From assembly GCA_012813795.1 (NCBI GenBank), contig GCA_012813795.1_4087.1: DNA of 64,000 nucleotides. One strand, 5' to 3'. Shown here piece after piece: positions 1 through 64,000 of the stretch. This stretch comes from a phage. The position numbers and the translations under genes are program-made. How positions within the stretch are numbered: position 1 is the stretch's first letter; each line of letters starts with the position of its first letter. The notes under the pieces were generated by a model. That model was not told the origin of the DNA and did no database searches. It saw only the letters and a program-made list of their open reading frames with translations.

Positions 1-257
1 ATAACTTCAATGCGGTTATGAGTGATTGAGTCTTCAATGAAATACATTATTTTACTGGTCATGTCATTTTCGAGTATCATATTCACAACAATACCAGTAC
101 CGCTATGACGCAGTTCTCCAGTTCTTGAATGTGAAGCATACACAACAACATCACCAATACAGGCATGACTGAAATTTAATTTCACCTCACGTTTCTTTTT
201 ATGGAAAGCATGGAATTCTTGTCTTTCCTTATAAGTAGGTAATTTAAATTTCGTCAT
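1..257 (-). CDS. hypothetical protein, partial (3' end beyond window start)
   Basis: ATG at 255-257 (minus) preceded by AGAGG SD; frame open to position 1 (MTKFKLPTYKERQEF...); not in ORF track because it runs off the edge. Confidence 0.45.
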   Translation of the reverse strand, partial: MTKFKLPTYKERQEFHAFHKKKREVKLNFSHACIGDVVVYASHSRTGELRHSGTGIVVNMILENDMTSKIMYFIEDSITHNRIEV

Positions 258-272
258 TTGTGCCTCTGATGG

Positions 273-2171
273 TTAAAAGAATATATCACGTAGTAAATGT
301 TCTATAACAGGTGCTGTCCAGCCATTACCAAGCATTTTGTACGCTTGTGTTGAACTACTAACTTTGAAGTAGTTTACATCAATTCCTTGCAACATGCAAC
401 ACTCTTGTACTGTTAAATGACGATAGTCCACATTTCGTTTACCCTTCTCAATCAGGAAGTTCCTGTTGATATCAGGGTCTTTGAAAACGATTTGTCTTCT
501 TGACTTATTGAAGTACTGATTCGGATCTCCACCCTTGAAGTAGTTTGCGTCAATGCAATATGATTTATCACGATCAGTATACCAATTACCAGTTAGTATA
601 TCTTGTAATTTTGGTGCTAAAATAAGAGGTTTTGGAATAAACAACTTATCCGAGCTATACCAGTAGTAACGTTGGCGATAATGTGCTGTATAATTTTGTG
701 AATTTATCAAAATTGGTGTCATTTCCAACACGCCATTGATATAATCCTTGAAATCTTCCTTCATCTTAACATTCTCAAAAAGAACTTTCAAGTTAGGATT
801 GAGACTTTTTATGTGCTGGTAAATATCAACCATTGTATGGAATAACATACCACGAGGATCATTCACACCGCCTTGTTTCCCAGCAACTGACCACGCTTGG
901 CAGTTATGAACTACAATATTGTTCGCCGTATATGTGTTATCTACTGCAACTTCAATATTGTAAACGGTTTTCCATTCTCCGGTTGTGGTGTTCGATTTAA
1001 CACCTTTTACCCATGAATATGACCCATCATCATAGAATGCTTCATCTTTTCGGTGCTTTTCTTTTTTGTATGTTAATACGTAATACGGCTTCTGATTAAC
1101 AACACGTTCTTCTATAACTTTTGTTTCAGACGGTTTAAAGTATGTTATGTTAGAATGACGACCATACACATTCATAATTAGTTGTTGTATACCAAGAATA
1201 ACATTCTTTGATGTTGATGTAAATTTTAAACAATCATCTTTCTTGTCATGGTGACCATCTGCGTCAAAATAACCATCAATGAATGCTTTCTGATTAGCGA
1301 TACTTTCAGTGAAAAGTGTGGGGTGTACTTGTTTATTTGAAGCACCCTTACCCATTTGTTCACAAAATTCAACTAGTTCTTTTGAACAAATATAGAATTT
1401 ATAAGATGTTCTTTCTTTAACAAAATTATATTTCATATTCATACCATCAAAACATGAAACCAATTCATCAAATTCATCATGAGCACAGCAAATAAAAACA
1501 CGATATTGATAACTATTTTTTCTATTTTGTCGTTTTACTTTGTAAGTCCATCCATCACCCATAAATCTACCCATGAAATACCAAAAGCTTTCACTCTTGT
1601 TATGTTGAAAATTCACATTACAACGAACATTACATATAGCATGTTCTTCTGTGAGTTCATGTGCATCGATCCATGTAGGTTCTGTATATTCACGAACATA
1701 TTGTCGTTTTTCATTATCCCACTTCTTGCTCATTTTTCTCGCATAAAATGGATGATTATCAGTGCATTCAATTGGTATATGTCCCTGACCTGTGATGATT
1801 CTTGTTGGTGCAATCTTGCTACCAATACTCAATACTTTTTGGTATTGTCCAGTGTGTGTAAGAACCATATCACCAATTTTTATATCTTTTATATCTTTAT
1901 GACCTTCATTTGTCATGATCATGGTTCCTGCTGGGAAGCAAGGAAAACCACCCATCAGAAGATCTATCTTGTCCCATTCGATATCCCATTCTTTCCATCT
2001 AGTTACATCACCCAATTGGATGATATCAGGAAAGTTAGCCTGGGATTCAGCTATAGCAAATTTATCAATTTCAGATGAGTAGTACTTTTCAACTGGTATT
2101 CCTGCACTTTGCAAGGCCATATACCCAACACTCATCCCATTGAATAGTGATAGTACACGTATCGGTTCCAT
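273..2171 (-). CDS. C5-cytosine DNA methyltransferase interrupted by an intein
   Basis: Motif I LSLFNGMSVGY; after intein removal GGFP-CQAWSVAG reconstitutes the PCQ catalytic motif; ENV motif, QECCMLQG and GNGWTAPV C-terminal motifs; exteins total 286 aa. Confidence 0.85.
   Translation of the reverse strand: MEPIRVLSLFNGMSVGYMALQSAGIPVEKYYSSEIDKFAIAESQANFPDIIQLGDVTRWKEWDIEWDKIDLLMGGFPCFPAGTMIMTNEGHKDIKDIKIGDMVLTHTGQYQKVLSIGSKIAPTRIITGQGHIPIECTDNHPFYARKMSKKWDNEKRQYVREYTEPTWIDAHELTEEHAICNVRCNVNFQHNKSESFWYFMGRFMGDGWTYKVKRQNRKNSYQYRVFICCAHDEFDELVSCFDGMNMKYNFVKERTSYKFYICSKELVEFCEQMGKGASNKQVHPTLFTESIANQKAFIDGYFDADGHHDKKDDCLKFTSTSKNVILGIQQLIMNVYGRHSNITYFKPSETKVIEERVVNQKPYYVLTYKKEKHRKDEAFYDDGSYSWVKGVKSNTTTGEWKTVYNIEVAVDNTYTANNIVVHNCQAWSVAGKQGGVNDPRGMLFHTMVDIYQHIKSLNPNLKVLFENVKMKEDFKDYINGVLEMTPILINSQNYTAHYRQRYYWYSSDKLFIPKPLILAPKLQDILTGNWYTDRDKSYCIDANYFKGGDPNQYFNKSRRQIVFKDPDINRNFLIEKGKRNVDYRHLTVQECCMLQGIDVNYFKVSSSTQAYKMLGNGWTAPVIEHLLRDIFF
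903..1940 (-). mobile_element. intein (346 aa) with LAGLIDADG homing-endonuclease domain
   Basis: Starts CFPAGTMIMT (block A), TDNH block B, two LAGLIDADG-like motifs FMGRFMGDGW and AFIDGYFDADGH, ends VVHN followed by +1 Cys. Confidence 0.75.
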
Positions 2172-2192
2172 CTATAATCCTTTATAAAATAA

Positions 2193-2220
2193 AATACTGG
2201 ACGAATATTCGCCCAGTATT
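2193..2220. promoter_or_regulatory. 26-bp near-perfect inverted repeat in methyltransferase leader (operator or terminator hairpin)
   Basis: atactggacgaatattcgcccagtat, two mismatches from a perfect palindrome; followed on minus strand by T-rich run and AAAGGA SD of the MTase gene. Confidence 0.45.
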
Positions 2221-2370
2221 GTCCTTTTTAATACTATTTAAAACTTATGTGGATTTCTCTTTTTAAGACCATCCAGTACATCAGTAGGTAGAATTTCACG
2301 GAATGACCCCACTGGGATAAGGATCATTACATATTTCAATTGGAGTTTCCTCGTTGTATAAGATTGATTA

Positions 2371-2399
2371 ATTGTATAATATTATTGCTCCATTGTCAA
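2371..2399 (-). promoter_or_regulatory. sigma70-like promoter TTGACA-N17-TACAAT
   Basis: Minus strand -35 TTGACA (2394-2399), 17-nt spacer, -10 TACAAT (2371-2376); about 200 nt upstream of MTase start. Confidence 0.4.
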
Positions 2400-2457
2400 G
2401 CAAAATATAATTCCTTATACATTCTTTCTCTCTGATACAAACATTATATCTCCTAAT

Positions 2458-2748
2458 TTAGAAATCGTCAATACTTTTTTCTTGACACCATCGGGCAGTA
2501 CAGATGATTGCCGATGCAAGGATTGAAGCACTAGCACGACCACCGCCTAATATGTACTGACTGACCACACCAATCATATTGAACACTTTATCACTCTCGG
2601 ACAGTTGTTCAAAATCCTTTTTCCAAAATTCATATTCTTCGTCTGAAACTTCAAATTCACTACCCATATCATTTAAAATCTTTTTTAGTACTGCACTATG
2701 TTCACTCATCTTTATCACCATAACGTTCGTCGTAGTAATCATCATCAC
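2458..2748 (-). CDS. hypothetical protein
   Basis: ORF track; start uncertain (no clear SD). Confidence 0.4.
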   Translation of the reverse strand: MMMITTTNVMVIKMSEHSAVLKKILNDMGSEFEVSDEEYEFWKKDFEQLSESDKVFNMIGVVSQYILGGGRASASILASAIICTARWCQEKSIDDF

Positions 2749-2785
2749 GGTCTAATGGTTCTTTTGGTTTTTCGCTCATATTTCC

Positions 2786-3046
2786 TCACATGGTAAACGT
2801 GTTATCACCATCCATGTCTTCATCAGTTGCTTCTGCTAAGGTCTTGATAGTTAATAATCCACGCTTCACATACAACATGAAAACCTTTTCATAATTACCA
2901 AACATGATTTCCGGTGACATGTAATTTTCTGTTACAATGACAATTGGTCGCCCCTGTGTCAGCATACGAAACATAGTGCGATATTTGTCAAATGTACGGA
3001 ATTCATCCATGTTCATCATGTGGCGTTTACGAACTACTGTAGTCAC
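2786..3046 (-). CDS. hypothetical protein
   Basis: ORF track, fits minus-strand tiling. Confidence 0.4.
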   Translation of the reverse strand: MTTVVRKRHMMNMDEFRTFDKYRTMFRMLTQGRPIVIVTENYMSPEIMFGNYEKVFMLYVKRGLLTIKTLAEATDEDMDGDNTFTM

Positions 3047-3050
3047 TGTG

Positions 3051-3473
3051 TTACCCTTTCAATTGTTTCTCGATATGGAATGTATTGTATATCTTGTTGT
3101 ACACAGTGTCAATAATTTTCTTAACGTCTGCTAACTCTTCGACAGTTGTGCACACATCACTGATAGTACTTAACTGAAACAACTCTTCTTCAGTACTGTA
3201 CAGTGTTATATCAAATTTGTTGCGAAGTTCATCTTCGATAACGTATTGATTTGTGACAGTATATGATGCAATTTCAACATCCAACAACTTATCACCTTCA
3301 AAAACATTATAAATGAACACAAATGTTAGTTCTTCACTCTCATCATCACTGTAGCTTATATATACATTGTAATTTTCACCATGAAAATCAAGATTGTGCT
3401 CAAACCTATTATCAGGTACTAGTGAATCTATAGGCATTCCCTTTAACAAATCAAAACAATCTCTTGGGTTCAT
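3051..3473 (-). CDS. EEx-FQ-SL paralog family member 1
   Basis: C-terminal TEEELFQLSTI motif shared with six neighbouring ORFs. Confidence 0.6.
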   Translation of the reverse strand: MNPRDCFDLLKGMPIDSLVPDNRFEHNLDFHGENYNVYISYSDDESEELTFVFIYNVFEGDKLLDVEIASYTVTNQYVIEDELRNKFDITLYSTEEELFQLSTISDVCTTVEELADVKKIIDTVYNKIYNTFHIEKQLKG

Positions 3474-3910
3474 TTTACATCCATTTGTCGCTGTTCATCA
3501 ATAAAAAAGATGTTAAAGATAGCTGAACGCATTTTTGTTAGCGTACTCATGAGATATTTTAAATCCTTGAAATCAATATTAAATGTTTGAACCAGTGATT
3601 CCTGGAAATACCCCTCTTCAGTAGTGCATTCACTTACATTTTGTACCTGATATATTTTGATAATATTATCATCACGAAGCATAATTTCTAAGTTATTGTT
3701 ATTAACATTGTGCACGATATACATCTGATCACCATATACCAGATTATTAACTGATAATGATAATACATTATTTTCAATAATAATCTTAAAGCAATTCTGA
3801 CCTACGTATGTGGTATTTTTAATTTGTTCTTCAGGATCAGTCAAACCATCGTTGATAAATTTAATTTTATTAAAAGTACTGATATATTTTTTAACTAATT
3901 TAATGTTCAT
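3470..3910 (-). CDS. EEx-FQ-SL paralog family member 2
   Basis: TTEEGYFQESLV motif. Confidence 0.6.
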   Translation of the reverse strand: MNIKLVKKYISTFNKIKFINDGLTDPEEQIKNTTYVGQNCFKIIIENNVLSLSVNNLVYGDQMYIVHNVNNNNLEIMLRDDNIIKIYQVQNVSECTTEEGYFQESLVQTFNIDFKDLKYLMSTLTKMRSAIFNIFFIDEQRQMDVK

Positions 3911-4287
3911 TGCTTTACCTTAGATAGAGCATAATTCATTATTGACTTGATTTTTTGTAAATTGTCATATGACATTACATGTTTTTCAATTAATGATAGT
4001 TGAAATAATTCTTCTTCAGTTGAATTCAAGTAAACTTCTGAACCATCATAATTTTCAAAATCATAAAGGTATGAAAGACGGTCATCTATATACCAACCAA
4101 TCCATTCAATGGTGTTTCTTTCTTTGAAAACACAAGTATATGGATTATCTCTTGAATCTAAGGTTATGGTTAAACGTAAACATGAATTTGATTGTTGTAC
4201 ACTCTGTCTCCCATAATATACAGTAACCTCATCGGTTTCAATTGATTTATACAAAGCATCAATTTTTCTATCCAATTCATCTACCAT
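3907..4287 (-). CDS. EEx-FQ-SL paralog family member 3
   Basis: STEEELFQLSLI motif. Confidence 0.6.
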   Translation of the reverse strand: MVDELDRKIDALYKSIETDEVTVYYGRQSVQQSNSCLRLTITLDSRDNPYTCVFKERNTIEWIGWYIDDRLSYLYDFENYDGSEVYLNSTEEELFQLSLIEKHVMSYDNLQKIKSIMNYALSKVKQ

Positions 4288-4691
4288 AATCTTACCCTTT
4301 TCAATGCTTTAACTTCGTCAGTGCACGGGAACACAACGAATCCAGTTAATGTTAGACCATCAAAATGGTTGAATCCATAATCATGAATCTTAGTTGCAGT
4401 GAATCCTTCAGCTTTCACTTTATCGAATAGATTAAGCATCTGTTCTTCAGATTTAGCCTTTAAGATAATCTTGCGGCGACCGTCCTGTACCCAAGTACTG
4501 AAATCGTTCAGGATCTTTTCATCTTCATCTCTTGGGTTCTCACCAACAGCATTACAACCACGAATTGATGTACCAGCAACTGTAACCGTGGACCAGATAG
4601 AATCAACCGCATGACCCGCCTGAGCAGCAAGCTTCCCAACTGGCATATCTAAGTCTTCACGAATGATTATGTAACATTTACTTACTGTCAT
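4281..4691 (-). CDS. peptidyl-tRNA hydrolase, Pth2 family
   Basis: YIIIREDLDMPVGKLAAQAGHAV resembles the Pth2 core (vvRtDLkMgkGKiaAQcsHAav); C-terminal pattern also similar; AAAGGAG SD. Confidence 0.75.
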   Translation of the reverse strand: MTVSKCYIIIREDLDMPVGKLAAQAGHAVDSIWSTVTVAGTSIRGCNAVGENPRDEDEKILNDFSTWVQDGRRKIILKAKSEEQMLNLFDKVKAEGFTATKIHDYGFNHFDGLTLTGFVVFPCTDEVKALKRVRLW

Positions 4692-5103
4692 CTACAATCT
4701 CCTTTTCATATTGCTCAAGTATCGAATAGATCTTATTGGAAATGTCCAATGTTTTAACATAATCACAGTACCTGATACACCCAAAATCATACAAAGTACT
4801 AACCATAAAGAATTCTTCTTCAGAGTACTTCTTTTCATTGAATGTAATGGTATTTGTAATTTTTCCAGATTCTGAATATTTTACATAGATAATACTACCA
4901 TTACTTATGTAATCTAATGTCTCTGAATACTTTTCAATACTAGAACTATGTCTAAATTGAATTCCTACAGATTTATCATACCAAAGAGATTTATTTCCGT
5001 CAGTAAGTATAGCATAATCAATCTTACGTTTATCATTGACACACATACCACAATCGGTAATTTTTAGTTTAGTGATATCAATATTCAACAGATCACTTAT
5101 CAT
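4678..5103 (-). CDS. EEx-FQ-SL paralog family member 4 (divergent)
   Basis: SEEEFFMVSTL variant of motif. Confidence 0.55.
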   Translation of the reverse strand: MISDLLNIDITKLKITDCGMCVNDKRKIDYAILTDGNKSLWYDKSVGIQFRHSSSIEKYSETLDYISNGSIIYVKYSESGKITNTITFNEKKYSEEEFFMVSTLYDFGCIRYCDYVKTLDISNKIYSILEQYEKEIVDDSK

Positions 5104-5527
5104 CCAATTCTCCGAATTTGGTTAGAGCAAACACTTTTGCCTCATCATGCAGTTTGTGAATTAGTATGATATTATCATATGTTAAATCTAGTACATTGTC
5201 AACAAGTGAACGTTGAAATAGTATCTCTTCAGATGTGATTTCATGGATGTTTTCTATCTTAATTTCATTGAATGTATCAGTTTCATTTTCTCGCGTACTC
5301 ATGATCAACGTACCACTCGTTGAAATGTATGATATCTTGGTATCCACACCATCAATGGTTGCGTACAGGCGAATTATTTCATATGAATCAGTTAATCTTA
5401 CATTAACCTTAATTTCATCCTCTGTACAAAACCACACACTTTTAGCAAAGAAATTGACACGTACTTTCATATCTTTAAGTTTATTATTTTGGAAATATTT
5501 TAGTACTTTTTTGAATGATATAATCAT
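5093..5527 (-). CDS. EEx-FQ-SL paralog family member 5
   Basis: TSEEILFQRSLV motif. Confidence 0.6.
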   Translation of the reverse strand: MIISFKKVLKYFQNNKLKDMKVRVNFFAKSVWFCTEDEIKVNVRLTDSYEIIRLYATIDGVDTKISYISTSGTLIMSTRENETDTFNEIKIENIHEITSEEILFQRSLVDNVLDLTYDNIILIHKLHDEAKVFALTKFGELDDK

Positions 5528-5544
5528 ATGTATCTCCTTTAGTA

Positions 5545-5940
5545 CTATATCGCATAGTACTTAAATAATGTTTTTAGATCATCAATAGTGAATGGTAAAT
5601 CCTCCAAAAGCAACTGTTGAAAGTAATGCTCTTCGTCAAGATACTTATGTATATTGATGAATGATTTTCTATGATAATCCGCTTTCCATGTAGGTCTTGT
5701 ACCCTTAGTATATTCAGTGAATACAATTTTGTCCATACCATAATCATACACGAATTCATTCTTTTCTGCAACCCCCTGATACTTTAGTTTTACCGGTTCT
5801 TTGCTGATAGAAAATTTATGCTCAGATGATTCATAATAGAATGATGATTGCTGATATTTTGATAAATCAATCTTTGAAAAATCATTTAGATAATAAGAAA
5901 GTTTAATTGTGACGATGCTGCCTATTCGACGACCCAACAT
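5545..5940 (-). CDS. EEx-FQ-SL paralog family member 6
   Basis: DEEHYFQQLLL motif; AGGA SD. Confidence 0.6.
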   Translation of the reverse strand: MLGRRIGSIVTIKLSYYLNDFSKIDLSKYQQSSFYYESSEHKFSISKEPVKLKYQGVAEKNEFVYDYGMDKIVFTEYTKGTRPTWKADYHRKSFINIHKYLDEEHYFQQLLLEDLPFTIDDLKTLFKYYAI

Positions 5941-5962
5941 ACTTTTATCCTAATATAAAAAA

Positions 5963-5979
5963 TGCCCCTGGGAGGGGCA
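5963..5979 (-). terminator. hairpin tgcccct-ggg-aggggca followed by T-run on minus strand
   Basis: 7-bp GC-rich stem, 3-nt loop, TTTTTTAT downstream on minus strand. Confidence 0.4.
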
Positions 5980-6089
5980 GTACGAAAAGATATAAAATGT
6001 ACAATAAGAAATGGAAAATATAATAAATTAATTTTATTATAGAAGGGAGGAAAAATAACATAATAATATGTTAGCCATTACTGGCATAA

Positions 6090-6641
6090 TTATTTATCAT
6101 TAAGCTCTTTTAATTTAGTCTGAACATCTAGTGTTAATTTTCTTAGTTTCTTAAAGACAAAAGCACTGTCATCTAGTTCAAGTTTCATACCATGTGTAAT
6201 GGCATAAAGAACTTCAGCTTTAGCCAAATCATGACGCATCCAATTACCATTCTTATAGAGAGTCATTACACAAAAAGGGCAAACACTTTCAGATGTTTGA
6301 TGACCAATAAAAACGGATTGTATCGTATCATGTTGGAAATTAATAAATGACTCGTTAATTTTTTGAATTTCTGCAATTACATCAAGTTTAGCATCCGTAT
6401 TAATAGCAAAAATATTGTTCCCGTTGTCATCAGTATTGATGTTTAGCTCTATATCAGAACCTATTTTGCGTACTGCCATTGTATAAAGCAATAACTCATA
6501 CATGTCATATGACGTTACATCACCGCTTGGTGCAGTAACGTTAAGGTTAACACCGTGATGTGTAACTTCAGTACTGAATCCTTCTTTATCTGCTAGGAAA
6601 TTTACAATTTGGTTCGTGAATTTTTGAATTTGTTCGATCAT
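6090..6641 (-). CDS. hypothetical protein
   Basis: ORF track; AAAGGAG SD upstream. Confidence 0.55.
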   Translation of the reverse strand: MIEQIQKFTNQIVNFLADKEGFSTEVTHHGVNLNVTAPSGDVTSYDMYELLLYTMAVRKIGSDIELNINTDDNGNNIFAINTDAKLDVIAEIQKINESFINFQHDTIQSVFIGHQTSESVCPFCVMTLYKNGNWMRHDLAKAEVLYAITHGMKLELDDSAFVFKKLRKLTLDVQTKLKELNDK

Positions 6642-6682
6642 ATTAAGTACTCCTTTACTTTGTCTTATTTAACAAATGAATA

Positions 6683-6706
6683 TAAGGCTCCCGATTGAGA
6701 GCCTTA
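6683..6706. terminator. hairpin taaggctc-ccgattga-gagcctta, T-rich on both sides
   Basis: 8-bp stem; downstream of gene 6719..7156. Confidence 0.4.
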
Positions 6707-6718
6707 TTTCTTTTTATA

Positions 6719-7156
6719 TTATGCGGTTTCTTCTTCGAACTTAGCGACGATATCAACCATTTCATTGATTAGTTTGATATGGTCATAAGTTACTGAACGG
6801 AAATCTACAACAAGTGACTGTTGGAAGAATTCTTCTTCTGGCAACCCACCATCAAAGTTGAGATCAACATTCTCATCATCATTAGTTGGTGCAACCTTGA
6901 TGTTGAAACTATTTTCATCAACAACCAGTTTAACTACACAACCCAAGCAGATAGATAGTACATATGCTGGTTTCTTAGCTGCTTCTTTACGGAAAGGTGC
7001 ACGAAGAGCACATACTACGCTACTAATTTCATCACCTTCTTCTTTATATTTGACGGTAATCATTAGCTCTTCAACTTTAATCGCTTCAATTACACGAGAA
7101 GGGTTTTCTGCGAAGAATGGGTTGTTACGGATTACTTGTTCAAGATTCATATTCAT
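6719..7156 (-). CDS. EEx-FQ-SL paralog family member 7
   Basis: LPEEEFFQQSLVVDF motif. Confidence 0.6.
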   Translation of the reverse strand: MNMNLEQVIRNNPFFAENPSRVIEAIKVEELMITVKYKEEGDEISSVVCALRAPFRKEAAKKPAYVLSICLGCVVKLVVDENSFNIKVAPTNDDENVDLNFDGGLPEEEFFQQSLVVDFRSVTYDHIKLINEMVDIVAKFEEETA

Positions 7157-7347
7157 TCCTTATTCATATCACTAAAGTTACGGAGATTGCGATTAGCTTT
7201 GAATTGTTTCAAATCACTGAATCGGTCATCAACCAAAAATGTTGCTGTTTCTGTTGCCTGACATGTTGTACAAACTAACATACCTTGTATTGTATACGCT
7301 GTATTGCAATTTGTACAGTACTTTTTTTCAATCAACTCGACGTTCAT
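7153..7347 (-). CDS. small zinc-ribbon protein
   Basis: CTNC ... CTTC cysteine pairs. Confidence 0.45.
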   Translation of the reverse strand: MNVELIEKKYCTNCNTAYTIQGMLVCTTCQATETATFLVDDRFSDLKQFKANRNLRNFSDMNKE

Positions 7348-7679
7348 AAAACCTTCACATCACTACGTTTATTTCGTGCGTCTTTCTTTTCCTCATCAGT
7401 TCGTGTATCATCTAATTGTAACACAACTTCTTTAAGAATGTCAACATCAATTTCAGCTTCTACGTAATGAAAGTCATTGCGACCAAAAACATACTTCACT
7501 GCAACCCATACACGCTTGTACCATTTAAGAAAAGGATTCAAACGCATACTGACTGTACATTGACCAAGTTTATCATCACCGTGTTCTTCTGTCAAGTCAA
7601 ATTGTGCAATGTGAACACAATGTTCATTTTTATCACCACAAGTACAACGCAACATAAACTCTTTGCTATCTTTACTCAT
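7344..7679 (-). CDS. hypothetical Cys/His-containing protein
   Basis: CTCGDKNEHCVH cluster. Confidence 0.5.
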   Translation of the reverse strand: MSKDSKEFMLRCTCGDKNEHCVHIAQFDLTEEHGDDKLGQCTVSMRLNPFLKWYKRVWVAVKYVFGRNDFHYVEAEIDVDILKEVVLQLDDTRTDEEKKDARNKRSDVKVL

Positions 7680-8137
7680 ACTGGATATGCCTTTTCAAAC
7701 GATTTCAGAACACCAAACTTAGCAGCATCGTAATCAAATTGATAACTCAATTCACGATTTTCATTCATACGATATACCATATGAAAGTTTGGATAACCAA
7801 TTCTAACAGGTTTATTAGAATTAGCAAGGAGAATTGCCCATTCTTTTACAGGGAACACATTTTCCTGTAACATTTTAAGATTACGTTCAAAGTACTTCAT
7901 AGCTTGTGTGCCAATCTTGTATTCTTGTTCAGTAATCTCATCAATCTCTACACTTTTGGATTCTAAATCAAAAACCCAATTGTTATCTTCGTAGTATAAA
8001 TCTTTTACATCATCGATGGTATATGAATCTGGAAGATCATAAAAAATCCACGCTGATGCCCCTGAACTGGTAATGATACGAATTTTATAATACTTCATCA
8101 CGATCCTCATTACTGTTAATGTAATAGTAACAGACAA
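7676..8137 (-). CDS. hypothetical protein
   Basis: ORF track. Confidence 0.5.
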   Translation of the reverse strand: MSVTITLTVMRIVMKYYKIRIITSSGASAWIFYDLPDSYTIDDVKDLYYEDNNWVFDLESKSVEIDEITEQEYKIGTQAMKYFERNLKMLQENVFPVKEWAILLANSNKPVRIGYPNFHMVYRMNENRELSYQFDYDAAKFGVLKSFEKAYPV

Positions 8138-8263
8138 TACAGTGTATTACCAATAAAATTAGTTCTATGATGTTAAGCATAACCACATGTGATTGTGGGA
8201 ACACCAGAGCCAATATCAACATTATAGTTGGAATGACGAATATTGTCAACTCTTTTTTCATGT

Positions 8264-8494
8264 TTATTCCTTAATATATGCATACGGCATAAAAACAACT
8301 TCAGCACCATCTACAGTATCAGCTATCACCTTAACAATACTTTCATTTTTGTTACATTGCCATACTTTTGTTATTTTATGCCTGAATACATTTCCATCTT
8401 TGACAATCCAGTACATGTTCATTTTAACAGTGCTTTCTTCACTTGGCACTAAAAGTTCATTTATTGGGGTTGCATCAAATGTTAGTTTGTTCAT
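8264..8494 (-). CDS. hypothetical protein (start uncertain; track gives 8545)
   Basis: Internal Met start reduces overlap with upstream gene. Confidence 0.35.
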   Translation of the reverse strand: MNKLTFDATPINELLVPSEESTVKMNMYWIVKDGNVFRHKITKVWQCNKNESIVKVIADTVDGAEVVFMPYAYIKE

Positions 8495-8822
8495 TTTTAT
8501 ATAAATCCAAAACATATTGTCCAAAATAAAGCTCAATAGCATCATTTACCATTTGAACCTCATTGCGATATATACCATTTCCACCACACACAGAACACAA
8601 ACACTGATACTGTGGTGTTTTTATTATAACACGACCAGCAGAAAATGACCTTATATCTTTTGCATAGTTCATCTCCATATATTCAAGTTCAAGAGTATGA
8701 TCTACATCCTTATTGTAACATATCCAACAAGTTCTTGAATGATTCATATCAGTTGAACCCCCATAAATGTGCAAATGAACTGTCATTTCTAACCAATTCT
8801 TTTGCATACGAACTAATTGCAT
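8475..8822 (-). CDS. small zinc-ribbon protein (CxxC pairs)
   Basis: CWIC ... CSVCG; resembles neighbour 8749..9024. Confidence 0.45.
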   Translation of the reverse strand: MQLVRMQKNWLEMTVHLHIYGGSTDMNHSRTCWICYNKDVDHTLELEYMEMNYAKDIRSFSAGRVIIKTPQYQCLCSVCGGNGIYRNEVQMVNDAIELYFGQYVLDLYKNEQTNI

Positions 8823-9024
8823 TCACAACCATAATATTAACACAATTCAACTCATGAAGAACAAGTTCATTACCACATAATGAACAAGATGTACTATAAA
8901 ATGGTGTTGGTAATTTTATATAGCCACCTCTTAATGGAAAGACTTGTTCCTCTATTGTCAACATTGTATCAGACGGAGTGACAAACATCTCACATTCAAG
9001 ACAACAAATTTTCACTTTATCCAT
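8749..9024 (-). CDS. small zinc-ribbon protein (CxxC pairs)
   Basis: CCLEC ... CSLCG. Confidence 0.45.
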   Translation of the reverse strand: MDKVKICCLECEMFVTPSDTMLTIEEQVFPLRGGYIKLPTPFYSTSCSLCGNELVLHELNCVNIMVVNAISSYAKELVRNDSSFAHLWGFN

Positions 9025-9511
9025 TATTCATCTCCTTCAGTACAGTTCTGATATCCTCAAAGGTCTGAACAAACCAGCGGTGTTCATCACTAACATCAAT
9101 GATCTTACCACTATACAAATAATAATGCTCAAACTTCAGAGTACTTTTACGCAATCGTTCAGCAAGTTCAGGATTCTGCATTATTTTAGCACATATCGCA
9201 TCCTGGATTACATTTAATCGCTCAGGTGTCATCTCTATACGGTCATGCATATATGTGTTTGCAGCGGCTTTCGCTGCGGCTCCTGACACCTTTCTAAGTT
9301 CTTCATGCTGTTGTCCAGTGAGGAACCAGAAATAAAAAGACTCAACCGAAGGAAACCATCCATATGGTTCTAGTGTAAAGCTATGGGGAGAAAAATTAGA
9401 TAAATCTCTCCCTAGCTTAGTTTTCCCTTTACTGTAGATATTGATATGCGTGTATCCATCTTCAGTACAGTCAATGTAGTTTTTTGGTTGTTCATCAGGA
9501 AATTCAAACAT
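9017..9511 (-). CDS. hypothetical protein (possible NADAR/DUF1768-like)
   Basis: LSNFSP...F...G.F.S.E pattern; weak. Confidence 0.45.
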   Translation of the reverse strand: MFEFPDEQPKNYIDCTEDGYTHINIYSKGKTKLGRDLSNFSPHSFTLEPYGWFPSVESFYFWFLTGQQHEELRKVSGAAAKAAANTYMHDRIEMTPERLNVIQDAICAKIMQNPELAERLRKSTLKFEHYYLYSGKIIDVSDEHRWFVQTFEDIRTVLKEMNNG

Positions 9512-9864
9512 TATTCTTCATCACCTGATGGTGTTCCGCGTAGTTTATCAAAATCTACCCAAATACCATGCTCATTTTTAAAACGACACTTACCATAGTA
9601 CCAGCTATAGTCAGTTTCGACACCTTGTGAATATGAGCGAACGCTACAATCATACATACCATAGAGATGGCCTTTTACACAGTATGTTCCAAATAACATA
9701 ACAACAAAAACAACGGCTGCACTGATTTTAGGAAAATCCATAACTAAATCGATAACAGAATTTTCTTGATGATTATCAATTTTAGAACGAATAGTTGAAA
9801 TAGTTTTCAGTACTAATACTGCTACAACCAATGAAACCAAAAGCACACATAAGTAAATCAACAT
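9511..9864 (-). CDS. membrane protein (N-terminal TM helix)
   Basis: Hydrophobic N-terminus LIYLCVLLVSLVVAVLVL. Confidence 0.5.
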   Translation of the reverse strand: MLIYLCVLLVSLVVAVLVLKTISTIRSKIDNHQENSVIDLVMDFPKISAAVVFVVMLFGTYCVKGHLYGMYDCSVRSYSQGVETDYSWYYGKCRFKNEHGIWVDFDKLRGTPSGDEE

Positions 9865-9865
9865 A

Positions 9866-10396
9866 TTATTCTCCTAACATTCTTAATACATTAGAAATAA
9901 AGAACACATCAAATGGTTCTTTTGGATTTGCTACAGAATGCTGAAATGCATATTCATGAAAATTTTCACGGTCTAACCAATCTTCATTATTAACTAACAT
10001 TTTTTTCTCACCAAGAATCACACTATGTATAGATGTGAAAGATTCTGTTGATATGGTATATCCAACCAATGTACCTTTTTTAGTGAAATCGAAAGTACCA
10101 AAATAATTTCGGGTATATTGTCTTGTTCTATTTTCAAACATTCTTGCAATATTTTCTTTGTATGGATCAGAATATGGCTGACGATATATGGGGTCTAAAG
10201 ATCCAAACATTTCTATTTTAGATTGCAGGGTTATTAAATTATCCGTGATAAAAAAATGAACGCCTTTATATTCGAAATCCTTCTTACGATTATATGAAAA
10301 TACTGATACATCCCACTCTGATATTACCTGAACGAACTCATTAACACCTCTTTCCAGATCGGGGAGATATGGTAGATCTTTATTATCGTATTGCAT
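9866..10396 (-). CDS. hypothetical protein
   Basis: Start moved to ATG with AAAGGA SD (track 10414). Confidence 0.5.
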   Translation of the reverse strand: MQYDNKDLPYLPDLERGVNEFVQVISEWDVSVFSYNRKKDFEYKGVHFFITDNLITLQSKIEMFGSLDPIYRQPYSDPYKENIARMFENRTRQYTRNYFGTFDFTKKGTLVGYTISTESFTSIHSVILGEKKMLVNNEDWLDRENFHEYAFQHSVANPKEPFDVFFISNVLRMLGE

Positions 10397-10964
10397 GTTT
10401 ATAATCCTTTTCAAGATTTAATACTTCTAAAATACTAAATTTATTGGAACCCTCAATGTCTTTAATAAATGCATCTGGATTGTCTTCTAATGAATATATT
10501 TCACCATTGATAAGCGTTTTTTCATGTAGAATCATAGCTGACATAATCTTATTACCCATAGATTCTTTCTCAGGCGTTGTACCATTACTATTGGTGAAGT
10601 AAATGAAGTTACTTGGTAGTTCACTCCACTCAACTGATATGATATTTTTCATAGCTGTTGTTGTACAAACTTTAATATAACGCTCAATAATCGTATTGGA
10701 TGAAGTTGCCGCAATTGTCATTGGATGACCGTGGGCAATATTTACACCGCTTGGAACTGCGATAGATGATGATATATTTGGAACATTGGATTCAATTTTA
10801 GGTTCTTTTATCCCTAAAATAAATTCATAATGACGAGCATGATGCTTCATTTTAAAAATTATAGTATCTGATTCAAAACTATAAGGAAGAATTATATTAT
10901 CATATGCACGCTTTTTGATTTCTGCTATACGCTCGAACAACTTAAGAGTTTCATTATAAAACAT
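10383..10964 (-). CDS. hypothetical protein
   Basis: ORF track; AGGA SD. Confidence 0.55.
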   Translation of the reverse strand: MFYNETLKLFERIAEIKKRAYDNIILPYSFESDTIIFKMKHHARHYEFILGIKEPKIESNVPNISSSIAVPSGVNIAHGHPMTIAATSSNTIIERYIKVCTTTAMKNIISVEWSELPSNFIYFTNSNGTTPEKESMGNKIMSAMILHEKTLINGEIYSLEDNPDAFIKDIEGSNKFSILEVLNLEKDYKHAIR

Positions 10965-10985
10965 AGTTTATATCCTATTAAAAAG

Positions 10986-11007
10986 GGAGTACATTATTGT
11001 ACTCCCC
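10986..11007 (-). terminator. hairpin gggagtaca-ttat-tgtactccc plus T5
   Basis: 9-bp perfect stem followed by TTTTT on minus strand. Confidence 0.5.
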
Positions 11008-11013
11008 AAATAC

Positions 11014-11568
11014 TTACAATTTAATTACTTCCTGAATACCAGTTTCCATTGCTTTCTTAGTGCGAGTATCAGAAACGACAGTACACAAATGTTCAATATC
11101 TTTACTTGGGAATGTATTAGAATCGATGATTTTTGAGTTCCAGAATCCTTTACGGAATTTCTCATAATCAGTACATTGTTCAATTTTCATTTTCTGCAAG
11201 TTATTGAACTTCTCACGCCCTGCATCAATTGTAACCATCAACTCTTGATAAATCTTAGGATCAAGATTTGGAACTTGTTGTTGAATCTGTGACATTACAA
11301 ATTTCTGATCAACTCCTTCACGTCCCTTAAAGTACGCTTCGATTGTCTCTTTCAATGCATCCTTATATTTGTCCGATACTTGAACCTTTTCTTGAATAGT
11401 TAGTGTATAACTACTCAGTTGACTTTCAGATGCATCGTAGTACTTTTTAATATTACCTTCAAAATTCACTGCACTATCATGTACTGAACTATACATACTT
11501 ACAGTTGCAAACACACCAATAACAAAAATCACCAACATACCAACCAACAAAATCATAGGCTTATTCAT
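11014..11568 (-). CDS. membrane-anchored protein
   Basis: N-terminal TM segment ILLVGMLVIFVIGVFA. Confidence 0.55.
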   Translation of the reverse strand: MNKPMILLVGMLVIFVIGVFATVSMYSSVHDSAVNFEGNIKKYYDASESQLSSYTLTIQEKVQVSDKYKDALKETIEAYFKGREGVDQKFVMSQIQQQVPNLDPKIYQELMVTIDAGREKFNNLQKMKIEQCTDYEKFRKGFWNSKIIDSNTFPSKDIEHLCTVVSDTRTKKAMETGIQEVIKL

Positions 11569-12662
11569 ACATTATTTTCCTTCATATAAAGACCAACAAC
11601 AATCGACAGTACAATGAGAATCAAAGATGCAGCAATCATAACATCTTTTCGTGGTTCCATTTTAACTGCCATGTATTCAAACTCTTTATTAGACAGACGT
11701 TCAAACTTAGTCTGTATATTATGAACCTGAACTTTAAGTAAGTCAAGTGTTAATACTTCATTTAACGCATCCATTCGCATTTTAGAATGCAATTCTTCAT
11801 TATTCATACCTTTAGCGAATGACGTACTATTGAATGATTTAACGACACCATCATTACTGATACCAAAGAACATAATCACATCGTTCTTCTTGCCACCACG
11901 CCAGATTGAGGTTACTGCATCAACAAAATTCACGTCATGATAATCATATACTAGTACTTGAATGTTTACTTGCTTTTGTGCACCTAATGTTTTTAACACT
12001 TCACGTAAATATTCATCATACCCACTCACATCGTAATCAGTTTTATTAATAACGTGGTGTGTTTTATAATAATCACTAATACTTGGATATTCAGGTAAAG
12101 ATTCCAGATATTCTTTATCATACATAGAAATCAAATCTTCAGTACTGAATAATGAGTGTTTATCTGCAAATAGATAATTTATGTATGTGTTTTCTGCTGC
12201 TGCATAATCACCATTTTTCACTTCTTGCCAGCGTGGTGGAGTTTGTGTTCCTTGTCTATTGACCCTTTCAATCTCAAACTTACCAACAGTGCTTTTAACG
12301 TACCAATCAATCTCATACGGATAGTCGAATACCTTATAAGATTCACATTCACGTTGTGAGCGACCTTTAGAATCATAGGTAGTCCAGCAACGCTCATGCC
12401 AAGTATAGTGTTTACAAGAACTTGATTGTGATGTGCAGTTCTCACGTTGGCTGTATTTCTCTGTAACCTGACCATTTAGAATTTCAACATCACGAAGTTG
12501 GCTGTAGTTTATCAAGTATGATGTTCCCAATACCAACACCGCTGCAAGAAAGCAAATTCCAGTATGAATTAGCAATTCCTTTGTTGTTATGGCAGTATGG
12601 TATTTGAACTTCATGATTAGAACAACTATCAAACTTGGTATTAGAAGAATTGCTAAGTTCAT
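11565..12662 (-). CDS. membrane protein with N- and C-terminal TM segments
   Basis: Start at ATG with AAAGGT SD; TM segments at both ends, Cys-rich region between. Confidence 0.55.
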   Translation of the reverse strand: MNLAILLIPSLIVVLIMKFKYHTAITTKELLIHTGICFLAAVLVLGTSYLINYSQLRDVEILNGQVTEKYSQRENCTSQSSSCKHYTWHERCWTTYDSKGRSQRECESYKVFDYPYEIDWYVKSTVGKFEIERVNRQGTQTPPRWQEVKNGDYAAAENTYINYLFADKHSLFSTEDLISMYDKEYLESLPEYPSISDYYKTHHVINKTDYDVSGYDEYLREVLKTLGAQKQVNIQVLVYDYHDVNFVDAVTSIWRGGKKNDVIMFFGISNDGVVKSFNSTSFAKGMNNEELHSKMRMDALNEVLTLDLLKVQVHNIQTKFERLSNKEFEYMAVKMEPRKDVMIAASLILIVLSIVVGLYMKENNV

Positions 12663-12672
12663 TGTGTTACCT

Positions 12673-13374
12673 TTAATAGTTCCCGCGTTCGTTGATTGCA
12701 TTTAAGCAATATGAAACCTGGATAGCTTCACGTGCTGCATCGAATAATGGGTGGTGAAGTTCTAGACCATAAAGACCATGATCAGCAACCATCTCCACAA
12801 ACTTTTTCAATTGTACATCAACAATGGAATCCATGTCAAATTTTTCATCTTCAGTTAGGCGATTCTTAACACTTCGGGCATTCTGTGGTGCATTATATTT
12901 CCACAATTCGCCCACACCAAACATTTTACGATGGTTTGCTTGAAGAATACTACAATCGAAGTGGCAGCCATTACCCCAAATTTCAATATTGTTCTCATTT
13001 CCATTAAGATCATAACGAAGTGAATTCCACAAATCAAGTACATTTTTTGTTTTATACAAATTGTTCTGACTACCGGAAATAATCTCAGGATCTGTCAACG
13101 TGAGTGTGCTAACTACTTCTTCATATGCACCTTTATGATCATTTTGACACATATTCATCCAAAAGTTCATTGAACCTGCATCAACTTTAAGACCAGCATC
13201 AATTTGTTTTTGGAATGGTAGTTTAACATATGCATAACGTGAGATATCTTTCATTGGGTTAGTTGGAACTAAAACAATTGCGTAATTTGGAATGATAATA
13301 TCATAACCACTACGTTCTGGAGTTCCGAAAGATTCAATATCAACTGCATAGTGTGTAACTTTATCTGCCATCAT
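12673..13374 (-). CDS. DEDD-type 3'-5' exonuclease (DexA-like)
   Basis: YAVDIESFG Exo I-like motif; AAGGA SD. Confidence 0.5.
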   Translation of the reverse strand: MMADKVTHYAVDIESFGTPERSGYDIIIPNYAIVLVPTNPMKDISRYAYVKLPFQKQIDAGLKVDAGSMNFWMNMCQNDHKGAYEEVVSTLTLTDPEIISGSQNNLYKTKNVLDLWNSLRYDLNGNENNIEIWGNGCHFDCSILQANHRKMFGVGELWKYNAPQNARSVKNRLTEDEKFDMDSIVDVQLKKFVEMVADHGLYGLELHHPLFDAAREAIQVSYCLNAINERGNY

Positions 13375-13400
13375 ATTATCCTTAGATAATTAATAAAATA

Positions 13401-13424
13401 TGTGCCCATTATACAATGGGCACA
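13401..13424 (-). terminator. hairpin tgtgccca-N8-tgggcaca
   Basis: 8-bp stem, T-rich downstream on minus strand. Confidence 0.4.
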
Positions 13425-13439
13425 TTTATATGTCAACTA

Positions 13440-14567
13440 TTACTTGTTAGCTTTGTCAGCAATTTCGCGAAGAGTTTCTTCAAGTTCGTAGGACAACTGT
13501 GCAATTTCATGTTTAGCACGTTCACGTTCTTCCTTACCTTTCTTCTCTTCAATCAGTACTGCTTCGATGCTATCAATCATTGTTTTGTGTACGTTACGCA
13601 ATGTTTTAATATCCACAATACCACGGTTATTAGCTTTAGCAGCATCTAACATATTAGTTGCTACCATTTTGGAGTTCACTTCAAGTAAACGGTTAGTTTC
13701 ATTATCAATCAAATTACCCAACTCGTTATCTTTGCGTTGGCGTTCAGAAATCAATTGTTCTGCTAGTTGTGATTTCCATGCAGGGATGACAACAGATTTC
13801 AGATCTTCAAATTTAGATACAGTGTTTAGATTCACTTTCTTCATACTCATCAGACGAGGGCCACTAAGCTCACACATCATGATAAGACGGCGAATCTTAT
13901 CTTCCTGTTTAGACAATGCTTCACAAATCATCTTCTGCTCTTGGATTGCGAAAGAATCCACATCAGGGTTCGCTTGCATTTCTTCCAGTTTAGCATCTTG
14001 AGTTTTTGTGACTTGTTCCAATTCAACCAGCGTATCGCGTAATTCAAATAGATAGGCTTTATTCTCATTGTAAGCAGTATCCAACCACTCACATTCACTA
14101 TGTTGGCGATTGATACCAACCTGGAGTGTGTTCATGATTTCATCAATCTGCTCTTTACTATTCTTGTACTGATCACCAACTTTCTGTTTTGCATTGACAA
14201 AGAGTTTTTTGACCCAACCTACAATTGATTTATCATCTTGTAGACTGTCAATATCAACAGCACGGGTTAGGGATAAAATTGTGGTAATTGATTTACCAAA
14301 TTCAGTATTGTCATCAGTGACGTTCACTTTTGACATGATTTCATCAGCCAAACGTCCTACACCTGCACCAGCAGTTGTTCCAATGGTGTTAATGTTCTGA
14401 ACAGTTAAAGACATAGTGTTACCTTTTGTATCTTTCAGTACAGGTAACGTTTTAGCCTGTTGGTCGAAAATATCACTCGCATCAAAAGTATTACCTTTGG
14501 TTTTGGTTGTAGTACGCTTAGTAGTTTTGGTAGTTGCTTTTTTTGGGTTGATTTCTTTCTCGGACAT
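13440..14567 (-). CDS. coiled-coil protein, possibly TelA-like
   Basis: Long helical heptad-rich sequence; C-terminal pattern recalls TelA/KlaA family; GAGGAA SD. Confidence 0.5.
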   Translation of the reverse strand: MSEKEINPKKATTKTTKRTTTKTKGNTFDASDIFDQQAKTLPVLKDTKGNTMSLTVQNINTIGTTAGAGVGRLADEIMSKVNVTDDNTEFGKSITTILSLTRAVDIDSLQDDKSIVGWVKKLFVNAKQKVGDQYKNSKEQIDEIMNTLQVGINRQHSECEWLDTAYNENKAYLFELRDTLVELEQVTKTQDAKLEEMQANPDVDSFAIQEQKMICEALSKQEDKIRRLIMMCELSGPRLMSMKKVNLNTVSKFEDLKSVVIPAWKSQLAEQLISERQRKDNELGNLIDNETNRLLEVNSKMVATNMLDAAKANNRGIVDIKTLRNVHKTMIDSIEAVLIEEKKGKEERERAKHEIAQLSYELEETLREIADKANK

Positions 14568-14597
14568 TAGGTTAATTCCTCATTTAATTTAAGATAG

Positions 14598-14631
14598 TGT
14601 TGCTCTGTGATAAACATTATACGAGCAACAC
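14598..14631 (-). terminator. hairpin gtgttgctc-N17-gagcaacac
   Basis: 9-bp stem between two genes. Confidence 0.3.
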
Positions 14632-14653
14632 ACATTCATGTCAACAACTATTT

Positions 14654-15775
14654 TTACTCTTTATCACCGTAAGCTAAGTTGCGAATGATAGCTGCGGTAT
14701 CAGCGTCTACTGCTTTTCCAACTTGTGTCTGTAATCGATTGATAATCAACGGAATAGTAATAGTTTGGATATCTACCATTCTATTCATGTCAATCTGATA
14801 CTGTTTACTCACATTAACTATACTAGCTTCAGTCATTGCGGCGGTAATGCTCATTTTCATGATACGTTCAAGAGTCAGTTCATATTCAAATGCATCATCC
14901 AAACGACGAATAGCATACTCACACCCAATTTTTCCGTATTCTAATTCATCTTTAATATCACGAACTTCAGTTCGAATTTCATTAAACAATGAAGTTAAAC
15001 CACTAAACTTATTCGTATCATATTTCACTGCATCATTCAATGCTTTCATTACTTTCGGTAAATCGGCCTGTTGAACCTTTATATCCGCTTTACCAAACAG
15101 TTTTTGTGTAAATGTTGGTTTCAATGGGAATAACGATTCAAGTGCAGTGGTTAAGTTATTCATTAATGTTCTAACATAATCACTATGCTTATGTAATGCA
15201 TCATTAAGATCCAATTGACGCTCTGAAATTTTTTGAATCTTCACACCAACTTCCTGTGCACATACTGGTAAGTTTACGAACCAATCCAGTACTTTTACAG
15301 AATCCTTTTTAATAGTTTCAGGAAATTCCATCCATTGTTCGATATCCGCAATGCGTTCATCTTCTGGATCAATTGGTGTTTTAGTCAGAACAATTGGTGC
15401 TGGCACTTCAACCACTGCAAGTTCTGGACGTGGTTTAAGACGACCTTCTTTCCATGCTTCGTATTCACGCTCAAGTGGAGGTACTGGCAAATCACGAATC
15501 TGAATATTTTTAAAATGAATTTCATCTTTCATGAGATCTAACATATTCAAACGTGTGTTTGAATAGTAAATTTTTGATAGTTCTAAATTACGAACATCAA
15601 ATTCGGGATTTCCCATTGAATCATAAGTACGTTTTACGATTACATTATAAAAGTACTTTTTATTGTCGCGACGATCATACTTTTTCAGTAATGAATTCAA
15701 CACAAACTGGTAATCAAACTCTTGGATTTCAATTTCTTGTTTGTTCTCAATGAAAAAATATTTTCCTTTCATCAT
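14654..15775 (-). CDS. hypothetical protein (similar size to neighbour 13440..14567)
   Basis: ORF track; AAGAGG SD. Confidence 0.55.
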   Translation of the reverse strand: MMKGKYFFIENKQEIEIQEFDYQFVLNSLLKKYDRRDNKKYFYNVIVKRTYDSMGNPEFDVRNLELSKIYYSNTRLNMLDLMKDEIHFKNIQIRDLPVPPLEREYEAWKEGRLKPRPELAVVEVPAPIVLTKTPIDPEDERIADIEQWMEFPETIKKDSVKVLDWFVNLPVCAQEVGVKIQKISERQLDLNDALHKHSDYVRTLMNNLTTALESLFPLKPTFTQKLFGKADIKVQQADLPKVMKALNDAVKYDTNKFSGLTSLFNEIRTEVRDIKDELEYGKIGCEYAIRRLDDAFEYELTLERIMKMSITAAMTEASIVNVSKQYQIDMNRMVDIQTITIPLIINRLQTQVGKAVDADTAAIIRNLAYGDKE

Positions 15776-15811
15776 CAGCCTCTTTTTAATTAATAGTAAA
15801 TCAATAATGCT

Positions 15812-15840
15812 ATTCTATCTAACTTGATTAGTATTGTCAA
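15812..15840 (-). promoter_or_regulatory. sigma70-like promoter TTGACA-N17-TAGAAT
   Basis: Minus strand hexamers with 17-nt spacer, about 40 nt upstream of ATG at 15775. Confidence 0.4.
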
Positions 15841-15866
15841 CACCTAAATGAAAAAAAGGACGCACC

Positions 15867-16685
15867 TTAGCACGTCCCTTTGTTGTTCTTCTCTCTGTAC
15901 CAGTTGAAACCCTTAACTGGTGGGTACTTCTCATCTTTAGGTGGCTCCGGCATATCATACACCGTTGCATTCCTAAATTTTAAAATGTAAACTTCCATAA
16001 GACGTATGATAGCATAGTTTAAACATTTCTGTGCTCTTTCTTTCCAAAAATGTTTATATGGTTCTGGACAGTTTAGATAGTCCAGTTTATACATACCCAT
16101 TGCTGCTTGTACAAATCTCTGTGCTGAAAATTTACGTTTGTCAACCTTACTGGCTCTGTACTGATCAGATGTCCAGCTTTGTACCCCAGGTAAATGACAA
16201 AACAAATCAAACTCTACCATAGAACTAAAATATTCATTATGACCGTGTAGTTCACCATAGAACAATGCCTCATTGACAGTCTCATATAATGAAAAATTCA
16301 TATGTATATGTTCATTATCAAAGATGTTCTTTAGTTCTTTGTACGTCTCTGGTACTGGTGGTTCAGGTAACAACTCACCAAATGTCTCAATGCACCAGAT
16401 TTTCCACAATCCTTTTGTGAATTGTACTTCACGTTCTCTATCACTGTCAATATAAAATGTTTTTTCATTAATGAAAACCTTTCGTGCCATATATGCTTTA
16501 AAGATTGCATCGGGATCGATATCATCACGTTTAATGTCATCCCATCCCTTACCAATCCTTGAAATCTCAAATCTACGCATATACATTCTACAAGCTAAAT
16601 CTTTTGTAGTACTGCGACGATACTTTTCATCCTGAACCAATTTAGTACTTTCATGTAGAGATTTCAACATATTTAAAATTCTCAT
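15867..16685 (-). CDS. hypothetical protein
   Basis: ORF track. Confidence 0.55.
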   Translation of the reverse strand: MRILNMLKSLHESTKLVQDEKYRRSTTKDLACRMYMRRFEISRIGKGWDDIKRDDIDPDAIFKAYMARKVFINEKTFYIDSDREREVQFTKGLWKIWCIETFGELLPEPPVPETYKELKNIFDNEHIHMNFSLYETVNEALFYGELHGHNEYFSSMVEFDLFCHLPGVQSWTSDQYRASKVDKRKFSAQRFVQAAMGMYKLDYLNCPEPYKHFWKERAQKCLNYAIIRLMEVYILKFRNATVYDMPEPPKDEKYPPVKGFNWYREKNNKGTC

Positions 16686-17362
16686 CTTAGCACCAGATAC
16701 TTCCCATCTCTACCAACTATATACTGATTACCACTACGTAGTACTGTATAGTTTTCACCTAATATAGAACTAAGTCTTGATGTATCTAATTTGGTTTCAG
16801 TTTTCAGCATAGATTTGATGTATTCCTCAGATGCAAAACCACTACCAGTGCTATAACATAAATCACCATACACGGTTTGTAGTTTTAGGTTATTACCCTC
16901 TTTGAGTACAGTTATACCAGCATAATCCAAAAACTCGCTTAGTGCATCTGGAGTTCCTAATTCTACACGTTGTTGAACTTCATCAAAGTCTACATCAATT
17001 GGATCATTAACACCATAAAGCTGAATTTTCCATCCAGGATTTGGACAAATGTTTTCAATAGTCTTAATTAGAGTTAGTAATTTTTCTGGAAACTCTGCAT
17101 TACGTTCCATTTCAACAAATACTTGATATCTACCATCTAGGTTAGGTGTTTCAGCAGCTTCAGTATCTACCGCAGTGATTGGTGATTTCTCAATGAAAGA
17201 GGACAAATCATATGCAGCATCAAAATTATTCAATACCTGAAACATAACAACGATATTACCATCTTCAATCTTGGGTGTATATTCATCAACACTGATAATA
17301 GGGTAAATCAGATCTTTAAGTACTTCAGGACGTAATCCCTGTTCATTTAATTGTTTAGACAT
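16682..17362 (-). CDS. hypothetical protein
   Basis: ORF track. Confidence 0.55.
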   Translation of the reverse strand: MSKQLNEQGLRPEVLKDLIYPIISVDEYTPKIEDGNIVVMFQVLNNFDAAYDLSSFIEKSPITAVDTEAAETPNLDGRYQVFVEMERNAEFPEKLLTLIKTIENICPNPGWKIQLYGVNDPIDVDFDEVQQRVELGTPDALSEFLDYAGITVLKEGNNLKLQTVYGDLCYSTGSGFASEEYIKSMLKTETKLDTSRLSSILGENYTVLRSGNQYIVGRDGKYLVLR

Positions 17363-17937
17363 TACATTCCTCCTTTTTGTTCATCAGGTGCACCAAATTC
17401 TGCATCTAATTCTTGAACATCCTGCTCATCTTCCATACTCATATCAGGTGTATTTTGATCTAAGTTCATTGGATTACTATTAAATTCAGATGCCATTAGT
17501 TTGTATTCATCAAAGCTTTCTGGATTAATTAGATTTCGAGGTATTTGAAAACGAACTAGTAGTACTGGTACTCTTTCGGTTCTTGGTACATTCACTGATC
17601 CATGTTGAGTTGCTTGTGTTTTCATATCATTACGACTACGAGGCTTCGCAATTGGTCGTATTTCGTAATCAGCTTTAACTTGAACTTTAGTGCCGTGTTT
17701 TTCTAAAACTGTGAATGCTGTTGGATCTGGAAAGTTTTCTCTATAATATTTGAATGTAACAGTACACCAGTACTTAGTAACATTTGGTCCCTCAACTAGT
17801 TCACCTTCAATTACACCAGTATAGGCATATAAATCATTGTCATCAAAATATTTTTCAACCGCCAGAAGAATGTCTAATATTCCAGAATTATCATATAATT
17901 GCTGGATAGCATTGTCTGTTGTATTCATATCTTCCAT
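17362..17937 (-). CDS. hypothetical acidic-tailed protein (start uncertain; track gives 18066)
   Basis: Track start overlaps upstream gene and a terminator hairpin; internal MEDM start avoids both. Confidence 0.4.
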   Translation of the reverse strand: MEDMNTTDNAIQQLYDNSGILDILLAVEKYFDDNDLYAYTGVIEGELVEGPNVTKYWCTVTFKYYRENFPDPTAFTVLEKHGTKVQVKADYEIRPIAKPRSRNDMKTQATQHGSVNVPRTERVPVLLVRFQIPRNLINPESFDEYKLMASEFNSNPMNLDQNTPDMSMEDEQDVQELDAEFGAPDEQKGGM

Positions 17938-17998
17938 GTTTTTTATTCCCTTAAAAACTTGAACATTTATATTATTTACTACTTTGAAAACAATGAAA

Positions 17999-18015
17999 GG
18001 GGAATCAAGTTCCCC
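17999..18015. terminator. hairpin ggggaa-tcaag-ttcccc flanked by T-runs
   Basis: 6-bp GC stem; T-rich on both strands. Confidence 0.4.
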
Positions 18016-18020
18016 TATTG

Positions 18021-18641
18021 TTATTTTTTCATTAGTTCGTAAATTTTTAGACGAAGTTCGCTCCAATTATTAACATAATCAAAGCCGTTGTTATGCTTGT
18101 ATTCATGGTTATGACACGCACACATCATAACAGCAGGTATATCCAACTCTATAGCCGTTTCTATATTTTTAATATAATCGTCAATCAAAAATTTAACGTC
18201 ATATTGAGCTTTTAATTTCATTAGTGCTGATTTTTTGGATTCATACATTTCAATGATAATGATATCATCAAAAATACCCTCACCAAAGACATTAATGAGA
18301 TTCACATTACGGAGAACTTCTCCGTGTCCGAATGTACCCGATTTAGTCAGTACTACAAATTTATCATATGGGAACTTATCACGTAATTCTTGCATAATTC
18401 CAACCGTGTTATGTTCTACTGGGTCAAGTAGACCAAACTCATAAGAACGATGGTTGAAGTGTTTTAGAATCTCTTGCACTTCAGGTTGAGTAATTCCACC
18501 CAACCACTGACACAAATCATATTTTTCTGGATATGGTGTTTCTGGATGAATATCATAATGTTCTTTAACAAAATTATATAGACCACCAATGTGGTCCAAT
18601 AGCACTTCATCACAATCCCATACTACACAACGTTGTTTCAT
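18021..18641 (-). CDS. HAD-superfamily 5'-nucleotidase-like protein
   Basis: WDCDEVLLD matches HAD motif I (DxDxV); ATG overlaps gp44-like stop as TAATG; track start is TTG at 18659. Confidence 0.5.
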   Translation of the reverse strand: MKQRCVVWDCDEVLLDHIGGLYNFVKEHYDIHPETPYPEKYDLCQWLGGITQPEVQEILKHFNHRSYEFGLLDPVEHNTVGIMQELRDKFPYDKFVVLTKSGTFGHGEVLRNVNLINVFGEGIFDDIIIIEMYESKKSALMKLKAQYDVKFLIDDYIKNIETAIELDIPAVMMCACHNHEYKHNNGFDYVNNWSELRLKIYELMKK

Positions 18642-19594
18642 TACATATTTCCTGAACAAATCAAGTCAATTTCACATAGTAATGCACTCAGGTTCATCTC
18701 ACGATCAGAAACTGTTGATTGTTTGACAACTGCATCACGGATTTTAACCTTGATTTTCATTAGTGTGATTTCATCAGTACTGAACATTTCTGCATTACGA
18801 TACAGATACGAGAAAAACGCATCCATTTCGTCATCAGGGATATTTTGAACAATCTGCTCACGCATCTGACGAATGTTTCCCGCCTTTAATGCATCAACGA
18901 TTGCCGTGCGATACCCAGCAGAATTCTCAATACTGTCTTCTAGTTTTACTAGTTTACCATCAACTACTGAACTCTGCAATACGTTTAATGTTTTGCGGAA
19001 GTCAGGGTACGATGCATTGATGTATTGCTGCACTTGATCAATACTTTCTTCTGATGATAAATCTACACCCTCAGCTAACAGTACGTTGATGATACGGGTC
19101 ATAAACTGTTCCATATCATGCTTCTCGATTGTAATTACTTGCACACGAGAAATAATAGGTTTCAAAATTTTATGTGGCTCATTACTGGTTAGAATAAAAC
19201 GAGCATTCTCGTGATAATCTTCCATGACACGCTTCAGGCTACCTTGTGCTTTGTGGTTCATCTGTTCCATTTCTTCCAGAACAAATACACGATAACGTCC
19301 AAAACATGATAGTTTTGCGGCAGCGTCAATCTTATCACGCACAGCATCAATACCCTCATCTGACATGTTTAGAGTTGTTACATCACTTGGGTCCAGGTGA
19401 CCATTAGCTTCAAGTCCATTTAGTAGTACTTTAATCGCTGAAGTTTTTCCTGTACCAGCGGGACCAAAGAATCCAATATGTGGAATATTGCCAGTACAAA
19501 TCCATTCTTCCATCTTTTTACGAAGAGCATCATTTTTGAAAACGTAATCTTCTAGGGTTTGTGGGCGATATTTTTCAGTCCATAGTGTAGTCAT
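18641..19594 (-). CDS. 44: clamp loader ATPase subunit (T4 gp44-like)
   Basis: EKYRPQTL, Walker A GPAGTGKT, AAA+ clamp-loader layout; GAGGAA SD. Confidence 0.85.
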   Translation of the reverse strand: MTTLWTEKYRPQTLEDYVFKNDALRKKMEEWICTGNIPHIGFFGPAGTGKTSAIKVLLNGLEANGHLDPSDVTTLNMSDEGIDAVRDKIDAAAKLSCFGRYRVFVLEEMEQMNHKAQGSLKRVMEDYHENARFILTSNEPHKILKPIISRVQVITIEKHDMEQFMTRIINVLLAEGVDLSSEESIDQVQQYINASYPDFRKTLNVLQSSVVDGKLVKLEDSIENSAGYRTAIVDALKAGNIRQMREQIVQNIPDDEMDAFFSYLYRNAEMFSTDEITLMKIKVKIRDAVVKQSTVSDREMNLSALLCEIDLICSGNM

Positions 19595-19613
19595 TTATTA
19601 TTCCTCATGTAAA

Positions 19614-19883
19614 TTAGTGAGTCCAATCTGATAGATGGTATAGTAGTGCGGTGAATAGGTCTTCTGTCATCTCCAACTGATTAAAGAGATAGTCAAAAGA
19701 ATTTACTTTATTGTCAATGCCCCTGGCTTTTGCATTCGCAGCAACCACAAGTAAGTGCTTAAATACATCGTGAGATACTTCATAAACATATTTGGTATTC
19801 TTCCTATCTTCAAACAAAAATCTATTATTCTTTGAAACAAGTTGAACATCCGAAAAGCTAAACTTATCATTATCTGTAATCAT
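19614..19883 (-). CDS. hypothetical protein
   Basis: ORF track. Confidence 0.45.
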   Translation of the reverse strand: MITDNDKFSFSDVQLVSKNNRFLFEDRKNTKYVYEVSHDVFKHLLVVAANAKARGIDNKVNSFDYLFNQLEMTEDLFTALLYHLSDWTH

Positions 19884-19937
19884 ATTATATAACCAAATAA
19901 AAAGCCCAGAATATATATTCCGAGCTTACTTTTATAA

Positions 19938-20261
19938 TTAACGTCCAAATGTTTGTACTGAAGTACGTGGGTCTTCATCGGAAACCAAAGATACTGCGGC
20001 TGGGTAATCAACTAAGTTTAATTGAACACCATCAACCTCAATAGTTCTGGACCAGCGACCGTGGTCAATAAGAATCCATTGACCTTCTTTGATATCAGTT
20101 ATATCTTCACCAACTGAATAAACTTTAGCCCAACGACAACGAATACCACGAATTTTACCGTCATCATTTGTTAAAACAATTCCACCAGCAGTTTTTCGTT
20201 CGCCATGTTCTAAATCAGTAACCAGTACTTTTCCCTTACATGCTGTCATAACTTTAGACAT
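19938..20261 (-). CDS. GroES-like co-chaperonin (T4 gp31 functional analogue)
   Basis: KTAGGIVLT matches GroES KSAGGIVLT; overall GroES pattern; CAGGAG SD. Confidence 0.75.
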   Translation of the reverse strand: MSKVMTACKGKVLVTDLEHGERKTAGGIVLTNDDGKIRGIRCRWAKVYSVGEDITDIKEGQWILIDHGRWSRTIEVDGVQLNLVDYPAAVSLVSDEDPRTSVQTFGR

Positions 20262-20266
20262 TTGTA

Positions 20267-20629
20267 TTACTCCTGATCTTTAGTTTTTGCTCTGCGTGGT
20301 GCTTTCTTCTCTTCAGGTGAAACTGAAGGATCAACTGTTTCTTCGTTTTGTACAACGACATGCTCAACTTCAAAGCTTGCATCATCCCAACCATCATCAG
20401 AATAATCAGTGCTTTGTGCCTGATGTTCTGGAATATAGTCAGGAATTTGCATTTCACGTTCTTTCTCTTGAAGTAGTTCTTCACGAGTTTTAATTACAGT
20501 TCCACCAGAACCAATTTTATCACCACGAGCATTTAGTTTAGCATTACCCAATGCAACCTGATGTTGGTTCTGATATTTTAGCATATCCATATCAATGATA
20601 GTGCCACGATAAGTAGTATGTTTTGACAT
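20267..20629 (-). CDS. hypothetical protein
   Basis: AAGGGA SD; extended -10 upstream. Confidence 0.5.
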   Translation of the reverse strand: MSKHTTYRGTIIDMDMLKYQNQHQVALGNAKLNARGDKIGSGGTVIKTREELLQEKEREMQIPDYIPEHQAQSTDYSDDGWDDASFEVEHVVVQNEETVDPSVSPEEKKAPRRAKTKDQE

Positions 20630-20670
20630 ATAAAAATCCCTTTTCTAAGTGCTATAACGTCACAACAACC

Positions 20671-20680
20671 ATTATATCAC
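20671..20680 (-). promoter_or_regulatory. extended -10 element TGaTATAAT
   Basis: Minus strand GTGATATAAT about 42 nt upstream of ATG at 20629; weak -35. Confidence 0.3.
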
Positions 20681-20688
20681 ATGTTTCG

Positions 20689-21231
20689 TTACCATTTCAG
20701 AAATTCGTTCACATCGAGATCATACTTCAATGAGTCAACCATATGCAAACCAATCAGAAACAGACAATATGAGGCTACAGAACTACCACGCCCTAAGCCC
20801 CAGAAGATGTTGTGCTCTTCCATATAATCTACCAACCATATCATACAACGCAATAGCTTTGTCATATTATATTGTTCGTATAAATCAATTTCGTATTCCA
20901 CACGCTGTTTTGCTTCAGGTGTGGAACACTTTTGTAAAAAGAATTCTCTTAGATTGATATTGTCATACATTGGATCATAACGCCATAACTCATGATTACT
21001 ATCATGGTCAATTGTATAATCCAACATACGTTGCTCTAGTCCAAATTTTTTACAGTTATCGTTAAACTTCAAACGCTCTTGTTCATCTATATCTTGTAAT
21101 TGTAAGTACTGAATATCTGAACCACAATTCATAGCATAAACTACAGCATTTAAATTACATTTAACATCACCATTGGGACTTATATATCTGTTTCCTTGAA
21201 CTTTCATTTGTCTTTTTACTATCCTCTTCAT
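20689..21231 (-). CDS. hypothetical protein with DnaE-like GxGRGS segment
   Basis: WGLGRGSSVASYCLFLIGLHMVD resembles Pol III alpha GPGRGSAAGSLVAY region; start uncertain. Confidence 0.4.
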   Translation of the reverse strand: MKRIVKRQMKVQGNRYISPNGDVKCNLNAVVYAMNCGSDIQYLQLQDIDEQERLKFNDNCKKFGLEQRMLDYTIDHDSNHELWRYDPMYDNINLREFFLQKCSTPEAKQRVEYEIDLYEQYNMTKLLRCMIWLVDYMEEHNIFWGLGRGSSVASYCLFLIGLHMVDSLKYDLDVNEFLKW

Positions 21232-21475
21232 CTGATAGATAAGAATTCATATCAAAAATACATGGATCAGCTTCCTCGTATGTATCTTTCTCTTTTCTAC
21301 CTTGTCGTAAAGTCATTTCTTCATAGCACTGATTCAGTACTATCTGCATGTTACCAATGATAGAATCACTCATACCAGCGGCACGAGCGGAACTAATACG
21401 TAAACTTTGATCATTAATCTTTTGTTGGAGTTCTTTATCACTCATACCAGAAGGGTCATAAAATGGATTAAACAT
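21167..21475 (-). CDS. hypothetical protein
   Basis: ORF track; overlaps next gene. Confidence 0.4.
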   Translation of the reverse strand: MFNPFYDPSGMSDKELQQKINDQSLRISSARAAGMSDSIIGNMQIVLNQCYEEMTLRQGRKEKDTYEEADPCIFDMNSYLSDEEDSKKTNESSRKQIYKSQW

Positions 21476-21487
21476 ATTTTTCTCCTA

Positions 21488-23875
21488 TTATATTATGTCA
21501 TTCTGTAAAGCAATTCTAAATGTATCATGTACATAACGTTCATGGTCCTGTGCAAAGTATCCAAATTCAACAGCAGTTACTTCGAATTCAGTACTAACCA
21601 TAGAACTATGCTCATTGTTTTGTAACAACATTTGGAAAAATGCTTCACCCTTACCAGGCAAACAGTATGCTACTGGAATGATAGGCATGAATTTCTTCTC
21701 AATACCATCTTCGATATATGGATGGTTCATGAAGCGTGGAACTGTGTCAATCATCTCATCACTTATGCCTGGTATAGCATCCACATATAGACCACGATTG
21801 ACTAAATCAGTTGGGTCTTTAACCAAGTTTGTTGTATCTTCACCAACAGCCTTATAGATGTTTTGGCGTAAACCAAACAACTCAGCAAGTAAACCATTAT
21901 CTACATTAGTGTAAATTCGAGGGTTGGTGGATACTACAACTTGTGTTCCTTCTGGATGAAGTTCTCTAAACACCAAATCATACAGAAGATTCCCTTTGTT
22001 GTCAAGTGCTGACATGATTTTATAATTACCAATAACCATCTTGAATTTACCATTGGGAATAGTAGCCCCTGATGGATCTATAATATTCTCACGGAGAACT
22101 TTTTTCAAATCACTTAAGTTGGTGTAATTATAGTTCTGATTTACAAAGTTTTCTTTCAATAGAATTCTAGGAACTTTCTGTAACCCATATCTATCATCAG
22201 ATTGACGATGGAATCCAAAATTAGCAAATGTTTGAGTACTGATGCATTTAAACCAATCACGCTCAAACTGTACCGATGGTACAATATGTGAACTCAAATG
22301 ATTTTGTCCCAACCCACGAACGATTTTTAATTTGAAATCACCAATAACACTACTACCCTCGGTGTCATACACTTCAACCTTGAAATTCAATTTTATATCA
22401 TCATTGGCACTAAAATCAGTACTTAATGCATATGCAGTTCCTACAAGATAACCGTCAGGGGTAAGGTCCAATCCATATTTAGTTATATCATCACCACCTG
22501 CCAATACACAAGATACTTGATTCTTACTATTAGTGAGTATTCGTGGGTATACCGTATGTCCGAAATATTCACCAACATGGATGGTTCCCAAGTCTGGATC
22601 GGTGATTATCTGTATAGATGAACCTTCTGCGGCGTTTTCCAAAAATCGGAACATACGTTTCTCACCAATAATACCACTACCTAAAGATACGTCATAATAA
22701 CCTAAATCATTCCAATCTGAACTTTTGAATAATGGTTTTATCATACCTTCATCATATTCACCACTAATAACATATGGATAAACAACGTTATCCCTTAACT
22801 GGTATAAATGGTTAGGTTTGGGTTTTTCATCAGTTGCAGCAATAGTAGATACATCATTTGGACATACCCACATTTGATATGCTTTGAAACGTTGGTCGAT
22901 TGCAAAACGTTCAGCGAGTGTAATGTATGTTTTAAGAATATCTACAATTTCAATCTTAAAGTAAACATCCGTTGGTTCGGATTCATGTAAGAATGTTTGT
23001 AAGAATTGCCCATTAGGGTTAAAGGAAAGACCACTTTTTGTTATCTTCCCAGTGTCATCAACTATGTTAACTTTAACTTCTTTATTAATTCCATCAACTG
23101 GAAATGCTAAATCATCAGGGCGTAGGTAAGCTGCTTTACCTGTAACGTGTCTTGTTGGTAAATCCTGTTCAGTTATATCCAGTAGGCGATACGCTGGAAA
23201 GAACACACGAGGACTAGTATCGGTCGCACTATCTACATTTGGCTGGTATGGACGTTTACGACCGAAGCCTTGAATGAACAAAGTACTGTCAGAACCATAT
23301 TCAATATCACCAATGCAATATAATCGATCGTCATCTGTGATAGTTAATCCAGGGGTTACCCATATTTCTTTACTATCAAAAGTTACTGTTGCTTTGTTTG
23401 CACGCAACAAACCAGATGGTGAAATGTTCCCAAAATGCATAACATTAACTGCCTGTAAATTGAAAACAACACTCTCAACGTTGTTAAATGTACCATCACG
23501 CTTACAATGCAACTTTAGATAATAAACATCTTCACTGATTATAGTACTTGGAAGATAAAAATTATTCTTTTGTATTCTACACTTATGTCTTCCATTTAAA
23601 AACTGGTTTCCAGTGGTTCCGTCCGATAGTGGGACTAAATTTCGTGGGTCATTACCAACAAATAATGAATAATGGTTTTCAGCGTTAAAAACATTACCAA
23701 CATTATCTAAACATTGTATAGTGAAAATCATCTCTAAGTATTCGTTTTCACTTAGTGTATAGCTATCACCTGTAGTTCCTTCTTTATTGATACTTAATCT
23801 AATAAGAATGTCAGATCCTTCTTGAATATATTGAGTATCAGCCTTTAAATCCCAATACGGGGTAAAAGATGCCAT
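21488..23875 (-). CDS. large hypothetical protein, probably late/structural
   Basis: 795 aa, beta-rich composition; TATAAATA late-type box and GGAGAAA SD upstream. Confidence 0.6.
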   Translation of the reverse strand: MASFTPYWDLKADTQYIQEGSDILIRLSINKEGTTGDSYTLSENEYLEMIFTIQCLDNVGNVFNAENHYSLFVGNDPRNLVPLSDGTTGNQFLNGRHKCRIQKNNFYLPSTIISEDVYYLKLHCKRDGTFNNVESVVFNLQAVNVMHFGNISPSGLLRANKATVTFDSKEIWVTPGLTITDDDRLYCIGDIEYGSDSTLFIQGFGRKRPYQPNVDSATDTSPRVFFPAYRLLDITEQDLPTRHVTGKAAYLRPDDLAFPVDGINKEVKVNIVDDTGKITKSGLSFNPNGQFLQTFLHESEPTDVYFKIEIVDILKTYITLAERFAIDQRFKAYQMWVCPNDVSTIAATDEKPKPNHLYQLRDNVVYPYVISGEYDEGMIKPLFKSSDWNDLGYYDVSLGSGIIGEKRMFRFLENAAEGSSIQIITDPDLGTIHVGEYFGHTVYPRILTNSKNQVSCVLAGGDDITKYGLDLTPDGYLVGTAYALSTDFSANDDIKLNFKVEVYDTEGSSVIGDFKLKIVRGLGQNHLSSHIVPSVQFERDWFKCISTQTFANFGFHRQSDDRYGLQKVPRILLKENFVNQNYNYTNLSDLKKVLRENIIDPSGATIPNGKFKMVIGNYKIMSALDNKGNLLYDLVFRELHPEGTQVVVSTNPRIYTNVDNGLLAELFGLRQNIYKAVGEDTTNLVKDPTDLVNRGLYVDAIPGISDEMIDTVPRFMNHPYIEDGIEKKFMPIIPVAYCLPGKGEAFFQMLLQNNEHSSMVSTEFEVTAVEFGYFAQDHERYVHDTFRIALQNDII

Positions 23876-23908
23876 TTTATTTCTCCATAGCTACTAATAT
23901 CTATAGAT

Positions 23909-23916
23909 TATTTATA
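23909..23916 (-). promoter_or_regulatory. T4 late-promoter-like TATAAATA box
   Basis: Minus strand TATAAATA about 35 nt upstream of ATG at 23875. Confidence 0.35.
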
Positions 23917-23927
23917 TAAAGGAGGAA

Positions 23928-23948
23928 GGAAGACCCATAGGGTCTTCC
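23928..23948 (-). terminator. hairpin ggaagaccc-ata-gggtcttcc plus U-rich tail
   Basis: 9-bp perfect stem downstream of the topoisomerase medium subunit gene. Confidence 0.5.
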
Positions 23949-23956
23949 ATTATATA

Positions 23957-25369
23957 TTAATCTTCAGACTTAGGTGTAAAGTCCATTTTTAGTAATTCTT
24001 GTAGTTCTTCTTTATAGATATTCCAGATTTTATCTTGGTTATTAAGTAAATCATTATAACTATCCATTAGATCTAGATTATCTTGAATGTCTTTCAGTAC
24101 TACATCGTAATTATCTTTCGTCCAGCGATAAGATGGGAAGTTTACAATACTCTGGATATTCTCAGATGTAGCTTCGATTTCAGTATTAAGCGAAGTTACA
24201 AATTCAACCATTTCAGCACGGTTTGCAAAGCCTTTTACTTTACCAATCATGTCATTATCAAAACACTCTTTGATGAGAATCTTATAACGAACTTCGGCTG
24301 CACAGTCTTCCAGTTTCTTCTCATATCGCTTCACATAGTATTTGAAACGGAAATTTACGAAATCTTTAATCAGGTCAAGTGTACTGTCATATACACGAAC
24401 TTTACCATTTTCACCAAGAACAGTTAACAATTGAGTCATTTTCTTATTCAATCCAAAATACTCAATTACATCAGCTTCGGTCCATTTTTGAGAAATTCCG
24501 CGTGGTAGTTTGATCGTGATATCAATAACATCAGTACTATCATTATCGTAATCACGAATATCACCATCATCACTCATCTTGATTAGTTTTTCGATAAACT
24601 TTTCAATACTATAATTGGGTGGAAGACCTGTCACTTTAACAGTACTTGCGTCAATTACCTGTGCTTTACCATAAAATTCATATTTGTTTTCGTCTAGTTT
24701 AGTTACTATATCACTAGCACCAACCGATGCATAATATGGTGTCATTTCTTTAAGGGGTTTCCCTTCAATTGCACGAATACAGTTCTTTATTACATCCTCA
24801 ATCTTATGTGGAAGAATTGTACTCTTATACCCTACTGACATACTATCATTACCAAACAATGCTAATGGGATGATAGGTAGGAAGTGTACTGGTTCCATTG
24901 TAGTACCATCATAGTTCTCTTTCATTGGAATTATATCCATATCACGTAGAACTAATGCTTCAGTCGTTTTTGTCTTTTTGACGTAGGTATAACGAGCAGA
25001 TGCCGGAGTACTGTTAACTTGTGTCCCGAAACCACCACGCTTACCAATCAGTGGGTAGTTGTTAGCAACTGGACTAGCTAGGTTTTGTAATGTTCCTGAT
25101 GCAGATGTGTCACCATGAACGTAAATCCCATCACTGATCATACGACCTGCACATGAAACAGTTTTAATCTCCCCACTGATTTTGGATAATGTGAAGATTG
25201 CTTTACGTTGAGAACTCTTGAGTCCGTCAATCCCTGGGATAGCACGGTCAAGTGTGTACATTGAGTATTCTAATGATGTAGTATTGACATAATCTGAACT
25301 TTTATAATCAAGTAAAGTTAGAGTTAATTCATCAACATTTGTATTAGTGTTTTTCTTACTTTTAGCCAT
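23957..25369 (-). CDS. 52: DNA topoisomerase II medium subunit (T4 gp52-like, GyrA-type)
   Basis: YSMYTLDRAIPGIDGLKSSQRKAIF matches the GyrA-family N-terminal motif. Confidence 0.8.
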   Translation of the reverse strand: MAKSKKNTNTNVDELTLTLLDYKSSDYVNTTSLEYSMYTLDRAIPGIDGLKSSQRKAIFTLSKISGEIKTVSCAGRMISDGIYVHGDTSASGTLQNLASPVANNYPLIGKRGGFGTQVNSTPASARYTYVKKTKTTEALVLRDMDIIPMKENYDGTTMEPVHFLPIIPLALFGNDSMSVGYKSTILPHKIEDVIKNCIRAIEGKPLKEMTPYYASVGASDIVTKLDENKYEFYGKAQVIDASTVKVTGLPPNYSIEKFIEKLIKMSDDGDIRDYDNDSTDVIDITIKLPRGISQKWTEADVIEYFGLNKKMTQLLTVLGENGKVRVYDSTLDLIKDFVNFRFKYYVKRYEKKLEDCAAEVRYKILIKECFDNDMIGKVKGFANRAEMVEFVTSLNTEIEATSENIQSIVNFPSYRWTKDNYDVVLKDIQDNLDLMDSYNDLLNNQDKIWNIYKEELQELLKMDFTPKSED

Positions 25370-25417
25370 TCCATTGTCTCTTTGTTAAGCGGGGAACACC
25401 ATGTCCCCCTTATTACA

Positions 25418-27382
25418 TTATTCCATCCAGTTTTTACGATCATCAGCACGTTTCTTGTTGAAAATCAAATCTAATGTTTCACCAAGACGACCGTCATCAG
25501 TAATTGCTACTGCAACACTATTCGTAAATGCATCGCGGAAGTTACTTTTTTCGAGTGTTCCTAAACCTTTCGCACGAGTTGCTTTCCACCCTTTCCAATC
25601 TTCAGGAATATATTCATGGACGTTATGACCATAAAAATACTTAGATTCCTTACCTTTCTCCAAGATAATAAATGGAGTTTTGAATACGTATACAAACGGA
25701 TTATCAGGATCTTGGAATAATTCGGGCCAGAATTTGTACAAGAAGTTACAAACTAGTGCACCAATGTTCTTACCATCCTCATCTTCGTCCGCACAGATAT
25801 ATAGCTTACCGTAATTCAAATCAGCACGGTCAGCTTTAACTCCAGGGACCAAGTTGATGCTTGCCATTATATCATGCAATGCCATAGAATCCATTAATTC
25901 TTTGGTTTTCTCATTCCCACTAACGTTCATAATCTTACCACGCAATGGGAGGATACCATGAATACTAGGAATACGAGCACTTGCCATGTTGGAAATAGCA
26001 GAGTCACCTTCCGCAACCAATAGAATACATTGTGAACGGTCAGTTCCAGTACTATCAAGTAGTTTTGCAACTTTACCTTTCAAAAGTTTCTTGGCAAGGC
26101 GACGGTCTTCTTCTGCGTCTTTCTTATTAGTACGGGCAGCACAACGTTCAAAAATCTCATCAACCCATTCTTTATTTTTCTTGACCAATTCATCAAACCA
26201 GTCAGTACTCATAGCTTGCTGAATAGGACGAATTACATTTTCATTAGTCAACTTAGATTTAATCTGTGAGTTGAATGATGGTGCTTTCATTGTAGTTACA
26301 TTGTAAATCAACAAACCTTCTTCAATATCAGAACGGTTTGGTTTCATCTTACGCTTCTTCGCTTCTTTCTCTAATGCAGTTCCTACCCCTAAAGAGAAGA
26401 ATTTCTTGAAGGTATCTAGATGTGTACCACCATCAAATGCTGGAGCATTATTCACAAGACCATGCATATGGAAGTTTGTGTTCATACCAGATACAGCATT
26501 AGGTACAATATAAAACGTACTATTGAAATTGAATGATTCATCTTTAACATTCAATGACATTAGTTTTGAAGCATTAAAGAGTGCCTTTTCTGTGCTTCCT
26601 TTAATTGCAATACGTTTACCATTCAAGAAGATTTTGTATGTTGGGTTCGCTGCTGCCATTTCTTTTAGAATACTATAAAGTAATTCAGTTGGTAGCTTGC
26701 GATTAGGAAATACTTCTTTACTTAGGGTAAAGCGAATAGTTGTACCAGTTTTATCGGATTGTACTTTTCGAATAGTTGGTTCATGTACATGAAGTTCAGG
26801 GAACATAATTGTACCTTCTTCAAACTTCTGTGTATATTTGTACATACCATCATAACCGTCATTACTGGATTGCGTTTTATATGGACGTCCGGTTCGGTGA
26901 ATTTCAAGTTCTGCTTTAGAGCTAACAATCATAGCCACAGAACCACCTAGACCGTTTTGACCGATTGTTTCATCACGCTTAGAATCATCAAAGTTACGAC
27001 CAGTTTTAGTTTCAGTCATTACCATCGTACAGAGGTTTTTCTCATACTCTGGGACATAATCAATCGGAATACCACGACCATTATCACTGATTTCGAAGGA
27101 AAGGTCTTCTTCATTGAAATCAACTTTCAGTACTGGTTCTTTCGTACCAGCTTTTTTGAATTCATCAAGACTGTTATCAATAATTTCACGAGTTGCAGTA
27201 AGAATTGCAGGAACCCATTCCATATTTTTTACAGCATAATCATTTTCACCAAAAATCAGTACTTGACTTTCGTGAATAGAACGAGAACCAAGATACATCT
27301 CAGTACGTAGACGAGCATGTTGATAATCGTTTAGACGTTGAACGTCATGTTCTTGTAGAACAGCACTTTCTTTCTTAGCCAT
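25418..27382 (-). CDS. 39: DNA topoisomerase II large subunit (T4 gp39/gp60-like, GyrB-type)
   Basis: GHKL ATPase motifs IIDNSLDE and DNGRGIP, TOPRIM LLVAEGDSA; AAGGA SD. Confidence 0.85.
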   Translation of the reverse strand: MAKKESAVLQEHDVQRLNDYQHARLRTEMYLGSRSIHESQVLIFGENDYAVKNMEWVPAILTATREIIDNSLDEFKKAGTKEPVLKVDFNEEDLSFEISDNGRGIPIDYVPEYEKNLCTMVMTETKTGRNFDDSKRDETIGQNGLGGSVAMIVSSKAELEIHRTGRPYKTQSSNDGYDGMYKYTQKFEEGTIMFPELHVHEPTIRKVQSDKTGTTIRFTLSKEVFPNRKLPTELLYSILKEMAAANPTYKIFLNGKRIAIKGSTEKALFNASKLMSLNVKDESFNFNSTFYIVPNAVSGMNTNFHMHGLVNNAPAFDGGTHLDTFKKFFSLGVGTALEKEAKKRKMKPNRSDIEEGLLIYNVTTMKAPSFNSQIKSKLTNENVIRPIQQAMSTDWFDELVKKNKEWVDEIFERCAARTNKKDAEEDRRLAKKLLKGKVAKLLDSTGTDRSQCILLVAEGDSAISNMASARIPSIHGILPLRGKIMNVSGNEKTKELMDSMALHDIMASINLVPGVKADRADLNYGKLYICADEDEDGKNIGALVCNFLYKFWPELFQDPDNPFVYVFKTPFIILEKGKESKYFYGHNVHEYIPEDWKGWKATRAKGLGTLEKSNFRDAFTNSVAVAITDDGRLGETLDLIFNKKRADDRKNWME

Positions 27383-27482
27383 TTTAATTCCTTTTAGTGT
27401 CTCTGTGTCTTGTGATATTGTATCACGAAAAGTTTATTTGTCTCAAAAAGAATTCGGAGAGCATAAAGCCCCCCGAATATAA

Positions 27483-27869
27483 TTACAAAAGAAGTAATCC
27501 AAAAATGATAACATAATGGGTAAAATGATGAATCATTTGATCATACCCTAACCACCACCAAAATTCAGCATCTTGTGGTGTGTGTTGTTTAGAGCCAACA
27601 ACTTTAACTCGGTCCATTACAAAATGAACAACTGCATCAATTGCAAGAAGCATGAAAAACACCTTCCACGTTGTTCCAATATAACAAGCAAAAATTGCAA
27701 TAATTATTGCAGTTCCTAATACATGAACAGCAACGTGTGCTGCCAATGGTAGAAACCACCCATGCTCTTTAAATTTACCAAGCATGTATTTGCCTTGGAA
27801 TATATAATCACACAGAAAATGTTTTATTTGAAATAATGCCAATAGCCCAAAAACTAAAAGTATACTCAT
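27483..27869 (-). CDS. small integral membrane protein (DUF3307-like)
   Basis: Several TM segments; HFLCDYIFQ N-terminal motif. Confidence 0.45.
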   Translation of the reverse strand: MSILLVFGLLALFQIKHFLCDYIFQGKYMLGKFKEHGWFLPLAAHVAVHVLGTAIIIAIFACYIGTTWKVFFMLLAIDAVVHFVMDRVKVVGSKQHTPQDAEFWWWLGYDQMIHHFTHYVIIFGLLLL

Positions 27870-27878
27870 ATAGTATCC

Positions 27879-28733
27879 TTATTTAACAAGGAGTAATTGT
27901 AACTCAGCACTTGGGCTTGTCTCATCATCACTCCAATATTTGTGAACTTTTTCTGGTGTTGCCTTTGCTAAAACTTCACCACCACCAACAATGTACACTT
28001 GATGTGATCCAATTAGTCTAGTCCAAAATTTAATTGCATCATCAGTGTGTAAACTATCACTAAGTATAGCGTAGCCGTGCTTTAGCATATCCATAAAGAT
28101 AGTGTAAATGATACCTTTTGTGCCTGTTTTAGATGCAGTTGCTGCGATTTCGAAAACATTCTGAACACCTAGTACTGCATCATTAGAAGTATAACCACTA
28201 ACAATAGCTAGTTGTTTACCGCTCTTATCATATGCGATAAAACCAGTACCATTCTTATTCTGATAAACGTCATAATCATTGTGCTTAGCAAAGATTACCA
28301 TGTTATGCTTACCTGTCATTTCTGCTGTCTTATCTACAAACTCATCACGGTCTTGGCCCTGAAAACTATCAAAGCGTTGTGGCATTTCTTCCAACTTCTC
28401 AGTATTTTCATAGAAGTGATGTTCTTTATTTTGACAACACTGTTCACACTCACAATCATCTGCGTGTACATCCATTGTATCATCAATTTCAGGATTGTCC
28501 TGTGCAATTTCTGCATCTTGAATGATATCCACCCAACCTTTCATTGAAGATTCAGTAGTTTTCTTTTTAACGTGTTGGGGCAACTTCGCCCCCTTTTTAA
28601 GATTTCCAGCTTTTTCATCAGCATGATTCCATTCCTTAGCAGTATCTGTTGATACACCATGTGATTTTGCAATCTCTGGGTCATGTGCCATAGCAGCAAA
28701 TAGTCTTGCTTGACTCTTAGATTTAGATGGCAT
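27879..28733 (-). CDS. hypothetical protein with central Cys cluster
   Basis: DDCECEQCCQNKEHH cluster; basic N-terminus. Confidence 0.5.
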   Translation of the reverse strand: MPSKSKSQARLFAAMAHDPEIAKSHGVSTDTAKEWNHADEKAGNLKKGAKLPQHVKKKTTESSMKGWVDIIQDAEIAQDNPEIDDTMDVHADDCECEQCCQNKEHHFYENTEKLEEMPQRFDSFQGQDRDEFVDKTAEMTGKHNMVIFAKHNDYDVYQNKNGTGFIAYDKSGKQLAIVSGYTSNDAVLGVQNVFEIAATASKTGTKGIIYTIFMDMLKHGYAILSDSLHTDDAIKFWTRLIGSHQVYIVGGGEVLAKATPEKVHKYWSDDETSPSAELQLLLVK

Positions 28734-29658
28734 TTTTAATATCTCCTATTAAGTTCTCTAATATAGTTCGGTGATTTTGTTTATAATTTATTCGTATCAA
28801 ATTGATATTGTTAATATTACAAAAATTAGTTTTTATCAAATCACGTTTTTTAATATTAATCAATTCGTCAACACCACCCCAATGTTCCTTTTCGACGTAA
28901 TGCTGTTCACCATCATATTCTATACATATATTATAATCTGGTAAATAAAAATCAAAAGGTAATGGGTTTATATTCTTACAATCATCAAACTTATATTCTG
29001 TTATGTATTTAATTTTATTAATAGTGAGTATGTGACTAATATCTTGAACAGCTTTGGATATTTTATTATTACATAAGGAACAACCTTTTCCAGCTTGATG
29101 GTCAGAAAGTCTTTGGAAATAATAACCATGATTTGGGCAACCAATTTCAACAATATCATTCATATATTCATAATCTAATTTAGAATAATCATACTTATTA
29201 TTATGTATAAAATTACATTTATTAATAACTTTTTCTTTAGATTTTTTTCTTTTATTACCAATTACCACATTAGCACATTTTTTACATCCCTTCCCATCCA
29301 AATGAGAATTAACGGTTTGATAAAACATACCATGATTTTCACATGGACAAAATATTTTGATGGTTGTGGAATGTGATATTTTTTCGCAATATTCATATAT
29401 ATACTTATTGTTATGTATAACATTTGAACGTTCTATAAATTTATCATATGTTAATTTCGCATTACCTGAACACTCTGGACAACCGCCACCATTTCTATGA
29501 TAATAAGCATCTTGTACAAATTCACCATGAAAAGGACATATTATAATTATATTTGATTTTATTTTTATCAAATCAGTTTGAGTGTAATCATAAAAGAAAT
29601 TATGTTTTAAATGACATGAAATTATATATTCTTTCAATGTTATTTTAGGTCGCCCCAT
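28723..29658 (-). CDS. putative endonuclease: three zinc-ribbon repeats plus Vsr/DUF559-like PD-(D/E)xK domain
   Basis: Three copies of NNKY...CP.HG.F...H..GKGC..C; C-terminal FDFYLPDYNICIEYDGEQHY. Confidence 0.5.
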   Translation of the reverse strand: MGRPKITLKEYIISCHLKHNFFYDYTQTDLIKIKSNIIIICPFHGEFVQDAYYHRNGGGCPECSGNAKLTYDKFIERSNVIHNNKYIYEYCEKISHSTTIKIFCPCENHGMFYQTVNSHLDGKGCKKCANVVIGNKRKKSKEKVINKCNFIHNNKYDYSKLDYEYMNDIVEIGCPNHGYYFQRLSDHQAGKGCSLCNNKISKAVQDISHILTINKIKYITEYKFDDCKNINPLPFDFYLPDYNICIEYDGEQHYVEKEHWGGVDELINIKKRDLIKTNFCNINNINLIRINYKQNHRTILENLIGDIKNAI

Positions 29659-29661
29659 GAA

Positions 29662-32906
<3,245 letters not shown>

Positions 32907-32954
32907 GTAATAAAAGCTCCAAATAGTTTGTAATAGGTGTTGGTTACAGTAAAG

Positions 32955-32983
32955 ATTGTATAACAATAATTGATTTCTGTCAA
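32955..32983 (-). promoter_or_regulatory. sigma70-like promoter TTGACA-N17-TACAAT upstream of IF3 homologue
   Basis: Minus strand -35 at 32978-32983, -10 at 32955-32960. Confidence 0.45.
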
Positions 32984-33174
32984 GCTCCATTATTGTATTT
33001 TTTCAATGCATCACAAATAGCTTGTACTTGAATAAGATAAGTTTTTGCAAACTCAGCTTGTGTACGAACACGTGGGTTTGGTGCATTTTTAATCATAATG
33101 TCAAGGTCATATACAACTTTGTCGAATACACCTTTGTCATCAATGATACGATCATAGAATGATTTGTCTTCCAT
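32980..33174 (-). CDS. small hypothetical protein
   Basis: GGAG SD 8 nt upstream of ATG. Confidence 0.45.
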   Translation of the reverse strand: MEDKSFYDRIIDDKGVFDKVVYDLDIMIKNAPNPRVRTQAEFAKTYLIQVQAICDALKKYNNGA

Positions 33175-33198
33175 GTCAAGAACTCCATGTAATAAAAA

Positions 33199-33765
33199 TT
33201 ATAGTTTAACGTATGTTACTTCGGTTGCATCAGCCAAAGATGGCACATCAACGTAAATGTTTTCATATTCCACAAAATCAATGGTGGTTTTTACGAAAGC
33301 ATTATCAATACGTTGGATAGTTTTTTGAACTGAAATTTGTTCTTGTTCTAATGCATTAGTGCCGTTACCAGTTAATGCTGCATTTAGCATATCCTGAATA
33401 ACTTTTGCAGCGGCAGCAGTTTTTTGATCTTCAGTTTTGAGTTCTTTTTGTTCTTCAGCACTCAATGTGCTCAGGAACGGCTCATAACTAATATACCCAA
33501 CATGAATAGATGCATCAGAAGGGATAGTTTTTGCTGTACCTTCAGTGTTAAATTCTACTGTGTAATAGGTAGGGACTGAATGTTCAGATAGTAGGCGTGT
33601 TACATATTGCATACGCAAATAGGCAATACTTTTCGCTTTTGTTTCTGCATCAGATGGGGCCAGGGTTGCATCTGATGAATCATAATCATCATATTGATTA
33701 TACATTTTGTTATCTAGATTTGTACCAGACACACTGATTTTAAATACTTTTAATAAATTGTTCAC
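33199..33765 (-). CDS. hypothetical protein
   Basis: ORF track. Confidence 0.55.
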   Translation of the reverse strand: MNNLLKVFKISVSGTNLDNKMYNQYDDYDSSDATLAPSDAETKAKSIAYLRMQYVTRLLSEHSVPTYYTVEFNTEGTAKTIPSDASIHVGYISYEPFLSTLSAEEQKELKTEDQKTAAAAKVIQDMLNAALTGNGTNALEQEQISVQKTIQRIDNAFVKTTIDFVEYENIYVDVPSLADATEVTYVKL

Positions 33766-33809
33766 TGTATATTTTCTCCATTATACAAAGCACTTTTGAT
33801 TATTTATTG

Positions 33810-39392
<5,583 letters not shown>

Positions 39393-39418
39393 TCACCATA
39401 AAACACACAGTACCAGAT

Positions 39419-39592
39419 TATTCTTCAATTTTAGGTGTAAACATTATCACATGTGCTTGCACGAGATGTGTACCATCATTTAAGATCATACCATTATCAC
39501 GTACTGCAATCACAGAACCAGTAATTTTGTATCCACCTACAACAACAAACTCATAGACGATACCAGGCTCAATTGAAAAAATATCATTCATA
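39419..39592 (-). CDS. small ORF (57 aa) not in ORF track
   Basis: ATG at 39590-39592 (minus) to stop at 39419-39421 fills a gap; weak SD. Confidence 0.3.
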
Positions 39593-39610
39593 AAATATAC
39601 CCATGTAAAA

Positions 39611-39630
39611 GGGGATTCAGTTGAATCCCC
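39611..39630 (-). terminator. hairpin ggggattca-gt-tgaatcccc plus T-run
   Basis: Near-perfect 9-bp palindrome downstream of nrdB stop, followed by TTTT on minus strand. Confidence 0.5.
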
Positions 39631-39642
39631 TAGGTTAGATTA

Positions 39643-40767
39643 TTATAGTTTGAATGGACTAAAAGTATCTTCATTCACATCGTTCACAATACCACCAATG
39701 ATATATGAACTGATTTCAGTTTCTTGTGGTGCGACTTGAACATCTGCACTTGTAATCCAGTGTTCAGTCCAAGGTAGTGGATTGTTCTTTGATACACTGT
39801 ACGGACATTTAACACCAACACCGGACATACGTTTAGAACCAATCCAACGAACATATTGTTTTAGGATTTCTGCATTCAAACCAATGATAGAACCATCTTT
39901 GAATAGATAGTCTGCCCACTTTTCTTCTTGTACAATGGCATCAATGAACATTGCTTGTACTGTATCATAGCACTCTTCTGCAATTTTTGCAAAGTCTGGA
40001 TCTTCTTTCTTAAGAAGACGTAGAATCATTTGGGTTGCGGCAAGATGTAGGTTTTCATCACGACAGATTAGACGGATAATCTTTGCGTTACCTTCCATCA
40101 ATTTATTTTCAGCAAAAGCCCAGGAACAAGCAAAAGAAGCGTAAAAACGAACGCCTTCAAGAATGTTGATACTATTCAAGCACAGCCACATTTTCTTTTT
40201 AAGTTCGTACATATCAACGACAATAGTTTTACCATTGACATTATGTGTTCCTTCACCCAGTACTTTGTACCATGTACCTAGCTCATCCAGTTCATCATAG
40301 TACTTAGACACATCTGCCGCACAATCGGTGATTTCTGGAATATCAAGCATAGTATTAAAAATTTCTGATGGATTTGCATAGATATTACGAATGATGTGCG
40401 TATATGACTTACTGTGGATTGCACCTTCGAAAAATGCCCAAGTTTCAATGAAGTTTTCTAATTCTGGTAATGATGCATAGGGGAGAAGCATCAAGTTTGG
40501 ACCACGACCCTGAACCGAATCAAGTAAGATTTGACGCTTTAGATTCGAATCAAAGATATGCTTTTCAGATGTTGATAAACCTGCAAAATCAATCTTATCT
40601 TTGGTTACATCAACTTCACCTGGTGTCCAGAAGAAACTTTTTTGTTGCTCAGTTAGTTTCTCTAGTGCTGAATATTTTACACTTTCAAATCGTTGAATGT
40701 CAACACTTTCATCAAAAAACATATTTTTTTCTAAGTGTGATTTTTTGTTAATTTTAAAGACTGACAT
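39643..40767 (-). CDS. nrdB: ribonucleotide reductase small subunit NrdB
   Basis: Ferritin-like diiron fold pattern typical of class I RNR beta; adjacent to nrdA; AAGGA SD. Confidence 0.85.
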   Translation of the reverse strand: MSVFKINKKSHLEKNMFFDESVDIQRFESVKYSALEKLTEQQKSFFWTPGEVDVTKDKIDFAGLSTSEKHIFDSNLKRQILLDSVQGRGPNLMLLPYASLPELENFIETWAFFEGAIHSKSYTHIIRNIYANPSEIFNTMLDIPEITDCAADVSKYYDELDELGTWYKVLGEGTHNVNGKTIVVDMYELKKKMWLCLNSINILEGVRFYASFACSWAFAENKLMEGNAKIIRLICRDENLHLAATQMILRLLKKEDPDFAKIAEECYDTVQAMFIDAIVQEEKWADYLFKDGSIIGLNAEILKQYVRWIGSKRMSGVGVKCPYSVSKNNPLPWTEHWITSADVQVAPQETEISSYIIGGIVNDVNEDTFSPFKL

Positions 40768-40788
40768 TTATATTCCTTTTTTGTAGAA

Positions 40789-40808
40789 AATCCCACCGAA
40801 GTGGGATT
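40789..40808 (-). other. intercistronic hairpin aatcccac-cgaa-gtgggatt between nrdA and nrdB
   Basis: 8-bp stem, 4-nt loop. Confidence 0.35.
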
Positions 40809-40813
40809 AATTA

Positions 40814-43132
40814 TTAGATTTTGCAACTGTCGCAGTCATCAGCATCCATTCCGGTGAGGTCAGGTAATACAAAACCACCTTTCTCTTTTGGTGCTGATTC
40901 ATTTAGTAGTTTCTCAACGTCGATTTCATCTGAACCATCATTGGTGTTATGATAGTAAAGGTTCTTAAGACCTACTTTGTACGCATACATCAATTCAGTC
41001 AAAAGTGTAGACATTGGTAATTTCCCTTCTGGGAAATGCTCAGGATTGTAACTAGTGTTGACACTAATACTTTGGTCAATATACTTCTGAAGAATACCAC
41101 AGATTTGTAGATAACCAATATTATCTTTTTGATCCCATAGTAGATCGTACTTATTCTTCAACTTACCAATCTCAGGAACTACTTGTTTCAAAATACCATC
41201 TTTGGATATTTTACGTGATACTAGCGAACGCGGTTTTTCGATACCATTAGTACTATTACTAATTTGTGCACTAGTTTCTGCTGGCATTAATGCCATAGTT
41301 GTTGCGTTACGAATACCATATTGTTTGATATCAGCACGTAATGATTCCCAGTCTTGTTTCAACTCAGAAGAAACTAATTCATCAATATCCGATTTATAGG
41401 TATCGATAGGCAAAATACCTTTTGCATATTTCAGATTTTCAAAACCTTCACAGCGGCCTTTTTCTTTTGCCAGTTGGACGGATGCCTTAAGCAAATAATA
41501 TGACCATGCTTCAGTCCATGTGTTTACGGTATCCAATGCTTTAGAATCGTAACGTAAGCCACGCTTAGCTAAGAAGTAAGCGAAGTTAATGATACCAACA
41601 CCCAATGGACGATATAGGTTTGTAGCTCGTTCTGCGTGCAATACGGGGTAGTCCTGATAGTCTAATAGAGAGTCTAATGCACGAACTGACAACTCACACA
41701 CCAACTCCATATCTTCTGGATTTTCAAAATTACCCCAGTTAATTGCACTTAGAGTACATAGGCTAATTAGACCATCACCATTATTAATATCATCAAATGG
41801 CACTGACGGTAGTGCGATTTCTTGACATAAGTTGGATTGCTCAACAGGTGCAACAACTTCATCAAATGGTGAATGCGTATTTGCATGGTCAATATTTTGA
41901 ATATAGATACGACCAGTTTCTGCACGCTCTTGCATTAAAGTACTGAATACTTCCAATGCTGGAACCACTTTCTTACGAATACTTGGGTCTGCTTCATATT
42001 TCTTGTATAGACGCTCGAATTCTTTTTGGTTAGAGCAGAATGCTTCATATAACCCAGGAACATCACCAGGACTAAAGAAACTAATATTTTTATTATCAAC
42101 CAAACGTTGATATAAAGTTTTATTAATCTGGAAACAATAATCTAGTTGACGTACTCGGTTAAATTCTGTACCTTTGTTATTCTTTAATACAACTAAACTT
42201 TCAAATTCTAAATGCCACAATGGGAAATGCACAGTTGCTGCACCACCACGCACACCACCTTGGGAACAGCTTTTAACGGTTTTTGCAGTACTTGCGATAA
42301 ATGGAATCAAACCAGTATGTACTGCATCACCACCACGGATTTCAGAATCAAGTGCACGAATACGTCCCATGTTGATACCAAGTCCGGCTTTGCGGGAGAT
42401 ATAACGCAAAATAGCATGGTTTGATGAGCCAATACTATCTAGACTATCACCAACGTTTAGTACTACACATGAGCTAAACTGACGTGTATTAGTACGTAAG
42501 CCAGCCATGATTGGTGTAGGTAGACTAATGTCGAAGTTACTGATTGCATCATAAAACTTCTTAACATATGACATACGAACGTCTTTATCATAACCCATAA
42601 AGATAATTGCTGCAATGGTCATGTATGCCATTTGCGGGGATTCATAAATCTTTTTGGTTACACGGTTCTTACACAAATACTTCCCTTCCCATTGACGCAT
42701 TGCGACATAGGTGAAACGGTCATCACGCTTATGCTTGATATACTTACCAAGTTCTTCGATTTCTTGAAGGGTGTATTTTTCTAGGATTTCAGGATCATAA
42801 ATCTTAGTGTCTACCATCTCCTGTAGATGAGCAGAATATTTAATTGGCTCATATTGTCCATATACTTGCTTACGAATACTATAGTTTAGTAGGCGACCAG
42901 CAACGTATTGATAATTCGGGGTATCCTCTGTGATTAGTTCAGCAGCGGATTTAATAAGAATATCATGAATAGTACTACTTTCGATACCTTCATAAAATTG
43001 TAGTTGTGCTTTAATCTCGATTTCAGATACAGACACACCACTTAGACCTTCACACGAAAAGAATAAAATTTGGTGAATTTTGTCCAGATTCAACGGTTCC
43101 TTTGAACCATCACGTTTGGTTACGTTAATCAT
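40814..43132 (-). CDS. nrdA: ribonucleotide reductase large subunit NrdA
   Basis: N-terminal ATP-cone pattern (VTKRDGSKEPLNLDKI), catalytic core, C-terminal CxxC tail; AAGGA SD. Confidence 0.9.
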   Translation of the reverse strand: MINVTKRDGSKEPLNLDKIHQILFFSCEGLSGVSVSEIEIKAQLQFYEGIESSTIHDILIKSAAELITEDTPNYQYVAGRLLNYSIRKQVYGQYEPIKYSAHLQEMVDTKIYDPEILEKYTLQEIEELGKYIKHKRDDRFTYVAMRQWEGKYLCKNRVTKKIYESPQMAYMTIAAIIFMGYDKDVRMSYVKKFYDAISNFDISLPTPIMAGLRTNTRQFSSCVVLNVGDSLDSIGSSNHAILRYISRKAGLGINMGRIRALDSEIRGGDAVHTGLIPFIASTAKTVKSCSQGGVRGGAATVHFPLWHLEFESLVVLKNNKGTEFNRVRQLDYCFQINKTLYQRLVDNKNISFFSPGDVPGLYEAFCSNQKEFERLYKKYEADPSIRKKVVPALEVFSTLMQERAETGRIYIQNIDHANTHSPFDEVVAPVEQSNLCQEIALPSVPFDDINNGDGLISLCTLSAINWGNFENPEDMELVCELSVRALDSLLDYQDYPVLHAERATNLYRPLGVGIINFAYFLAKRGLRYDSKALDTVNTWTEAWSYYLLKASVQLAKEKGRCEGFENLKYAKGILPIDTYKSDIDELVSSELKQDWESLRADIKQYGIRNATTMALMPAETSAQISNSTNGIEKPRSLVSRKISKDGILKQVVPEIGKLKNKYDLLWDQKDNIGYLQICGILQKYIDQSISVNTSYNPEHFPEGKLPMSTLLTELMYAYKVGLKNLYYHNTNDGSDEIDVEKLLNESAPKEKGGFVLPDLTGMDADDCDSCKI

Positions 43133-43196
43133 TTATCATCCTTGTTACTCATTATTTCAGTTCAATATTTAGTACTGCAAAATTATGGGGAAGAAA

Positions 43197-43213
43197 AAGG
43201 CGGGACGCCTTTT
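43197..43213. terminator. hairpin aaggcg-gga-cgcctt flanked by A/T runs
   Basis: Downstream of gene 43212..43793. Confidence 0.4.
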
Positions 43214-43793
43214 AAGGTTTGTCCCACCCACGGTATACAAATTCTAAAGTATATCCTGATTCTGCAAAATCATTATTACGAACTGTGAAACTCATATTTT
43301 TAGTTTGTTCATCGTAACTTGGATTTTCGAATGTAATCGATATAATAGCATCTGGTCTGTTGGTATTGTTAAATTGGGTTAGTAGAGTGTTTCCACCAAT
43401 CGTTACAATTTGAATAGTTCCTGATTCAAGAATTGTATTACTGGTGTTGTAAGCAATGTAATCAACGAATACACGACTTTGACTTTGAATATAAATGTCA
43501 TACATCTCTACATCTTTAAGTAAATCATAAACGAATGGTCGATTTATAATTTTAGAAACAGTTTGCCACGGGGTAAATTCTGTGATGATTTCCACGTTTT
43601 CTTTACCAGAATTAGGGTCAGTTTCCCATGTTCTACCCGCTACAATACTAGCTGGGTCAGATGAAGAAGGTAAACCAACAAACATACGACCTACATCAGT
43701 ACTGAATGCTAATTGACCCTTTTCTAATGCATCTGGTAAATCACGCTGTTTGCCAGTTCTAATTTGCTGCAACGCAATCTGTTGTTGTGCCAT
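43212..43793 (-). CDS. hypothetical protein
   Basis: ORF track. Confidence 0.55.
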   Translation of the reverse strand: MAQQQIALQQIRTGKQRDLPDALEKGQLAFSTDVGRMFVGLPSSSDPASIVAGRTWETDPNSGKENVEIITEFTPWQTVSKIINRPFVYDLLKDVEMYDIYIQSQSRVFVDYIAYNTSNTILESGTIQIVTIGGNTLLTQFNNTNRPDAIISITFENPSYDEQTKNMSFTVRNNDFAESGYTLEFVYRGWDKP

Positions 43794-43821
43794 ACTAATG
43801 TTCTCCTATAGTATTATAGGA

Positions 43822-44382
43822 TTATTTAGCATTTTCTTTTACTTCAGCAATACGCTCGTTAACTAAGCGAGATACAACTGAACTATCAACCGCTGCAAGA
43901 ATTGCTTCTGGAACTTCAGCTTTTAGGTGTTTGATATATGCTGCTACAGTTTTTAGTTCTTTTGATTGTAGAGAAGTTTTGATGATATCTAGATCTTCTT
44001 TGGAAGCTTCGATACGCTCAATAACAACAACATCTTCTTCGGATTCAACAGATTCTTGTTGTTCTTCTACAATTTGTTTTACTTCTTCTAGTGCTTTTTC
44101 TTGATCTTCTGAATTTTCTACGTATTCTTCGATAACTTCAGGTTTAACATTACGAGATGCTTCATCTACACTAATATCTTCAAAAATCTTTTCTTTGATT
44201 ACTTCTACTGGCTTAGCACCACGAGCTTTGTAATCCTTTGCGTTTTCAATGATACGCTGTGGTAATGGTAATGCTTCGATTTCCTCAATGCTCATTGCCA
44301 TAACTTCATCGATTTCATAACCTTTACTACGTAGTGCTTTGATAATATATAAGTCTTGTTTCATTTGTTTATGCTGCTCCAT
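43822..44382 (-). CDS. hypothetical acidic protein
   Basis: Start set at MEQHKQ with GGAGAAA SD (track 44475 overlaps upstream gene by 107 nt). Confidence 0.45.
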   Translation of the reverse strand: MEQHKQMKQDLYIIKALRSKGYEIDEVMAMSIEEIEALPLPQRIIENAKDYKARGAKPVEVIKEKIFEDISVDEASRNVKPEVIEEYVENSEDQEKALEEVKQIVEEQQESVESEEDVVVIERIEASKEDLDIIKTSLQSKELKTVAAYIKHLKAEVPEAILAAVDSSVVSRLVNERIAEVKENAK

Positions 44383-45088
44383 TGGCTTCAATTTCTCCAC
44401 GTAAAATATAATATTGTTCCACACGACCAATCCACATATCAACTGCATCTTTAAAGTCTTGTCCTTCAATAACAAATTCTTGATATTGTAAATTTTGTGG
44501 ATCTTTTCTTACACAAATAAAAATCACACCACGCTCAATGTTAGTACCATGCATTTGATTATGTGCTAATGCATACGCGGCGATTTGCATACGATAATTT
44601 TCAATATGTTCCCATGTTTTGAGTTTTCGGGAGTTTTTATAATCCATTATCGTAGGTATACCATCATGAACACCAACTAAATCTGTTGTTCCTGCCCACA
44701 AACCTTCATAGAATAAAGGAACTTCTTGACCCCATACCTCGTTGATTCGAGGCCATGCTTCTGACTGGATTTTATCAGCCATTTTTCGTGCAAGAACTCG
44801 TATTGGCATTCCACCTTCATGGTCCGGTTTACCTTCCAAACGGAATTCTAAATTTTCATGCATGAAAGTACCAACAGTACAGGCTTCCAACGTTATCTCA
44901 TTTGCTTTTTCTTCTCCAACAAACTCACGCCATTTCTTCAAACCTTCATTATCTGAAGTGGCACTAAGTATTGTTGTTACTGACGGCAGATTACCCGTTG
45001 GAGTAGAATAAAGGCGACCTTCAGAGCCGCCTTCAATTCTTTTATAATCAACATAAGTATATCTGCTAACAATCGGTGGTGTGTACAT
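44369..45088 (-). CDS. putative PD-(D/E)xK nuclease (RecB/Cas4-like)
   Basis: TDLVGVHDGIPTIMDYK (D...D.K) followed by QIAAYALA (QxxxY). Confidence 0.5.
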   Translation of the reverse strand: MYTPPIVSRYTYVDYKRIEGGSEGRLYSTPTGNLPSVTTILSATSDNEGLKKWREFVGEEKANEITLEACTVGTFMHENLEFRLEGKPDHEGGMPIRVLARKMADKIQSEAWPRINEVWGQEVPLFYEGLWAGTTDLVGVHDGIPTIMDYKNSRKLKTWEHIENYRMQIAAYALAHNQMHGTNIERGVIFICVRKDPQNLQYQEFVIEGQDFKDAVDMWIGRVEQYYILRGEIEANGAA

Positions 45089-45136
45089 CCGTGTACTCCT
45101 AATTATAGCACTATATTTTTGTTTGTCTCAATTTTT

Positions 45137-45469
45137 TTAATCTTTAGTCACAGATGCAGCTTTAGTAGCCCAATCGGTGACCTGTTCTTCTGAATTTTCT
45201 TGTCCATCAGGTGATGGATTTGTGTCCCCATCAGCACCTGCAAATTTCACTATATCAGAATTAACATCTTGTACAAATGGCAATGTGTTAAGAATATCCA
45301 TCATCACATTGTAAGGTACGTCGATGTTAGTTCTTTTTTTAATTTCGGAAATTAAGGATTGCAAATTCACTTCTTCACGACCAGAAGATACCAGAGACAA
45401 TGCAATAGATGTGATCATGTTGCGAATATCTTTTGGTGGTGCATCTTCAGTTAGATCACTGAATTTCAT
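45137..45469 (-). CDS. hypothetical protein
   Basis: ORF track. Confidence 0.45.
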   Translation of the reverse strand: MKFSDLTEDAPPKDIRNMITSIALSLVSSGREEVNLQSLISEIKKRTNIDVPYNVMMDILNTLPFVQDVNSDIVKFAGADGDTNPSPDGQENSEEQVTDWATKAASVTKD

Positions 45470-45479
45470 AATTATATCC

Positions 45480-46109
45480 TTATTTCTTCACAACGCCCAA
45501 AACTTTTTTGATTTTGTGTTGGTTTTCAGTTAGCCAAGAATTCATTTCTGCTTTATTTGAGAAGTACTTAGTACCAATAGTACCGCGAATACTTTCCATC
45601 TCAACACCAATTTTTGTGAATTGTACAGATTCTTTCATTTCACGTTCGGTCGGGATTGGTTCTGAAATTAGGTCTTCTTCGAAATCTGCATCTGCACCCA
45701 TATCAAAAGATGGTTCAGAAGTTACATCAACATCAAACTCATCAGCACCCAAATCGGATACGTCTGGTGCATCAGTGATATCACCAGTTAGCTTTAGAGT
45801 TTCAGTACTGATCTTGTCCTTAACATCCATTAGTGTTGTTACTGCTTGTTGTAGTAAACCACTAACGCTGTTTTTAAAGTTTTCTGCTGCATCTAGACCT
45901 TGCTCAGCTTTGATACGGTCAAGTAGTGGGCCTAGTACGTCAACGCCCATGTTGTTGATAACTTCAGATTGACGTTGTAGCTTATCAACGATTTCACCTT
46001 TAACTGCCAAAACAATTTCTGCTTTTTCGATATTGGATTCGTTGAGTTTAATAAAAGTCATTGCTTCAGCCTTAGAAGAAGACTCCATTAGTTTTTTGTA
46101 ATTTGACAT
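45480..46109 (-). CDS. hypothetical acidic protein
   Basis: ORF track. Confidence 0.5.
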   Translation of the reverse strand: MSNYKKLMESSSKAEAMTFIKLNESNIEKAEIVLAVKGEIVDKLQRQSEVINNMGVDVLGPLLDRIKAEQGLDAAENFKNSVSGLLQQAVTTLMDVKDKISTETLKLTGDITDAPDVSDLGADEFDVDVTSEPSFDMGADADFEEDLISEPIPTEREMKESVQFTKIGVEMESIRGTIGTKYFSNKAEMNSWLTENQHKIKKVLGVVKK

Positions 46110-46142
46110 TTGTATTTCCTTATAAAAATATCCTAAATTTAT

Positions 46143-46832
46143 TTACTTGATATAACCTTCACTCTTGAGGAAGTTCATAACACGTTCTTTGAGTTTTAAT
46201 GCTTCTGCTTTCTTTTCAGCAATTAGTACGTCTAGATCTTTAGCTTCATCGTACTTAGACTCATTCAATACTTGTTGTCTCTTCTTTGCAGCATTAAGTG
46301 CTTCGTTCATCACATGAGTGAATTGCATCCCAGAGCTAATGATACCTAAAATTTTAGCATCAGTCAATACTCGACCTTCATTTAATAAGTTAACTAAAGT
46401 AAGTGCAGCTTCGTACATCATGATATTATTCATTAGTATTTGTGAGCTATGATTACTTTTGATACTATAGGTTTTTGTATTTTTAGTTCCTGGAACTTTC
46501 TCTTCTACTAAACACCAGTTGGTTTTTGGTTTAGTACTGGCACTCGGTGCGTATTGTGGTGTGGACGCTGGATGCCCCATAATGTGTTCATTGTAAGGGC
46601 TATTATATGTTGTTACATGAGGATGTTCTTGGTGTACCTGTTGTACTGGTTCACCGTAATTCATACCAGCCTCATTTAATGAGGTCAAAATATCAGTCAT
46701 TGCCCCAATATCACCACCAGTATTATAATGTGCACCAGATGATGCAGACACATTACCAGACTCGATATCATTCAAACCACTTAGTAAGTTAGTCATCATG
46801 TCAACCGATTTTTGGTCATATTCGTAATTCAT
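46143..46832 (-). CDS. hypothetical protein
   Basis: ORF track. Confidence 0.5.
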   Translation of the reverse strand: MNYEYDQKSVDMMTNLLSGLNDIESGNVSASSGAHYNTGGDIGAMTDILTSLNEAGMNYGEPVQQVHQEHPHVTTYNSPYNEHIMGHPASTPQYAPSASTKPKTNWCLVEEKVPGTKNTKTYSIKSNHSSQILMNNIMMYEAALTLVNLLNEGRVLTDAKILGIISSGMQFTHVMNEALNAAKKRQQVLNESKYDEAKDLDVLIAEKKAEALKLKERVMNFLKSEGYIK

Positions 46833-47071
46833 TTCTTACTCCTTATTGACACATATACTTCATCACCATCATCGTTCTGTTCCTTATTTAGAACACCACG
46901 AGATACAAGTTTTTCAGCCAATTCTTCATAGTATTCATTGACATTTTTAACAGGCACAGTACCGCGTGCCTTTATTTTTTGTAATAACTTATATTCTTCG
47001 TTGGAAACCATAGTATTGTGTCCGTGTAAATTCGGAACAGTACGCATTATAGTCCTCTCATTCTCGAACAA
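46829..47071 (-). CDS. small hypothetical protein
   Basis: ORF track. Confidence 0.4.
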   Translation of the reverse strand: MFENERTIMRTVPNLHGHNTMVSNEEYKLLQKIKARGTVPVKNVNEYYEELAEKLVSRGVLNKEQNDDGDEVYVSIRSKK

Positions 47072-48003
47072 GCATCAATAATTTGGTTAATAATATCATC
47101 ATTATCCGATTGAGCACTATTACCCATTTGACTTTCTTCACCAGAAAGGTCTTCTTCTTTCTCAATATCATTGATTGCATGAATCATCTCACCCATACCA
47201 GGCTGATGATTGGTCAATGGTGATTCACTTGGTTCATCGGTTGAAAGACCTGCATTATCAGGGGGAGCCATCAATTCATCATTGATTTCATTGGGGTCTT
47301 TTTCATCAGAAACACGGGTTTCTTGATCTTCAGTAACTTTTTGATTTTGCATATCAACCGGAGTTACATCATCAAGTGAAAATACATTTAATTCATTTGG
47401 TTTATTACCATTTTTTGTAATAACCAAAGATTGGTCTGGGGTTGCACCAATATCAACACCAATGACTGGCTCAACAGCATCAGTTCCAGATTGTGACCCA
47501 GGAACAGTAACTTGCATATTATTAGCGTTCTTTTGTAATTCCGCTTGTTTAAGTTTTGCTTGTGTTTGTGGATTCATTTGTTGTGTATTATTGTTCATAT
47601 TCACGGCTTGATTTGATTTTAGCTGTGAAGTGATATCTTCAAAAACCAAAGCTTTAAGTTCTTGAATACTAAGACTGGATACATCACAGTAGGTGTTCAT
47701 TGAACGATAATGTTCGGTTAATTCTTTCGCACTCATTGAGTCAACTTTAGAACACAATTCAGATGATTCATTGATGTGTTTCATAAAATTGGTTGGGCTA
47801 AAATAATTATAACTCTCACTCATATGTGCTTTATATTTTTGTAGCAATTGCATAATTGTACGGTTGTCTGAATTATCCATTGCACCATTAAGAGCAACGA
47901 AATCACCTGCATCCATATTATCAATAATAATTGCCACATCGATGTTCATTCCATGAGCATCAGCAAACTTCTGTAGTTCGCTTGCGGTTTGTTGCATGTC
48001 CAT
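47047..48003 (-). CDS. low-complexity N/Q/D/E-rich hypothetical protein
   Basis: ORF track; biased composition. Confidence 0.5.
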   Translation of the reverse strand: MDMQQTASELQKFADAHGMNIDVAIIIDNMDAGDFVALNGAMDNSDNRTIMQLLQKYKAHMSESYNYFSPTNFMKHINESSELCSKVDSMSAKELTEHYRSMNTYCDVSSLSIQELKALVFEDITSQLKSNQAVNMNNNTQQMNPQTQAKLKQAELQKNANNMQVTVPGSQSGTDAVEPVIGVDIGATPDQSLVITKNGNKPNELNVFSLDDVTPVDMQNQKVTEDQETRVSDEKDPNEINDELMAPPDNAGLSTDEPSESPLTNHQPGMGEMIHAINDIEKEEDLSGEESQMGNSAQSDNDDIINQIIDACSRMRGL

Positions 48004-48056
48004 ATATTCTCCAAAATAAAAAAGACCTTAGTCTTGCTTTATGATATTTATCACAA

Positions 48057-48449
48057 TTAAGAAAAGGTCTGTTTACTGATGCTAATATTACGAGTACAAT
48101 TCGTTGTGATAAATTTTGTAATGCGGTTATTATTAACCACTGTAGGTAGTACTAATGGTATTCCATTTAATCTCAAATTCACATCAACTGGTAATGCAAA
48201 TTTGAAAGTACTAACAATACATTTTCCCCATGACGATGGTAAGCTGTAAAATTCAGAATTGTTTCCTTTGGTCAAATCAACTTCATCTCTAACAACACTT
48301 ACCATCATTGGATAATCATGCACCATAATTGCTTCAAGTAATCGTGACAAATTCATAGCACCTGTGAATTTAGAATCGATTATTGTTGGAGTACTACCAT
48401 CACCAATATCTACAACGGTATTAATAGTGTAGAATGTATATGGTTTCAT
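48057..48449 (-). CDS. hypothetical protein
   Basis: ORF track. Confidence 0.5.
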   Translation of the reverse strand: MKPYTFYTINTVVDIGDGSTPTIIDSKFTGAMNLSRLLEAIMVHDYPMMVSVVRDEVDLTKGNNSEFYSLPSSWGKCIVSTFKFALPVDVNLRLNGIPLVLPTVVNNNRITKFITTNCTRNISISKQTFS

Positions 48450-48631
48450 TCCTTATCCTTTTTAATTTTATATTCTTTATACCCAAAGAAATTGGTTGGA
48501 GGAATACGTTTGAGTAATGGATAATTTAATCCAGTACTGATTGATGCAACTGCCCCTGCCGAGGTAGCACCTGCTGAAGCATTTTCTTTTAATTTCTTTT
48601 TCATATCAATTACCTTTATTACGTTTTTCAT
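48446..48631 (-). CDS. small hypothetical protein
   Basis: ORF track. Confidence 0.3.
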   Translation of the reverse strand: MKNVIKVIDMKKKLKENASAGATSAGAVASISTGLNYPLLKRIPPTNFFGYKEYKIKKDKE

Positions 48632-48878
48632 CCAGTGCTATATTTTCCAACCCCTTCTGAAACTTTTTGTAATCTCGGTTCTTGATACTCAAAAATAATC
48701 GTTTCTTTAAATCTTCAGCATCAATACTATTAAACTCATTATCTATACTCTCCAATAAATGAATTACAGAATTTATGGCATGGTCGGCCCTATTACCAAA
48801 ACTCTGCAATGTATCCTTCTCTGGAGTATAATTTACTATACTATCAAGTAGATTCTTTTTACTGGATTCATTAGCCAT
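48606..48878 (-). CDS. small hypothetical protein
   Basis: ORF track. Confidence 0.4.
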   Translation of the reverse strand: MANESSKKNLLDSIVNYTPEKDTLQSFGNRADHAINSVIHLLESIDNEFNSIDAEDLKKRLFLSIKNRDYKKFQKGLENIALDEKRNKGN

Positions 48879-48881
48879 TCG

Positions 48882-50408
48882 TTATTTCCTTTGATTCAAC
48901 CATTGTTTCATCATATTCGCACGATTAGTGCCAATATTAACAGGTTGTTGGGTTTCCTCTGTAGTGCTAGAAAGTGTAGCATTTTCTGTATTTAGTGTTA
49001 CGTCATCAGCTTCAACAGTACTTTGTGTTTGTACTGGTTTTTGTGCACCAGAAAGCGTGTGACGCAGTGTTTGCATAGTGGTTGGGGGGAGAGCCATGTT
49101 GCCACCACCGACCTTTGTTAGTCCGCTATGCTTGAACCCAGAACCATCGGTTTCGAATTGCTGAATGGTTGTTGCATGGTCCAACACACGTAATGAATCA
49201 ATGTCATAAGACATACGCAAACGCGAACCTACTGCACTACTGTTACGTGTTTTCTGGAAGTCAAACCACATCTCACCAGTTTCTTTACGTGCTTCAATGT
49301 AAATTACGTTATCTGCGGTATAGATCTTTGAAATACCACCAGCAATCTGACTTTGACTTTTCTTATCTTCACCCATACCACTACGGTTAAACTGGGATGC
49401 AGTGAATACAGTTAAATCCATTTTAGTTGCTAGAGCACGCAATTCTTCAGAAACAAACTTATCTTTGGTAAATGTATTAGATTTATCATTTGGACCTAGG
49501 CGATTAGATGTTAATAGATCTAAGTAGTCCACGCAAACATAGTCAAGTTTAATTTCCAATTTGATTTGTAATTCACGAAGGTAACTTTCAACATCATCTG
49601 TGGTTGTTACAGATTCAGGTAGACGCTTGATACGCATAACACCACTATTTTTACCTTCCATTTGTACTTGTAAACCGATTCGGTCAGCTTCATGTTTAAC
49701 ATTACTCAATTTGGATTCAGTCATCATACCATAGATACGGACTGCAACCAACTCTTCAGCAAGTTCTAGTGAAATGTAAGCACCGTTCAGTCCAGCTTTA
49801 GCAAAGTTTACTGCTAAGTTTTGTAGAACAACTGATTTACCACCACCTGATGCTGCGGCGAAGATTTCAAGTTCACGGCGACCGAAACCACCAAACAGTT
49901 TAAAGTCCAGTGTTTCCCAACCACTCTTGAATGAACCTTGCATCGTACTTAGTGAGCGAATTGTATCTTCTGGATTTTCAAAGATATCCAGACCTAGTTC
50001 GTTTTGTACAGAAACAAGCATAGCTTCACGAATTAGTTCTTCGATTCCACCATATTTTTTCTGATGTACTAACTCCATACCTTTCTCAACAGCTAAAGCT
50101 AGTGCTTTGTGTCGGCAGAACTCACTGCATGTATCAAGTACTGATTGCTTGTGTAGCTCACTTACTTCAGTACTATCATATGCAAAACCACCCTTAACTT
50201 CAATATCTTTTAAAGTTGGTGATGCACTATATTTTGCACTGTAATCATGAACGAATTTAATACTTTCATGAAAAGTGCTATCGAAATATTCAGGTTTAAG
50301 AATATTTTTACAGCGTACATATAAATCTGGGTTACTGAAAATTTGTGATAATAAATATTGTTGGGCATTAATCCCATATTGTTTGACGTCCACTGTGCTT
50401 TGAATCAT
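48882..50408 (-). CDS. 41: replicative DNA helicase (T4 gp41-like, DnaB family)
   Basis: Walker A AAASGGGKS, RecA-like core, DnaB-like N-terminal domain; AAGGGA SD. Confidence 0.85.
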   Translation of the reverse strand: MIQSTVDVKQYGINAQQYLLSQIFSNPDLYVRCKNILKPEYFDSTFHESIKFVHDYSAKYSASPTLKDIEVKGGFAYDSTEVSELHKQSVLDTCSEFCRHKALALAVEKGMELVHQKKYGGIEELIREAMLVSVQNELGLDIFENPEDTIRSLSTMQGSFKSGWETLDFKLFGGFGRRELEIFAAASGGGKSVVLQNLAVNFAKAGLNGAYISLELAEELVAVRIYGMMTESKLSNVKHEADRIGLQVQMEGKNSGVMRIKRLPESVTTTDDVESYLRELQIKLEIKLDYVCVDYLDLLTSNRLGPNDKSNTFTKDKFVSEELRALATKMDLTVFTASQFNRSGMGEDKKSQSQIAGGISKIYTADNVIYIEARKETGEMWFDFQKTRNSSAVGSRLRMSYDIDSLRVLDHATTIQQFETDGSGFKHSGLTKVGGGNMALPPTTMQTLRHTLSGAQKPVQTQSTVEADDVTLNTENATLSSTTEETQQPVNIGTNRANMMKQWLNQRK

Positions 50409-50426
50409 TATATTCCCTTATTTCTT

Positions 50427-51476
50427 TTACATCCATTTATCGGTTTGTGCTTTGATATAGAAAGGTTCGTCAACTATACTTTCGTGTATTAGTTGTAGAC
50501 AAAATAAACGACCATATTTGGCACAGGCTTCGTCAAAATCTTTTATGTGACGAATACCACTACCTTCTTTTACGGCTCCAAAGTTTGGGAAAGCAACACT
50601 AAATCCATGCTCCAATGCTTGGTCAATTGTCACTAAACCATCTTTATCCCTGTCTGGTACAATTACTACTTTTTTACCTTTACTCTGTGCCAGTTTGAGT
50701 ATTTCAATCTGTGGTGTAGATAACTTAAAGTTATTTGCTGATACACCACCCATCAATGCGGCATCCATTGGTCCTTCACATACCAATAAAGTTTTTATAC
50801 GTTCATCATTCAACAAATCATAATTGTACAAAATATTAGTACTTACCTGATTAATAAAACGATACGTACTTCCTGGGTCTTTTAATTTATGTCTTGCAGT
50901 ATACCCAATTATTTTACCATTCATATAGTAAGGTATAATAAATCTATCATACATTTTATGTTCTTTAGATGGACTCCAATATAATTCCAAATCCAATAGA
51001 TATGGATTTCGGTCATTTACTGCATTCAGTACACTAAAAAATTCATTGGGTGCATTATCATCTGAAGCCCATTCAAAAAATGTCTTTGAATTAGGTGGTA
51101 AATCGCGTGCTGTTACCCTTTGATATAACTTCGATGTGGTAGACTCTTGTTCAGCATAATCACCACTCTCTACCATTTCTTTTATGTAAAATTTTAATAA
51201 TTCTATATCTTTTTGTTGTGCACCAAAAGAAATGAGCAAAGACTCCATATCTTTGCTCATATATTTTCCAGGTTGCCAACCTGTCTTTAAACTACAGTTA
51301 AAACAGTTATAAGATACTGAACCATCAGAATTAAACATATGATTACCACGACCCTTTACATCAGGTCTTGAATGTCCACGAAACACACACATAGGACAGT
51401 TGTGGTGTGTCCATATACCAATACCAGGTACAGGGTCATTCATGATTTGTGCCATAATGTCTTGTACTGAGTTCAT
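50427..51476 (-). CDS. 61: DNA primase (T4 gp61-like)
   Basis: N-terminal zinc finger CPMC...CFNC, TOPRIM-like C-terminal region; AAAGGA SD. Confidence 0.8.
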   Translation of the reverse strand: MNSVQDIMAQIMNDPVPGIGIWTHHNCPMCVFRGHSRPDVKGRGNHMFNSDGSVSYNCFNCSLKTGWQPGKYMSKDMESLLISFGAQQKDIELLKFYIKEMVESGDYAEQESTTSKLYQRVTARDLPPNSKTFFEWASDDNAPNEFFSVLNAVNDRNPYLLDLELYWSPSKEHKMYDRFIIPYYMNGKIIGYTARHKLKDPGSTYRFINQVSTNILYNYDLLNDERIKTLLVCEGPMDAALMGGVSANNFKLSTPQIEILKLAQSKGKKVVIVPDRDKDGLVTIDQALEHGFSVAFPNFGAVKEGSGIRHIKDFDEACAKYGRLFCLQLIHESIVDEPFYIKAQTDKWM

Positions 51477-51529
51477 ATGTAATTCCTTTTCTTGTCTTCG
51501 ATGATTATATCACAGCTTATACCATCGTC

Positions 51530-52507
51530 TCATCGACGAATCAAAATTTTAGGAACAGTTAAGAGTGGGTTATAGATTTTACGGATTGCAGCATAATCAT
51601 ATGGGATTGGCTTAGAGATTGGACGAATACTAACAATCACACGAAGCCACATATAATTACCTTTAAAATTAAATGCTTGTATACCTTCCAACGGAACGGG
51701 TACGCCATTTTCATCTATACCATTCTCGATGTACTCTTTTCCATCCAACTTGATAATAAACCACTTATAGTTATCACTATCACTTGGTACATCATTACTC
51801 AAGCATCCTTGTAACTGTATCCTACCAATAAAACCATTACAGTAAATTGCAATAGTACTTAAACCATCAACTAAACCATATTGCATTTGTGCTCTCAAAG
51901 GCGATGTACACATAACATCAAATTCACCTTTAAAACCATCACTAATAGGTTCTCTGAACGCAGACTTGATAGATTTCCAAGATGGATTCTGATCAGCAGA
52001 AACTTCAATGCTTGGTACGAAAACAGGTGCTGCTTTGTCGGAGATAATTAGTTCAGATGATGCTTCATAATTTAAACCAGTATATAAGTACTGTGTTGGT
52101 TCAATCAACGAACCGTCCATAGTTACTTTAGTAATACTCCATCTGTATTTGGAACCAGGACTAGTATCTTGTATAATACCAGCAGGGATTATACAACCAT
52201 AATATACTTTTTTACTATTACCCAATGTAGGTTTTGCCTGACCACTGTCATTTAACCAACTGGGTTGAATCTTTTCCAATACAGTATCAAACAAAACAGT
52301 GTTGTTACGTGCATCGAAAATCATAAATGTTAAATATTCATTAGTTTTTAATTGAGTGTACTTTCCATCAGCATTGTGTACTGTGAAAGTTACGTTATTG
52401 TTAGCACCACGATAAATCGTTAACTTATCATTGTTAAATGGCATATTAAAATTGCCCAATGATACTTCCTGATTATAAGGGTACATATACACACCGTGAT
52501 GGGACAT
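51530..52507 (-). CDS. hypothetical protein (start set at internal ATG with GGAAGGA SD; track 52702)
   Basis: Track N-terminal 65 aa is low-complexity and lacks an SD. Confidence 0.5.
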   Translation of the reverse strand: MSHHGVYMYPYNQEVSLGNFNMPFNNDKLTIYRGANNNVTFTVHNADGKYTQLKTNEYLTFMIFDARNNTVLFDTVLEKIQPSWLNDSGQAKPTLGNSKKVYYGCIIPAGIIQDTSPGSKYRWSITKVTMDGSLIEPTQYLYTGLNYEASSELIISDKAAPVFVPSIEVSADQNPSWKSIKSAFREPISDGFKGEFDVMCTSPLRAQMQYGLVDGLSTIAIYCNGFIGRIQLQGCLSNDVPSDSDNYKWFIIKLDGKEYIENGIDENGVPVPLEGIQAFNFKGNYMWLRVIVSIRPISKPIPYDYAAIRKIYNPLLTVPKILIRR

Positions 52508-52564
52508 GATTATTCCTTCCATAAATAATAGGTATAAATTTATACTAATATTTATGGAACTCAT

Positions 52565-52918
52565 ATGAATCAATATAATACTATTCCACCATTTATTACA
52601 GTACTGCAATATAATGGTAAAACTTACATTGGTATCATCAAGATTAAAAGTAAGCAATATACTACTTTGTATTGTTTTGATCTTATGGATGAATCTCTGC
52701 AAGATGAATTGTTAGGAATAGCACATGATTGGTGGTGGCAAAGTAACAGGTCAATACCAGTGTGTCTTTTCTTTCAAGAAGAAATGGAGAAATTTGAACC
52801 CTTCACACAACGCTTCGATACACCTATGGTGAATTTTGTTTGTGGTCCGGTAATTTCGTTAAGTGATTTACCACAAAAACGTATTAAAAGACGTAATGTG
52901 GCACTCAAGAAGAAGTAA
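52565..52918 (+). CDS. hypothetical protein on plus strand
   Basis: Fills a gap between minus-strand genes; basic C-terminus; weak SD. Confidence 0.35.
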   Translation: MNQYNTIPPFITVLQYNGKTYIGIIKIKSKQYTTLYCFDLMDESLQDELLGIAHDWWWQSNRSIPVCLFFQEEMEKFEPFTQRFDTPMVNFVCGPVISLSDLPQKRIKRRNVALKKK

Positions 52919-53543
52919 GATGTTCAACCAATGCGTTTAATTGTACCACAATCATTAAGCTATAAGCATAAGCATGTGGTTTTTTAAAATAACGCAATTT
53001 TTTGCCCTCACTATCTAGCCCAATACTACTATAATCCCAAATAACAGATTCCACTTCAGACCAAGAGTTCATACTTTGACAATTTCGTTTCCCTGGACGA
53101 ATCATAGCAATAAACATAGCCAACTCGTCTATAGAACGGGGTTTCCAAACATTAAGTAAAGTTATATGCTTTTTAATTTGTGATAAATGATCAACAATTT
53201 CTGGTTCTAACAACAGATCCCAATTAGGCTCTCTGTTCATAAGTTCCTTTAGATGTTCTCTGTCACGAACATACATGTAAGCCGATTGTGAAAGGATATC
53301 AACCTTCTGATAACCCAACCTCTCGGCTTCTTTATATTGTATACTAGCCAATCCAGTTATTGGATCAATTGGAATATTATCAAAGTGTACACCACTATTG
53401 TGTGCAATCAATCCATCTTCTGTAATCTTTTCAGTACTTCTTACACATGGCAATTGAGCTATGACAGATTTACTATCTTTAAAATCAATATCAATATCTG
53501 TTCTAGCTTTTCTGTAATGATTAGAATTGGTTGAATCCTGCAT
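52905..53543 (-). CDS. hypothetical protein
   Basis: ORF track. Confidence 0.5.
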   Translation of the reverse strand: MQDSTNSNHYRKARTDIDIDFKDSKSVIAQLPCVRSTEKITEDGLIAHNSGVHFDNIPIDPITGLASIQYKEAERLGYQKVDILSQSAYMYVRDREHLKELMNREPNWDLLLEPEIVDHLSQIKKHITLLNVWKPRSIDELAMFIAMIRPGKRNCQSMNSWSEVESVIWDYSSIGLDSEGKKLRYFKKPHAYAYSLMIVVQLNALVEHLTSS

Positions 53544-53850
53544 TCTTTATTTGATCCTGTAATTTATTAATAGAATTTCTTAAGGTTCGTATTTCGTTTT
53601 CCATGTACTGAATCTTTCTTTTCAACTGTGCTGACTCACTAGACACAGAATGTAAACGTTCTTCATGCCTCTCGACTAGCTTAATCAATTGTTCTATTTT
53701 TACTGGATCATGAACTTGGAACGTTTTGTCACCCAATGTTATTTCAGTTATGCTTCCTTGACGAAGTAATTGTAATTCTTTACTTTTGTCCGATTTAGGT
53801 ACAGGAACGTACCCTTCTGGTATTTTATTGTATATACTTTTATTATTCAT
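53521..53850 (-). CDS. coiled-coil hypothetical protein
   Basis: ORF track. Confidence 0.45.
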   Translation of the reverse strand: MNNKSIYNKIPEGYVPVPKSDKSKELQLLRQGSITEITLGDKTFQVHDPVKIEQLIKLVERHEERLHSVSSESAQLKRKIQYMENEIRTLRNSINKLQDQIKNAGFNQF

Positions 53851-54554
53851 AAACCCACCTGAGTTAACATGCTTCTTATATCCTCAAACTCTTTCTTATA
53901 TTTCAACTTTTTAATTTCAAAAAAGCTAGGATCGATGTATTTAAGTATATATTCAAATTCAGAATCTGATAGTCGTGAGAACAATTCATTGGATGAACTC
54001 ACTGGGGCAGTCCATATCAACCAAGGTGATATTTTACCACTTTCAATCCAAGAAATCAAACGTGCAGAACTAACATTCTTAAAGAATGTATTCCACGGAT
54101 TATTTGTCATTTGTTCCCATTCTACTAAAGCATTTACGCTTCTTGCAACGGCATCGTTTGGATGCTCATTTCGTATACATGAAAGTATCCATTCATCCTT
54201 AGCTTTGTAGGTGCTCCATTGCATAATAGGAACATTAGTTCTCATAAGATGTAAAGTGAAATCATCTATATGCAATATATCCCTATTATTCAGATAGTAT
54301 TCGGCAAAATCATAGAAATCTTTAAAGTATCTTGACTTTATAAAACTAATGTATGGTTCTAAATCTTTTTTAATTTTGAAATTATTAGTTTCCATGAATT
54401 GCATATACAAACGAAAAGCCTCACGCATAGTGCGGCTATCTCGATTATCATATCTATCACGCTTTTCACATTTGTGAGAATGTACAGTATCTTCACGTTT
54501 AAATTCACGATCACAAAATTTACATTGATATACAGGTTTAGATATCTTTGCCAT
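53847..54554 (-). CDS. hypothetical protein with N-terminal C2H2-like zinc finger
   Basis: YQCKFCDREFKREDTVHSHKCEK. Confidence 0.5.
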   Translation of the reverse strand: MAKISKPVYQCKFCDREFKREDTVHSHKCEKRDRYDNRDSRTMREAFRLYMQFMETNNFKIKKDLEPYISFIKSRYFKDFYDFAEYYLNNRDILHIDDFTLHLMRTNVPIMQWSTYKAKDEWILSCIRNEHPNDAVARSVNALVEWEQMTNNPWNTFFKNVSSARLISWIESGKISPWLIWTAPVSSSNELFSRLSDSEFEYILKYIDPSFFEIKKLKYKKEFEDIRSMLTQVGL

Positions 54555-55380
54555 ATTTCTTACATTCTTCTTTGAATAGTTTCATCATTGCTTTTGAATC
54601 TTTATCTTGATAACCCATATTGTCAAGTAAAGTTTCGAATGATTTCTTAGTGTATTGTAATAAGATGATTTTATACTCATCCTCGTTCATTTGATTGGCA
54701 ACTGAACTTGGTTGTGTAGTTTTAATCAAATCAAATAATGCATTGTTTGCATGTTTTAAACTCTTTGAAAAGTTCAACCAACTACGTGGTAATTCTTTAC
54801 CACCAACCATATCCTGAACTGCACACATCAATTGATAAACTAGTTCAGGGTGTTCTTTCATATCCCAGAAACCATCATTGACCATATCATTTAACATAAT
54901 CAATTGATATTTTACTGTTGTACTATCAACCAAAGAAATTACTTCAGACCCTGAAATGCTAAAATCATTCATGGCTGCAATCAATTTGTTTGCATCGGAT
55001 TGACTCTGTACTGCAAACTTGATTCGCCAGTCGTAATCAGCATGACAGTACTTTGTTACTGATGATACATTCACTCCACTTGAATTTAATTCGGTGATTA
55101 ATTCAGTAAGTGCGTCTTTACCACCAGCTTTCCATTTTCCAAAAACGCTTTCAACTTTACTGCTTGGGTAAGTTACTTGGAGAGAATCATCCAGCGAACT
55201 TACCCAACGAAGAACAGTATAAGGTGTGAATTCTTTACGTTCTTCTTCGGTCATTTCAGAGTAATATTTGTAATCAGCCCTGTCAATATGTTTAAGAAAA
55301 TCATTAATAGAAAATGAATGACTTTCTTGTTTAATAACTTCATCAGACGATTTACTTTTAACATTACTGAAATCTAACAC
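54538..55380 (-). CDS. hypothetical protein
   Basis: ORF track. Confidence 0.5.
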   Translation of the reverse strand: MLDFSNVKSKSSDEVIKQESHSFSINDFLKHIDRADYKYYSEMTEEERKEFTPYTVLRWVSSLDDSLQVTYPSSKVESVFGKWKAGGKDALTELITELNSSGVNVSSVTKYCHADYDWRIKFAVQSQSDANKLIAAMNDFSISGSEVISLVDSTTVKYQLIMLNDMVNDGFWDMKEHPELVYQLMCAVQDMVGGKELPRSWLNFSKSLKHANNALFDLIKTTQPSSVANQMNEDEYKIILLQYTKKSFETLLDNMGYQDKDSKAMMKLFKEECKKYGKDI

Positions 55381-55384
55381 TATT

Positions 55385-55882
55385 TTATACTCCTAAGTAT
55401 AAGTCTTGAATCTTTTCGTTCTCATCGGCAAAGTAAACACATGGTGGATTATCACCATTACTCAATGGAACACATAGTAAATTCTTTTTAGGTAACATAG
55501 GAATCTGCCACTTAGTTGTAAGTGCAAATACTCTTAGTACTTTTACTTGCTCGAATTTTGGATACATCGAACGAATCGGGTTGTATACAAATGCTTTAGG
55601 CTCTTTCATGTTTAAGATGTTTTCAATAGTACACATCTCAACCATACCTGATTCTTCATCACCTAGCATAATTTGCCATCCCAATGGTACTTGAATAATC
55701 TTATCACCAATTTGAAGATCTGCACTGATACTATTAAAAGATACAGTGTTTAGAATATGTCGGAAATAAAAATCTGAATCACCATTTGCACTCAAATCCA
55801 ACACACAATACATTTCTTCTGGAATGTGTTCAGTAACCAAATCCATATCAAATGAATTATTTTCTGGGGTTAATACGTTCAT
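55385..55882 (-). CDS. hypothetical protein
   Basis: ORF track. Confidence 0.5.
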   Translation of the reverse strand: MNVLTPENNSFDMDLVTEHIPEEMYCVLDLSANGDSDFYFRHILNTVSFNSISADLQIGDKIIQVPLGWQIMLGDEESGMVEMCTIENILNMKEPKAFVYNPIRSMYPKFEQVKVLRVFALTTKWQIPMLPKKNLLCVPLSNGDNPPCVYFADENEKIQDLYLGV

Positions 55883-55891
55883 ATTGTCTCC

Positions 55892-56332
55892 TTAGTATAA
55901 TGAATCTTCGTCTTCTTCTTCATCATAATAATCTTCTTCTTCATCACACCCATAAAATTCTAATCCATAGGTATCACAAAGTTCTTGAATCTTATCACTA
56001 TCAGTATCAAGATATGAATCAAAGTTTCCACTTAGACTAACAATATCAACGAATGTTTTAGAATCAGTACTTGCATAAATGATATCATATTTTAGTGATT
56101 CAAATTTAGAATCTATACGTTGCTGTAATTCATAGATATTAACCCACGAATCACCATCAGTGTTACAACGCCATACATTTGTGTCATCTGTTTCTAATTC
56201 AGGAATATAATCCAATGAAGATACCATGTCATCCATGATATTATCATCATTCAATAACACATCCATAATGTCTAAAGTTTCTTGGTCGCAGATAAATGCG
56301 ATACTCGATCTAAGTTCCATATTTGTTAACAT
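55892..56332 (-). CDS. hypothetical acidic protein
   Basis: ORF track; D/E-rich. Confidence 0.45.
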   Translation of the reverse strand: MLTNMELRSSIAFICDQETLDIMDVLLNDDNIMDDMVSSLDYIPELETDDTNVWRCNTDGDSWVNIYELQQRIDSKFESLKYDIIYASTDSKTFVDIVSLSGNFDSYLDTDSDKIQELCDTYGLEFYGCDEEEDYYDEEEDEDSLY

Positions 56333-56374
56333 CCTTGATTTATTATACAGTCCATTATATCATAAACAGCGGGA

Positions 56375-57859
56375 TTATCCCGCTGTATTTTCCCAATCTT
56401 TCACGTCGATTACACTATGTGGATATTGTGCTTCTTTATAATATGCAATTCTTTCACGTAAGTGTTTTGCACTGTACTTATTAGAACCGCTTATATCATA
56501 AATCTCTACGTGGTCTTTATCTTCTGCTCTACGCAACCCACGTCCAATGGATTGTATCGTTCGCACAAAGCTTTTGCCTGGTTCTATCAGTACTACATTA
56601 TATAAACGTGAAATACTAATACCAGTACTAGCTACACCATATGTTGCAATGAGTATTTTGTTGTCGGCCCAGCGAATTTCACCATATGATGATTCACGGT
56701 CTTTCTTCTTCGTTTCACCACGAACAAATTCAGTTTTGGGTATCCCCAAAAACTCACATAACAATTCACCTGCTTCTAAACGGTCAACAAGCACCAACGT
56801 GTTACCAGATTCAGACAGTGCACTTATCAAAGATGCCACATATGCCATTCGGTCACGGTCAGTTACTAAGTATTTTAATTCTTCTGCATATGATGCAAAT
56901 TTTAAATTACTTTTTAATTTGATACAGTTAACGTTACAGGTACTTAGAATTTGCTTATCTTGCAATTCTTTTGCAGTGATTTTGAAAATAACATCACCGA
57001 CATTACATTTTATCTTTGCAGCCACTACTGGATCTTTCGGTATTGTACCAGTTAGCCCCCAGCGTAATGGGACATTGTTCATCACCTTCGATAGAACCTG
57101 TACCAGTGCATCACCACCAGCACCTTGACATTCGTCAACTATAACACACACAACGCCATCGATAAAATCATGAACGTCTTGTTCAGTTAGTTCGATTTCA
57201 CCCTTCTTAGTCTTTTTCCATAAAGAGTTGAATGACTGCCATGTGGTAATTGTGTGTTGGTGACCAAAATCCTTTTGTGCACCATAAAAAACACCAGTGT
57301 CTAATCCACACATAACATAATCATCATATGTCTGTTGGACTAGATCAGTACTAGGTACAATAATAACAGAACGTCCATACTCTTGGACCTTCTTGGATAA
57401 TGCTGCTGTGATTAGCGTCTTACCCGCACCAGTAGCAGCTAATAATAAACCATGTGGGTTAGCAAGGCAAGCATTAACTGCATTAACCTGGTGCTCCCTG
57501 AGCTTGATTGACTTACCTTCCATGTGGTGTCCAGCACCAAAAACCACATCACTAAAGATATTTTCATCAATAGGTTCAAAATTGAATCCATAATTTGGTC
57601 TATGGTCTTCAAGTTCAATGTCAATGTTAGCTTCTTCAAGAATAGGTAAAAGTTTGTCAAGCATATGAAAGTAAGTGCTTCCACCTAAATTCATAAATTG
57701 AACTTTTCCATCCCAACGCCCGATTCTACCTGCTGGGGTGAATTTGGCATAAGGCAACACATATTCAGTTGCCCTAATCATCTTTTGACGAATTGAAGGA
57801 GAAAGTCCTTCAAATTTACAATTAACCTCATCCAATAAGGTTAGCTTACAAGTATTCAT
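56375..57859 (-). CDS. uvsW: UvsW-like SF2 helicase
   Basis: Walker A ATGAGKT, Walker B VDECQ, helicase C-terminal motifs, UvsW-like N-terminal domain. Confidence 0.8.
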   Translation of the reverse strand: MNTCKLTLLDEVNCKFEGLSPSIRQKMIRATEYVLPYAKFTPAGRIGRWDGKVQFMNLGGSTYFHMLDKLLPILEEANIDIELEDHRPNYGFNFEPIDENIFSDVVFGAGHHMEGKSIKLREHQVNAVNACLANPHGLLLAATGAGKTLITAALSKKVQEYGRSVIIVPSTDLVQQTYDDYVMCGLDTGVFYGAQKDFGHQHTITTWQSFNSLWKKTKKGEIELTEQDVHDFIDGVVCVIVDECQGAGGDALVQVLSKVMNNVPLRWGLTGTIPKDPVVAAKIKCNVGDVIFKITAKELQDKQILSTCNVNCIKLKSNLKFASYAEELKYLVTDRDRMAYVASLISALSESGNTLVLVDRLEAGELLCEFLGIPKTEFVRGETKKKDRESSYGEIRWADNKILIATYGVASTGISISRLYNVVLIEPGKSFVRTIQSIGRGLRRAEDKDHVEIYDISGSNKYSAKHLRERIAYYKEAQYPHSVIDVKDWENTAG

Positions 57860-57873
57860 CCATGAATATCCTT

Positions 57874-58692
57874 TTAGTTAGTACGACTACTATACTCGTA
57901 CTCAAATGTATATACTAAATCTTTATCACAGTTTGGATTACTCGTGTCTAGGATATCACTATTAGTAATCATCCATTCAATGTAATTCAATGGTACAGTA
58001 CTCATTGGTTCGCCTTTATGCTTACCAAATGGCATAAATTGATAACACATTGGTGTATTGCAGAATGTGACAATTTGTTCACCAATATCCTGTTCTGGAT
58101 CAATATGACCACGTTCAATAGCAACTTCAATAAGTTTAATTAGAACCTGATAGCACATGAATACATCATCTTTTGCAGCATGAGCATTAACAGGACGATG
58201 TACATCACGATAACATCCAAATTTATACCACAAATAACTTAGTGTTAGATTTTTGAATTCTACATCTTCAGCAAACATTTTCTTAGCAAAACGAAGGGTA
58301 CAAATCCATTTATCCTCATCAAGAAGATACTGTGAAATTGAGTTACGATATTTATATTCATTATCAACCATCATTCTACGGTCAAATTGTACATTGTGAC
58401 CAACATAATATTCTCTGCACCCCATTAGTGCATCAATATTTTCGAGATCATCTTTATACCCAATACAATTTGCAACATCTTCAGTACTGATAAAATGCAC
58501 TGCCGACGCTTCAGGTGGAATGTCTTTCAATGGTTTATATCGCAATGTATAGTTATCAACTGTGTCAATATTTTCATGTGCATTTTGAGGATAAGAAATA
58601 CTAAATTCAATAATATCATCATCACTCTCAACACCAGTGGTTTCAGTGTCGAGTACTGAAACTTGTTTTAGAAAATCATCTATTTTAGACAT
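57874..58692 (-). CDS. DnaQ-like DEDDh 3'-5' exonuclease
   Basis: Exo I LDTETTG, Exo II HNVQFD, Exo III HAAKDDV. Confidence 0.7.
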   Translation of the reverse strand: MSKIDDFLKQVSVLDTETTGVESDDDIIEFSISYPQNAHENIDTVDNYTLRYKPLKDIPPEASAVHFISTEDVANCIGYKDDLENIDALMGCREYYVGHNVQFDRRMMVDNEYKYRNSISQYLLDEDKWICTLRFAKKMFAEDVEFKNLTLSYLWYKFGCYRDVHRPVNAHAAKDDVFMCYQVLIKLIEVAIERGHIDPEQDIGEQIVTFCNTPMCYQFMPFGKHKGEPMSTVPLNYIEWMITNSDILDTSNPNCDKDLVYTFEYEYSSRTN

Positions 58693-58710
58693 GTTTTTTT
58701 CTCAAATAAA

Positions 58711-58732
58711 AAGGACGCATGATTGCGTCCTT
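58711..58732 (-). terminator. hairpin aaggacgca-tgat-tgcgtcctt plus T-run
   Basis: 9-bp stem followed by TTTTTATTT on minus strand. Confidence 0.5.
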
Positions 58733-58741
58733 ATGATTAGT

Positions 58742-59203
58742 TTATTCTAAACGAGCATCTTCGATACCTGCTGTTCTTAGTTTTACTATATTGTTAAGTT
58801 GAAATGCTTTCATCTCCAACGATTTAACAATGCTACTATATTGATTTCGAATATATGATACTTCATTAATTAGTTCATATAATTCACATACTTCTTTATC
58901 ACCATCAACATACTTTTTACAATCAGATGATGATAATGCTCTACGGTATGCCTCAAGATAGTATTTGAACTTTTCAGCTTGTATCTGCTTCATTTCAATT
59001 TCTAACATTTCTAGTACTGCTTCAAGTTCTTGAAGCTGACTAAGACGTGTCTCATGCCAGCCAGGGATTTCTTGAGCAATCTTTTCAATGATACCAATCT
59101 TCTTGACTTCCTTACGTGCTTCTTCGATTTCTGCATCGAAGAATGTAATCATATCAATAAGTTTGCTTTTATCATCTTTAATGATCCAATGCCAAGGTTT
59201 CAT
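58742..59203 (-). CDS. putative UvsY-like recombination mediator
   Basis: Size and helical pattern similar to UvsY; ATG overlaps uvsX stop as TAATG; assignment tentative. Confidence 0.4.
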   Translation of the reverse strand: MKPWHWIIKDDKSKLIDMITFFDAEIEEARKEVKKIGIIEKIAQEIPGWHETRLSQLQELEAVLEMLEIEMKQIQAEKFKYYLEAYRRALSSSDCKKYVDGDKEVCELYELINEVSYIRNQYSSIVKSLEMKAFQLNNIVKLRTAGIEDARLE

Positions 59204-60321
59204 TATTCCTCACCGAGTCCAACATCAGTGCCAAAAGATTCATCACCTTTTTCTTCTTCCTTGACTTCTTCAATCAATGGGTGACGTTTAAATTGATGCA
59301 TAACCAAATCTAAACATGAATCTTCATTACGCATCCAGTCTTTACGGTACTTGAGGATTTGTTCACCTGTGTCAATGTCTACATACATTAGACGGTTACC
59401 AGATTTAACAATCAGTCCGTATTTCTCGAACATATCTAATAGGCCACTACGTGGGTCCATTCCTTTATCCCAAGGAATCTTGATTTCAACATCTTCAAAC
59501 GGTTTATTATAACGAGTTTTCATTACTTTACATTTTGAACGGATACCACTTACATCAGATGTTTTATTACCATCTTCATCTTCTTTAAGTTTTAGTTTCC
59601 CCATTGCAATTACCATAGATGATGCATAAATCAACCCGCTACCACCAGATACTTTAGGATCAGGGTTGAACATATCTTGTGATTCATAACTATGGTTAAC
59701 ACAAACCATACCAATGTTCAATGCACCGATACTGTTCACACAGTTTGTGATGTATGCTTTAAGCTGTTTAGGTTTGTGACCCATATCACCTTTTAGGTTA
59801 CCAGCTTTCATTTGGTCATTAGCAACTTCAGTGTTAAGCATACCGATAGAATCGATAATAAACAACACTTTTTGTCGTTCTTCTTTAGGTGTATTTTCGT
59901 ATTCTTTACGATACCCTTCAATGAACTCATAGGTGAATTTAGCAACGTCGCCAATCATACCCATGTTAACTTTCAATAATTTTTCTTCGGAAGTATCTAC
60001 TCCGAGTGCATGTAGCCAATCAGAATCAAGGGCGTTTTCAGAGTCAATCATGACAACGAAGATACCTTGCTGTTGTGCTTCACGTGCAATGTTACCAGAT
60101 ACGATAAATGATTTACCAGAACCAGATTCACCAGCAAACATTGTTACTTTACCCAGTGGGATGCCACGGTCAAAATAACCACTGATACGGTAGTTCAGAG
60201 CGTAGTTACCAGTACTAATCCATGTGTCTGGATCGTGAAAACCAACACTTACACCTGTATTCTTTTTAACACTACCAGTACTATTTTTTAGAATGTTTGC
60301 AAAACCACTTGTCATTTTCAT
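59203..60321 (-). CDS. uvsX: UvsX recombinase (RecA-like)
   Basis: Walker A GESGSGKS; VLFIIDSIGML, NHSYESQDMF and GMDPRSGLLDM match T4 UvsX blocks; AAGGAG SD. Confidence 0.9.
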   Translation of the reverse strand: MKMTSGFANILKNSTGSVKKNTGVSVGFHDPDTWISTGNYALNYRISGYFDRGIPLGKVTMFAGESGSGKSFIVSGNIAREAQQQGIFVVMIDSENALDSDWLHALGVDTSEEKLLKVNMGMIGDVAKFTYEFIEGYRKEYENTPKEERQKVLFIIDSIGMLNTEVANDQMKAGNLKGDMGHKPKQLKAYITNCVNSIGALNIGMVCVNHSYESQDMFNPDPKVSGGSGLIYASSMVIAMGKLKLKEDEDGNKTSDVSGIRSKCKVMKTRYNKPFEDVEIKIPWDKGMDPRSGLLDMFEKYGLIVKSGNRLMYVDIDTGEQILKYRKDWMRNEDSCLDLVMHQFKRHPLIEEVKEEEKGDESFGTDVGLGEE

Positions 60322-60351
60322 AATTCACTCCTTGAATTTTATGAAATAAAA

Positions 60352-60373
60352 TAGGGCAAACTCCGTTGCCCTA
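60352..60373 (-). terminator. hairpin tagggcaa-actccg-ttgcccta plus T-rich tail
   Basis: 8-bp stem downstream of gene 32 homologue. Confidence 0.5.
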
Positions 60374-60394
60374 CGTACATTTATCTAATACTAA

Positions 60395-64000
<3,606 letters not shown>

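Follow-up and report, generated by a model that had tools for sequence, protein, structure and literature searches.

Does the open reading frame (ORF) at 273..2171 of the 64-kb stretch of phage DNA analyzed here (referred to as the window) encode a DNA methyltransferase interrupted by an intein, and is this element likely to splice and move? The ORF (632 amino acids and a stop codon) was located on the minus strand, the plus-strand translation of the same region being full of stops, and corresponds to gene A4_120 (USL83787.1) of Escherichia phage A4, a jumbo phage of the genus Asteriusvirus that infects E. coli; the window and the deposited A4 genome shared 99.4% identity. The deposited annotation reads 'DNA-cytosine-methyltransferase' only, and the intein is unannotated. 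The product is a compact, DNMT3-like C5-cytosine DNA methyltransferase split by a class-1 intein, and the insertion point is precisely between Pro77 and the catalytic Cys424 of the 'PCQ' of motif IV. Very probably, this is a homing intein that splices, leaving an active enzyme, and is mobile.

Exteins and intein of A4_120

The C5-methyltransferase motifs I, IV (PC), VI (ENV), VIII (QxRxR), and X (GN) were all present in order (Table 1). With PF00145 (DNA_methylase; cut-off of 22 bits), the precursor scored 102 bits and the joined exteins 123.6 bits, the latter as a single unbroken stretch (4-125) spanning the junction. With TIGR00675 (dcm; cut-off of 100.65), the joined exteins scored 116.1 bits and the unspliced precursor 96.4 bits, under the cut-off. 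Furthermore, the joined exteins aligned over their full length with the catalytic domains of DNMT3A/3B, M.HhaI, and M.HaeIII, in which the PC motif lined up with GGFPCQAWS. By these sequence comparisons, the exteins belong to the C5-cytosine DNA methyltransferase family; the formation of 5-methylcytosine is predicted, as is the methylation target.

Table 1. Positions of the A4_120 features in the window (aa, residues of the precursor unless the intein is named).
Feature	Position	Strand	Basis
Precursor ORF, 632 aa and stop	273..2171	-	ORF listing
N-extein, aa 1-77, motif I and first half of motif IV, -1 residue Pro77	1941..2171	-	PF00145 stretch 4-79 (profile positions 1-72)
Motif I, LFNGMSVGY, aa 9-17	2121..2147	-	Sequence
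Motif IV, first half, GGFP, aa 74-77	1941..1952	-	Sequence
Class-1 intein, 346 aa, aa 78-423, Hint domain split by LAGLIDADG endonuclease domain	903..1940	-	Pfam, AF2, Foldseek, family HMM
Block A, CFPAGTMIMT; Cys1 (Cys78), first nucleophile	1911..1940	-	C1 at least 90% conserved in 38-relative alignment
Block B, ECTDNHPF; TxxH, Thr60 and His63 of intein (Thr137-Asp-Asn-His140)	1746..1769	-	T60, H63, P64, F65 near-invariant
First LAGLIDADG motif, FMGRFMGDGW, intein 122-131, catalytic Asp129 then Gly130	1548..1577	-	Near-invariant; fold matches I-DmoI
Invariant Lys203 of intein	1320..1337	-	38-relative alignment
Second LAGLIDADG motif, AFIDGYFDADGH, intein 219-230, catalytic Asp228 then Gly229	1251..1286	-	Near-invariant; LAGLIDADG_3
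Blocks F and G (VYNIEVAVDNTYTANNIVVHN) and the +1 Cys; splice junction His345-Asn346	900..965	-	N346 invariant
C-extein, aa 424-632 and stop, beginning at catalytic Cys424 of motif IV (CQAWSVAG)	273..902	-	Sequence, Pfam, alignment
Motif VI, FENV	768..779	-	Sequence
Motif VIII, YRQRYYW	660..680	-	Sequence
Motif IX, QECCMLQG	384..407	-	Sequence
Motif X, GNGWTAPV	306..329	-	Sequence

In the insert, ECTDNH occupied intein positions 58-63, the C-terminal end was VVH422-N423 followed by C424 (+1), and both catalytic Asp-Gly pairs were intact (FMGRFMGD129G and FIDGYFDAD228G). Among 38 relatives, Cys1, T60/H63, D129-G130, K203, D228-G229, N346, and the +1 Cys were all invariant or near-invariant. The Pfam Hint_2 profile gave 36.7 bits (cut-off of 28.4), and LAGLIDADG_3 (cut-off of 22.5) gave 33.8 bits with the precursor and 35.9 bits with the intein alone, covering intein residues 217-283, while the score with Intein_splicing was 24.6 bits, below the cut-off of 35.8. 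An HMM built from 38 family members matched the insert with 421 bits (E of 7e-128), and the profile matches are far beyond chance; among the 355 stop-to-stop ORFs of the 64-kb window with a length of 50 aa or more, this HMM detected no other intein. No tRNA or tmRNA genes were found in the window either. BLASTP clustering of the window ORFs yielded one paralogous pair (36577..37698), unrelated to the intein, and a common short acidic motif in small ORFs adjoining the methyltransferase gene, below significance.

An AF2 model of the intein was obtained with a pLDDT of 93.2 and pTM of 0.90. The best solved structures in Foldseek were all endonuclease-bearing inteins: 7qsu (E of 2e-18, TM of 0.69), PI-SceI, PI-PfuI, and PI-PkoII; the endonuclease domain matched I-DmoI (E of ~1e-8, target TM of 0.6-0.69). 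PI-SceI, TliVMA, PI-PfuI, and PI-PkoII share their two-domain layout with the A4 intein, a LAGLIDADG domain within a Hint domain, and have the same catalytic residues (E of 2e-18 to 5e-9, TM up to 0.70), although the identity is only 10-18%, and their hosts differ from that of the A4 intein: V-ATPase, ribonucleotide reductase, and DNA polymerase. The A4 intein (346 aa) is also shorter than PI-SceI, PI-PfuI, and PI-PkoII. The insert is, as judged from sequence and the structural model, a class-1 intein with a single-chain, two-motif LAGLIDADG homing endonuclease, for which both splicing and DNA cleavage are predicted. Modeling of the whole precursor with AF2 gave a mean pLDDT of 76, with values below 50 for residues 425-442 (catalytic loop) and 513-583 (target-recognition region), and was therefore uninformative on precursor activity.

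A preliminary description of this DNA had placed a LAGLIDADG-containing intein at 903..1940, inserted at the catalytic cysteine. These limits were exact (aa 78-423 on the minus strand), and every motif it quoted (LFNGMSVGY, GGFP, CFPAGTMIMT, TDNH, both LAGLIDADG motifs, VVHN, CQAWSVAG, ENV, QECCMLQG, and GNGWTAPV) was located in the ORF. The nature of the insert was borne out by Hint_2 and LAGLIDADG_3 scores above the cut-offs and by the fold, and its site by the C5-methyltransferase match of the joined exteins across motif IV; the anticipated products of approximately 33 kDa (spliced) and 40 kDa (intein) agree with the masses computed here (precursor, 73.8 kDa; spliced enzyme, 33.3 kDa; free intein, 40.5 kDa). 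The junction was given correctly, while the minus strand and the unusual -1 proline were left unmentioned.

Empty sites and probable homing among related jumbo phages

The search for an intein-less allele in related phages, proposed in the same description, was successful: in 48 related jumbo-phage records, the gene was uninterrupted (286 aa; 858-861 bp), and exactly five records, A4, TH47, JNE01, UE-S1, and ph0011, were broken at nt 231|232. The intein-less alleles of 121Q, Turkey5, EJP2, and GAP32 read GGFPCQAWSVAG at this site, and the reconstructed empty-site DNA of A4 is GGTGGTTTTCCT|TGCCAAGCGTGG. The homologue of A4_120 in JNE01 is currently named 'hypothetical protein', and the genome paper of UE-S1 mentioned the methyltransferase gene with the intein unremarked.

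The JNE01 extein was 98-100% identical to that of the intein-less Turkey5 outside columns 228-333; within these columns, the identity was 63-82% to Turkey5 and 88-98% to the intein-bearing TH47, which indicates a co-conversion tract of ~100 bp in JNE01, a probable footprint of homing. The inteins of TH47 and JNE01 were 94% identical, while their exteins were only 83% identical, and trees and similarities of the inteins disagreed with those of the exteins. The dN/dS of the intein between TH47 and JNE01 was 0.08 overall and 0.076 in the endonuclease domain; between A4 and TH47, a pair in which synonymous sites are near saturation, the value for this domain was 0.078. The exteins of intein-bearing alleles were under strong purifying selection (dN/dS of 0.07-0.12). 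Taken together, the tract in JNE01, the disagreement of the trees, and the endonuclease dN/dS of ~0.08 indicate that homing has probably occurred recently in this phage group.

The position of A4 itself was different. Its extein stood furthest from the others in the group, with nucleotide identities of 69-82%, and since A4 has no near-identical intein-less partner, the evidence of recent homing applies to the TH47/JNE01 lineage rather than to the A4 copy. The A4 intein was a recombinant between two intein lineages, suggesting recent exchange during co-infection. No match for the 120-mer of the A4 empty site was found in 5,426 complete E. coli genomes; the host chromosome therefore offers no homing target.

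Related inteins at motif IV Pro|Cys

The preliminary description gave phage replication and packaging genes as known intein hosts and no precedent in a DNA methyltransferase; the novelty that this implies does not hold: inteins in phage DNA methylases have already been published, including one in a C-5 enzyme, and the A4 intein is not the first of its kind. Mycobacteriophage DNMT-1 and DNMT-2 (Kelley et al. 2016, mBio, PMC5050341) are, like the A4 element, class-1 LAGLIDADG inteins in orphan phage DNA methylases (26% identity, E of ~1e-30), but their hosts are N6/N4 amino-methyltransferases (PF01555), and the junction in Brocalys (HV|C...KN|CPLQF), unlike that in A4, contains neither a catalytic cysteine nor a -1 Pro. 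A closer counterpart was listed in a 2025 survey of actinobacteriophage inteins (bioRxiv 10.1101/2025.01.02.630785, supplementary file 8): the class-1 LAGLIDADG intein of gp50, 'DNA methylase, C-5', from Propionibacterium phage B22. This protein has the same enzyme family (PF00145/IPR001525), architecture, and insertion point (GGSP|CQDLS) as A4_120, and homology between the two inteins extends over 346 aa (27% identity, E of 2e-30), whereas B22 is a small actinophage, with exteins that resemble those of A4 at the family level only. In this survey, B22 appears as a table row, and neither the catalytic-Cys site nor the -1 Pro is discussed in the text searched. Mobile insertions in orphan phage methylase genes also include the ShiLan domain and other elements inserted in a family of actinophage methylases, for which within-gene recombination and horizontal transfer were reported (PMC9957025; PMC11855218), while that of A4 is a textbook intein. 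The literature search for a described intein at the PCQ site of C5-methyltransferases yielded the N6/N4 methylase inteins, the ShiLan papers, and B22 as a single table row, and nothing else; this is weak evidence of novelty, most subscription journals and InBase being outside the search.

Homologous inteins were found at the Pro|Cys of motif IV in Dmt of the P1-like phage RCS47, Lactobacillus phage Nyseid, Mannheimia phage 587AP2, EBPR siphovirus 2 (gp44), and Erwinia jumbo phages, e.g., pEa_SNUABM_5. These same-site inteins were 24-31% identical to that of A4, and in none of these records is the insert labeled an intein. Phages Y3 and phB78 also matched the A4 intein by sequence; the insertion site is given for the phages above, the junctions of which were read. 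Since the DNA target sequences in the same-site phages differ from that in A4, the endonuclease specificities must differ. A related junction in Pseudomonas phage Lana (SPD|CT) contains Asp at -1, unlike the Pro of A4, and a related intein interrupts a phage thymidylate synthase at its catalytic TP|CH.

The word-indexed protein search returned only 41 matches and missed close Asteriusvirus alleles, while an exhaustive search showed the family to be far larger: 719 cluster representatives at E of 1e-30 or lower. Junctions were tallied in the best 149 of these 719, 147 of which had a readable N-junction. Among them, the -1 residue was Pro in 137/147 (93%), as in A4 (Pro77), and Cys1 was Cys in 147/147; the C-terminal HN was found in 144/146 and the +1 Cys in 145/146, in contexts such as FP|CQ, SP|CQ, FP|CT, and similar. 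PF00145 was detected in 9/9 sampled representatives and restarted right after the intein at profile position 71 in eight of them (position 81 in P0180). Hundreds of diverged relatives retained intact exteins with methyltransferase motifs, and all stages of the homing cycle were found: the empty site, the full intein, a decayed endonuclease (P0003), and mini-inteins (P0039 and P0040). The family to which the unannotated A4_120 intein belongs is large but has received little discussion, and it occupies this position in many deposited phage genomes as well as in hundreds of metagenomic protein clusters.

Predicted splicing at the -1 proline and alternative explanations

Following the standard intein mechanism, the 73.8-kDa precursor would be translated, and Cys78 (Cys1 of the intein) would rearrange its bond to Pro77 by an N-S acyl shift. 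Trans-thioesterification would move the N-extein onto Cys424 (+1), cyclization of Asn423 would release the intein, and an S-N shift would restore the catalytic loop (GGFP-CQAWSVAG) in the spliced enzyme, with the expected junction peptide GGFPCQAWSVAGK. Since the intein is located at the Pro|Cys of motif IV, the +1 splicing nucleophile and the catalytic nucleophile of the enzyme are one residue; this cysteine would thus act in splicing before acting in methylation, and it is a reasonable inference that the precursor is unable to methylate DNA until spliced. The freed intein or the precursor would cut intein-less alleles of co-infecting related phages at the DNA encoding GGFP|CQ, with an expected 4-nt 3' overhang near GGTTTTCC|TGCCAAGC, and during repair the intein would be copied, together with a short stretch of its flanks, into the cleaved allele.

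The first of these steps is the one for which the -1 residue matters: in the literature on intein chemistry, a -1 proline is described as incompatible with the N-S acyl shift, and therefore, the efficient splicing of the A4 intein cannot be assumed from generic intein knowledge. We tentatively raise, as a rather doubtful proposal, that a very large natural intein clade is specialized for Pro-Cys catalytic dipeptides and adapted to the -1 Pro, either because the shift tolerates proline or because splicing is slow or conditional. That the A4 intein in particular splices slowly or conditionally, as a post-translational switch or timer of phage DNA methylation, appears improbable. Possible causes include the -1 proline, a disulfide between Cys1 and Cys+1, which are neighbors in the folded precursor, and dependence on the binding of DNA or AdoMet, and there is a precedent in a recombinase intein, the splicing of which is reported to be induced by ssDNA and DNA damage (PMC5238726). 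However, no sensor is suggested by the sequence, the intein-less alleles are the majority and seem to work without such a switch, and the family has spread more in the manner of a selfish element than of a regulator. The same proline might instead point to a dead intein in what is effectively a pseudogene, particularly if the methyltransferase is dispensable; the intein-bearing gene of Mannheimia phage 587AP2 carries a frameshift directly past the junction. This explanation is very unlikely for A4 because the 632-aa ORF is intact with all splicing residues canonical, strong purifying selection acts on the exteins of alleles that carry the intein, and so many diverged relatives keep their methyltransferase motifs.

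Mobility is a separate issue. An intein that splices, but in the A4 copy is immobile, with an inactive or target-less endonuclease, and is inherited vertically as a harmless passenger at a late stage of the homing cycle, is a possible explanation that we regard as the less likely one: the divergence of the A4 extein, the lack of a known near-identical empty allele, the missing empty site in E. coli genomes, and the relatives with decayed or lost endonucleases (P0003, P0039, and P0040) are consistent with it, but A4 keeps both catalytic Asp-Gly pairs and the invariant Lys, the endonuclease domain has been conserved (dN/dS of ~0.08), a fresh co-conversion tract is present in a sister lineage, and the recombinant A4 intein implies recent exchange during co-infection. 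The active homing intein is accordingly the reading that we retain. An insertion of another Hint type (bacterial intein-like or pretoxin-HINT) or an assembly artefact has a negligible probability; weak PT-HINT matches below the cut-off in some relatives and the low Intein_splicing score are outweighed by the presence of Cys1, TxxH, HN, and the +1 Cys, a fold that matches true inteins, and a precise in-frame insertion relative to 48 empty alleles, which for practical purposes refute a non-intein Hint insertion. An artefact is discarded by the identity of the window to A4 and by the insert at the same site in four other independently sequenced phages, giving five independent genomes. A group I intron or a free-standing endonuclease insertion was also rejected, the insert being in frame, stop-free, and of the Hint fold.

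For the biology of these phages, the A4_120 intein is a correct yet ordinary gain in annotation, and A4_120 and its homologues in TH47, JNE01, UE-S1, and ph0011 deserve to be annotated as intein-containing. With their empty sites and three intein lineages, together with a recombinant intein and a co-conversion tract that has been mapped, the Asteriusvirus phages constitute a natural homing experiment in which homing between jumbo phages is directly testable. If splicing is slow or conditional, the intein would gate the onset of methyltransferase activity during infection. Engineers regard a -1 Pro as an incompatible context, yet this family splices natively at it, or must; if its members splice efficiently, they could be a source of proline-tolerant inteins for traceless ligation. 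The Pro|Cys of motif IV in C5-methyltransferases, which accounts for most of the best 149 of 719 relatives, is a major, largely undescribed intein hot spot, and illustrates why inteins take up positions that the host is not free to mutate: here, the catalytic cysteine itself serves as the +1 nucleophile.

Intein in the A4 methyltransferase gene

In reverse complement, the window corresponds to a section of the genome of Escherichia phage A4 (ON286972.1; the first 6 kb of the window were 99.4% identical to the record), a jumbo myovirus of 355 kb that belongs to the genus Asteriusvirus and has E. coli LF82 as its host of isolation. The preliminary description had proposed that a LAGLIDADG intein interrupts a phage C5-cytosine methyltransferase (C5-MTase) directly before its catalytic cysteine. 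The ORF exists as claimed, on the minus strand, which had not been specified; a plus-strand reading of the same interval contained many stops. In the minus-strand translation, the limits given for the insert were exact, and all of the quoted motifs were found in their places.

Features of the window discussed in the text
Feature	Position	Strand	Description
Precursor ORF	273..2171	-	632 aa, identical to A4_120 (USL83787.1)
Intein	1940..903	-	aa 78-423, 346 aa
-1 residue	1941..1943	-	Pro77
Small ORFs	3051..5940	-	Run upstream of the methyltransferase gene, 126-146 aa

Removal of the insert raised the Pfam DNA_methylase score from 102 bits (precursor) to 123.6 bits, and the joined exteins gave a single unbroken match (residues 4-125) spanning the junction. 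Similarly, the NCBIfam dcm model (cut-off 100.65) was passed by the joined exteins (116.1 bits) and failed by the precursor (96.4 bits). The insert scored 36.7 bits on Hint_2 and 33.8 bits on LAGLIDADG_3 (curated cut-offs of 28.4 and 22.5, respectively), while its score on Pfam Intein_splicing was under the cut-off. The profile searches proposed in the preliminary description, for the insert and for the joined exteins, both gave matches. The canonical residues of class-1 splicing (Cys1, T-D-N-H in block B, C-terminal H-N, and +1 Cys) were present in the A4 intein; in an alignment with 37 relatives, Cys1, T60, H63, K203, N346, the +1 Cys, and the LAGLIDADG Asp-Gly pairs (D129-G130 and D228-G229) were invariant or at least 90% conserved. 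The AlphaFold2 model built on this alignment, which was of high confidence (pLDDT 93.2, pTM 0.90), showed TliVMA (7qsu; E 2e-18, TM 0.69) as its top match among solved structures, the other best matches being PI-SceI, PI-PfuI, and PI-PkoII, all endonuclease-bearing inteins, and its central domain resembled I-DmoI in the structure search. By every sequence and structure test available, the insert in 273..2171 is an intein in a C5-methyltransferase.

The motif IV Cys is the established nucleophile of the C5-MTase family. The joined exteins aligned end to end with the catalytic domains of DNMT3A/3B (E 2e-22), and also with M.HhaI and M.HaeIII, and their GGFPCQAWS fell on the PC motif of all these enzymes; this alignment, which bears out the proposed position of the insert, identifies the +1 Cys as the catalytic Cys of the methyltransferase. 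Over its full length, the spliced 286-aa methyltransferase was closer to eukaryotic DNMT3A/3B (E 2e-22) than to M.HhaI/M.HaeIII (E about 2e-18).

A4_120 is labelled 'DNA-cytosine-methyltransferase' without mention of an intein, the intein-bearing methyltransferase of JNE01 (OR670491.1, WOL22890.1) is a 'hypothetical protein', and the TH47 record (MT446416.1) carries no annotation at all. An intein flag was absent from the annotations of all five intein-bearing Asteriusvirus records (A4, TH47, JNE01, UE-S1, and ph0011), and in the UE-S1 genome paper the gene is mentioned with the intein unnoticed. Several of the small ORFs upstream of the gene contained a short acidic motif (EEELFQLS, EEILFQRS, EEHYFQQL); these ORFs were not linked to one another by BLASTP at 1e-5, and could represent a tandem array of paralogues that evolve fast.

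Splicing model and family of the motif IV intein

The precursor would undergo standard four-step class-1 splicing, by which the GGFP-CQ catalytic loop would be restored; Cys424 would serve twice, in splicing first and in catalysis afterwards. We infer that an active precursor is unlikely, because the mobile catalytic loop is interrupted by 40 kDa of intein and the amide of the Cys is held in the Asn423-Cys424 bond. The target of the endonuclease would be the DNA encoding the catalytic motif, and, since this DNA is constrained by enzyme function, the host gene could not easily escape. The junction DNA varied widely among distant hosts with the protein motif unchanged, so the intein lineages must differ in endonuclease specificity.

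With only the intein as the query, tblastn matched 108 phage records, eleven of which, EBPR siphovirus 2 included, had their junctions read (junctions are marked below by a slash). The motif IV Pro/Cys site was occupied in Mannheimia phage 587AP2, Lactobacillus phage Nyseid, P1-like phage RCS47 (Dmt), Propionibacterium phage B22, Erwinia phage pEa_SNUABM_5, and EBPR siphovirus 2, and Pseudomonas phage Lana had a variant junction (SPD/CT). Other Erwinia jumbo-phage records with an annotated cytosine methylase (Y3, phB78) are candidates for the same site through their matches to the intein. In 587AP2 (KP137435.1 27007-28843), two CDS are annotated for the intein-bearing methyltransferase, whose C-extein leaves the frame a few codons past CQS, through either a frameshift or decay of the gene. 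The ph0011 record (OP557969.1) contained a second match to the intein query elsewhere in the genome, outside the window, so that a further intein of this type is probable in another of its genes; the A4 record has one match only.

A word-indexed protein search yielded 41 clusters, nearly all with PF00145, including Paenibacillus cisolokensis; the closest relative beyond the Asteriusvirus-type alleles was a Gracilibacteria MAG protein, 54-55% identical across the C-terminal two thirds of the intein. When 1.84 billion representatives were searched exhaustively, 5,828 hits were obtained at E≤1e-3, 2,217 at ≤1e-10, and 719 at ≤1e-30. Among the best 149 of these 719, intein position 1 was Cys in 147/147, the C-terminal HN was found in 144/146, and the +1 Cys in 145/146, with FP/CQ (45), SP/CQ (36), FP/CT (11), SP/CT (9), and similar others as junction contexts. 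PF00145 was present in 9/9 sampled representatives. In eight, its match restarted immediately behind an intein, at profile position 71; in the ninth (P0180), it restarted at position 81, 43 residues past the intein. The PHROGs family phrog_36001 covers precursor residues 8-433, i.e., part of the N-extein and the entire intein. Judged from these matches, the intein of the motif IV Pro/Cys site is very common and forms a populous family.

Related inteins were also observed at other sites. ThyA and C5-MTases share the same chemistry, in which Cys attacks C6. Aeromonas phage PS1 (MN032614.2 181070-182080) carries a related intein (27% identity) at TP/CH of thymidylate synthase, where the joined flanks scored 139.8 bits on PF00303 and the PCH motif holds the catalytic Cys of ThyA; this intein may represent a switch between Pro-Cys active sites. 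The metagenomic protein P0073 (814 aa) contained two inteins in one C5-methyltransferase: the first occupied the PCQ site and ended at residue 333, and the second followed motif VI (WENV/C...HN/CGAFS). In a further representative, P0084, the junction likewise reads ENV/CG.

Empty sites and homing

In a blastn survey queried with the 121Q phage gene, which lacks the intein, an uninterrupted copy was found in 48 phage records, including Asteriusvirus, RaK2-like, GAP32, CBB, and XbC2 phages, supplying the intein-less alleles whose comparison the preliminary description had proposed. Exactly five records (A4, TH47, JNE01, UE-S1, and ph0011) matched from nt 232 onward only, with a second match ~1 kb off. 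The protein of the intein-less alleles examined (121Q, Turkey5, EJP2, and GAP32) reads GGFPCQAWSVAG. The five inteins fell into three lineages: A4 (346 aa, the reference), TH47/JNE01 (343 aa, 77% amino acid identity to A4), and UE-S1/ph0011 (340 aa, 54-55%).

The similarities among the inteins did not agree with those among the exteins. The intein DNA of TH47 and JNE01 was 94% identical and their exteins only 83%, while the JNE01 extein was 96% identical to that of intein-less Turkey5. JNE01 and Turkey5 were 98-100% identical except beside the junction, in a co-conversion tract ~100 bp long: the differences clustered in extein alignment columns 228-333, beginning 3 nt before the junction, where JNE01 was 63-82% identical to Turkey5 but 88-98% to TH47, the intein donor type. 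This is the signature of flanking-extein co-conversion in homing, and therefore at least this lineage moved recently. Selection agreed with this: for the TH47-JNE01 intein pair, dN/dS was 0.08 overall and 0.076 in the endonuclease domain, that of the A4-TH47 endonuclease domain was 0.078 (synonymous sites being near saturation in this pair), and the exteins of intein-bearing alleles gave 0.07-0.12.

The A4 intein was a mosaic. At its two ends (~120 nt at the start and ~60 nt at the finish) it was 95-98% identical to UE-S1/ph0011, and the extein on either side, for about 110 nt before the junction and 100 nt after it, was 85-100% identical to UE-S1; the endonuclease domain was, in its first half, 82-92% identical to TH47/JNE01, and the remainder of the intein was close to neither lineage. 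These similarities mark the A4 intein as a recombinant. Since no near-identical empty allele for A4 was found among the phage records compared, its recent homing is inferred only. Among metagenomic proteins, P0003 had Asteriusvirus-like exteins and a shorter intein that has lost the LAGLIDADG motifs, and in P0039 and P0040 this site was occupied by mini-inteins; with the empty sites added, all stages of the homing cycle are represented.

The -1 proline and previously known methylase inteins

The preliminary description gave the anatomy correctly and overlooked the proline at -1, which is shared by 137/147 (93%) of the closest relatives (P0064-P0212, the best 149 of 719). Two papers on inteins describe a -1 Pro as a problem context, incompatible with the first splicing step. 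The exteins are intact and under strong purifying selection and the family is broad, which argue that its members do splice; if they splice after Pro, this clade must be adapted to that context. Alternatively, splicing may be slow or conditional.

The preliminary description gave an intein in a DNA methyltransferase as apparently new, an impression of novelty that did not hold. Kelley et al. (2016) described inteins in mycobacteriophage N6/N4 DNA methylases, and a 2025 actinobacteriophage survey counts 'DNA methylase N-6/N-4 and C-5' as invaded proteins, an entry of its supplementary table being B22 gp50 ('DNA methylase, C-5', class 1, LAGLIDADG). The mycobacteriophage inteins were about 26% identical to that of A4, and differed from it in both junction and enzyme family, whereas the B22 intein, read from sequence, was at GGSP/CQ, the same motif IV Pro/Cys site as in A4. 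Discussion of the catalytic-Cys site, family size, or Asteriusvirus alleles was not found in the incomplete library searched, which is weak evidence of absence. In RefSeq mycobacteriophages (e.g., NC_031262 gp61, NC_026588 gp68, and NC_011287 gp60), intein-containing methylases are named 'anaerobic ribonucleoside reductase large subunit', a label probably passed on through the intein; PHROG 26446, of the same reductase name, matched the A4 intein (E 6e-31).

The A4 intein is therefore new and unannotated, but of a kind already known: it is real and comes from a populous family. What it adds is the correction of annotations, distinct traces of homing between jumbo phages, and the -1 Pro context. 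Only this last point might be unexpected for an intein chemist: it is either a naturally occurring exception or an indication that splicing is slow or conditional.

Follow-up and report, generated by a model that had tools for sequence, protein, structure and literature searches.

Genes and features of the gap

The DNA analysed here is a stretch of 64,000 nt (64 kb; hereafter the window) from a phage in which the minus strand carries nearly all of the genes, including every gene close to the gap that is the subject of this study. The first 6 kb of the window are 99.4% identical to Escherichia phage A4 (ON286972.1), an Asteriusvirus with a genome of 355,528 bp whose host is E. coli LF82. Across the full 64 kb the identity is ~98% and one segment of ~710 nt is missing from A4, which makes the window a near relative of A4 and not A4 itself. 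The studied gap separates A4_119 (2458-2745) from A4_120 (273-2171), the gene of a C5 cytosine methyltransferase, and at 286 nt it is the largest intergenic gap of the window. The methyltransferase protein contains Pfam PF00145 together with Hint/LAGLIDADG domains. Among the neighbouring proteins there was no Pfam match to a DNA-binding family, and no regulator gene lies nearby. The features of the gap and of its borders, in the order in which they are transcribed, are as follows.

2443..2471, minus strand: promoter-like site P1, TTGACG-N17-TATAAT, 11/12 consensus matches, overlapping the stop codon of A4_119
2401..2420, minus strand: left junction zone GTATAAGGAATTATATTTTG, a diverged copy of the methyltransferase Shine-Dalgarno (SD)/leader region (alignment A1)
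2371..2399, minus strand: promoter-like site P2, TTGACA-N17-TACAAT, 11/12 consensus matches, inside the insertion
2349..2352, minus strand: candidate SD of the small ORF, GAGG, 9 nt ahead of the TTG start
2238..2339, minus strand: small ORF MKYVMILIPVGSFREILPTDVLDGLKKRNPHKF, 33 codons, TTG start (2339), stop codon TAA (2240-2238), unannotated in A4
2193..2220, minus strand: putative terminator stem-loop, 12 pairs (5 G-C, 1 G.U, 6 A-U), loop AUAU, -16.2 kcal/mol
2185..2192, minus strand: T-tract TTATTTTA, which together with the last stem bases reads TATTTTATTTTA
2169..2188, minus strand: right junction zone, TTATAAAGGATTATAG + ATG, with the working SD and start codon of the methyltransferase
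2183-2178, minus strand: methyltransferase SD AAAGGA, with the ATG start codon at 2171
273..2171, minus strand: C5 DNA cytosine methyltransferase gene A4_120, 632 aa, with intein (A4 annotation)

Two promoter-like sites

A sequence-only reading of this DNA had given the methyltransferase gene a promoter of its own at P2, ~200 nt before the ATG. The site is indeed there: a -35 hexamer TTGACA (2399-2394) and a -10 hexamer TACAAT (2376-2371) stand on the minus strand with a 17-nt spacer between them, and the end of the -10 lies 200 nt from the methyltransferase ATG. With hexamers near consensus and a spacing within 16-18 nt, a sigma70-type promoter at 2399-2371 is plausible, and transcription from it is predicted to start near 2364. 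What had been overlooked is P1, which is equal to P2 in quality and lies 72 nt further upstream.

A single loose promoter match is at chance level in AT-rich DNA of 35% G+C (47 found against 43.8 expected). The stricter class is distributed differently, with 17 sites of at least 11/12 matches on the coding strand of the window and 2 on the opposite strand. Seven of these 17 fall in intergenic DNA, which makes up ~5% of the window, and many of them place the -10 hexamer 37-70 nt ahead of a start codon. The strand bias of this class is well supported, and sites of this quality appear to behave as a real signal class in this genome. A distance of 32 nt separates the end of the P2 -10 from the TTG that starts the small ORF, which is close to the usual geometry of the strong sites. 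Neither an extended consensus nor a conserved repeat of ~100 nt was seen among the 17 promoter regions of the window. On the minus strand, no promoter-like site of at least 10/12 matches was found from the hairpin up to the point where the next gene begins, and past the hairpin strong sites are next seen in tandem, close to where the following gene ends (L001 965-937, 912-884). A phage sigma factor, proposed to act with the host RNA polymerase, has been reported in an Asteriusvirus genome paper (PMC11895373).

An insertion specific to the A4 lineage

In the relatives slurp01, UE-S1, ph0011 and TH47, the methyltransferase ATG follows the stop codon of the upstream gene after 52 nt, and a counterpart of P1, TTGGAA/TTGGGA-N17-TATAAT, stands 39 nt before that ATG. 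The slurp01 junction, used as a query, was recovered as an uninterrupted single piece in 36 other Asteriusvirus records, and A4 alone splits it into two pieces that span 515 nt instead of 281. Alignment A1 places the additional DNA as a block of 233 nt after the -10 of P1 and ahead of the methyltransferase SD. The comparison shows this 233-nt insertion to be specific to the phage A4 lineage, and it identifies P1, not P2, as the ancestral, conserved promoter-like site of the methyltransferase. The assignment of P2 to the methyltransferase does not survive the finding that 36 relatives share the upstream site, and what had been taken for a long leader is A4-lineage DNA with its own SD and gene-like ORF, so that the promoter and the hairpin bracket a separate small unit rather than delimit a leader.

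The insertion is flanked by two diverged copies of an SD region, GTATAAGGAATTATATTTTG (2420-2401) and TTATAAAGGATTATAGATG (2188-2170), both of which resemble the leader of the relatives; in alignment A1 the left copy aligns to the relatives' ...ATAAAAAGGATTTTATATG. The two copies are identical at 12 of 14 positions, a score also reached by 9% of randomly chosen segment pairs with equal spacing, and for this reason the flanking repeat is only suggestive of recombination. We rejected it, as a repeat of the target-site-duplication kind, as proof of a mechanism on the same 9% chance level. The base composition of the insert is ordinary for the phage rather than foreign: G+C is 31.3% in the insert, 35.3% in the ORF and 34.9% in the window, and among 233-nt windows the insert ranks at the 17th percentile.

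Searches for relatives of the insert returned the A4 lineage only. By blastn in a distant mode against 50,697 phage records it was found in A4 and nowhere else, and blastn against 5,426 complete E. coli genomes gave no match. The peptide of the small ORF, searched by tblastn against phages at E <= 10, again returned A4 only; it had no match in Pfam or PHROGs, and a look-up of the exact product found it not on record. Two codon-degenerate patterns, which between them took in both halves of the ORF, had no occurrence in JGI metagenome contigs, 185,579 GTDB genomes and viral contigs, and the exact hairpin pattern had none in IMG/VR. Rfam 15 gave no match in the window at gathering score, the best sub-threshold hits having E-values of 1.9 and 3.9 and lying far below the gathering scores. 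A tRNA/tmRNA scan was negative, and when the insert was compared by BLAST with the remainder of the window, only its own hairpin arms were returned.

The same 286-nt gap is present in Logan assemblies from independent runs, which together give three A4-lineage haplotypes, namely the window (SRR2034070), A4 (SRR18825480) and a third (ERR7425836). Three sites in the gap vary among them, all within the small ORF: two changes, Ile6Leu and Arg14His, are non-synonymous, and the one at Ile8 is synonymous. This gives no sign of purifying selection on the protein among only three haplotypes. Neither of the two promoters varies, nor do the SD regions or the hairpin, in a sample whose size does not permit conclusions about selection. 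Between the window and ERR7425836 the gap is 0.70% diverged, close to the 0.88% of the upstream genes. Across the haplotypes A4_119 is 2.8% diverged and the methyltransferase body 8-14%. The ERR7425836 phage carries the cassette in front of an intein-free methyltransferase of 286 aa, which means that cassette and intein are independent; its 8-14% diverged methyltransferase body begins at a breakpoint about 25 nt past the ATG, which indicates that the methyltransferase allele was exchanged right beside the cassette.

The hairpin and its T-tract

In minus-strand RNA the hairpin (2220-2193) reads AATACTGGGCGA-AUAU-UCGUCCAGUAUU; the plus-strand text of the palindrome at 2194-2219 is atactggacgaatattcgcccagtat. 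It is followed in the 3' direction by TTTTATTTT, then by AAAGGA and the ATG, and the U-rich tract UUUUAUUUU begins within the last stem pairs. The palindrome had been correctly placed next to the T-run and AAAGGA, and it is part of the 12-pair stem 2220-2193. The two mismatches ascribed to it, though, are one non-Watson-Crick position counted twice. This lone imperfect position is a G.U wobble in the minus-strand RNA and a C.A mismatch in the plus-strand RNA, and the stem energies are -16.8 and -12.8 kcal/mol, respectively.

Stems of at least 12 pairs with at least 5 G-C pairs are expected 0.2 times per shuffled 64-kb window and occurred in 0 of 3000 shuffles of the 286-nt gap; the hairpin is clearly non-random. 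Among the terminator-like structures on the coding strand of the window it ranks as tied 4th-5th strongest, and hairpins of this kind at dG <= -12 number 16 on the coding strand against 7 on the other strand. Eight GC-rich stems of at least 11 pairs on the coding strand, the studied hairpin included, are followed by T-rich tails, which places it in an ordinary class in this genome.

Folding of the leader RNA had been proposed as a check on a possible regulatory structure. It returned the hairpin in the minimum free energy (MFE) and centroid folds of every transcript model but no alternative antiterminator fold: forbidding either arm costs 12-14 kcal/mol, and the best folds without the terminator contain no antiterminator helix. 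The hairpin, 17 nt past the stop codon of the small ORF, has every feature by which an intrinsic terminator is recognised in a sequence (stem-loop, U-tract, strand and position). We infer that the hairpin and T-run terminate transcription, as a constitutive intrinsic terminator that would be neither a switch nor a mask over the ribosome binding site. As in known intrinsic terminators of bacteria and phages, a G-C-containing stem-loop with a U-rich tract directly after it lies in intergenic DNA on the coding strand behind a stop codon, and it is one of about 16 such structures on this strand of the window. It differs from them in that the U-tract is interrupted by an A and in that the hairpin directly precedes a gene without a promoter of its own. 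That an intact methyltransferase gene comes right after a strong putative terminator is uncommon in this genome and mildly unexpected, and given this odd position the hairpin could be leaky or have another role.

Other hairpins of the window precede or overlap promoters. One at 15881-15854 is followed by a promoter at 15840-15812, and in another, at 13436-13399, the promoter -10 sits in the hairpin loop.

The 33-codon ORF

The spacing between SD and start codon peaks at 7-10 nt in 86 A4 genes, and the 9 nt between GAGG and the TTG of the small ORF are within this mode. The codon-usage log-likelihood of the ORF (6.36) is comparable to that of real gene segments of the phage (7.47 +/- 3.48), and of the spurious open frames, all 162 off-frame ones in sense orientation and 98.5% of the 593 antisense ones have a lower codon score. 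On the other hand, none of the 86 annotated A4 genes in the window starts with TTG, 20% of shuffles contain an ORF as long as this one, and the small ORF was called by none of the gene callers. The small ORF looks like an orphan gene-like unit that would be translated from its own SD, and it is possible that the A4 annotation lacks a 33-codon early gene here.

A self-contained transcription unit as the preferred reading

We read the 286-nt gap, with a probability of roughly 0.65, as the ancestral 52-nt leader with P1 into which the A4 lineage has received a 233-nt self-contained mini transcription unit. The unit would be composed of an early sigma70 promoter (P2, 2399-2371), an SD, the ORF (2339-2238) and a Rho-independent terminator (2220-2185), and the order and spacing of these parts are those of a complete small transcription unit, from promoter and SD through start and stop codon to terminator. 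The layout of the inserted cassette is well supported. Early in infection, host RNA polymerase with sigma70 would start at both P1 and P2, the mini-gene would be transcribed from P2 as an RNA of ~180 nt, most polymerases would stop at the hairpin (2185-2192) and a fraction of them would read through into the methyltransferase. Since no promoter-like site (at least 10/12) follows the hairpin, the methyltransferase and the next gene (A4_121) would depend on read-through if the hairpin terminates efficiently, and because of this dependence the insertion probably lowers the expression of both genes in the A4 lineage compared with the relatives. With an efficient terminator, a lower output of C5 methyltransferase is to be expected from A4-lineage phages than from their relatives.

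The best reading of the whole feature is that of an ordinary moron-like early cassette, in a lineage-specific example. It does not challenge current understanding, small-gene gain by such cassettes being common in phages, and its main value is for annotation, in that the conserved methyltransferase promoter would be the upstream P1 and the palindrome a terminator. The locus also offers a clean, datable case of a jumbo phage gaining a tiny orphan transcription unit at a gene boundary. A more far-reaching idea, which we regard as quite improbable, is that the cassette is an acquired throttle that down-tunes or re-times the methyltransferase and the next gene while a basic microprotein of 33 aa or an RNA of ~180 nt is expressed early; if true, a lytic jumbo phage would have rewired an anti-restriction gene through the insertion of a mini-cassette.

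Competing explanations

The nearest competitor keeps the inserted unit and changes its product. The interval from P2 to the terminator encloses about 180 nt and might yield a small non-coding RNA in which the 33-codon ORF is incidental. The lack of TTG starts among the annotated genes, the frequency of ORFs of this length in shuffles, the failure of gene callers to call the ORF and the two non-synonymous changes among its three polymorphisms would all suit such an RNA. They are offset by a codon usage in the ORF frame that is typical of real genes and above nearly all spurious frames, and by a GAGG at the right distance from the TTG. The RNA as a whole does not fold unusually (z = -1.76, driven mostly by the terminator) and has no Rfam match. 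We consider a non-coding product unlikely, though with a real chance of being right. The same data on polymorphism, which show no constraint, can be turned against the unit itself: the 233 nt could be non-functional debris of illegitimate recombination, in the form of the end and the terminator of a foreign gene, with the promoter match due to chance and nothing in use. The insert is an orphan without relatives in the collections searched, single promoter-like matches are common in AT-rich DNA, and a gene fragment would also give gene-like codon usage. Debris would hardly be expected to hold an 11/12 promoter, an SD, a start codon, a stop codon and a terminator in the right order and at the right spacing for a complete unit. 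The promoters, hairpin and SD regions are moreover invariant in the three haplotypes, where the gap (0.70%) is about as diverged as the upstream genes (0.88%) in a sample too small to establish constraint, and the hairpin with its T-run would terminate whatever its origin. This explanation seems to us decidedly unlikely.

The remaining two explanations go back to the sequence-only reading, which had offered for the palindrome an operator, a transcriptional attenuator or a structure occluding the ribosome binding site. In the regulated-leader version P2 is the promoter of the methyltransferase and the hairpin a conditional attenuator, for instance one controlled by a leader peptide, or a mask over the ribosome site. 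It draws strength from the fact that the methyltransferase has no promoter past the hairpin, so that its expression must cross it, and from a predicted P2 read-through RNA in which the methyltransferase SD pairs with AUGAUCCUU in the small ORF (P(unpaired) ~0.06). Yet the segment is missing from 36 relatives that have the same gene behind P1 with a 39-nt leader, and there is no antiterminator alternative to a hairpin whose loss costs 12-14 kcal/mol. The ORF stop codon lies 17 nt before the stem, so that a ribosome terminating there would leave the stem intact. The hairpin is also clear of the SD: its stem ends at 2193, 9 nt before AAAGGA, and thus leaves the ribosome site uncovered. The SD occlusion predicted in the read-through RNA is equalled by 6% of shuffles, and ERR7425836 has C in place of A at one partner base, 2324, and no change that would compensate for it; on these two grounds sequestration of the SD by AUGAUCCUU was rejected. 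Riboswitch-like or leader-peptide attenuation was rejected because no alternative fold exists. Of the three options the attenuator came nearest, in that the hairpin is of the terminator type and has a T-run, but its regulated character finds no counterpart in an antiterminator fold, and we hold a regulated leader to be very doubtful. An operator bound by a dimeric regulator, of the kind known from C-protein control of restriction-modification methyltransferases, is suggested by the near-perfect inverted repeat of 26-28 bp beside a methyltransferase gene. This repeat lies ~150 nt downstream of both promoters and not over them, and it is missing from the 36 relatives with the same methyltransferase. 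A T-run directly follows it, as T-rich tails follow the 8 GC-rich coding-strand stems of at least 11 pairs in the window, and its imperfect position is a G.U wobble on the coding strand only, an asymmetry that favours pairing in the coding-strand RNA. No regulator gene adjoins it, the neighbouring proteins match no DNA-binding family, and the 33-aa peptide is too short for the known folds of dimeric repressors. An operator is hardly credible here. The self-contained transcription unit is for us the reading to retain.

Comparison with known systems

A moron, in the concept of Hendrix and Juhala, is a supplementary gene that brings a promoter and a terminator of its own and sits between two genes which are direct neighbours in related phages (PMC3594210). 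At the level of sequence the A4-lineage cassette conforms to this description, with additional DNA where 36 relatives have the two genes side by side, a promoter of sigma70 type and a terminator of its own, and an orphan cargo. It departs from it in the size of the cargo, only 33 codons, and in a base composition that is the same as that of the host genome. The unit is also oriented like its neighbours, and its terminator would cut off the downstream gene instead of insulating it. As the phage is a lytic jumbo phage and not a prophage, the rationale of morons as genes expressed from a repressed prophage is inapplicable.

In T4-type phages, cassettes of promoter and stem-loop (PeSL, promoter-early stem-loop) flank orphan ORFs, and their crossovers have been mapped to the stretch that runs from the -10 to the SD or ATG (PMC2839356). 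The strong sigma70-like early promoters and terminator stem-loops that occur there with orphan ORFs among small early genes (PMC2839356, PMC4122927) have their likeness at this locus. The interval in which PeSL crossovers take place is also the interval of the studied insertion, flanked by the SD-region copies (12/14; equalled by 9% of random pairs). In a PeSL, by contrast, stem-loop and promoter form one compact intergenic motif, so that every PeSL gene keeps a promoter after the stem-loop. The stem-loop studied here lies ~150 nt past P2 with an ORF in between and no promoter after it, the window has no conserved promoter repeat of ~100 nt, and the phage is an Asteriusvirus and not T4-type. 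Because the compact promoter/stem-loop arrangement is absent, the cassette is not a PeSL.

Like the leader-peptide attenuators of the trp and pyrBI type, the locus has a structural gene that is preceded by a short ORF and, after this ORF, by a hairpin of the terminator kind. It is set apart from them by the lack of antiterminator pairing and of regulatory codon runs, by the 17 nt between stop codon and stem, and by an arrangement that is not conserved with the methyltransferase, being missing in the 36 relatives. C-protein/operator control differs as well, since here no helix-turn-helix controller gene adjoins and the palindrome does not overlap a promoter.

Composites that do resemble a PeSL occur elsewhere in the window, at 13436-13399 and 15881-15812.

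Methyltransferase allele, intein and putative homing endonuclease

Two coding features on the minus strand of the window vary within the lineage of Escherichia phage A4:
273-2171, minus strand: C5 methyltransferase gene, interrupted by an intein at about 903-1940
28723-29658, minus strand: 311-aa open reading frame, containing a ~710-nt segment missing from A4

When the window (from about 2150 downward) was compared with L011 3075-3935, the sequence of the A4-lineage contig ERR7425836, the methyltransferase body was found to be 8-14% different, as against only 0.7-0.9% in the flanks, with the first differences appearing about 25 nt past the methyltransferase ATG. As judged from this comparison, the methyltransferase allele, with or without its intein, has been swapped through recombination immediately next to the cassette, the 233-nt A4-lineage insertion that directly precedes the gene. 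The intein comprises 346 aa with Hint and LAGLIDADG domains, and is carried by A4 and by its relatives TH47, UE-S1 and ph0011; the methyltransferases of slurp01 and ERR7425836 are without it. Its insertion point lies directly ahead of the catalytic cysteine in the P-C-Q motif of the C5 methyltransferase (GGFP|C...VVHN|CQAWS), and the same cysteine would therefore double as the intein +1 residue.

The second polymorphism is a stretch of about 710 nt (28849-29558) that the window has and A4 does not. Hits of the 311-aa open reading frame are to the homing/HNH endonuclease families phrog_559 (4e-59) and phrog_9084, and the locus has the look of a homing endonuclease gene, free-standing and polymorphic inside the A4 lineage.

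Promoter-like sites and hairpins

Further promoter-like and hairpin elements are:
13436-13399, minus strand: promoter/stem-loop composite
15881-15812, minus strand: promoter/stem-loop composite
965-937 and 912-884 of the A4 sequence (L001), minus strand, just beyond window position 1: tandem promoter-like sites, each matching the consensus at 11/12 positions
61619-61583, minus strand, within the 176-nt gap 61460-61635: hairpin of 16 pairs with a 5-nt loop

Both composites, in combining a promoter with a stem-loop, are similar to the PeSL (promoter-early stem-loop) motifs of T4-type phages. The former has a perfect TTGACA-N17-TATAAT whose -10 falls within a hairpin loop; this hairpin has 11 pairs and is followed by ATTTTATT. 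The latter has a 12-pair terminator hairpin with TTGACA-N17-TAGAAT directly after it. The tandem sites, a further such pair besides the two ahead of the methyltransferase, are 53 nt apart within the 3′ end of the gene following the methyltransferase; tandem early promoters may be an arrangement that this phage uses repeatedly. The hairpin at 61619-61583 is the longest GC-containing hairpin of the 64-kb window; since it is followed on the coding strand by an A-run instead of a T-run, it does not have the appearance of a coding-strand terminator.

Probable unannotated gene and small proteins

Two other minus-strand regions concern gene content:
21208-21488, minus strand: second-largest gap (281 nt) left as intergenic by the A4 annotation
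3051-5940, minus strand: run of small hypothetical proteins of 126-146 aa

The gap holds an open reading frame (start ATGTTTAATCC near 21474, with AGGAGA ahead of it) that is probably a gene left out of the A4 annotation. The small proteins have in common an acidic EE(L/F)FQ-type motif (STEEELFQLS, TSEEILFQRS, SEEEFFMVS, EEHYFQQLL), phrog_36084, a PHROG of unknown function, is hit by two of them, and the run looks like a paralog family expanded in tandem.

Follow-up and report, generated by a model that had tools for sequence, protein, structure and literature searches.

A stretch of 64,000 nucleotides from a phage, here called the window, carries near one end seven small co-oriented genes that are whole-length paralogues of one single-domain α+β protein family, with members of roughly 100–230 aa. 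The window belongs to an Asteriusvirus jumbo coliphage, a giant E. coli phage, with 99.2% identity to phage A4, and holds one end of a very large and ancient expansion. An earlier note on this DNA had described an array of seven paralogues. All seven are indeed members, but seven is a large undercount, as the same genome encodes ~61. This 61-member family is previously undescribed.

The array and its neighbours

All seven ORFs were found on the minus strand where the earlier note had placed them. They encode proteins of 126–146 aa and start with ATG, with a purine-rich SD-like sequence upstream. The motifs quoted for them are also correct and start 29–49 residues from the C-terminus. The conserved member at 6719-7156 (145 aa; motif PEEEFFQQSLVV at 6806-6841) matches PHROG phrog_23322 with E 3e-66, is 72% identical to 121Q gp80 and 48% identical to RaK2 ORF184, and has a dN/dS of 0.02. 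In the A4 annotation and in database orthologues the start lies two codons later, at 7150, which may be the start here too.

The other six paralogues form a tightly packed run. The first gene of the run, 5545-5940 (131 aa; motif DEEHYFQQLLLE at 5602-5637), is 29% identical to its positional orthologue, 121Q gp83, with 131/131 residues aligned. The next, 5093-5527 (144 aa; motif SEEILFQRSLVD at 5198-5233), has the positional orthologues 121Q gp84 (26%) and RaK2 ORF186 (27%). The lowest profile score of the seven belongs to 4678-5103 (141 aa; motif SEEEFFMVSTLY at 4789-4824), which features FM in place of FQ; the FFM variant is present in both of its orthologues, 121Q gp85 (32%) and RaK2 ORF187 (34%). 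The gene at 3907-4287 (126 aa; motif TEEELFQLSLIE at 3985-4020) has the highest dN/dS among the seven (0.56, against L004); comparison with L005 yields 10.5 nonsynonymous and 1.5 synonymous changes, too few for significance. The run is completed by 3470-3910 (146 aa; motif TEEGYFQESLVQ at 3587-3622), with the orthologues 121Q gp87 (25%, full length) and RaK2 ORF191 (26%), and by 3051-3473 (140 aa; motif TEEELFQLSTIS at 3159-3194; orthologue 121Q gp88, 38%), the most acidic of the seven with a net charge of -18 and a pI of 4.2.

Two minus-strand genes within the array are not members of the family. A gene for a PTH2-type peptidyl-tRNA hydrolase (4281-4691; Pfam PF01981, E 2.6e-18) is embedded in this position also in A4-like contigs and in RaK2, where ORF188 is 60% identical; 121Q lacks it. 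From this absence the gene was first read as an A4-specific insertion, but given that RaK2 carries it at the same embedded place, the 121Q lineage has more likely lost it. The conserved 183-aa ORF interposed at 6090-6641 (phrog_15745) is 70% identical to 121Q gp81 and 52% identical to RaK2 ORF185. It was considered as an eighth member, owing to an 'FQHDT' stretch in the alignment, and was discarded after giving no match to the family profile at E ≤5.

A consensus scan revealed two terminator-like hairpins on the minus strand. One is located at 6682-6707, between 6719-7156 and the 183-aa ORF. The other, a G+C-rich hairpin followed by a T-run (5963-5979), is located ~20 nt upstream of the start codon of 5545-5940; this likely terminator or attenuator separates the 183-aa ORF from the six-gene run. 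The scan found no promoter immediately upstream of the run, the hairpin being the element just before it. A near-consensus sigma-70-type promoter-like site (TTGACA-17-TATGAT, minus strand) lies within the array at 5174-5202, upstream of 4678-5103. When a match at 11 or more of the 12 positions is required, the minus (coding) strand of the window has 17 sigma-70-like sites and its plus strand two, compared with an expected 2.3 ± 1.4. The genome-wide count is 113, compared with 11, and the sites are concentrated in the family-bearing arms.

Homology, fold and signature motif

Leave-one-out profiles were constructed from the C-terminal segment of six members and searched against the 331 ORFs in the window that have 40 aa or more. 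The seventh member was always at rank 1/331 (E 3.2e-8 to 3.5e-3) and unrelated ORFs all had E ≥0.03, which bears out the earlier claim of a genuine multigene family. For 4678-5103, the C-terminal profile gave rank 1 with E 3.5e-3, and full-length profiles gave rank 2. With the final family profile, these seven ORFs are the only matches in the 64 kb window. ORF 37982-38722 matched an early seven-sequence full-length profile with E 5e-4; the final profile did not reproduce this match, which was treated as spurious. Each of the seven matches its own PHROG (phrog_23322, 24510, 24941, 33313, 30548, 36084 and 30841; E 3e-66 to 3.7e-7), and there are weaker cross-matches to PHROGs of other members (13866, 17453, 24321, 24941 and 23322). 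Every PHROG matched is labelled 'unknown function'. One weak, sub-threshold PHROG match (E 0.057) carries the label 'toxin'.

AF2 models were obtained for 6719-7156 (pLDDT 93.2, pTM 0.87) and 5545-5940 (pLDDT 82.7, pTM 0.77). They have the same order of elements, a-a-b7-a-a: two short N-terminal helices, an antiparallel sheet of 6–7 strands (β-meander), the motif helix, and a final C-terminal helix. The two paralogues share <20% identity, yet they are predicted as the same single domain. The earlier note had envisaged a conserved C-terminal module joined to a variable domain. The N-terminal two-thirds does diverge faster (pooled dN/dS 0.24-0.30, compared with 0.11-0.12 for the C-terminal third), evolving approximately twice as fast as the motif part, but there is no separate module on different variable domains. 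In both models the motif helix is part of the one domain, and positional orthologues align over their full length, which speaks against the module as a unit of its own.

The family signature, [ST]-E-E-x-[YLF]-F-Q-x-S-[LT]-[VIL]-x-[DN], is predicted to form the first of the two C-terminal helices, after the sheet. Among the 61 members, F is conserved in 60, Q in 59, the E-E pair in 51 and 50, and S in 50. Variable positions of the motif helix are restricted to i, i+4 and i+8, that is, to one face, suggesting that the helix is otherwise packed inside the fold. The [ST]-x-x-E pattern is a classical helix N-capping box, and from the periodicity of conservation the motif would comprise an N-cap and, after it, a helix that is mostly buried. 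It thus looks like a signature of the fold rather than the docking peptide that had been thought possible. We also considered a TEV/3C-type cleavage site (E-x-x-Y-x-Q|S), and rejected it: the residue after Q is variable, S is located two residues beyond Q, and a helix is predicted for the segment.

Census, distribution and evolution

An iterated profile, which converged, identified 61 members in the A4 genome, all on one strand and corresponding to roughly 10% of A4 genes; reversed sequences gave no matches. The E-values of individual weak members are optimistic, as the profile was iterated on its own matches. A profile trained on A4 and 121Q members recovered members outside the training set. 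An alignment-free motif regex produced 40 matches on coding-strand ORFs, 39 of them in the profile family, and none on the other strand. Plain BLAST connects just 10 of the 61 A4 members, which would explain why the family has gone unnoticed. The median pI of the family is 4.75.

The family spans the RaK2-like jumbo phages of Enterobacterales. Phage 121Q has 10 members within 18.6 kb and Klebsiella phage RaK2 has 12 within a syntenic 40 kb. Matches were obtained by tblastn in Salmonella Munch/7t3, Klebsiella RaK2/K64-1, Pectobacterium CBB, Cronobacter GAP32 and Erwinia Hallingskeid. Among 1.84 billion proteins, 59 representative clusters match at E ≤1e-3, and the named database matches are all RaK2-like jumbo phages or ~350 kb contigs. 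The representative search also returned a 5815-aa Vibrio protein, in all probability through a spurious match to repeats. Many copies per genome within one phage clade is the pattern of a lineage-specific expansion. The earlier note did not recognise the family, and indeed its members are unmatched in Pfam, NCBIfam, PADLOC and PDB sequences. Searching PADLOC-DB defence-system profiles with the seven members and the 183-aa ORF returned no families at E ≤1, Foldseek found no significant match in the PDB, and a BFVD search returned uncharacterised relatives only. [quoted passage not shown]

Positional orthologues in 121Q are 25-44% identical, compared with 65-94% for flanking genes. The dN is 0.07-0.25, compared with 0.005-0.06 for most of the genes that flank the array. 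Although still under purifying selection, the six copies in the cluster diverge far faster than their neighbours. The array, with the PTH2 gene embedded in it, predates the Asteriusvirus/Alcyoneusvirus split.

Could the shared motif have arisen by chance or from composition, or could the ORFs not be real genes? The pairwise BLAST similarity of the paralogues is weak and confined to ~40 residues, and the genome is AT-rich. This explanation is nevertheless refuted by the uniform leave-one-out ranks, the complete lack of matches in reversed sequences and of motif matches on the non-coding strand, dN/dS values <1, the retention of positional orthologues in two genera, and the confidence of both AF2 models.

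Possible functions and relation to known systems

The reading we favour, with a probability of roughly 40%, is that the family's proteins stay out of the virion, are probably expressed early, and bind or inhibit host proteins in the cytoplasm, in the service of host takeover or counter-defence. The proteins would probably be made in the cytoplasm and, if the promoter-like consensus matches are a guide, probably early, from host-RNA-polymerase promoters; they would not be incorporated into virions. The fold would be stabilised by the two conserved helices and the capping residues, and each paralogue would owe a binding surface of its own to the fast-evolving sheet and loops. The family could then be a diversified repertoire of host-protein binders or inhibitors, its diversity maintained because hosts differ. 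The orthologues in phAPEC6 (gp119c-121c and gp127c-134c), a related phage and not the A4-like window phage, do not figure in the virion proteome (62 proteins; Table 1 of PMC7247149). We found no transcriptome of a RaK2-like enterobacterial phage in the literature searched; the only one there is that of the distant PA5oct. Two results count against the reading we favour. Gene-wide positive selection is not supported, as dN/dS is 0.10-0.56 and the lone value >1 rests on 12 substitutions. Moreover, there are no recent duplicates among the 61 A4 paralogues (maximum full-length identity, 53%), and so no active 'accordion' as expected of an ongoing arms race. The role in host takeover or anti-defence suggested in the earlier note is plausible.

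Alternatively, the E-E/F-Q/S helix might dock all paralogues on one shared machine (a phage ClpA/ClpP-like protease, a sigma factor or host RNA polymerase), with the variable sheet recruiting targets. We regard this as unlikely. The polar residues of the motif are very conserved (Q in 59/61, S in 50/61, E-E in 51 and 50) in proteins that are otherwise 15-25% identical, and the annotated products of the genome include ClpA-like, Clp protease and ClpP/crotonase-like proteins as well as several sigma factors. Large paralogous adaptor families are also typical of other large DNA viruses. On the other hand, the confinement of variability to one face of the motif helix suggests that the remainder is packed in the fold, [ST]-x-x-E is explicable as a capping box, and no member is fused to, or consistently beside, a candidate partner. 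Less probable still is a library of ~60 adaptors whose helix docks on, for example, the ClpA/ClpP-like protease and whose sheet selects host proteins for destruction or sequestration. If true, bacterial viruses would have an equivalent of the expanded ubiquitin-ligase adaptor families known in poxviruses and giant viruses, and the family would be the largest phage paralogue expansion that we found reported. A special case of host-protein binding, to which we give similarly low odds, is that the proteins are acidic nucleic-acid mimics or nucleic-acid-associated regulators of p32/MAM33-like architecture, titrating DNA- or RNA-binding host proteins (restriction enzymes, nucleoid proteins). The p32/gC1qBP/Mam33 ('mitochondrial glycoprotein') fold, PF02330, consists of a helix, seven antiparallel strands and two C-terminal helices, the order also seen in the DSSP strings of both AF2 models, but a scan of 17 members gave no Pfam match above or near threshold. 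Finally, there is only a slim chance that the proteins are morphogenetic helpers, that is, chaperones or other factors outside the virion that assist in assembling the unusually complex fibres and whiskers of 'hairy' phages. Assembly chaperones are typically missing from virions, and RaK2-like and 121Q-like phages have many different fibres (PMC7247149, PMC5259590). However, none of the 61 copies is located in the structural and fibre gene blocks (140-230 kb), the copies sit among small early-type ORFs with sigma-70-like promoters, and sixty chaperones would greatly exceed the number of fibre genes.

Most jumbo-phage genes are without known function, and the cause of such large genomes is an open question. 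About a tenth of Asteriusvirus genes, BLAST orphans by appearance, belong to one ancient, fast-diverging family that is common to RaK2-like phages of E. coli, Klebsiella, Salmonella, Cronobacter, Pectobacterium and Erwinia. Dozens of 'hypothetical proteins' are thereby reduced to a single tractable problem, with one fold, one signature and ~60 natural variants. Should these variants bind host factors, they would provide a rich new supply of activities for host takeover or counter-defence. Several RaK2-like phages are under consideration for therapy.

A match of polo-box domains (PLK2, PLK4 cryptic polo box, KKT3) to the phage domain covers about half of its length, with 8-12% identity, which amounts to no sequence similarity; Foldseek misses this match, and a further strand and a second helix are present in the phage domain. 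Bacillus phage G has a lineage-specific expansion of a zinc-ribbon family to ~35 copies (Iyer et al. 2021, PMC7824862), and tandem arrays of >30 similar genes have been described in phages G and 121Q (Hua et al. 2017, PMC5646251). The present family is like these expansions in having many paralogues of one small domain per jumbo-phage genome, mostly in tandem and attributed to duplication. It differs in being another protein family, with ~61 copies, of which BLAST links 10, and a maximum paralogue identity of 53%. The 121Q array of Hua et al. is probably a different family, set apart by its description as 'very similar genes'. Tandem divergent paralogues on one scaffold, evolving faster than their neighbours, are also found in the multigene host-interaction families of large eukaryotic DNA viruses and in the poly-immunity arrays of bacterial toxin systems. 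Unlike those, the phage family has no adjacent toxin or ligase partner and no recent copy-number change was seen; there is no sequence or fold kinship with either. Such families and arrays are usually read as repertoires directed against variable host or competitor targets.

Seven genes in the window and their paralogues in phage A4

Escherichia phage A4 (ON286972.1, Asteriusvirus, 355.5 kb) is 99.2% identical to the full window region 2400-7400; 35 further Asteriusvirus records match only the flanks of this region at the DNA level. Every gene in this part of the window is on the minus strand. The seven ORFs are present exactly as the earlier note had listed them (3051-3473, 3470-3910, 3907-4287, 4678-5103, 5093-5527, 5545-5940, and 6719-7156); they encode 126-146 aa, and all have an ATG and an upstream Shine-Dalgarno-like sequence. 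Several of them have operon-like overlaps of 4-14 nt with a neighbouring ORF. The quoted motifs were also correct, and begin 29-49 residues before the C-terminus.

BLAST similarity between paralogue pairs is weak and limited to the C-terminal motif segment. The proposed family relationship was borne out by leave-one-out profiles, which are decisive for similarity among the seven: a C-terminal profile built from any six members places the remaining one at the top of the 331 ORFs of 40 aa or more in the window, with E values of 3.2e-8 to 3.5e-3 for the true member and ≥0.03 for unrelated ORFs. In a PHROG scan, each member matched a separate 'unknown function' family, and members also hit one another's families. 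The final profile of what we call the EE-FQ family recovers exactly these seven ORFs from the window; the interposed 183-aa ORF 6090-6641 is not recovered and lies outside the family. A PTH2 peptidyl-tRNA hydrolase gene (4281-4691, minus strand) is embedded in the array and may be functionally tied to the family.

The earlier count of seven proved far too low. The syntenic locus of phage 121Q contains positional counterparts of all seven genes and three more members beyond the methyltransferase gene, and A4 has two further members directly outside the left edge of the window. A profile from 19 A4 and 121Q members detected dozens more across the rest of A4 that had not been used for training, each with a visible motif. 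We assembled the complete A4 sequence from the window and seven fetched stretches and searched it iteratively, starting from a profile of database homologues (cut-off, E ≤ 1e-3). The search converged at 61 ORFs, all on the same strand, and the reversed-sequence control gave no hits. A regular expression for the motif, which needs no alignment, had 40 hits in A4 coding-strand ORFs, 39 of them in the profile family, and none in opposite-strand ORFs (50,714 residues). The exception, A4_254, is likely a 62nd member.

Lengths of the A4 members range from 102 to 229 aa (median, 156); the proteins are acidic (median pI, 4.75), and their genes are arranged in runs, the longest of nine. Thirty-seven are located at 30.7-59.5 kb, 20 at 287.7-331 kb (including the seven in the window), and four elsewhere. 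BLAST connects only ten of the 61 to any other member (E < 1e-5), and the best full-length identity between any two A4 paralogues is 53%, which would explain why BLAST-based paralogue counts missed the family. Plain BLAST does see other paralogue sets in A4, at 26.4-31.3 kb and 344.7-354.6 kb (genome stretches L010 and L008), among them a 12-member family of ~72-aa ORFs and eight genes labelled 'DNA condensation protein', which lie on the other strand. The A4 record lists A4_348 (L010 37054-37599) as 'DNA ligase'; the protein is an EE-FQ member (LSPEEYFQESLVQD) without a Pfam ligase domain, so this label is probably wrong.

The 632-aa DNA cytosine-C5 methyltransferase of the window (273-2171, minus strand) carries an intein, which has Hint and LAGLIDADG domains and interrupts the enzyme. 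It also occurs in the A4-like contig L005 and phage ph0011; the orthologues in 121Q and phAPEC6 are 286 aa long and lack it, and in L004, another A4-like contig, gene calling yields two short fragments instead.

Predicted fold and sequence signature

AlphaFold2 predicted the structure of the 6719-7156 protein with pLDDT 93.2 and pTM 0.87 (28-sequence alignment). From the N-terminus, a pair of short helices is followed by seven successive strands, a helix at residues 107-116 formed by the motif (EEEFFQQSLV), and a long C-terminal helix (124-144). The very different paralogue 5545-5940 has the same order of elements (pLDDT 82.7, pTM 0.77), with the motif helix at residues 103-112. End-to-end alignment of positional orthologues is possible even where identity drops to 25-30%. 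Both results contradict the earlier division into a C-terminal module and a separate variable domain: each protein is a single domain, and its N-terminal 90 residues, described as divergent, belong to the same sheet in a diverged form.

Across the 61 paralogues the signature reads [ST]-E-E-x-[YLF]-F-Q-x-S-[LT]-[VIL]-x-[DN], with [ST] in 36, the glutamates in 51 and 50, F in 60, Q in 59, S in 50, [LT] and [VIL] in 54 each, and [DN] in 39. The only free positions are i, i+4, and i+8, all on one helical face. [ST]-x-x-E is the classical helix N-capping box. These two features lead us to read the motif chiefly as a signature of the fold: a helix that is capped and for the most part buried, and not a docking peptide.

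No match to family members was found in Pfam, NCBIfam, PADLOC, or PDB sequences, and a Pfam scan of the ten longest members revealed no additional domain. Foldseek found nothing in the PDB (best E value, 0.04); its BFVD hits were paralogues from Asteriusvirus and, weakly, uncharacterised proteins of phages RaK2 and GAP32.

Divergence and distribution

The six clustered members (all but 6719-7156) share 25-44% identity with their positional orthologues in 121Q, compared to 65-94% for flanking genes; 6719-7156 is conserved at 72%. The pattern is similar for Klebsiella phage RaK2 (26-34% versus 45-83%). Gene order is conserved in two A4-like metagenomic contigs. Against L004, the more distant of the two, the six members have dN of 0.07-0.25 and dN/dS of 0.11-0.56; most flanking genes have dN of 0.005-0.06 and dN/dS of 0.01-0.25, the exception being the small ORF 2458-2748 (dN 0.13). 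As the earlier note had held, the N-terminal part is the diverged one, with a pooled dN/dS of 0.24-0.30 versus 0.11-0.12 for the motif part. The six clustered members are real genes under purifying selection, and their evolution is accelerated; the dN/dS comparisons with the A4-like contigs do not show gene-wide positive selection.

A second hypervariable pair, 9866-10414 and 10383-10964 (minus strand), shares 28-30% identity with 121Q gp71/gp70 and 25-29% with the RaK2 counterparts, next to neighbours at 67-83%; neither ORF is found by the family profile, which excludes both as members. Two overlapping small ORFs, 8475-8822 and 8749-9024 (minus strand), each have paired CxxC motifs, suggesting zinc ribbons. 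Both are weakly similar (24-36% identity) to the single 121Q gp74, and so may represent a local duplication.

A word-indexed search of 5.8 billion proteins returned only 21-38 relatives, all from ~350-kb contigs or Asteriusvirus records. An exhaustive HMMER search of 1.84 billion representatives gave 59 clusters at E ≤ 1e-3, nearly all of 80-220 aa with TEEE[FY]FQxS[LT]. Using two distant members as queries, tblastn matched Salmonella phages Munch, 7t3, and PHA46, Klebsiella phages fENko-Kae01, RaK2, and K64-1, Escherichia phage EJP2, Pectobacterium phage CBB, Cronobacter phage GAP32, and Erwinia phage Hallingskeid. In RaK2 (genus Alcyoneusvirus), the syntenic 40 kb contain 12 members, among them positional orthologues of the window's array, and a PTH2 gene embedded at the same position (60% identity to 4281-4691). 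Therefore, the array and PTH2 predate the split of the two genera. The PTH2 gene is absent from the array of 121Q, where comparison of the loci indicates that it was lost. In some Asteriusvirus genomes, a 181-aa database protein (P0028) joins a gp83-type member and the neighbouring 50-aa gp82 in one ORF (96% and 94% identity, respectively), reflecting either a lost stop codon or a sequence frame error.

Expression and possible functions

In the window, sites that match the sigma-70 consensus (TTGACA-17/18-TAnAAT) at 11 or more of its 12 positions show a strong strand bias: the coding strand carries 17 of them and the opposite strand two, with 2.3 ± 1.4 expected. Twelve of the 17 are within the first 16.5 kb, where they are densest (1-16500); three are perfect 12/12 matches (8249-8221, 13436-13408, and 14644-14616, minus strand). 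Over all of A4 there are 113 such sites on the coding strand and 11 on the other, concentrated in the two family-bearing arms (Spearman 0.42, p 0.012). This pattern suggests, without proving it, that the family is transcribed early by host polymerase. A terminator-like G+C-rich hairpin with a T-run (5963-5979, minus strand) lies ~20 nt upstream of the 5545-5940 start codon, directly before the ribosome-binding site, and no strong promoter separates it from this first gene of the six-gene run. Should the hairpin terminate transcription, the six genes would lack an obvious promoter of their own.

The EE-FQ family is large, ancient, clade-specific, and single-domain, and its members are non-virion proteins that evolve fast yet are constrained; in the related phage phAPEC6, the orthologues gp119c-121c and gp127c-134c are absent from the 62 virion proteins (PMC7247149, Table 1). 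The results above refute an artefact. We favour, at a probability of roughly 40%, a diversified repertoire of cytoplasmic proteins, built on a fixed scaffold, that would bind host factors. Acidic mimics of the p32 type would be a special case of such host-factor binders, a narrower version that we consider improbable.

Adaptors with one docking partner common to all paralogues would fit the shared motif, but a helix that is probably largely buried would count against docking, and we regard this alternative as doubtful. A role as assembly helpers seems very unlikely.

EE-FQ motif strings appear in no paper of the literature searched, which holds only general remarks on paralogues. Among such remarks, 22 paralogous ORFs have been reported in Pectobacterium phage CBB (PMC5259590), and a zinc ribbon of ~35 copies in phage G was termed unprecedented (PMC7824862).

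What the first reader, a model, noticed from the sequence alone, without database searches (positions are those of the whole stretch)
4281..4691. Phage-encoded Pth2-type peptidyl-tRNA hydrolase embedded in the paralog array
ORF 4281..4691 (136 aa) matches the Pth2 core: YIIIREDLDMPVGKLAAQAGHAV versus the Pth2 consensus vvRtDLkMgkGKiaAQcsHAav, with a matching C-terminal pattern. It has a strong AAAGGAG Shine-Dalgarno and sits between array members 3 and 4. A phage peptidyl-tRNA hydrolase could rescue stalled ribosomes or counter host defences that act on tRNA or translation.
Basis: partly seen in the sequence, partly recalled or inferred. Interest (0 to 1): 0.7.

Follow-up and report, generated by a model that had tools for sequence, protein, structure and literature searches.

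The report
Jumbo-phage Pth2 peptidyl-tRNA hydrolase homologue
This is a real phage gene for an archaeal/eukaryotic-type (Pth2) peptidyl-tRNA hydrolase homologue, but it is already annotated and discussed for this group of giant phages; the only twist is that one of the three residues known to be needed for activity is changed from Thr to Asn.

Summary
The ORF is real: 4281..4691 on the minus strand, 136 aa, AAAGGAG Shine-Dalgarno 7 nt upstream, overlapping both neighbouring genes. It matches Pfam PTH2 (E 2.6e-18, 66.7 bits against a cutoff of 23). An AlphaFold model (pLDDT 91) matches only solved Pth2/Bit1 structures. The window is 99% identical to Escherichia jumbo phage A4, where this gene (A4_114) is already annotated "peptidyl-tRNA hydrolase". 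Orthologues in RaK2, K64-1, GAP32 and CBB have been noted in papers since 2013, and a 2021 jumbo-phage comparison proposed a ribosome-rescue role. The finding is therefore correct but already known.

Three details go beyond the annotation.
- Two of the three residues essential in S. solfataricus Pth2 are kept (K18 as K20, D86 as D104). The third, T90, is Asn108 in nearly the whole jumbo-phage clade.
- The protein falls below both NCBIfam Pth2 equivalog cutoffs and has a longer alpha1-alpha2 segment than archaeal Pth2.
- The gene is accessory. It sits inside a seven-member paralogue array in A4, K64-1 and a metagenomic relative, while 121Q has the same array without it.

Hydrolase activity and any counter-defence role remain untested.

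The parts
4281..4691 (-). pth2 coding sequence, 136 aa (orthologue of phage A4 gene A4_114)
   Evidence: ORF list; Pfam PTH2 E 2.6e-18; AF2 pLDDT 91 with only Pth2/Bit1 PDB hits; 99.3% identical to the A4 'peptidyl-tRNA hydrolase'
4699..4705 (-). Shine-Dalgarno AAAGGAG, 7-nt spacer to the ATG
   Evidence: Read directly from the sequence
4632..4634 (-). Codon AAG for Lys20, equivalent to essential K18 of S. solfataricus Pth2
   Evidence: Alignment with 1xty; K in 154 of 155 relatives
4380..4382 (-). Codon GAT for Asp104, equivalent to essential D86
   Evidence: Alignment with 1xty; D in 152 of 155 relatives
4368..4370 (-). Codon AAC for Asn108, at the position of essential T90 (Thr replaced by Asn)
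   Evidence: HMMER alignments to five solved Pth2 chains; T in 132 and N in 19 of 155 relatives
4503..4601 (-). Residues 31-63: lengthened alpha1-loop-alpha2 segment (34 residues against about 11-13 in archaeal Pth2)
   Evidence: PDB matches split into two stretches, 5-30 and 64-126; model helices 18-48 and 55-69 at pLDDT above 90; length distribution
3907..4287 (-). Array paralogue immediately downstream (126 aa); its start overlaps the pth2 stop by 7 nt
   Evidence: phrog_36084, unknown function
4678..5103 (-). Array paralogue immediately upstream (141 aa); its end overlaps the pth2 start by 14 nt
   Evidence: phrog_24510, unknown function
3051..3910 (-). Two further array paralogues (3051-3473 and 3470-3910)
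5093..5940 (-). Two further array paralogues (5093-5527 and 5545-5940)
5963..5979 (-). Terminator-like hairpin upstream of the gene block (consensus match only)
2193..2220 (-). Terminator-like hairpin downstream of the gene block; with the previous one it brackets a putative unit from 5940 to 2458 (consensus match only)

Best explanation
The gene encodes a Pth2-family (PF01981) peptidyl-tRNA hydrolase homologue of a RaK2/121Q-like jumbo phage of E. coli. The most likely mechanism is as follows. The protein binds the acceptor end of peptidyl-tRNA or N-blocked aminoacyl-tRNA that has dropped off stalled or abortive ribosomes. The conserved Lys20-Asp104 pair, helped by Gln24, His27 and Asn108, then hydrolyses the ester bond and returns free tRNA to the pool. 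It would add to the host's single essential Pth1 while the phage monopolises translation. It is an accessory gene rather than a core one. SHOWN: the ORF and its translation signals; family and fold membership; the residue pattern; presence or absence across relatives. INFERRED: catalytic activity, substrate and benefit to the phage.
For: Sequence and fold:
- Pfam PTH2 E 2.6e-18, 66.7 bits against a cutoff of 23, covering profile positions 2-103 of 115.
- AF2 model pLDDT 91, pTM 0.84.
- The 14 Foldseek PDB hits with E below 1e-3 are all Pth2 or Bit1 (2zv3, 1rlk, 3erj, 1wn2, 1q7s, 1xty, 1rzw). All but the 1rzw NMR model have target-normalised TM 0.72-0.85, and the next hit has E 0.58.
- Viral Pth2 models are matched as well.

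Active site:
- K20 and D104 align with K18 and D86 of S. solfataricus Pth2. The 1xty sequence and numbering were verified and the alignment made.
- Family-invariant R11, D13, Q24, H27, W67, K74, T114, T116 and P122 are retained.
- K20, Q24, H27, D104, T114 and T116 stay invariant across clade members down to about 42% identity, as expected for a maintained active site.
- The yeast Pth2(D174A) mutant is described as hydrolase-inactive (PMC9892010). That D174 is the same conserved Asp is my inference.

Expression:
- Strong SD and overlapping, probably coupled, gene boundaries.

Context:
- The GAP32 orthologue lies between tRNA-Thr and tRNA-Leu genes.
- The same window encodes an IF3 homologue and a KTSC protein.
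- Pth2 genes are recurrent in large phages.
- A ribosome-rescue role was already proposed for jumbo-phage PTH2 (PMC7824862).
Against: - The third residue essential in S. solfataricus Pth2, T90, proposed there as a possible nucleophile (Fromant et al. 2005, cited from my own knowledge; the paper is not in the library), is Asn108 here.
- The protein scores below both NCBIfam Pth2 equivalog cutoffs: 64.9 against 126 and 62.7 against 82.
- No phage Pth2 has been tested biochemically in the literature I could search.
- 121Q-type relatives on the same host species do without the gene, so it is dispensable.
- There are no tRNA genes in this window.
Confidence: 0.7

Rival explanations
1. It is a Pth2-fold protein whose chemistry or substrate has shifted because of the Thr-to-Asn change and the lengthened helical hairpin. 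It could be a weak or inactive hydrolase that mainly binds tRNA or ribosomes. Alternatively it could be specialised for another ester, such as N-acetyl-aminoacyl-tRNA or formyl-Met-tRNAfMet, which host Pth1 handles poorly.
For: N108 replaces the essential T90. Asn is fixed across the RaK2/GAP32/A4 clade, so it is a maintained state and not a sequencing error. The protein is below the equivalog cutoffs. The alpha1-alpha2 segment is about 20 residues longer than in archaeal Pth2 and is confidently modelled. In archaeal Pth2, alpha1 forms the dimer interface (own knowledge).
Against: All other family-invariant residues, including K20, D104, Q24 and H27, remain invariant in the clade, which is not expected after loss of catalysis. 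A 66%-identical positional orthologue (P0003) in the same genomic slot has Thr and nests inside the Asn clade. Asn also recurs in several other branches. Thr and Asn therefore look interchangeable. Long alpha1-alpha2 segments are also common among Thr-type relatives.
Confidence: 0.2
2. It is a dedicated counter-defence factor. It reverses damage from host toxins that act on charged tRNA, for example GNAT toxins of the TacT/AtaT/ItaT type that N-acetylate aminoacyl-tRNA. Or it clears peptidyl-tRNA left by anticodon nucleases. This overlaps with the best explanation, since the chemistry is the same but the purpose is narrower.
For: Pth1 is shown to detoxify TacT-acetylated aminoacyl-tRNA (PMC9241777). 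The gene shows presence/absence variation between related phages, as accessory counter-defence genes typically do. It sits among fast-evolving small paralogues of unknown function. A link to tRNA-cleaving conflicts was suggested in PMC7824862.
Against: There is no direct evidence. No PADLOC or defence-related hit was found for it or its two neighbours. Orthologues are spread over many jumbo-phage genera on different hosts, which fits a general translation-support role equally well.
Confidence: 0.15
3. It is a chance ORF or a non-functional remnant.
For: None beyond the general caveat that an ORF list is mechanical.
Against: Profile E-values of 1e-18 to 1e-30. There are 34 invariant columns among 10 homologues at 42-73% identity. 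The ORF is intact with an SD. It occupies a conserved syntenic slot in K64-1 and a metagenomic contig.
Confidence: 0.01

Closest known systems
Escherichia phage A4 gene A4_114 (USL83781.1, 'peptidyl-tRNA hydrolase') and its orthologues in RaK2, K64-1 (gp231), GAP32 (gp382), CBB (gp392), Serratia phage BF, the Erwinia pEa_SNUABM phages and Salmonella phage Munch (phrog_1866)
   Same: 99.3% identical to A4_114 and 40-60% identical to the others over the full length. It occupies the same slot inside the paralogue array as in K64-1. The clade signature is the same: Asn at the T90 position, GRRKI, and a C-terminal KR.RLW. These genes are already annotated as PTH2 and discussed in PMC3622015, PMC5259590 and PMC7824862.
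   Different: Essentially nothing; this is the same gene. GAP32-type members carry an extra 8-residue loop and a shorter alpha1-alpha2 segment.
Archaeal Pth2 (S. solfataricus 1xty, M. jannaschii 2zv3, P. horikoshii 1wn2, A. fulgidus 3erj) and human PTH2/Bit1 (1q7s); EC 3.1.1.29, PF01981
   Same: The same alpha/beta fold (target-normalised TM 0.72-0.85). The R-x-D-L-x-M-x-x-G-K-x-x-A-Q-x-x-H-A N-terminal motif is conserved. The K18/D86 equivalents and the T-x-T-x-x-x-x-P strand are conserved.
   Different: Only 20-28% identity. T90 is replaced by Asn108. The alpha1-alpha2 segment is about 20 residues longer. The C-terminus is basic (KRVRLW). The protein scores below the NCBIfam equivalog cutoffs. 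It is encoded by a phage of a bacterium whose own enzyme is the unrelated Pth1.
Bacterial Pth1 (PF01195), the host's essential peptidyl-tRNA hydrolase
   Same: The presumed reaction and substrate class are the same.
   Different: There is no sequence or fold relationship. The Pfam scan returned only PTH2, and no Pth1 structure appears among the fold hits.

Membership tests
Pth2 family (Pfam PF01981) | Profile match above Pfam's gathering score over most of the domain | tested here: met
   66.7 bits against a cutoff of 23, E 2.6e-18, profile positions 2-103 of 115
Pth2 family (Pfam PF01981) | Pth2 alpha/beta fold | tested here: met
   AF2 model pLDDT 91. All 14 significant PDB hits are Pth2 or Bit1; target-normalised TM is 0.72-0.85 for 13 of them and 0.48 for the 1rzw NMR model.
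Catalytically validated Pth2 enzymes (S. solfataricus reference) | Lys equivalent to K18 (G-K of helix alpha1) | tested here: met
   K20; 1xty numbering verified; alignment; K in 154 of 155 relatives
Catalytically validated Pth2 enzymes (S. solfataricus reference) | Asp equivalent to D86 (D-x-G motif) | tested here: met
   D104
Catalytically validated Pth2 enzymes (S. solfataricus reference) | Thr equivalent to T90 (D-x-G-x-T) | tested here: not met
   Asn108, codon AAC at 4368-4370. T in 132 and N in 19 of 155 relatives. I therefore file the protein as a Pth2-family homologue of an Asn-variant clade, not as a validated enzyme.
Archaeal-type Pth2 equivalogs (NCBIfam NF003314 / TIGR00283) | Score above the curated equivalog cutoff | tested here: not met
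   64.9 against 126 and 62.7 against 82 bits
Pth2 enzymes (EC 3.1.1.29) | Hydrolysis of peptidyl- or N-acetyl-aminoacyl-tRNA; complementation of E. coli pth(ts) | not testable with these tools
   Needs wet-lab work. No published test of any phage Pth2 was found.
Pth2 enzymes | Homodimer through helix alpha1 | not tested
   Only a monomer was modelled. Alpha1 is lengthened here.
Jumbo-phage Pth2 clade (phrog_1866; RaK2, K64-1, GAP32, A4) | Full-length match to the clade, with shared synteny | tested here: met
   phrog_1866 E 6.7e-30 over positions 7-125 of 126. 40-99% identity over at least 97% of the length. Same slot as K64-1 gp231 and as metagenomic contig L005.
Bacterial Pth1 (PF01195) | Any profile or fold similarity | tested here: not met
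   Not reported by the Pfam scan at E up to 1 and absent from the fold hits
Known anti-phage defence components (PADLOC) | Profile match | tested here: not met
   No hit for pth2 or its two neighbours

The most novel reading that the evidence does not exclude
The Asn-for-Thr jumbo-phage clade may be a true mechanistic variant of Pth2. One possibility is that it is fully active, which would show that the residue proposed as the Pth2 nucleophile is not one. The other is that it has been retuned towards substrates the host Pth1 handles poorly, such as toxin-acetylated aminoacyl-tRNA or initiator tRNA species, making it a phage countermeasure against translation-targeting toxin-antitoxin or abortive-infection systems.
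Probability: 0.15. Interest if true: 0.55.

Novelty: already known. Interest (0 to 1): 0.2.

Why it matters
As a predicted phage Pth2 it adds nothing new, because the gene is already annotated and the family has been discussed for over a decade. Two things have residual value. First, no phage Pth2 appears to have been tested, so its activity and its benefit to the phage are open questions that are easy to test. Second, the natural Thr/Asn alternation at the proposed catalytic Thr, between orthologues in the same genomic slot, is a ready-made experiment on the unresolved Pth2 mechanism. The clean presence/absence between A4 and 121Q also offers a simple genetic handle for asking what the gene does during infection.

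Tried and rejected
1. A second Pth2-fold paralogue. A BFVD hit to a 107-aa RaK2 'peptidyl-tRNA hydrolase' at 12% identity suggested one. However, tblastn with archaeal Pth2 finds only one place per RaK2 or A4 genome, at the same locus. A family HMM also finds only this ORF in all six frames of the window. Rejected.
2. A divergent Pth2 hidden in 121Q, where gp84 is also 136 aa. There is no Pfam hit and no tblastn hit; gp84 is an array paralogue. Rejected.
3. The fold of the flanking paralogues as a clue to function. AF2 with the 7-sequence alignment gave pLDDT 50, so no fold search was attempted. Pfam gave nothing and PHROGs only 'unknown function'.
4. A link to defence systems. PADLOC returned no hits.
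5. A prophage or host origin. There is no match in 5,426 complete E. coli genomes.
6. Recent horizontal transfer judged from composition. The gene's GC is 40.9%, against 27-33% for its neighbours, but its GC3 is only 34%. Most of the difference is therefore amino-acid composition, and the result is inconclusive.
7. The primary Pth2 biochemistry papers (Fromant 2003 and 2005, Rosas-Sandoval 2002, Powers 2005) are not held in the library. The K18/D86/T90 statement therefore rests on my own knowledge. Only the numbering was verified, against the 1xty sequence.
8. The afdb50 fold library was unavailable.

Full report
**Observation**

The ORF reported at 4281..4691 is real but lies on the minus strand. 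It runs from an ATG at 4691 to a stop at 4281 and encodes 136 aa. Residues 7-29 are the quoted YIIIREDLDMPVGKLAAQAGHAV. The upstream minus-strand sequence reads ...ATGAAAAGGAGATTGTAG|ATG, which places an AAAGGAG Shine-Dalgarno at 4699-4705, 7 nt before the start. The gene overlaps the end of the upstream gene (4678..5103) by 14 nt. Its stop overlaps the start of the downstream gene (3907..4287) by 7 nt. This is the tight packing of a co-translated block. Terminator-like hairpins on the same strand at 5979-5963 and 2220-2193 bracket a possible unit from 5940 to 2458, but these are consensus matches only.

**Identity**

- Pfam PTH2 (PF01981) matches at E 2.6e-18, 66.7 bits against a gathering score of 23, over profile positions 2-103 of 115.
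- PHROGs gives phrog_1866, labelled 'unknown function', at E 6.7e-30.
- Sequence search of the PDB finds seven Pth2 or Bit1 entries, led by 2zv3 at E 3.4e-13. The match splits into residues 5-30 and 64-126.
- An AlphaFold2 model built on a 10-sequence alignment has mean pLDDT 91 and pTM 0.84.
- Foldseek against the PDB returns 14 hits with E below 1e-3, all Pth2 or Bit1 (2zv3, 1rlk, 3erj, 1wn2, 1q7s, 1xty, 1rzw). Target-normalised TM is 0.72-0.85 for all except the 1rzw NMR model (0.48), and the next hit has E 0.58.

Family and fold membership are therefore secure. I put that part at about 0.97.

**Provenance and prior knowledge**

The window is 99% identical to Escherichia phage A4 (ON286972.1), a 355-kb jumbo phage filed under Asteriusvirus. 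In that record the gene is A4_114, product 'peptidyl-tRNA hydrolase'. An identical protein is also held by NCBI under the name 'aminoacyl-tRNA hydrolase'.

tblastn finds full-length orthologues at 30-60% identity in 40 phage records. They include RaK2, K64-1, Muenster, GAP32, CBB, Serratia BF, the Erwinia pEa_SNUABM phages, Salmonella Munch, Yersinia fHe-Yen9 and Xanthomonas XacN1, and many are already annotated as peptidyl-tRNA hydrolase.

The literature has covered this gene family:
- The RaK2 paper noted a putative Pth2 in 2013 (PMC3622015).
- The CBB paper noted CBB_392 in 2017 (PMC5259590).
[quoted passage not shown] It suggests that the enzyme hydrolyses peptidyl-tRNA during ribosome rescue after tRNA cleavage (PMC7824862).

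A search with archaeal Pth2 shows that Pth2 genes are widespread in other large phages too, including Myrna, Atu_ph07, phiM12, phiCD211 and the Enterococcus 140-kb phages. The finding as stated is therefore already known. I found no experimental test of any phage Pth2.

**Active-site check**

From my own knowledge (Fromant et al., Biochemistry 2005; the paper is not held in the library), K18, D86 and T90 of S. solfataricus Pth2 are the residues most important for activity. K18 and D86 form a salt bridge, and T90 was proposed as a possible nucleophile. I verified the numbering by recovering 1xty_A as an identical 120-residue match. K18 is the Lys of G-K, D86 is the Asp of E-D-A-G, and T90 is the Thr of G-K-T.

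Aligned to the phage protein, K18 corresponds to K20, D86 to D104 and T90 to N108. The same Asn-for-Thr correspondence appears in the HMMER alignments to 2zv3, 1rlk, 1wn2, 1rzw and 24bt.

An exhaustive profile search found 2448 cluster representatives with E at or below 1e-3. Only three of them scored better than 1e-29, so the close clade is small. Among the 155 closest sequences:

| Position | Distribution |
|---|---|
| 20 | K in 154 |
| 104 | D in 152 |
| 27 | H in 155 |
| 24 | Q in 153 |
| 108 | T in 132, N in 19 |

The jumbo-phage clade accounts for 13 of the 19 Asn cases. The protein also scores below both NCBIfam Pth2 equivalog cutoffs, at 64.9 against 126 and 62.7 against 82 bits.

**What the Asn means**

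Three observations argue that the Asn form is a working state and not decay.
- Asn is maintained across clade members that are only about 40% identical, while K20, Q24, H27, D104, T114 and T116 stay invariant.
- P0003, a 66%-identical homologue on a metagenomic contig, sits in the same genomic slot. The order there is array paralogues, then Pth2, with a DNA methylase downstream. It has Thr, and it nests inside the Asn clade on a neighbour-joining tree.
- Asn appears in several other branches of the family.

Thr and Asn therefore look interchangeable at this position. That fits a hydrogen-bonding or water-positioning role better than a covalent nucleophile. This is inference, and activity has to be measured.

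**Other differences from archaeal Pth2**

The segment between helix alpha1 and the conserved Trp67 has 34 residues, against about 11-13 in archaeal enzymes. It is modelled confidently as an extension of alpha1 (residues 18-48) and alpha2 (residues 55-69). Similar lengths occur in many Thr-type relatives, so this is a feature of a wider branch and not unique to this phage. The clade also has a basic GRRKI motif and a basic C-terminal KR.RLW motif.

**Genomic context**

The 'paralog array' is real. Seven minus-strand ORFs of 126-146 aa (3051-3473, 3470-3910, 3907-4287, 4678-5103, 5093-5527, 5545-5940, 6719-7156) share a C-terminal (T/S)EEE[LF]FQxSL...TYD.LK motif. The evidence is:
- pairwise blastp with E from 2e-6 to 2e-4 in a 20-protein database
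- an alignment with invariant E-E..F
- cross-hits to shared PHROGs of unknown function
- no Pfam match

Pth2 is unrelated to these proteins and sits between the third and fourth members. K64-1 has the same arrangement: gp229 and gp230, then Pth2 as gp231, then gp232.

Phage 121Q has the same array as six contiguous genes, gp88 to gp83, with the same motifs. It has no Pth2, and gp86 and gp85 abut directly. None of the roughly 30 121Q-like records gives a tblastn hit.

The gene is thus a clean single-gene presence/absence difference. Given its presence in several genera, it was most simply lost in the 121Q lineage, and it is dispensable on E. coli.

Further context:
- In GAP32 the orthologue lies between tRNA-Thr and tRNA-Leu genes.
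- This window has no tRNA genes. It does encode an IF3 homologue (32403-32906, minus strand) and a KTSC-domain protein (31551-31778, minus strand), the same translation-related set noted in PMC7824862.
- The gene's GC is 40.9%, against 27-33% for its neighbours, but its GC3 is only 34%. The difference is mainly amino-acid composition.

**Mechanism**

Best explanation (0.7): an active Pth2-type hydrolase that frees tRNA from dropped-off peptidyl-tRNA or N-blocked aminoacyl-tRNA. It would supplement the host's single essential Pth1 during infection.

A speculative link follows from the phage's own IF3. Peptidyl-tRNA is released from stalled ribosomes by RRF, EF-G and initiation factors (stated in PMC11994314). 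A phage IF3 could therefore increase the load that a Pth must clear.

Rivals:
- A shifted-specificity or weakened enzyme because of T90N and the lengthened hairpin (0.2).
- A narrower counter-defence purpose (0.15, overlapping with the best explanation). One example is reversing GNAT-toxin acetylation of aminoacyl-tRNA, which Pth1 is known to do (PMC9241777). Another is cleaning up after anticodon nucleases.
- A chance ORF (0.01).

There is no defence-system similarity and no copy in complete E. coli genomes.

**Verdict**

Novelty is nil for the gene as such, since it is already annotated and discussed. The Thr-to-Asn substitution at one of three essential positions, and the clean accessory status, are the only points that go beyond the existing annotation. 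They are cheap to test by pth(ts) complementation, by N108T kinetics, and by A4 deletion or 121Q insertion genetics. Interest 0.2.

Noticed in passing
window 273-2171 (-): A 632-aa C5 cytosine DNA methyltransferase is interrupted by an intein with a LAGLIDADG homing-endonuclease domain: Hint_2 at aa 77-133, LAGLIDADG_3 at aa 294-360, and the Intein_splicing match ending at aa 423. The sequence reads ...LLMGGFP|CFPAGTMIM...NNIVVHN|CQAWS. The intein therefore sits exactly in front of the catalytic Cys of the PCQ motif. The 121Q homologue gp91 is 286 aa without it.
   Followed up: partly
window 3051-7156 (-): An array of seven divergent paralogues (126-146 aa) shares a C-terminal (T/S)EEE[LF]FQxSL...TYD.LK motif. 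It is conserved as an array in 121Q (gp88 to gp83) and K64-1. There is no Pfam match and the PHROGs hits are of unknown function. AF2 with a 7-sequence alignment gave only pLDDT 50, so the fold and function remain unknown.
   Followed up: partly
window 32403-32906 (-) and 31551-31778 (-): The phage encodes a translation initiation factor IF3 homologue (IF3_N E 5.9e-17, IF3_C E 1.5e-13) and a KTSC-domain protein. These are further translation-related accessory genes in the same window as pth2.
   Followed up: partly
window 8475-8822 (-) and 8749-9024 (-): Two adjacent small Cys-rich ORFs (CxxC pairs) are weak paralogues of each other (blastp E 1.7e-5). As listed, they overlap by 74 nt in different frames, so the start of the downstream one may be mis-set.
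   Followed up: no
window 62970-64000 (-), and A4 record 230273-232584: The large terminase subunit is annotated in phage A4 as two separate CDS (A4_29 and A4_30) about 275 nt apart. This suggests a split or interrupted terminase gene, and the window ends inside it.
   Followed up: no
window 4281-4691 compared with its neighbours: pth2 has 40.9% GC, in the 98th percentile of 411-nt windows, while the flanking paralogues have 27-33%. GC3 is only 34%, so this is not clear evidence of recent transfer.
   Followed up: yes

What the first reader, a model, noticed from the sequence alone, without database searches (positions are those of the whole stretch)
7153..9024. Cluster of small Cys-pair (zinc-ribbon-like) proteins
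Several consecutive small ORFs carry CxxC pairs (7153..7347 CTNC...CTTC; 7344..7679 CTCGDKNEHCVH; 8475..8822 CWIC...CSVCG; 8749..9024 CCLEC...CSLCG). The last two share a CxxCGxxxxxxExxxV pattern and overlap out of frame, so their true boundaries are unclear. Small zinc-binding proteins in phage early regions often act as host-protein inhibitors.
Basis: seen in the sequence. Interest (0 to 1): 0.45.

Follow-up and report, generated by a model that had tools for sequence, protein, structure and literature searches.

The report
Small zinc-ribbon proteins in jumbo phage
Four real small cysteine-rich genes of an A4-like jumbo coliphage: two of them are tandem copies of a fast-changing, swap-prone zinc-ribbon family found almost only in this phage genus. 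Their function is still unknown, and the "overlap" between them is an ORF-calling artefact.

Summary
The window is 99.2% identical to Escherichia phage A4 (Asteriusvirus, 355 kb). The four ORFs are the minus-strand genes A4_108, A4_107, A4_103 and A4_102, all annotated as hypothetical.

- **Cys motifs:** they are present as described. The four Cys are invariant across homologues in the 64-aa protein (CxxC-x11-CxxC) and in the 102/103 pair. The 111-aa protein instead has a CxC...H...C pattern and no CxxC pairs.
- **The out-of-frame overlap:** this is an artefact of taking the longest ORF. Gene 103 most likely starts at 8747, giving TGA-T-ATG after gene 102.
- **102 and 103:** they are 24%-identical tandem paralogues of an acidic family with no Pfam model. 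An exhaustive search of 1.84 billion proteins found only 7 clusters.
- **Copy number:** the family has one copy in most Asteriusviruses, two in the A4 lineage, none in RaK2, and possibly seven or more in one metagenomic relative.
- **Variability:** the locus is a hypervariable cassette. JNE01 and Turkey5 are 95-100% identical in most flanking proteins but 36% identical here.
- **Clustering:** grouping of different Cys proteins is not beyond chance.
- **Unresolved:** structure predictions had low confidence, and neither early expression nor host-inhibitor function is shown.

Modest interest.

The parts
7153..7347 (-). A4_108 homologue, 64 aa: an N-terminal C4 zinc-ribbon motif (C11xxC14-x11-C26xxC29) followed by a conserved tail (TFLVDDRF.DLKQFKANRNL). 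Its start overlaps the stop of the 111-aa gene (ATGA).
   Evidence: It is 100% identical to A4_108 and matches phrog_27170 at E 4e-37. K9, Y10, C11, C14, C26, C29, R42 and K50 are invariant in 9 sequences from Asteriusvirus, RaK2-type phages, EJP2 and L009. dN/dS is 0.10 versus L005. A GAAGG Shine-Dalgarno sequence lies 5-9 nt upstream. Pfam zinc-ribbon hits fall below threshold.
7344..7679 (-). A4_107 homologue, 111 aa: it has a conserved C12-x-C14...H23...C41 pattern and a strongly conserved WYKRxW...KYxFG motif. It is shared across RaK2-like jumbo phage genera, and it is not a CxxC-pair protein.
   Evidence: It matches phrog_12660 at E 2e-50. tblastn finds it in 68 phage records: Asteriusvirus, Alcyoneusvirus, Eneladusvirus, Mimasvirus, Otagovirus and Atu_ph07. 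C12, C14, R56, K62, Y63, F65, G66 and Y72 are invariant, and H23 is nearly so. The 'virion structural protein' label traces to one peptide at 9% coverage for RaK2 gp182. The protein is absent from the phAPEC6 and CBB virion proteome tables. AlphaFold2 gave pLDDT 47.4.
8475..8747 (-). A4_103 homologue, 90 aa (corrected start): C7xxC10, a predicted long beta-hairpin, C51xxC54, then a hydrophobic C-terminal helix. It is the downstream copy of the tandem pair.
   Evidence: GenBank annotates the A4_103 CDS with this start. C7, C10, C51, C54, N68 and Y78 are invariant in the family. It matches phrog_35738. dN/dS is 0.29 and dN is 0.17 versus L005. pI is 5.2. The AlphaFold2 topology has pLDDT 58.6.
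8749..9024 (-). A4_102 homologue, 91 aa: C8xxC11...C47xxC50 plus a C-terminal helix. It is the upstream and more divergent copy of the tandem pair. Its start overlaps the stop of the NADAR-like gene by 8 nt.
   Evidence: It is 24% identical to 103 (E 2e-6 for the pair). In the L005 orthologue C7 and C61 are replaced while C8, C11, C47 and C50 are kept. dN/dS is 0.24. A strong AAGGAG sequence lies at 9032-9037. Among isolated phages only A4 has a close homologue.
8748..8822 (-). The 5' extension of the longest ORF in the 103 frame (the 'overlap'). It is most likely not translated in this frame.
   Evidence: There is no Shine-Dalgarno sequence before the ATGs at 8822 or 8807. No single-copy family member has such an extension. 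Substitutions versus L005 are slightly more conservative in the 102 frame, by my reading of the alignment. Logan gene callers do call the long form (P0003, P0006), so this is not proven.
9017..9511 (-). A4_101 homologue, 164 aa: a NADAR-like protein, the conserved upstream neighbour, translationally coupled to the Cys-protein gene in Asteriusviruses.
   Evidence: The Turkey5 and Turkey3 orthologues are annotated 'NADAR domain-containing protein'. Here there is only a sub-threshold hit to TIGR02464 (E 0.011) and no Pfam hit. The start/stop overlaps are conserved in 121Q and JNE01.
8264..8494 (-). A4_104 homologue, 76 aa: the downstream neighbour, overlapping gene 103 by 20 nt. Its first ~18 codons lie inside the hypervariable patch.
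   Evidence: the JNE01/Turkey5 divergent patch ends about 55 nt into this gene.
6682..6707 (-). A terminator-like hairpin, the likely 3' end of the transcription unit that contains all four genes. A matching terminator-like hairpin at 10984-11007 lies just upstream of A4_98.
   Evidence: sequence context. These are consensus scans only.

Best explanation
**Shown.** The region holds four separately translated small genes on the minus strand of an A4-like Asteriusvirus jumbo phage.
- Three carry invariant CxxC...CxxC tetrads typical of structural zinc sites: the 64-aa gp108-like protein and the tandem paralogues gp102-like and gp103-like.
- The fourth, the 111-aa gp107-like protein, is shared across RaK2-like jumbo phage genera and has a CxC...H...C pattern.
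- gp102 and gp103 do not really overlap. Gene 103 most likely starts at 8747, one base after the stop of gene 102.
- They belong to a tiny, acidic family (phrog_35738) with no Pfam model, restricted to Asteriusviruses and one metagenomic relative.
- In Asteriusviruses the family gene always sits directly downstream of a NADAR-like gene.
- The gene is exchanged as a ~310-nt cassette between otherwise near-identical phages.
- Copy number is 0 in RaK2, 1 in most Asteriusviruses and 2 in the A4 lineage, with a probable tandem array of 7 or more in L009.

**Inferred (about 30% likely).** A zinc ion clamps the two knuckles of each 102/103-family protein into a small rigid scaffold. The variable beta-hairpin surface and the hydrophobic C-terminal helix then bind a variable protein partner. 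The most plausible partner is a host factor or defence protein, so the family would act as accessory counter-defence or host-takeover binders under diversifying selection. The 64-aa and 111-aa proteins are conserved and slower-evolving. They probably serve a different, housekeeping-type role in this phage group.

The confidence of 0.6 applies to the statement as a whole. The shown parts alone are about 0.85-0.9.
For: - **Identity of the window and gene models:**
- **Invariant Cys tetrads:** (C7, C10, C51, C54 in 9 sequences; 12 sequences; 64-aa family).
- **Chance expectation** for two CxxC in a protein this size is about 1e-4.
- **Coding status:** dN/dS is 0.24-0.29 for 102 and 103, with 55-63 substitutions versus L005. 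Shine-Dalgarno sequences precede the starts.
- **Start at 8747:**
- **Paralogy:**
- **Narrowness of the family:** 7 clusters among 5.8 billion proteins and 7 hits in an exhaustive HMMER scan of 1.84 billion representatives. Every matching isolate record is an Escherichia or Salmonella phage of the Asteriusvirus group, with one place per record apart from A4.
- **Hypervariability:**
  - Against 121Q and JNE01, 102 and 103 are 22-30% identical while neighbours A4_100 to A4_110 are 56-83% identical.
  - Against L005, dN is 0.17-0.19 versus 0.005-0.06 for the flanks.
  - JNE01 versus Turkey5: most flanking proteins are 95-100% identical (A4_104, partly inside the patch, 89%) while the Cys protein is 36% identical.
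  - The divergence is a sharply bounded patch of 57% nucleotide identity inside 97% identical DNA.
- **Copy number:** RaK2 lacks the gene. The A4 lineage has two. L009 is syntenic and has P0023 within a run of six further CxxC...CxxC-plus-helix ORFs. hhalign of the family profile against these six gives 73% probability, E 3e-5.
- **Charge:** all members are acidic, pI 4.4-5.7.
- **Context:** phage NADAR-like enzymes counter the DarTG1 defence system in T4-like phages (PMC11825919, abstract seen).
Against: - There is no evidence about expression timing or about a binding partner.
- Hypervariability could reflect relaxed constraint or hitch-hiking in a recombination hot spot rather than an arms race. 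dN/dS stays well below 1.
- Two other neighbours, A4_98 and A4_99, are equally divergent between subgroups.
- Homology of the L009 array members, other than P0023, to the family is only moderately supported.
- The NADAR assignment of the neighbour rests on another record's annotation plus a sub-threshold hit.
- The long form of 103 is called by automatic gene finders and is not excluded.
Confidence: 0.6

Rival explanations
1. One or more of these proteins, especially the 111-aa gp107-like protein, is a virion (structural or packaged) protein rather than an intracellular effector.
For: phrog_12660 is labelled 'virion structural protein', and RefSeq records of 121Q, PBECO4, RaK2 and K64-1 repeat that label. 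RaK2 gp182 was detected by MS/MS in purified virions. The family is shared across RaK2-like jumbo phage genera.
Against: The RaK2 detection is a single peptide at 9% coverage. The phAPEC6 orthologue gp135c is not among 62 virion proteins. CBB_370 is not in the 55-protein CBB MS table and was labelled by homology. In the Otagovirus Astolliot the gene sits inside a tRNA cluster. The 102/103 orthologue gp138c of phAPEC6 is also not in the virion list.
Confidence: 0.12
2. The zinc-ribbon proteins are nucleic-acid or RNA-polymerase binding regulators (like TFIIS/Rpb9-type ribbons or DksA/TraR-type zinc fingers) that reprogramme transcription or translation, rather than anti-defence binders.
For: Zinc ribbons are common in transcription factors. 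Weak fold hits include Rpb9, TFIIS, a Dof domain and a TFIIS-like phage protein. The 64-aa protein has a conserved basic tail (R42, K50, KANRNLK). Translation-related genes (IF3, peptidyl-tRNA hydrolase) lie nearby.
Against: All 102/103 family members are acidic, with net charge -1.5 to -7.5. All fold hits are insignificant. No Pfam model for these families reaches threshold. Cassette-like hypervariability is unusual for factors that bind conserved polymerase or ribosome surfaces.
Confidence: 0.18
3. The 102/103-family protein is a dedicated partner (regulator, adaptor or specificity factor) of the upstream NADAR-like enzyme.
For: In the Asteriusvirus loci examined (window/A4, 121Q, JNE01, Turkey5, and metagenomic loci L005, L006, L008) the gene directly follows the NADAR-like gene, with overlapping stop and start. 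The other isolate records match once each at positions consistent with the same locus.
Against: RaK2 keeps the NADAR-like gene (ORF179) without any such partner. In L009 the family array has no NADAR-like gene within 3.4 kb upstream. The NADAR-like protein is conserved (78-79%, or 99% between JNE01 and Turkey5) while the Cys protein is replaced, which argues against tight co-evolution.
Confidence: 0.1
4. The real product at 8475-8822 is the long 110-115 aa form that overlaps gene 102 out of frame.
For: The extended ORF is open in the window, in an A4-like Logan contig and in L005, and automatic callers chose it (P0003 at 110 aa, P0006 at 109 aa).
Against: The extension lies entirely within the 3' end of gene 102, so its openness is not independent evidence. 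The upstream ATGs have no Shine-Dalgarno sequence, whereas 8747 has GGGGG (GGAG in L005) and a TGA-T-ATG junction conserved in A4 and L005. No other family member has an N-terminal extension. GenBank A4_103 uses the short form.
Confidence: 0.08
5. The ORFs are not functional genes, and the Cys spacing is fortuitous.
For: There is no Pfam family, no confident fold, and only 'hypothetical' annotation.
Against: dN/dS is well below 1 with many substitutions. The Cys tetrads stay invariant at 15-35% overall identity. The genes are present at the same locus in the Asteriusvirus genomes matched. The chance of such a motif is about 1e-4.
Confidence: 0.02

Closest known systems
Classical C4 zinc ribbons (for example the TFIIS/Rpb9 C-terminal ribbon, or Pfam A2L_zn_ribbon and DZR)
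   Same: They share two CxxC knuckles separated by beta-strands. The 64-aa protein has the canonical short spacing (CxxC-x11-CxxC). The low-confidence model of gp103 places the knuckles at the ends of a beta-hairpin. Weak sub-threshold Pfam and fold hits point to such ribbons.
   Different: No model reaches its threshold. The 102/103 family has an unusually long 36-40 residue inter-knuckle hairpin plus a conserved hydrophobic C-terminal helix (N68, Y78). Its members are acidic and show no sign of nucleic-acid binding.
phrog_35738, phrog_27170 and phrog_12660 (uncharacterised PHROG families of RaK2-like jumbo phages; for example 121Q gp74, gp79 and gp78, and RaK2 gp183 and gp182)
   Same: These are direct sequence homologues at syntenic positions.
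   Different: Nothing is known about their function. The A4 lineage is unusual in carrying two divergent copies of the phrog_35738 gene.
Hypervariable accessory or anti-defence loci of large lytic phages (for example the plasticity regions of T4-like phages, or orphan NADAR-like anti-DarTG1 genes; PMC11825919)
   Same: The gene is a small accessory gene next to a NADAR-like gene. It shows sharply bounded allelic replacement between near-identical genomes, copy-number variation and lineage restriction.
   Different: No defence system, target or phenotype is linked to this family. The resemblance is contextual only.
HNH endonuclease zinc-finger motif (CxxC...H-N-H...CxxC)
   Same: It has two CxxC pairs about 40 residues apart, and gp103 has a D-H dipeptide after the first pair.
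   Different: The His is not conserved in the family, and the only invariant Asn lies after the second pair. There is no HNH Pfam hit. These proteins are not HNH endonucleases.

Membership tests
C4 zinc ribbon (structural class) | Four Cys arranged as two CxxC knuckles, conserved among homologues | tested here: met
   The tetrads are invariant in the 102/103 family and in the 64-aa family. This is not met for the 111-aa protein, which has C-x-C...H...C.
C4 zinc ribbon (structural class) | Knuckles located at beta-hairpin turns that bring the four Cys together (three-stranded ribbon fold) | tested here: inconclusive
C4 zinc ribbon (structural class) | Stoichiometric Zn(II) binding | not testable with these tools
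   This needs metal analysis of purified protein.
Pfam zinc-ribbon families (A2L_zn_ribbon PF08792, DZR PF12773, Zn_ribbon_4, Zn_ribbon_CSL) | Score at or above the family's gathering threshold | tested here: not met
   The best scores were 14.7 bits against a cut-off of 22.9, 15.5 against 27.3, and 10.6 against 29.2.
phrog_35738 (102/103), phrog_27170 (64 aa), phrog_12660 (111 aa) | Significant full-length HMM match | tested here: met
   phrog_27170 matches at E 4e-37 and phrog_12660 at E 2e-50. phrog_35738 matches gp103 at E 2e-3 and 9 of 12 family members (best 2.6e-66). gp102 itself had no phrog hit at E <= 0.01.
Virion structural proteins (the label carried by phrog_12660) | Reproducible detection in purified virions | tested here: inconclusive
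   RaK2 gp182 was detected with 1 peptide at 9% coverage. The protein is absent from the phAPEC6 (62 proteins) and CBB (55 proteins) tables. The JP4 supplementary files were uninformative.
HNH endonuclease | Conserved His-Asn-His catalytic residues between the Cys pairs | tested here: not met
   There is no conserved His between the pairs, and the invariant Asn lies downstream of the second pair.
Diversity-generating retroelement target (as an explanation of the hypervariability) | Adenine-specific substitutions and a template repeat nearby | tested here: not met
   All 12 substitution types occur in the JNE01/Turkey5 patch, and the window holds no repeat of the region.
NADAR (the upstream neighbour A4_101) | Match to PF08719 or TIGR02464 above threshold | tested here: inconclusive
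   There is no Pfam hit. TIGR02464 scores 16 bits against a cut-off of 73.7, E 0.011. The Turkey5 and Turkey3 orthologues are annotated NADAR.
Phage early-gene host-takeover inhibitors | Early expression from host-type promoters, and binding or inhibition of a host protein | not tested
   Only a consensus scan was possible, and promoter-like sites are not enriched (53 versus 51 expected). No transcriptome for an Asteriusvirus was found.

The most novel reading that the evidence does not exclude
The A4_102/103 (phrog_35738) proteins are a previously unrecognised family of zinc-ribbon counter-defence binders. Under this reading they form a recombinationally swapped, copy-number-variable arsenal of 0 to 7 or more tandem copies. 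Each allele would neutralise a different host immunity or host-range factor, and the genes would be co-expressed with a NADAR-like anti-DarT enzyme in RaK2-like jumbo phages.
Probability: 0.2. Interest if true: 0.65.

Novelty: new member of a known kind. Interest (0 to 1): 0.3.

Why it matters
As it stands, this is ordinary jumbo-phage dark matter: small, annotated 'hypothetical' zinc-ribbon proteins.

Two results are practically useful. The first is the corrected gene model, with two adjacent paralogues rather than overlapping ORFs. The second is that the widely propagated 'virion structural protein' label for the 111-aa family rests on a single peptide.

The one feature worth following up is the cassette-like hypervariability and copy-number variation of the 102/103 family. 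JNE01 and Turkey5 differ in the compared 5.2-kb stretch mainly at this gene. They therefore offer a natural allele-swap experiment on whether the cassette controls host range or defence evasion in therapeutic-candidate coliphages.

Tried and rejected
- **AlphaFold2 (both allowed jobs).** gp103 with a 9-sequence alignment gave pLDDT 58.6. The 111-aa protein with 7 sequences gave pLDDT 47.4. Both are too weak for fold assignment.
- **Sequence searches for known families.** An HMM of the family against PDB sequences found no hit even at E <= 10. Pfam and NCBIfam found nothing above threshold.
- **HNH endonuclease idea.** Rejected, because the catalytic residues are not conserved.
- **Diversity-generating retroelement idea.** Rejected.
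- **A functional cluster of zinc proteins.** Rejected as statistically unsupported.
- **IMG/VR scan.** The scan for more family loci failed because the alignment is too divergent.
- **Literature searches.** I found no transcriptome for an Asteriusvirus and no paper on phage A4. The JP4 virion-MS supplementary files did not contain the locus tags. One paper look-up timed out.
- **RNA searches.** Rfam found no RNA families in the window and ARAGORN found no tRNA genes.
Full report
**Where the window comes from.** Megablast of window 6000-10000 gives 99.2% identity over 100% of the query to Escherichia phage A4 (ON286972.1, 355.5 kb, Asteriusvirus, host E. coli LF82). It gives about 75% identity to 121Q, PBECO4, phAPEC6 and other Asteriusviruses, but only over window 6009-8434. 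All genes in this part of the window are on the minus strand. The A4 record annotates the four ORFs of the finding as hypothetical proteins:
- A4_108 is window 7153-7347.
- A4_107 is window 7344-7679.
- A4_103 is window 8475-8747.
- A4_102 is window 8749-9024.

The wider neighbourhood lies on one strand. It mixes topoisomerase II subunits, a clamp loader, proteins annotated 'structural', IF3, a peptidyl-tRNA hydrolase, a 3'-5' exoribonuclease and a DNA cytosine methyltransferase. It does not look like a typical block of tiny early genes.

**Checking the observation.**
- I made a crude gene set for the window of 94 ORF-genes with a Cys frequency of 1.44%. Only five proteins have two CxxC motifs at least 8 residues apart, and three of those are in this 1.9-kb stretch.
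- By simulation, a random protein of 64-111 aa with this Cys content shows such a pair of motifs with probability 5e-5 to 2e-4. Each motif is therefore far from chance.
- The clustering is not significant. Three of five within nine consecutive genes has p about 0.15. Once the two tandem paralogues are counted as one event, p is about 0.65.

**Gene boundaries.**
- The 115-aa ORF at 8475-8822 overlaps the 3' end of 8749-9024 by 74 nt only because the longest-ORF rule was used.
- On the minus strand the sequence reads ...TGG GGG TTC AAC TGA T ATG AAT CAT... The stop of gene 102 is at 8751-8749, one base follows, and then there is an ATG at 8747.
- This ATG is preceded by GGGGG at 8758-8762, which is GGAG in the related contig L005. 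The TGA-T-ATG junction is conserved in A4 and L005.
- The ATGs at 8822 and 8807 have no Shine-Dalgarno-like sequence.
- Starting at 8747 gives a 90-aa protein whose first CxxC lies 6 residues from the N-terminus. This matches its paralogue (91 aa) and all single-copy relatives, which have 3-9 residues before CxxC.
- GenBank uses this start. Automatic callers in the Logan assemblies chose the long form (P0003, P0006).
- I put about 0.85-0.9 on the short form.
- Genes in the block are tightly coupled. The NADAR-like gene and 102 overlap by 8 nt, 103 and 104 overlap by 20 nt, and 107 and 108 share ATGA.

**The 64-aa protein (7153-7347).**
- It matches phrog_27170 at E 4e-37.
- tblastn finds it in 47 phage records: Asteriusvirus, the Klebsiella RaK2/K64-1 group and one Erwinia phage.
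- Across nine sequences down to 28% identity, K9, Y10, C11, C14, C26, C29, R42 and K50 are invariant.
- This is a canonical short zinc-ribbon signature followed by a conserved tail, TFLVDDRF.DLKQFKANRNL.
- dN/dS versus L005 is 0.10.
- Pfam zinc-ribbon models are hit only below threshold.
- In Eneladusvirus and Mimasvirus the gene is absent from this position.

**The 111-aa protein (7344-7679).**
- It matches phrog_12660 at E 2e-50.
- It is the most widely conserved of the four, with 68 phage records: Asteriusvirus, Alcyoneusvirus, Eneladusvirus, Mimasvirus, the 174-kb Otagovirus phages (where it sits inside a tRNA cluster) and Agrobacterium phage Atu_ph07.
- The invariant residues are C12, C14, R56, K62, Y63, F65, G66 and Y72. 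H23, W53 and Y54 are nearly invariant.
- C41 is kept in all eight enterobacterial jumbo-phage sequences aligned.
- At best this is a CCHC-type site, not a CxxC-pair ribbon. The most conserved element is the non-Cys motif WYKRxW...KYxFG.
- The 'virion structural protein' label (phrog_12660 and the RefSeq records of 121Q, PBECO4, RaK2 and K64-1) traces back to the RaK2 virion MS/MS table. There gp182 has one peptide and 9.0% coverage.
- The orthologue gp135c is not among the 62 virion proteins of phAPEC6. CBB_370 is not in the 55-protein CBB table and was labelled by homology.
- The label is therefore weakly founded.
- AlphaFold2 with 7 sequences gave pLDDT 47.4, which is unusable.

**The tandem pair (8475-8747 and 8749-9024).**
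- The two proteins are 24% identical over 63 residues (E 2e-6 for the pair).
- They are about equally distant from the single gene at the same position in 121Q (gp74), JNE01 and Turkey5.
- A profile search of 5.8 billion clustered proteins returned only 7 clusters. An exhaustive HMMER scan of 1.84 billion representatives also returned 7 hits. There is no Pfam family, and 9 of 12 members match phrog_35738.
- In 12 sequences whose pairwise identities are mostly 15-35%, M1, C7, C10, C51, C54, N68 and Y78 (gp103 numbering) are invariant and Y47 is nearly so.
- In gp102 the ligand set is C8, C11, C47 and C50. C7 and C61 are replaced in the L005 orthologue.
- All members are acidic, with pI 4.4-5.7.
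- AlphaFold2 with 9 sequences gave pLDDT 58.6. The topology is knuckle, long beta-hairpin (17-31 and 36-51), knuckle, short strand, then a C-terminal helix at 69-89.
- That topology is compatible with a zinc ribbon with a long insert plus a helix, but the confidence is too low to rely on.

**Evolution of the 102/103 locus.**
- Thirty-five isolate records, all Escherichia or Salmonella phages of the Asteriusvirus group, match the 121Q-type protein once each. With A4 and Turkey5, which were found with the window proteins, every matching isolate carries a family member.
- In the loci I examined the gene sits between the NADAR-like gene and the A4_104 homologue.
- Only the A4 lineage (A4, this window and Logan contig L005) has two copies. 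RaK2 has none: its NADAR-like ORF179 is followed directly by the A4_104 homologue ORF180.
- The gene evolves much faster than most of its neighbours:
  - Window versus 121Q or JNE01: 22-30% identity, against 56-83% for A4_100 to A4_110.
  - Window versus L005: dN 0.17-0.19, against 0.005-0.06 for the flanks.
  - dN/dS is 0.24-0.29, so the genes are still under purifying selection and clearly coding.
- The clearest case is JNE01 versus Turkey5:
  - Nine of the ten flanking proteins compared are 95-100% identical. A4_104, which lies partly inside the patch, is 89% identical.
  - The Cys protein is 36% identical.
  - The DNA alignment shows a sharply bounded patch of about 310 nt. It runs from codon ~7 of the Cys gene to about 55 nt into the downstream gene.
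  - The patch has 57% identity, inside DNA that is 97% identical.
  - All 12 substitution types occur and no template repeat exists, so this is not diversity-generating-retroelement mutagenesis.
  - The pattern looks like allelic replacement by recombination.
- A neighbour-joining tree shows at least six deep lineages. 102 and 103 are as far from each other as from the other alleles.
- The most distant HMMER hit, the 73-aa P0023, comes from contigs L009-L011 of an unidentified RaK2-like phage:
  - These contigs are syntenic with this locus, carrying homologues of A4_104, 106, 107, 108 and 109.
  - P0023 there lies in a run of six more ORFs of 75-104 aa with the same build of CxxC (or a variant), about 30-35 residues, CxxC, then a helix.
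  - That run is preceded by four Cys-less ORFs sharing a C-terminal (E/D)(Y/F)xxxLxxxG(I/V) motif.
  - hhalign of the family profile against these six neighbours gives 73% probability and E 3e-5 over the ribbon region. This is suggestive, not proof.
- Copy number therefore appears to range from 0 to 7 or more.

**Most likely mechanism.**
- Shown: these are real small proteins, and three of them have invariant C4 tetrads.
- Shown: the 102/103 family is acidic, restricted to one lineage, swapped as a cassette and variable in copy number.
- Inferred: zinc clamps the knuckles into a compact scaffold.
- Inferred: the variable hairpin and the hydrophobic helix form a binding surface for a variable protein partner.
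- The best guess is a role in counter-defence or host takeover. The reasons are the acidic charge, the lack of any nucleic-acid-binding signature, and the position next to a NADAR-like gene. Phage NADAR-like enzymes neutralise DarTG1 in T4-like phages (PMC11825919, abstract seen).
- I give about 0.3 to the arms-race protein-binder inference above, and about 0.2 to the more specific counter-defence-arsenal reading. Relaxed constraint in a recombination hot spot, a regulatory role, or partnership with the NADAR-like enzyme remain open.
- The partnership idea is weakened because RaK2 keeps the enzyme without the partner. L009 has the array without the enzyme, and the enzyme stays 99% identical where the Cys gene is replaced.

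**Comparison with known families and verdict.**
- The closest known kind is the generic small phage C4 zinc-ribbon protein.
- Membership in any curated zinc-ribbon Pfam family was tested and not met.
- HNH and diversity-generating-retroelement readings were tested and rejected.
- The genes are already in GenBank as hypothetical proteins and in PHROGs as families of unknown function.
It is wrong about the overlap, and the 111-aa protein does not fit the 'CxxC pair' description. The functional suggestion is plausible for the 102/103 pair but untested, and the 'early region' premise is unsupported.
- Novelty: new members of a known kind.
- Interest is modest at 0.3. The cassette-like hypervariability and the JNE01/Turkey5 natural allele swap are the only parts worth an experiment.

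Noticed in passing
window 8221-8249 (minus strand), inside the small ORF 8085-8261: A perfect sigma-70 consensus (TTGACA-17 nt-TATAAT) lies inside the 58-aa predicted membrane ORF A4_105. Both the hexamers and the ORF are conserved in JNE01, Turkey5 (where the ORF is unannotated) and L005. The hexamers are degenerate in 121Q and L008. RaK2 lacks the ORF. It could be an internal promoter for A4_106 to A4_109, or simply a consequence of the coding sequence.
   Followed up: partly
window 13400-13436 (minus strand): A second perfect TTGACA-17-TATAAT site has its -10 hexamer in the loop of an 11-bp palindromic hairpin (ATGTGCCCATTGTATAATGGGCACAT). The scan also scores this hairpin as terminator-like on both strands.
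   Followed up: no
whole window: The T4-type late-promoter octamer TATAAATA is depleted, with 2 occurrences against 9.8 +/- 2.9 expected from shuffles. The 'divergent RpoD-like' -35 motif TGAAACG reported for phage CBB is not enriched.
   Followed up: no
window 9017-9511 (minus strand): A4_101 is a NADAR-like protein, annotated as such in Turkey5 and Turkey3. Here it gives only a sub-threshold TIGR02464 hit (E 0.011) and no Pfam hit. It is a possible anti-DarT counter-defence enzyme. EJP2 has an ADP-ribosylglycohydrolase family gene near the equivalent locus.
   Followed up: partly
window 5093-5527, 5545-5940, 6719-7156, 9866-10414 (all minus strand): Several neighbouring proteins of 130-180 aa share a C-terminal motif, roughly EE(F/Y)FFQQS(L/V)...F...Y..I.L. 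It also occurs in CBB_371, Yersinia phage g371 and RaK2 ORF177. This suggests a dispersed paralogous family of unknown function. The window 6719-7156 protein (A4_109 homologue) hits seven different PHROGs, six of them weakly and through this region.
   Followed up: no
window 11000-11500, and window ~5900-6000: Against phage A4, mismatches pile up at 11000-11500, with 45 in 500 nt, mostly within the LemA-like 'structural protein' A4_97. The background is 0-5 per 250 nt. An indel breaks collinearity between window ~5750 and ~6000, probably in the 5941-6089 intergenic gap.
   Followed up: no
window 9866-10964 (A4_98 and A4_99 homologues): These two genes are also very divergent between Asteriusvirus subgroups (24-33% identity to 121Q and JNE01). 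They are 97-99% identical to L005 and 95-98% identical between JNE01 and Turkey5. This is a second variable block next to the Cys cassette.
   Followed up: no
L009:114-639 (metagenomic RaK2-like contig, not in the window): A ~500-nt stretch with no annotated feature in most matching records is 77-82% identical across many RaK2-like jumbo phages (Munch, 7t3, CBB, GAP32, XbC2, Hallingskeid). It has no Rfam match and no counterpart in this window. It may be a conserved non-coding RNA or regulatory element.
   Followed up: partly
L016 (Pseudomonas phage Astolliot), L014 and L015: The homologue of the 111-aa protein sits inside a tRNA gene cluster in the Otagovirus Astolliot. It lies ~1.1 kb upstream of a tRNA-Ser in CBB and Yersinia phage fHe-Yen9-03. 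The window itself has no tRNA genes.
   Followed up: no
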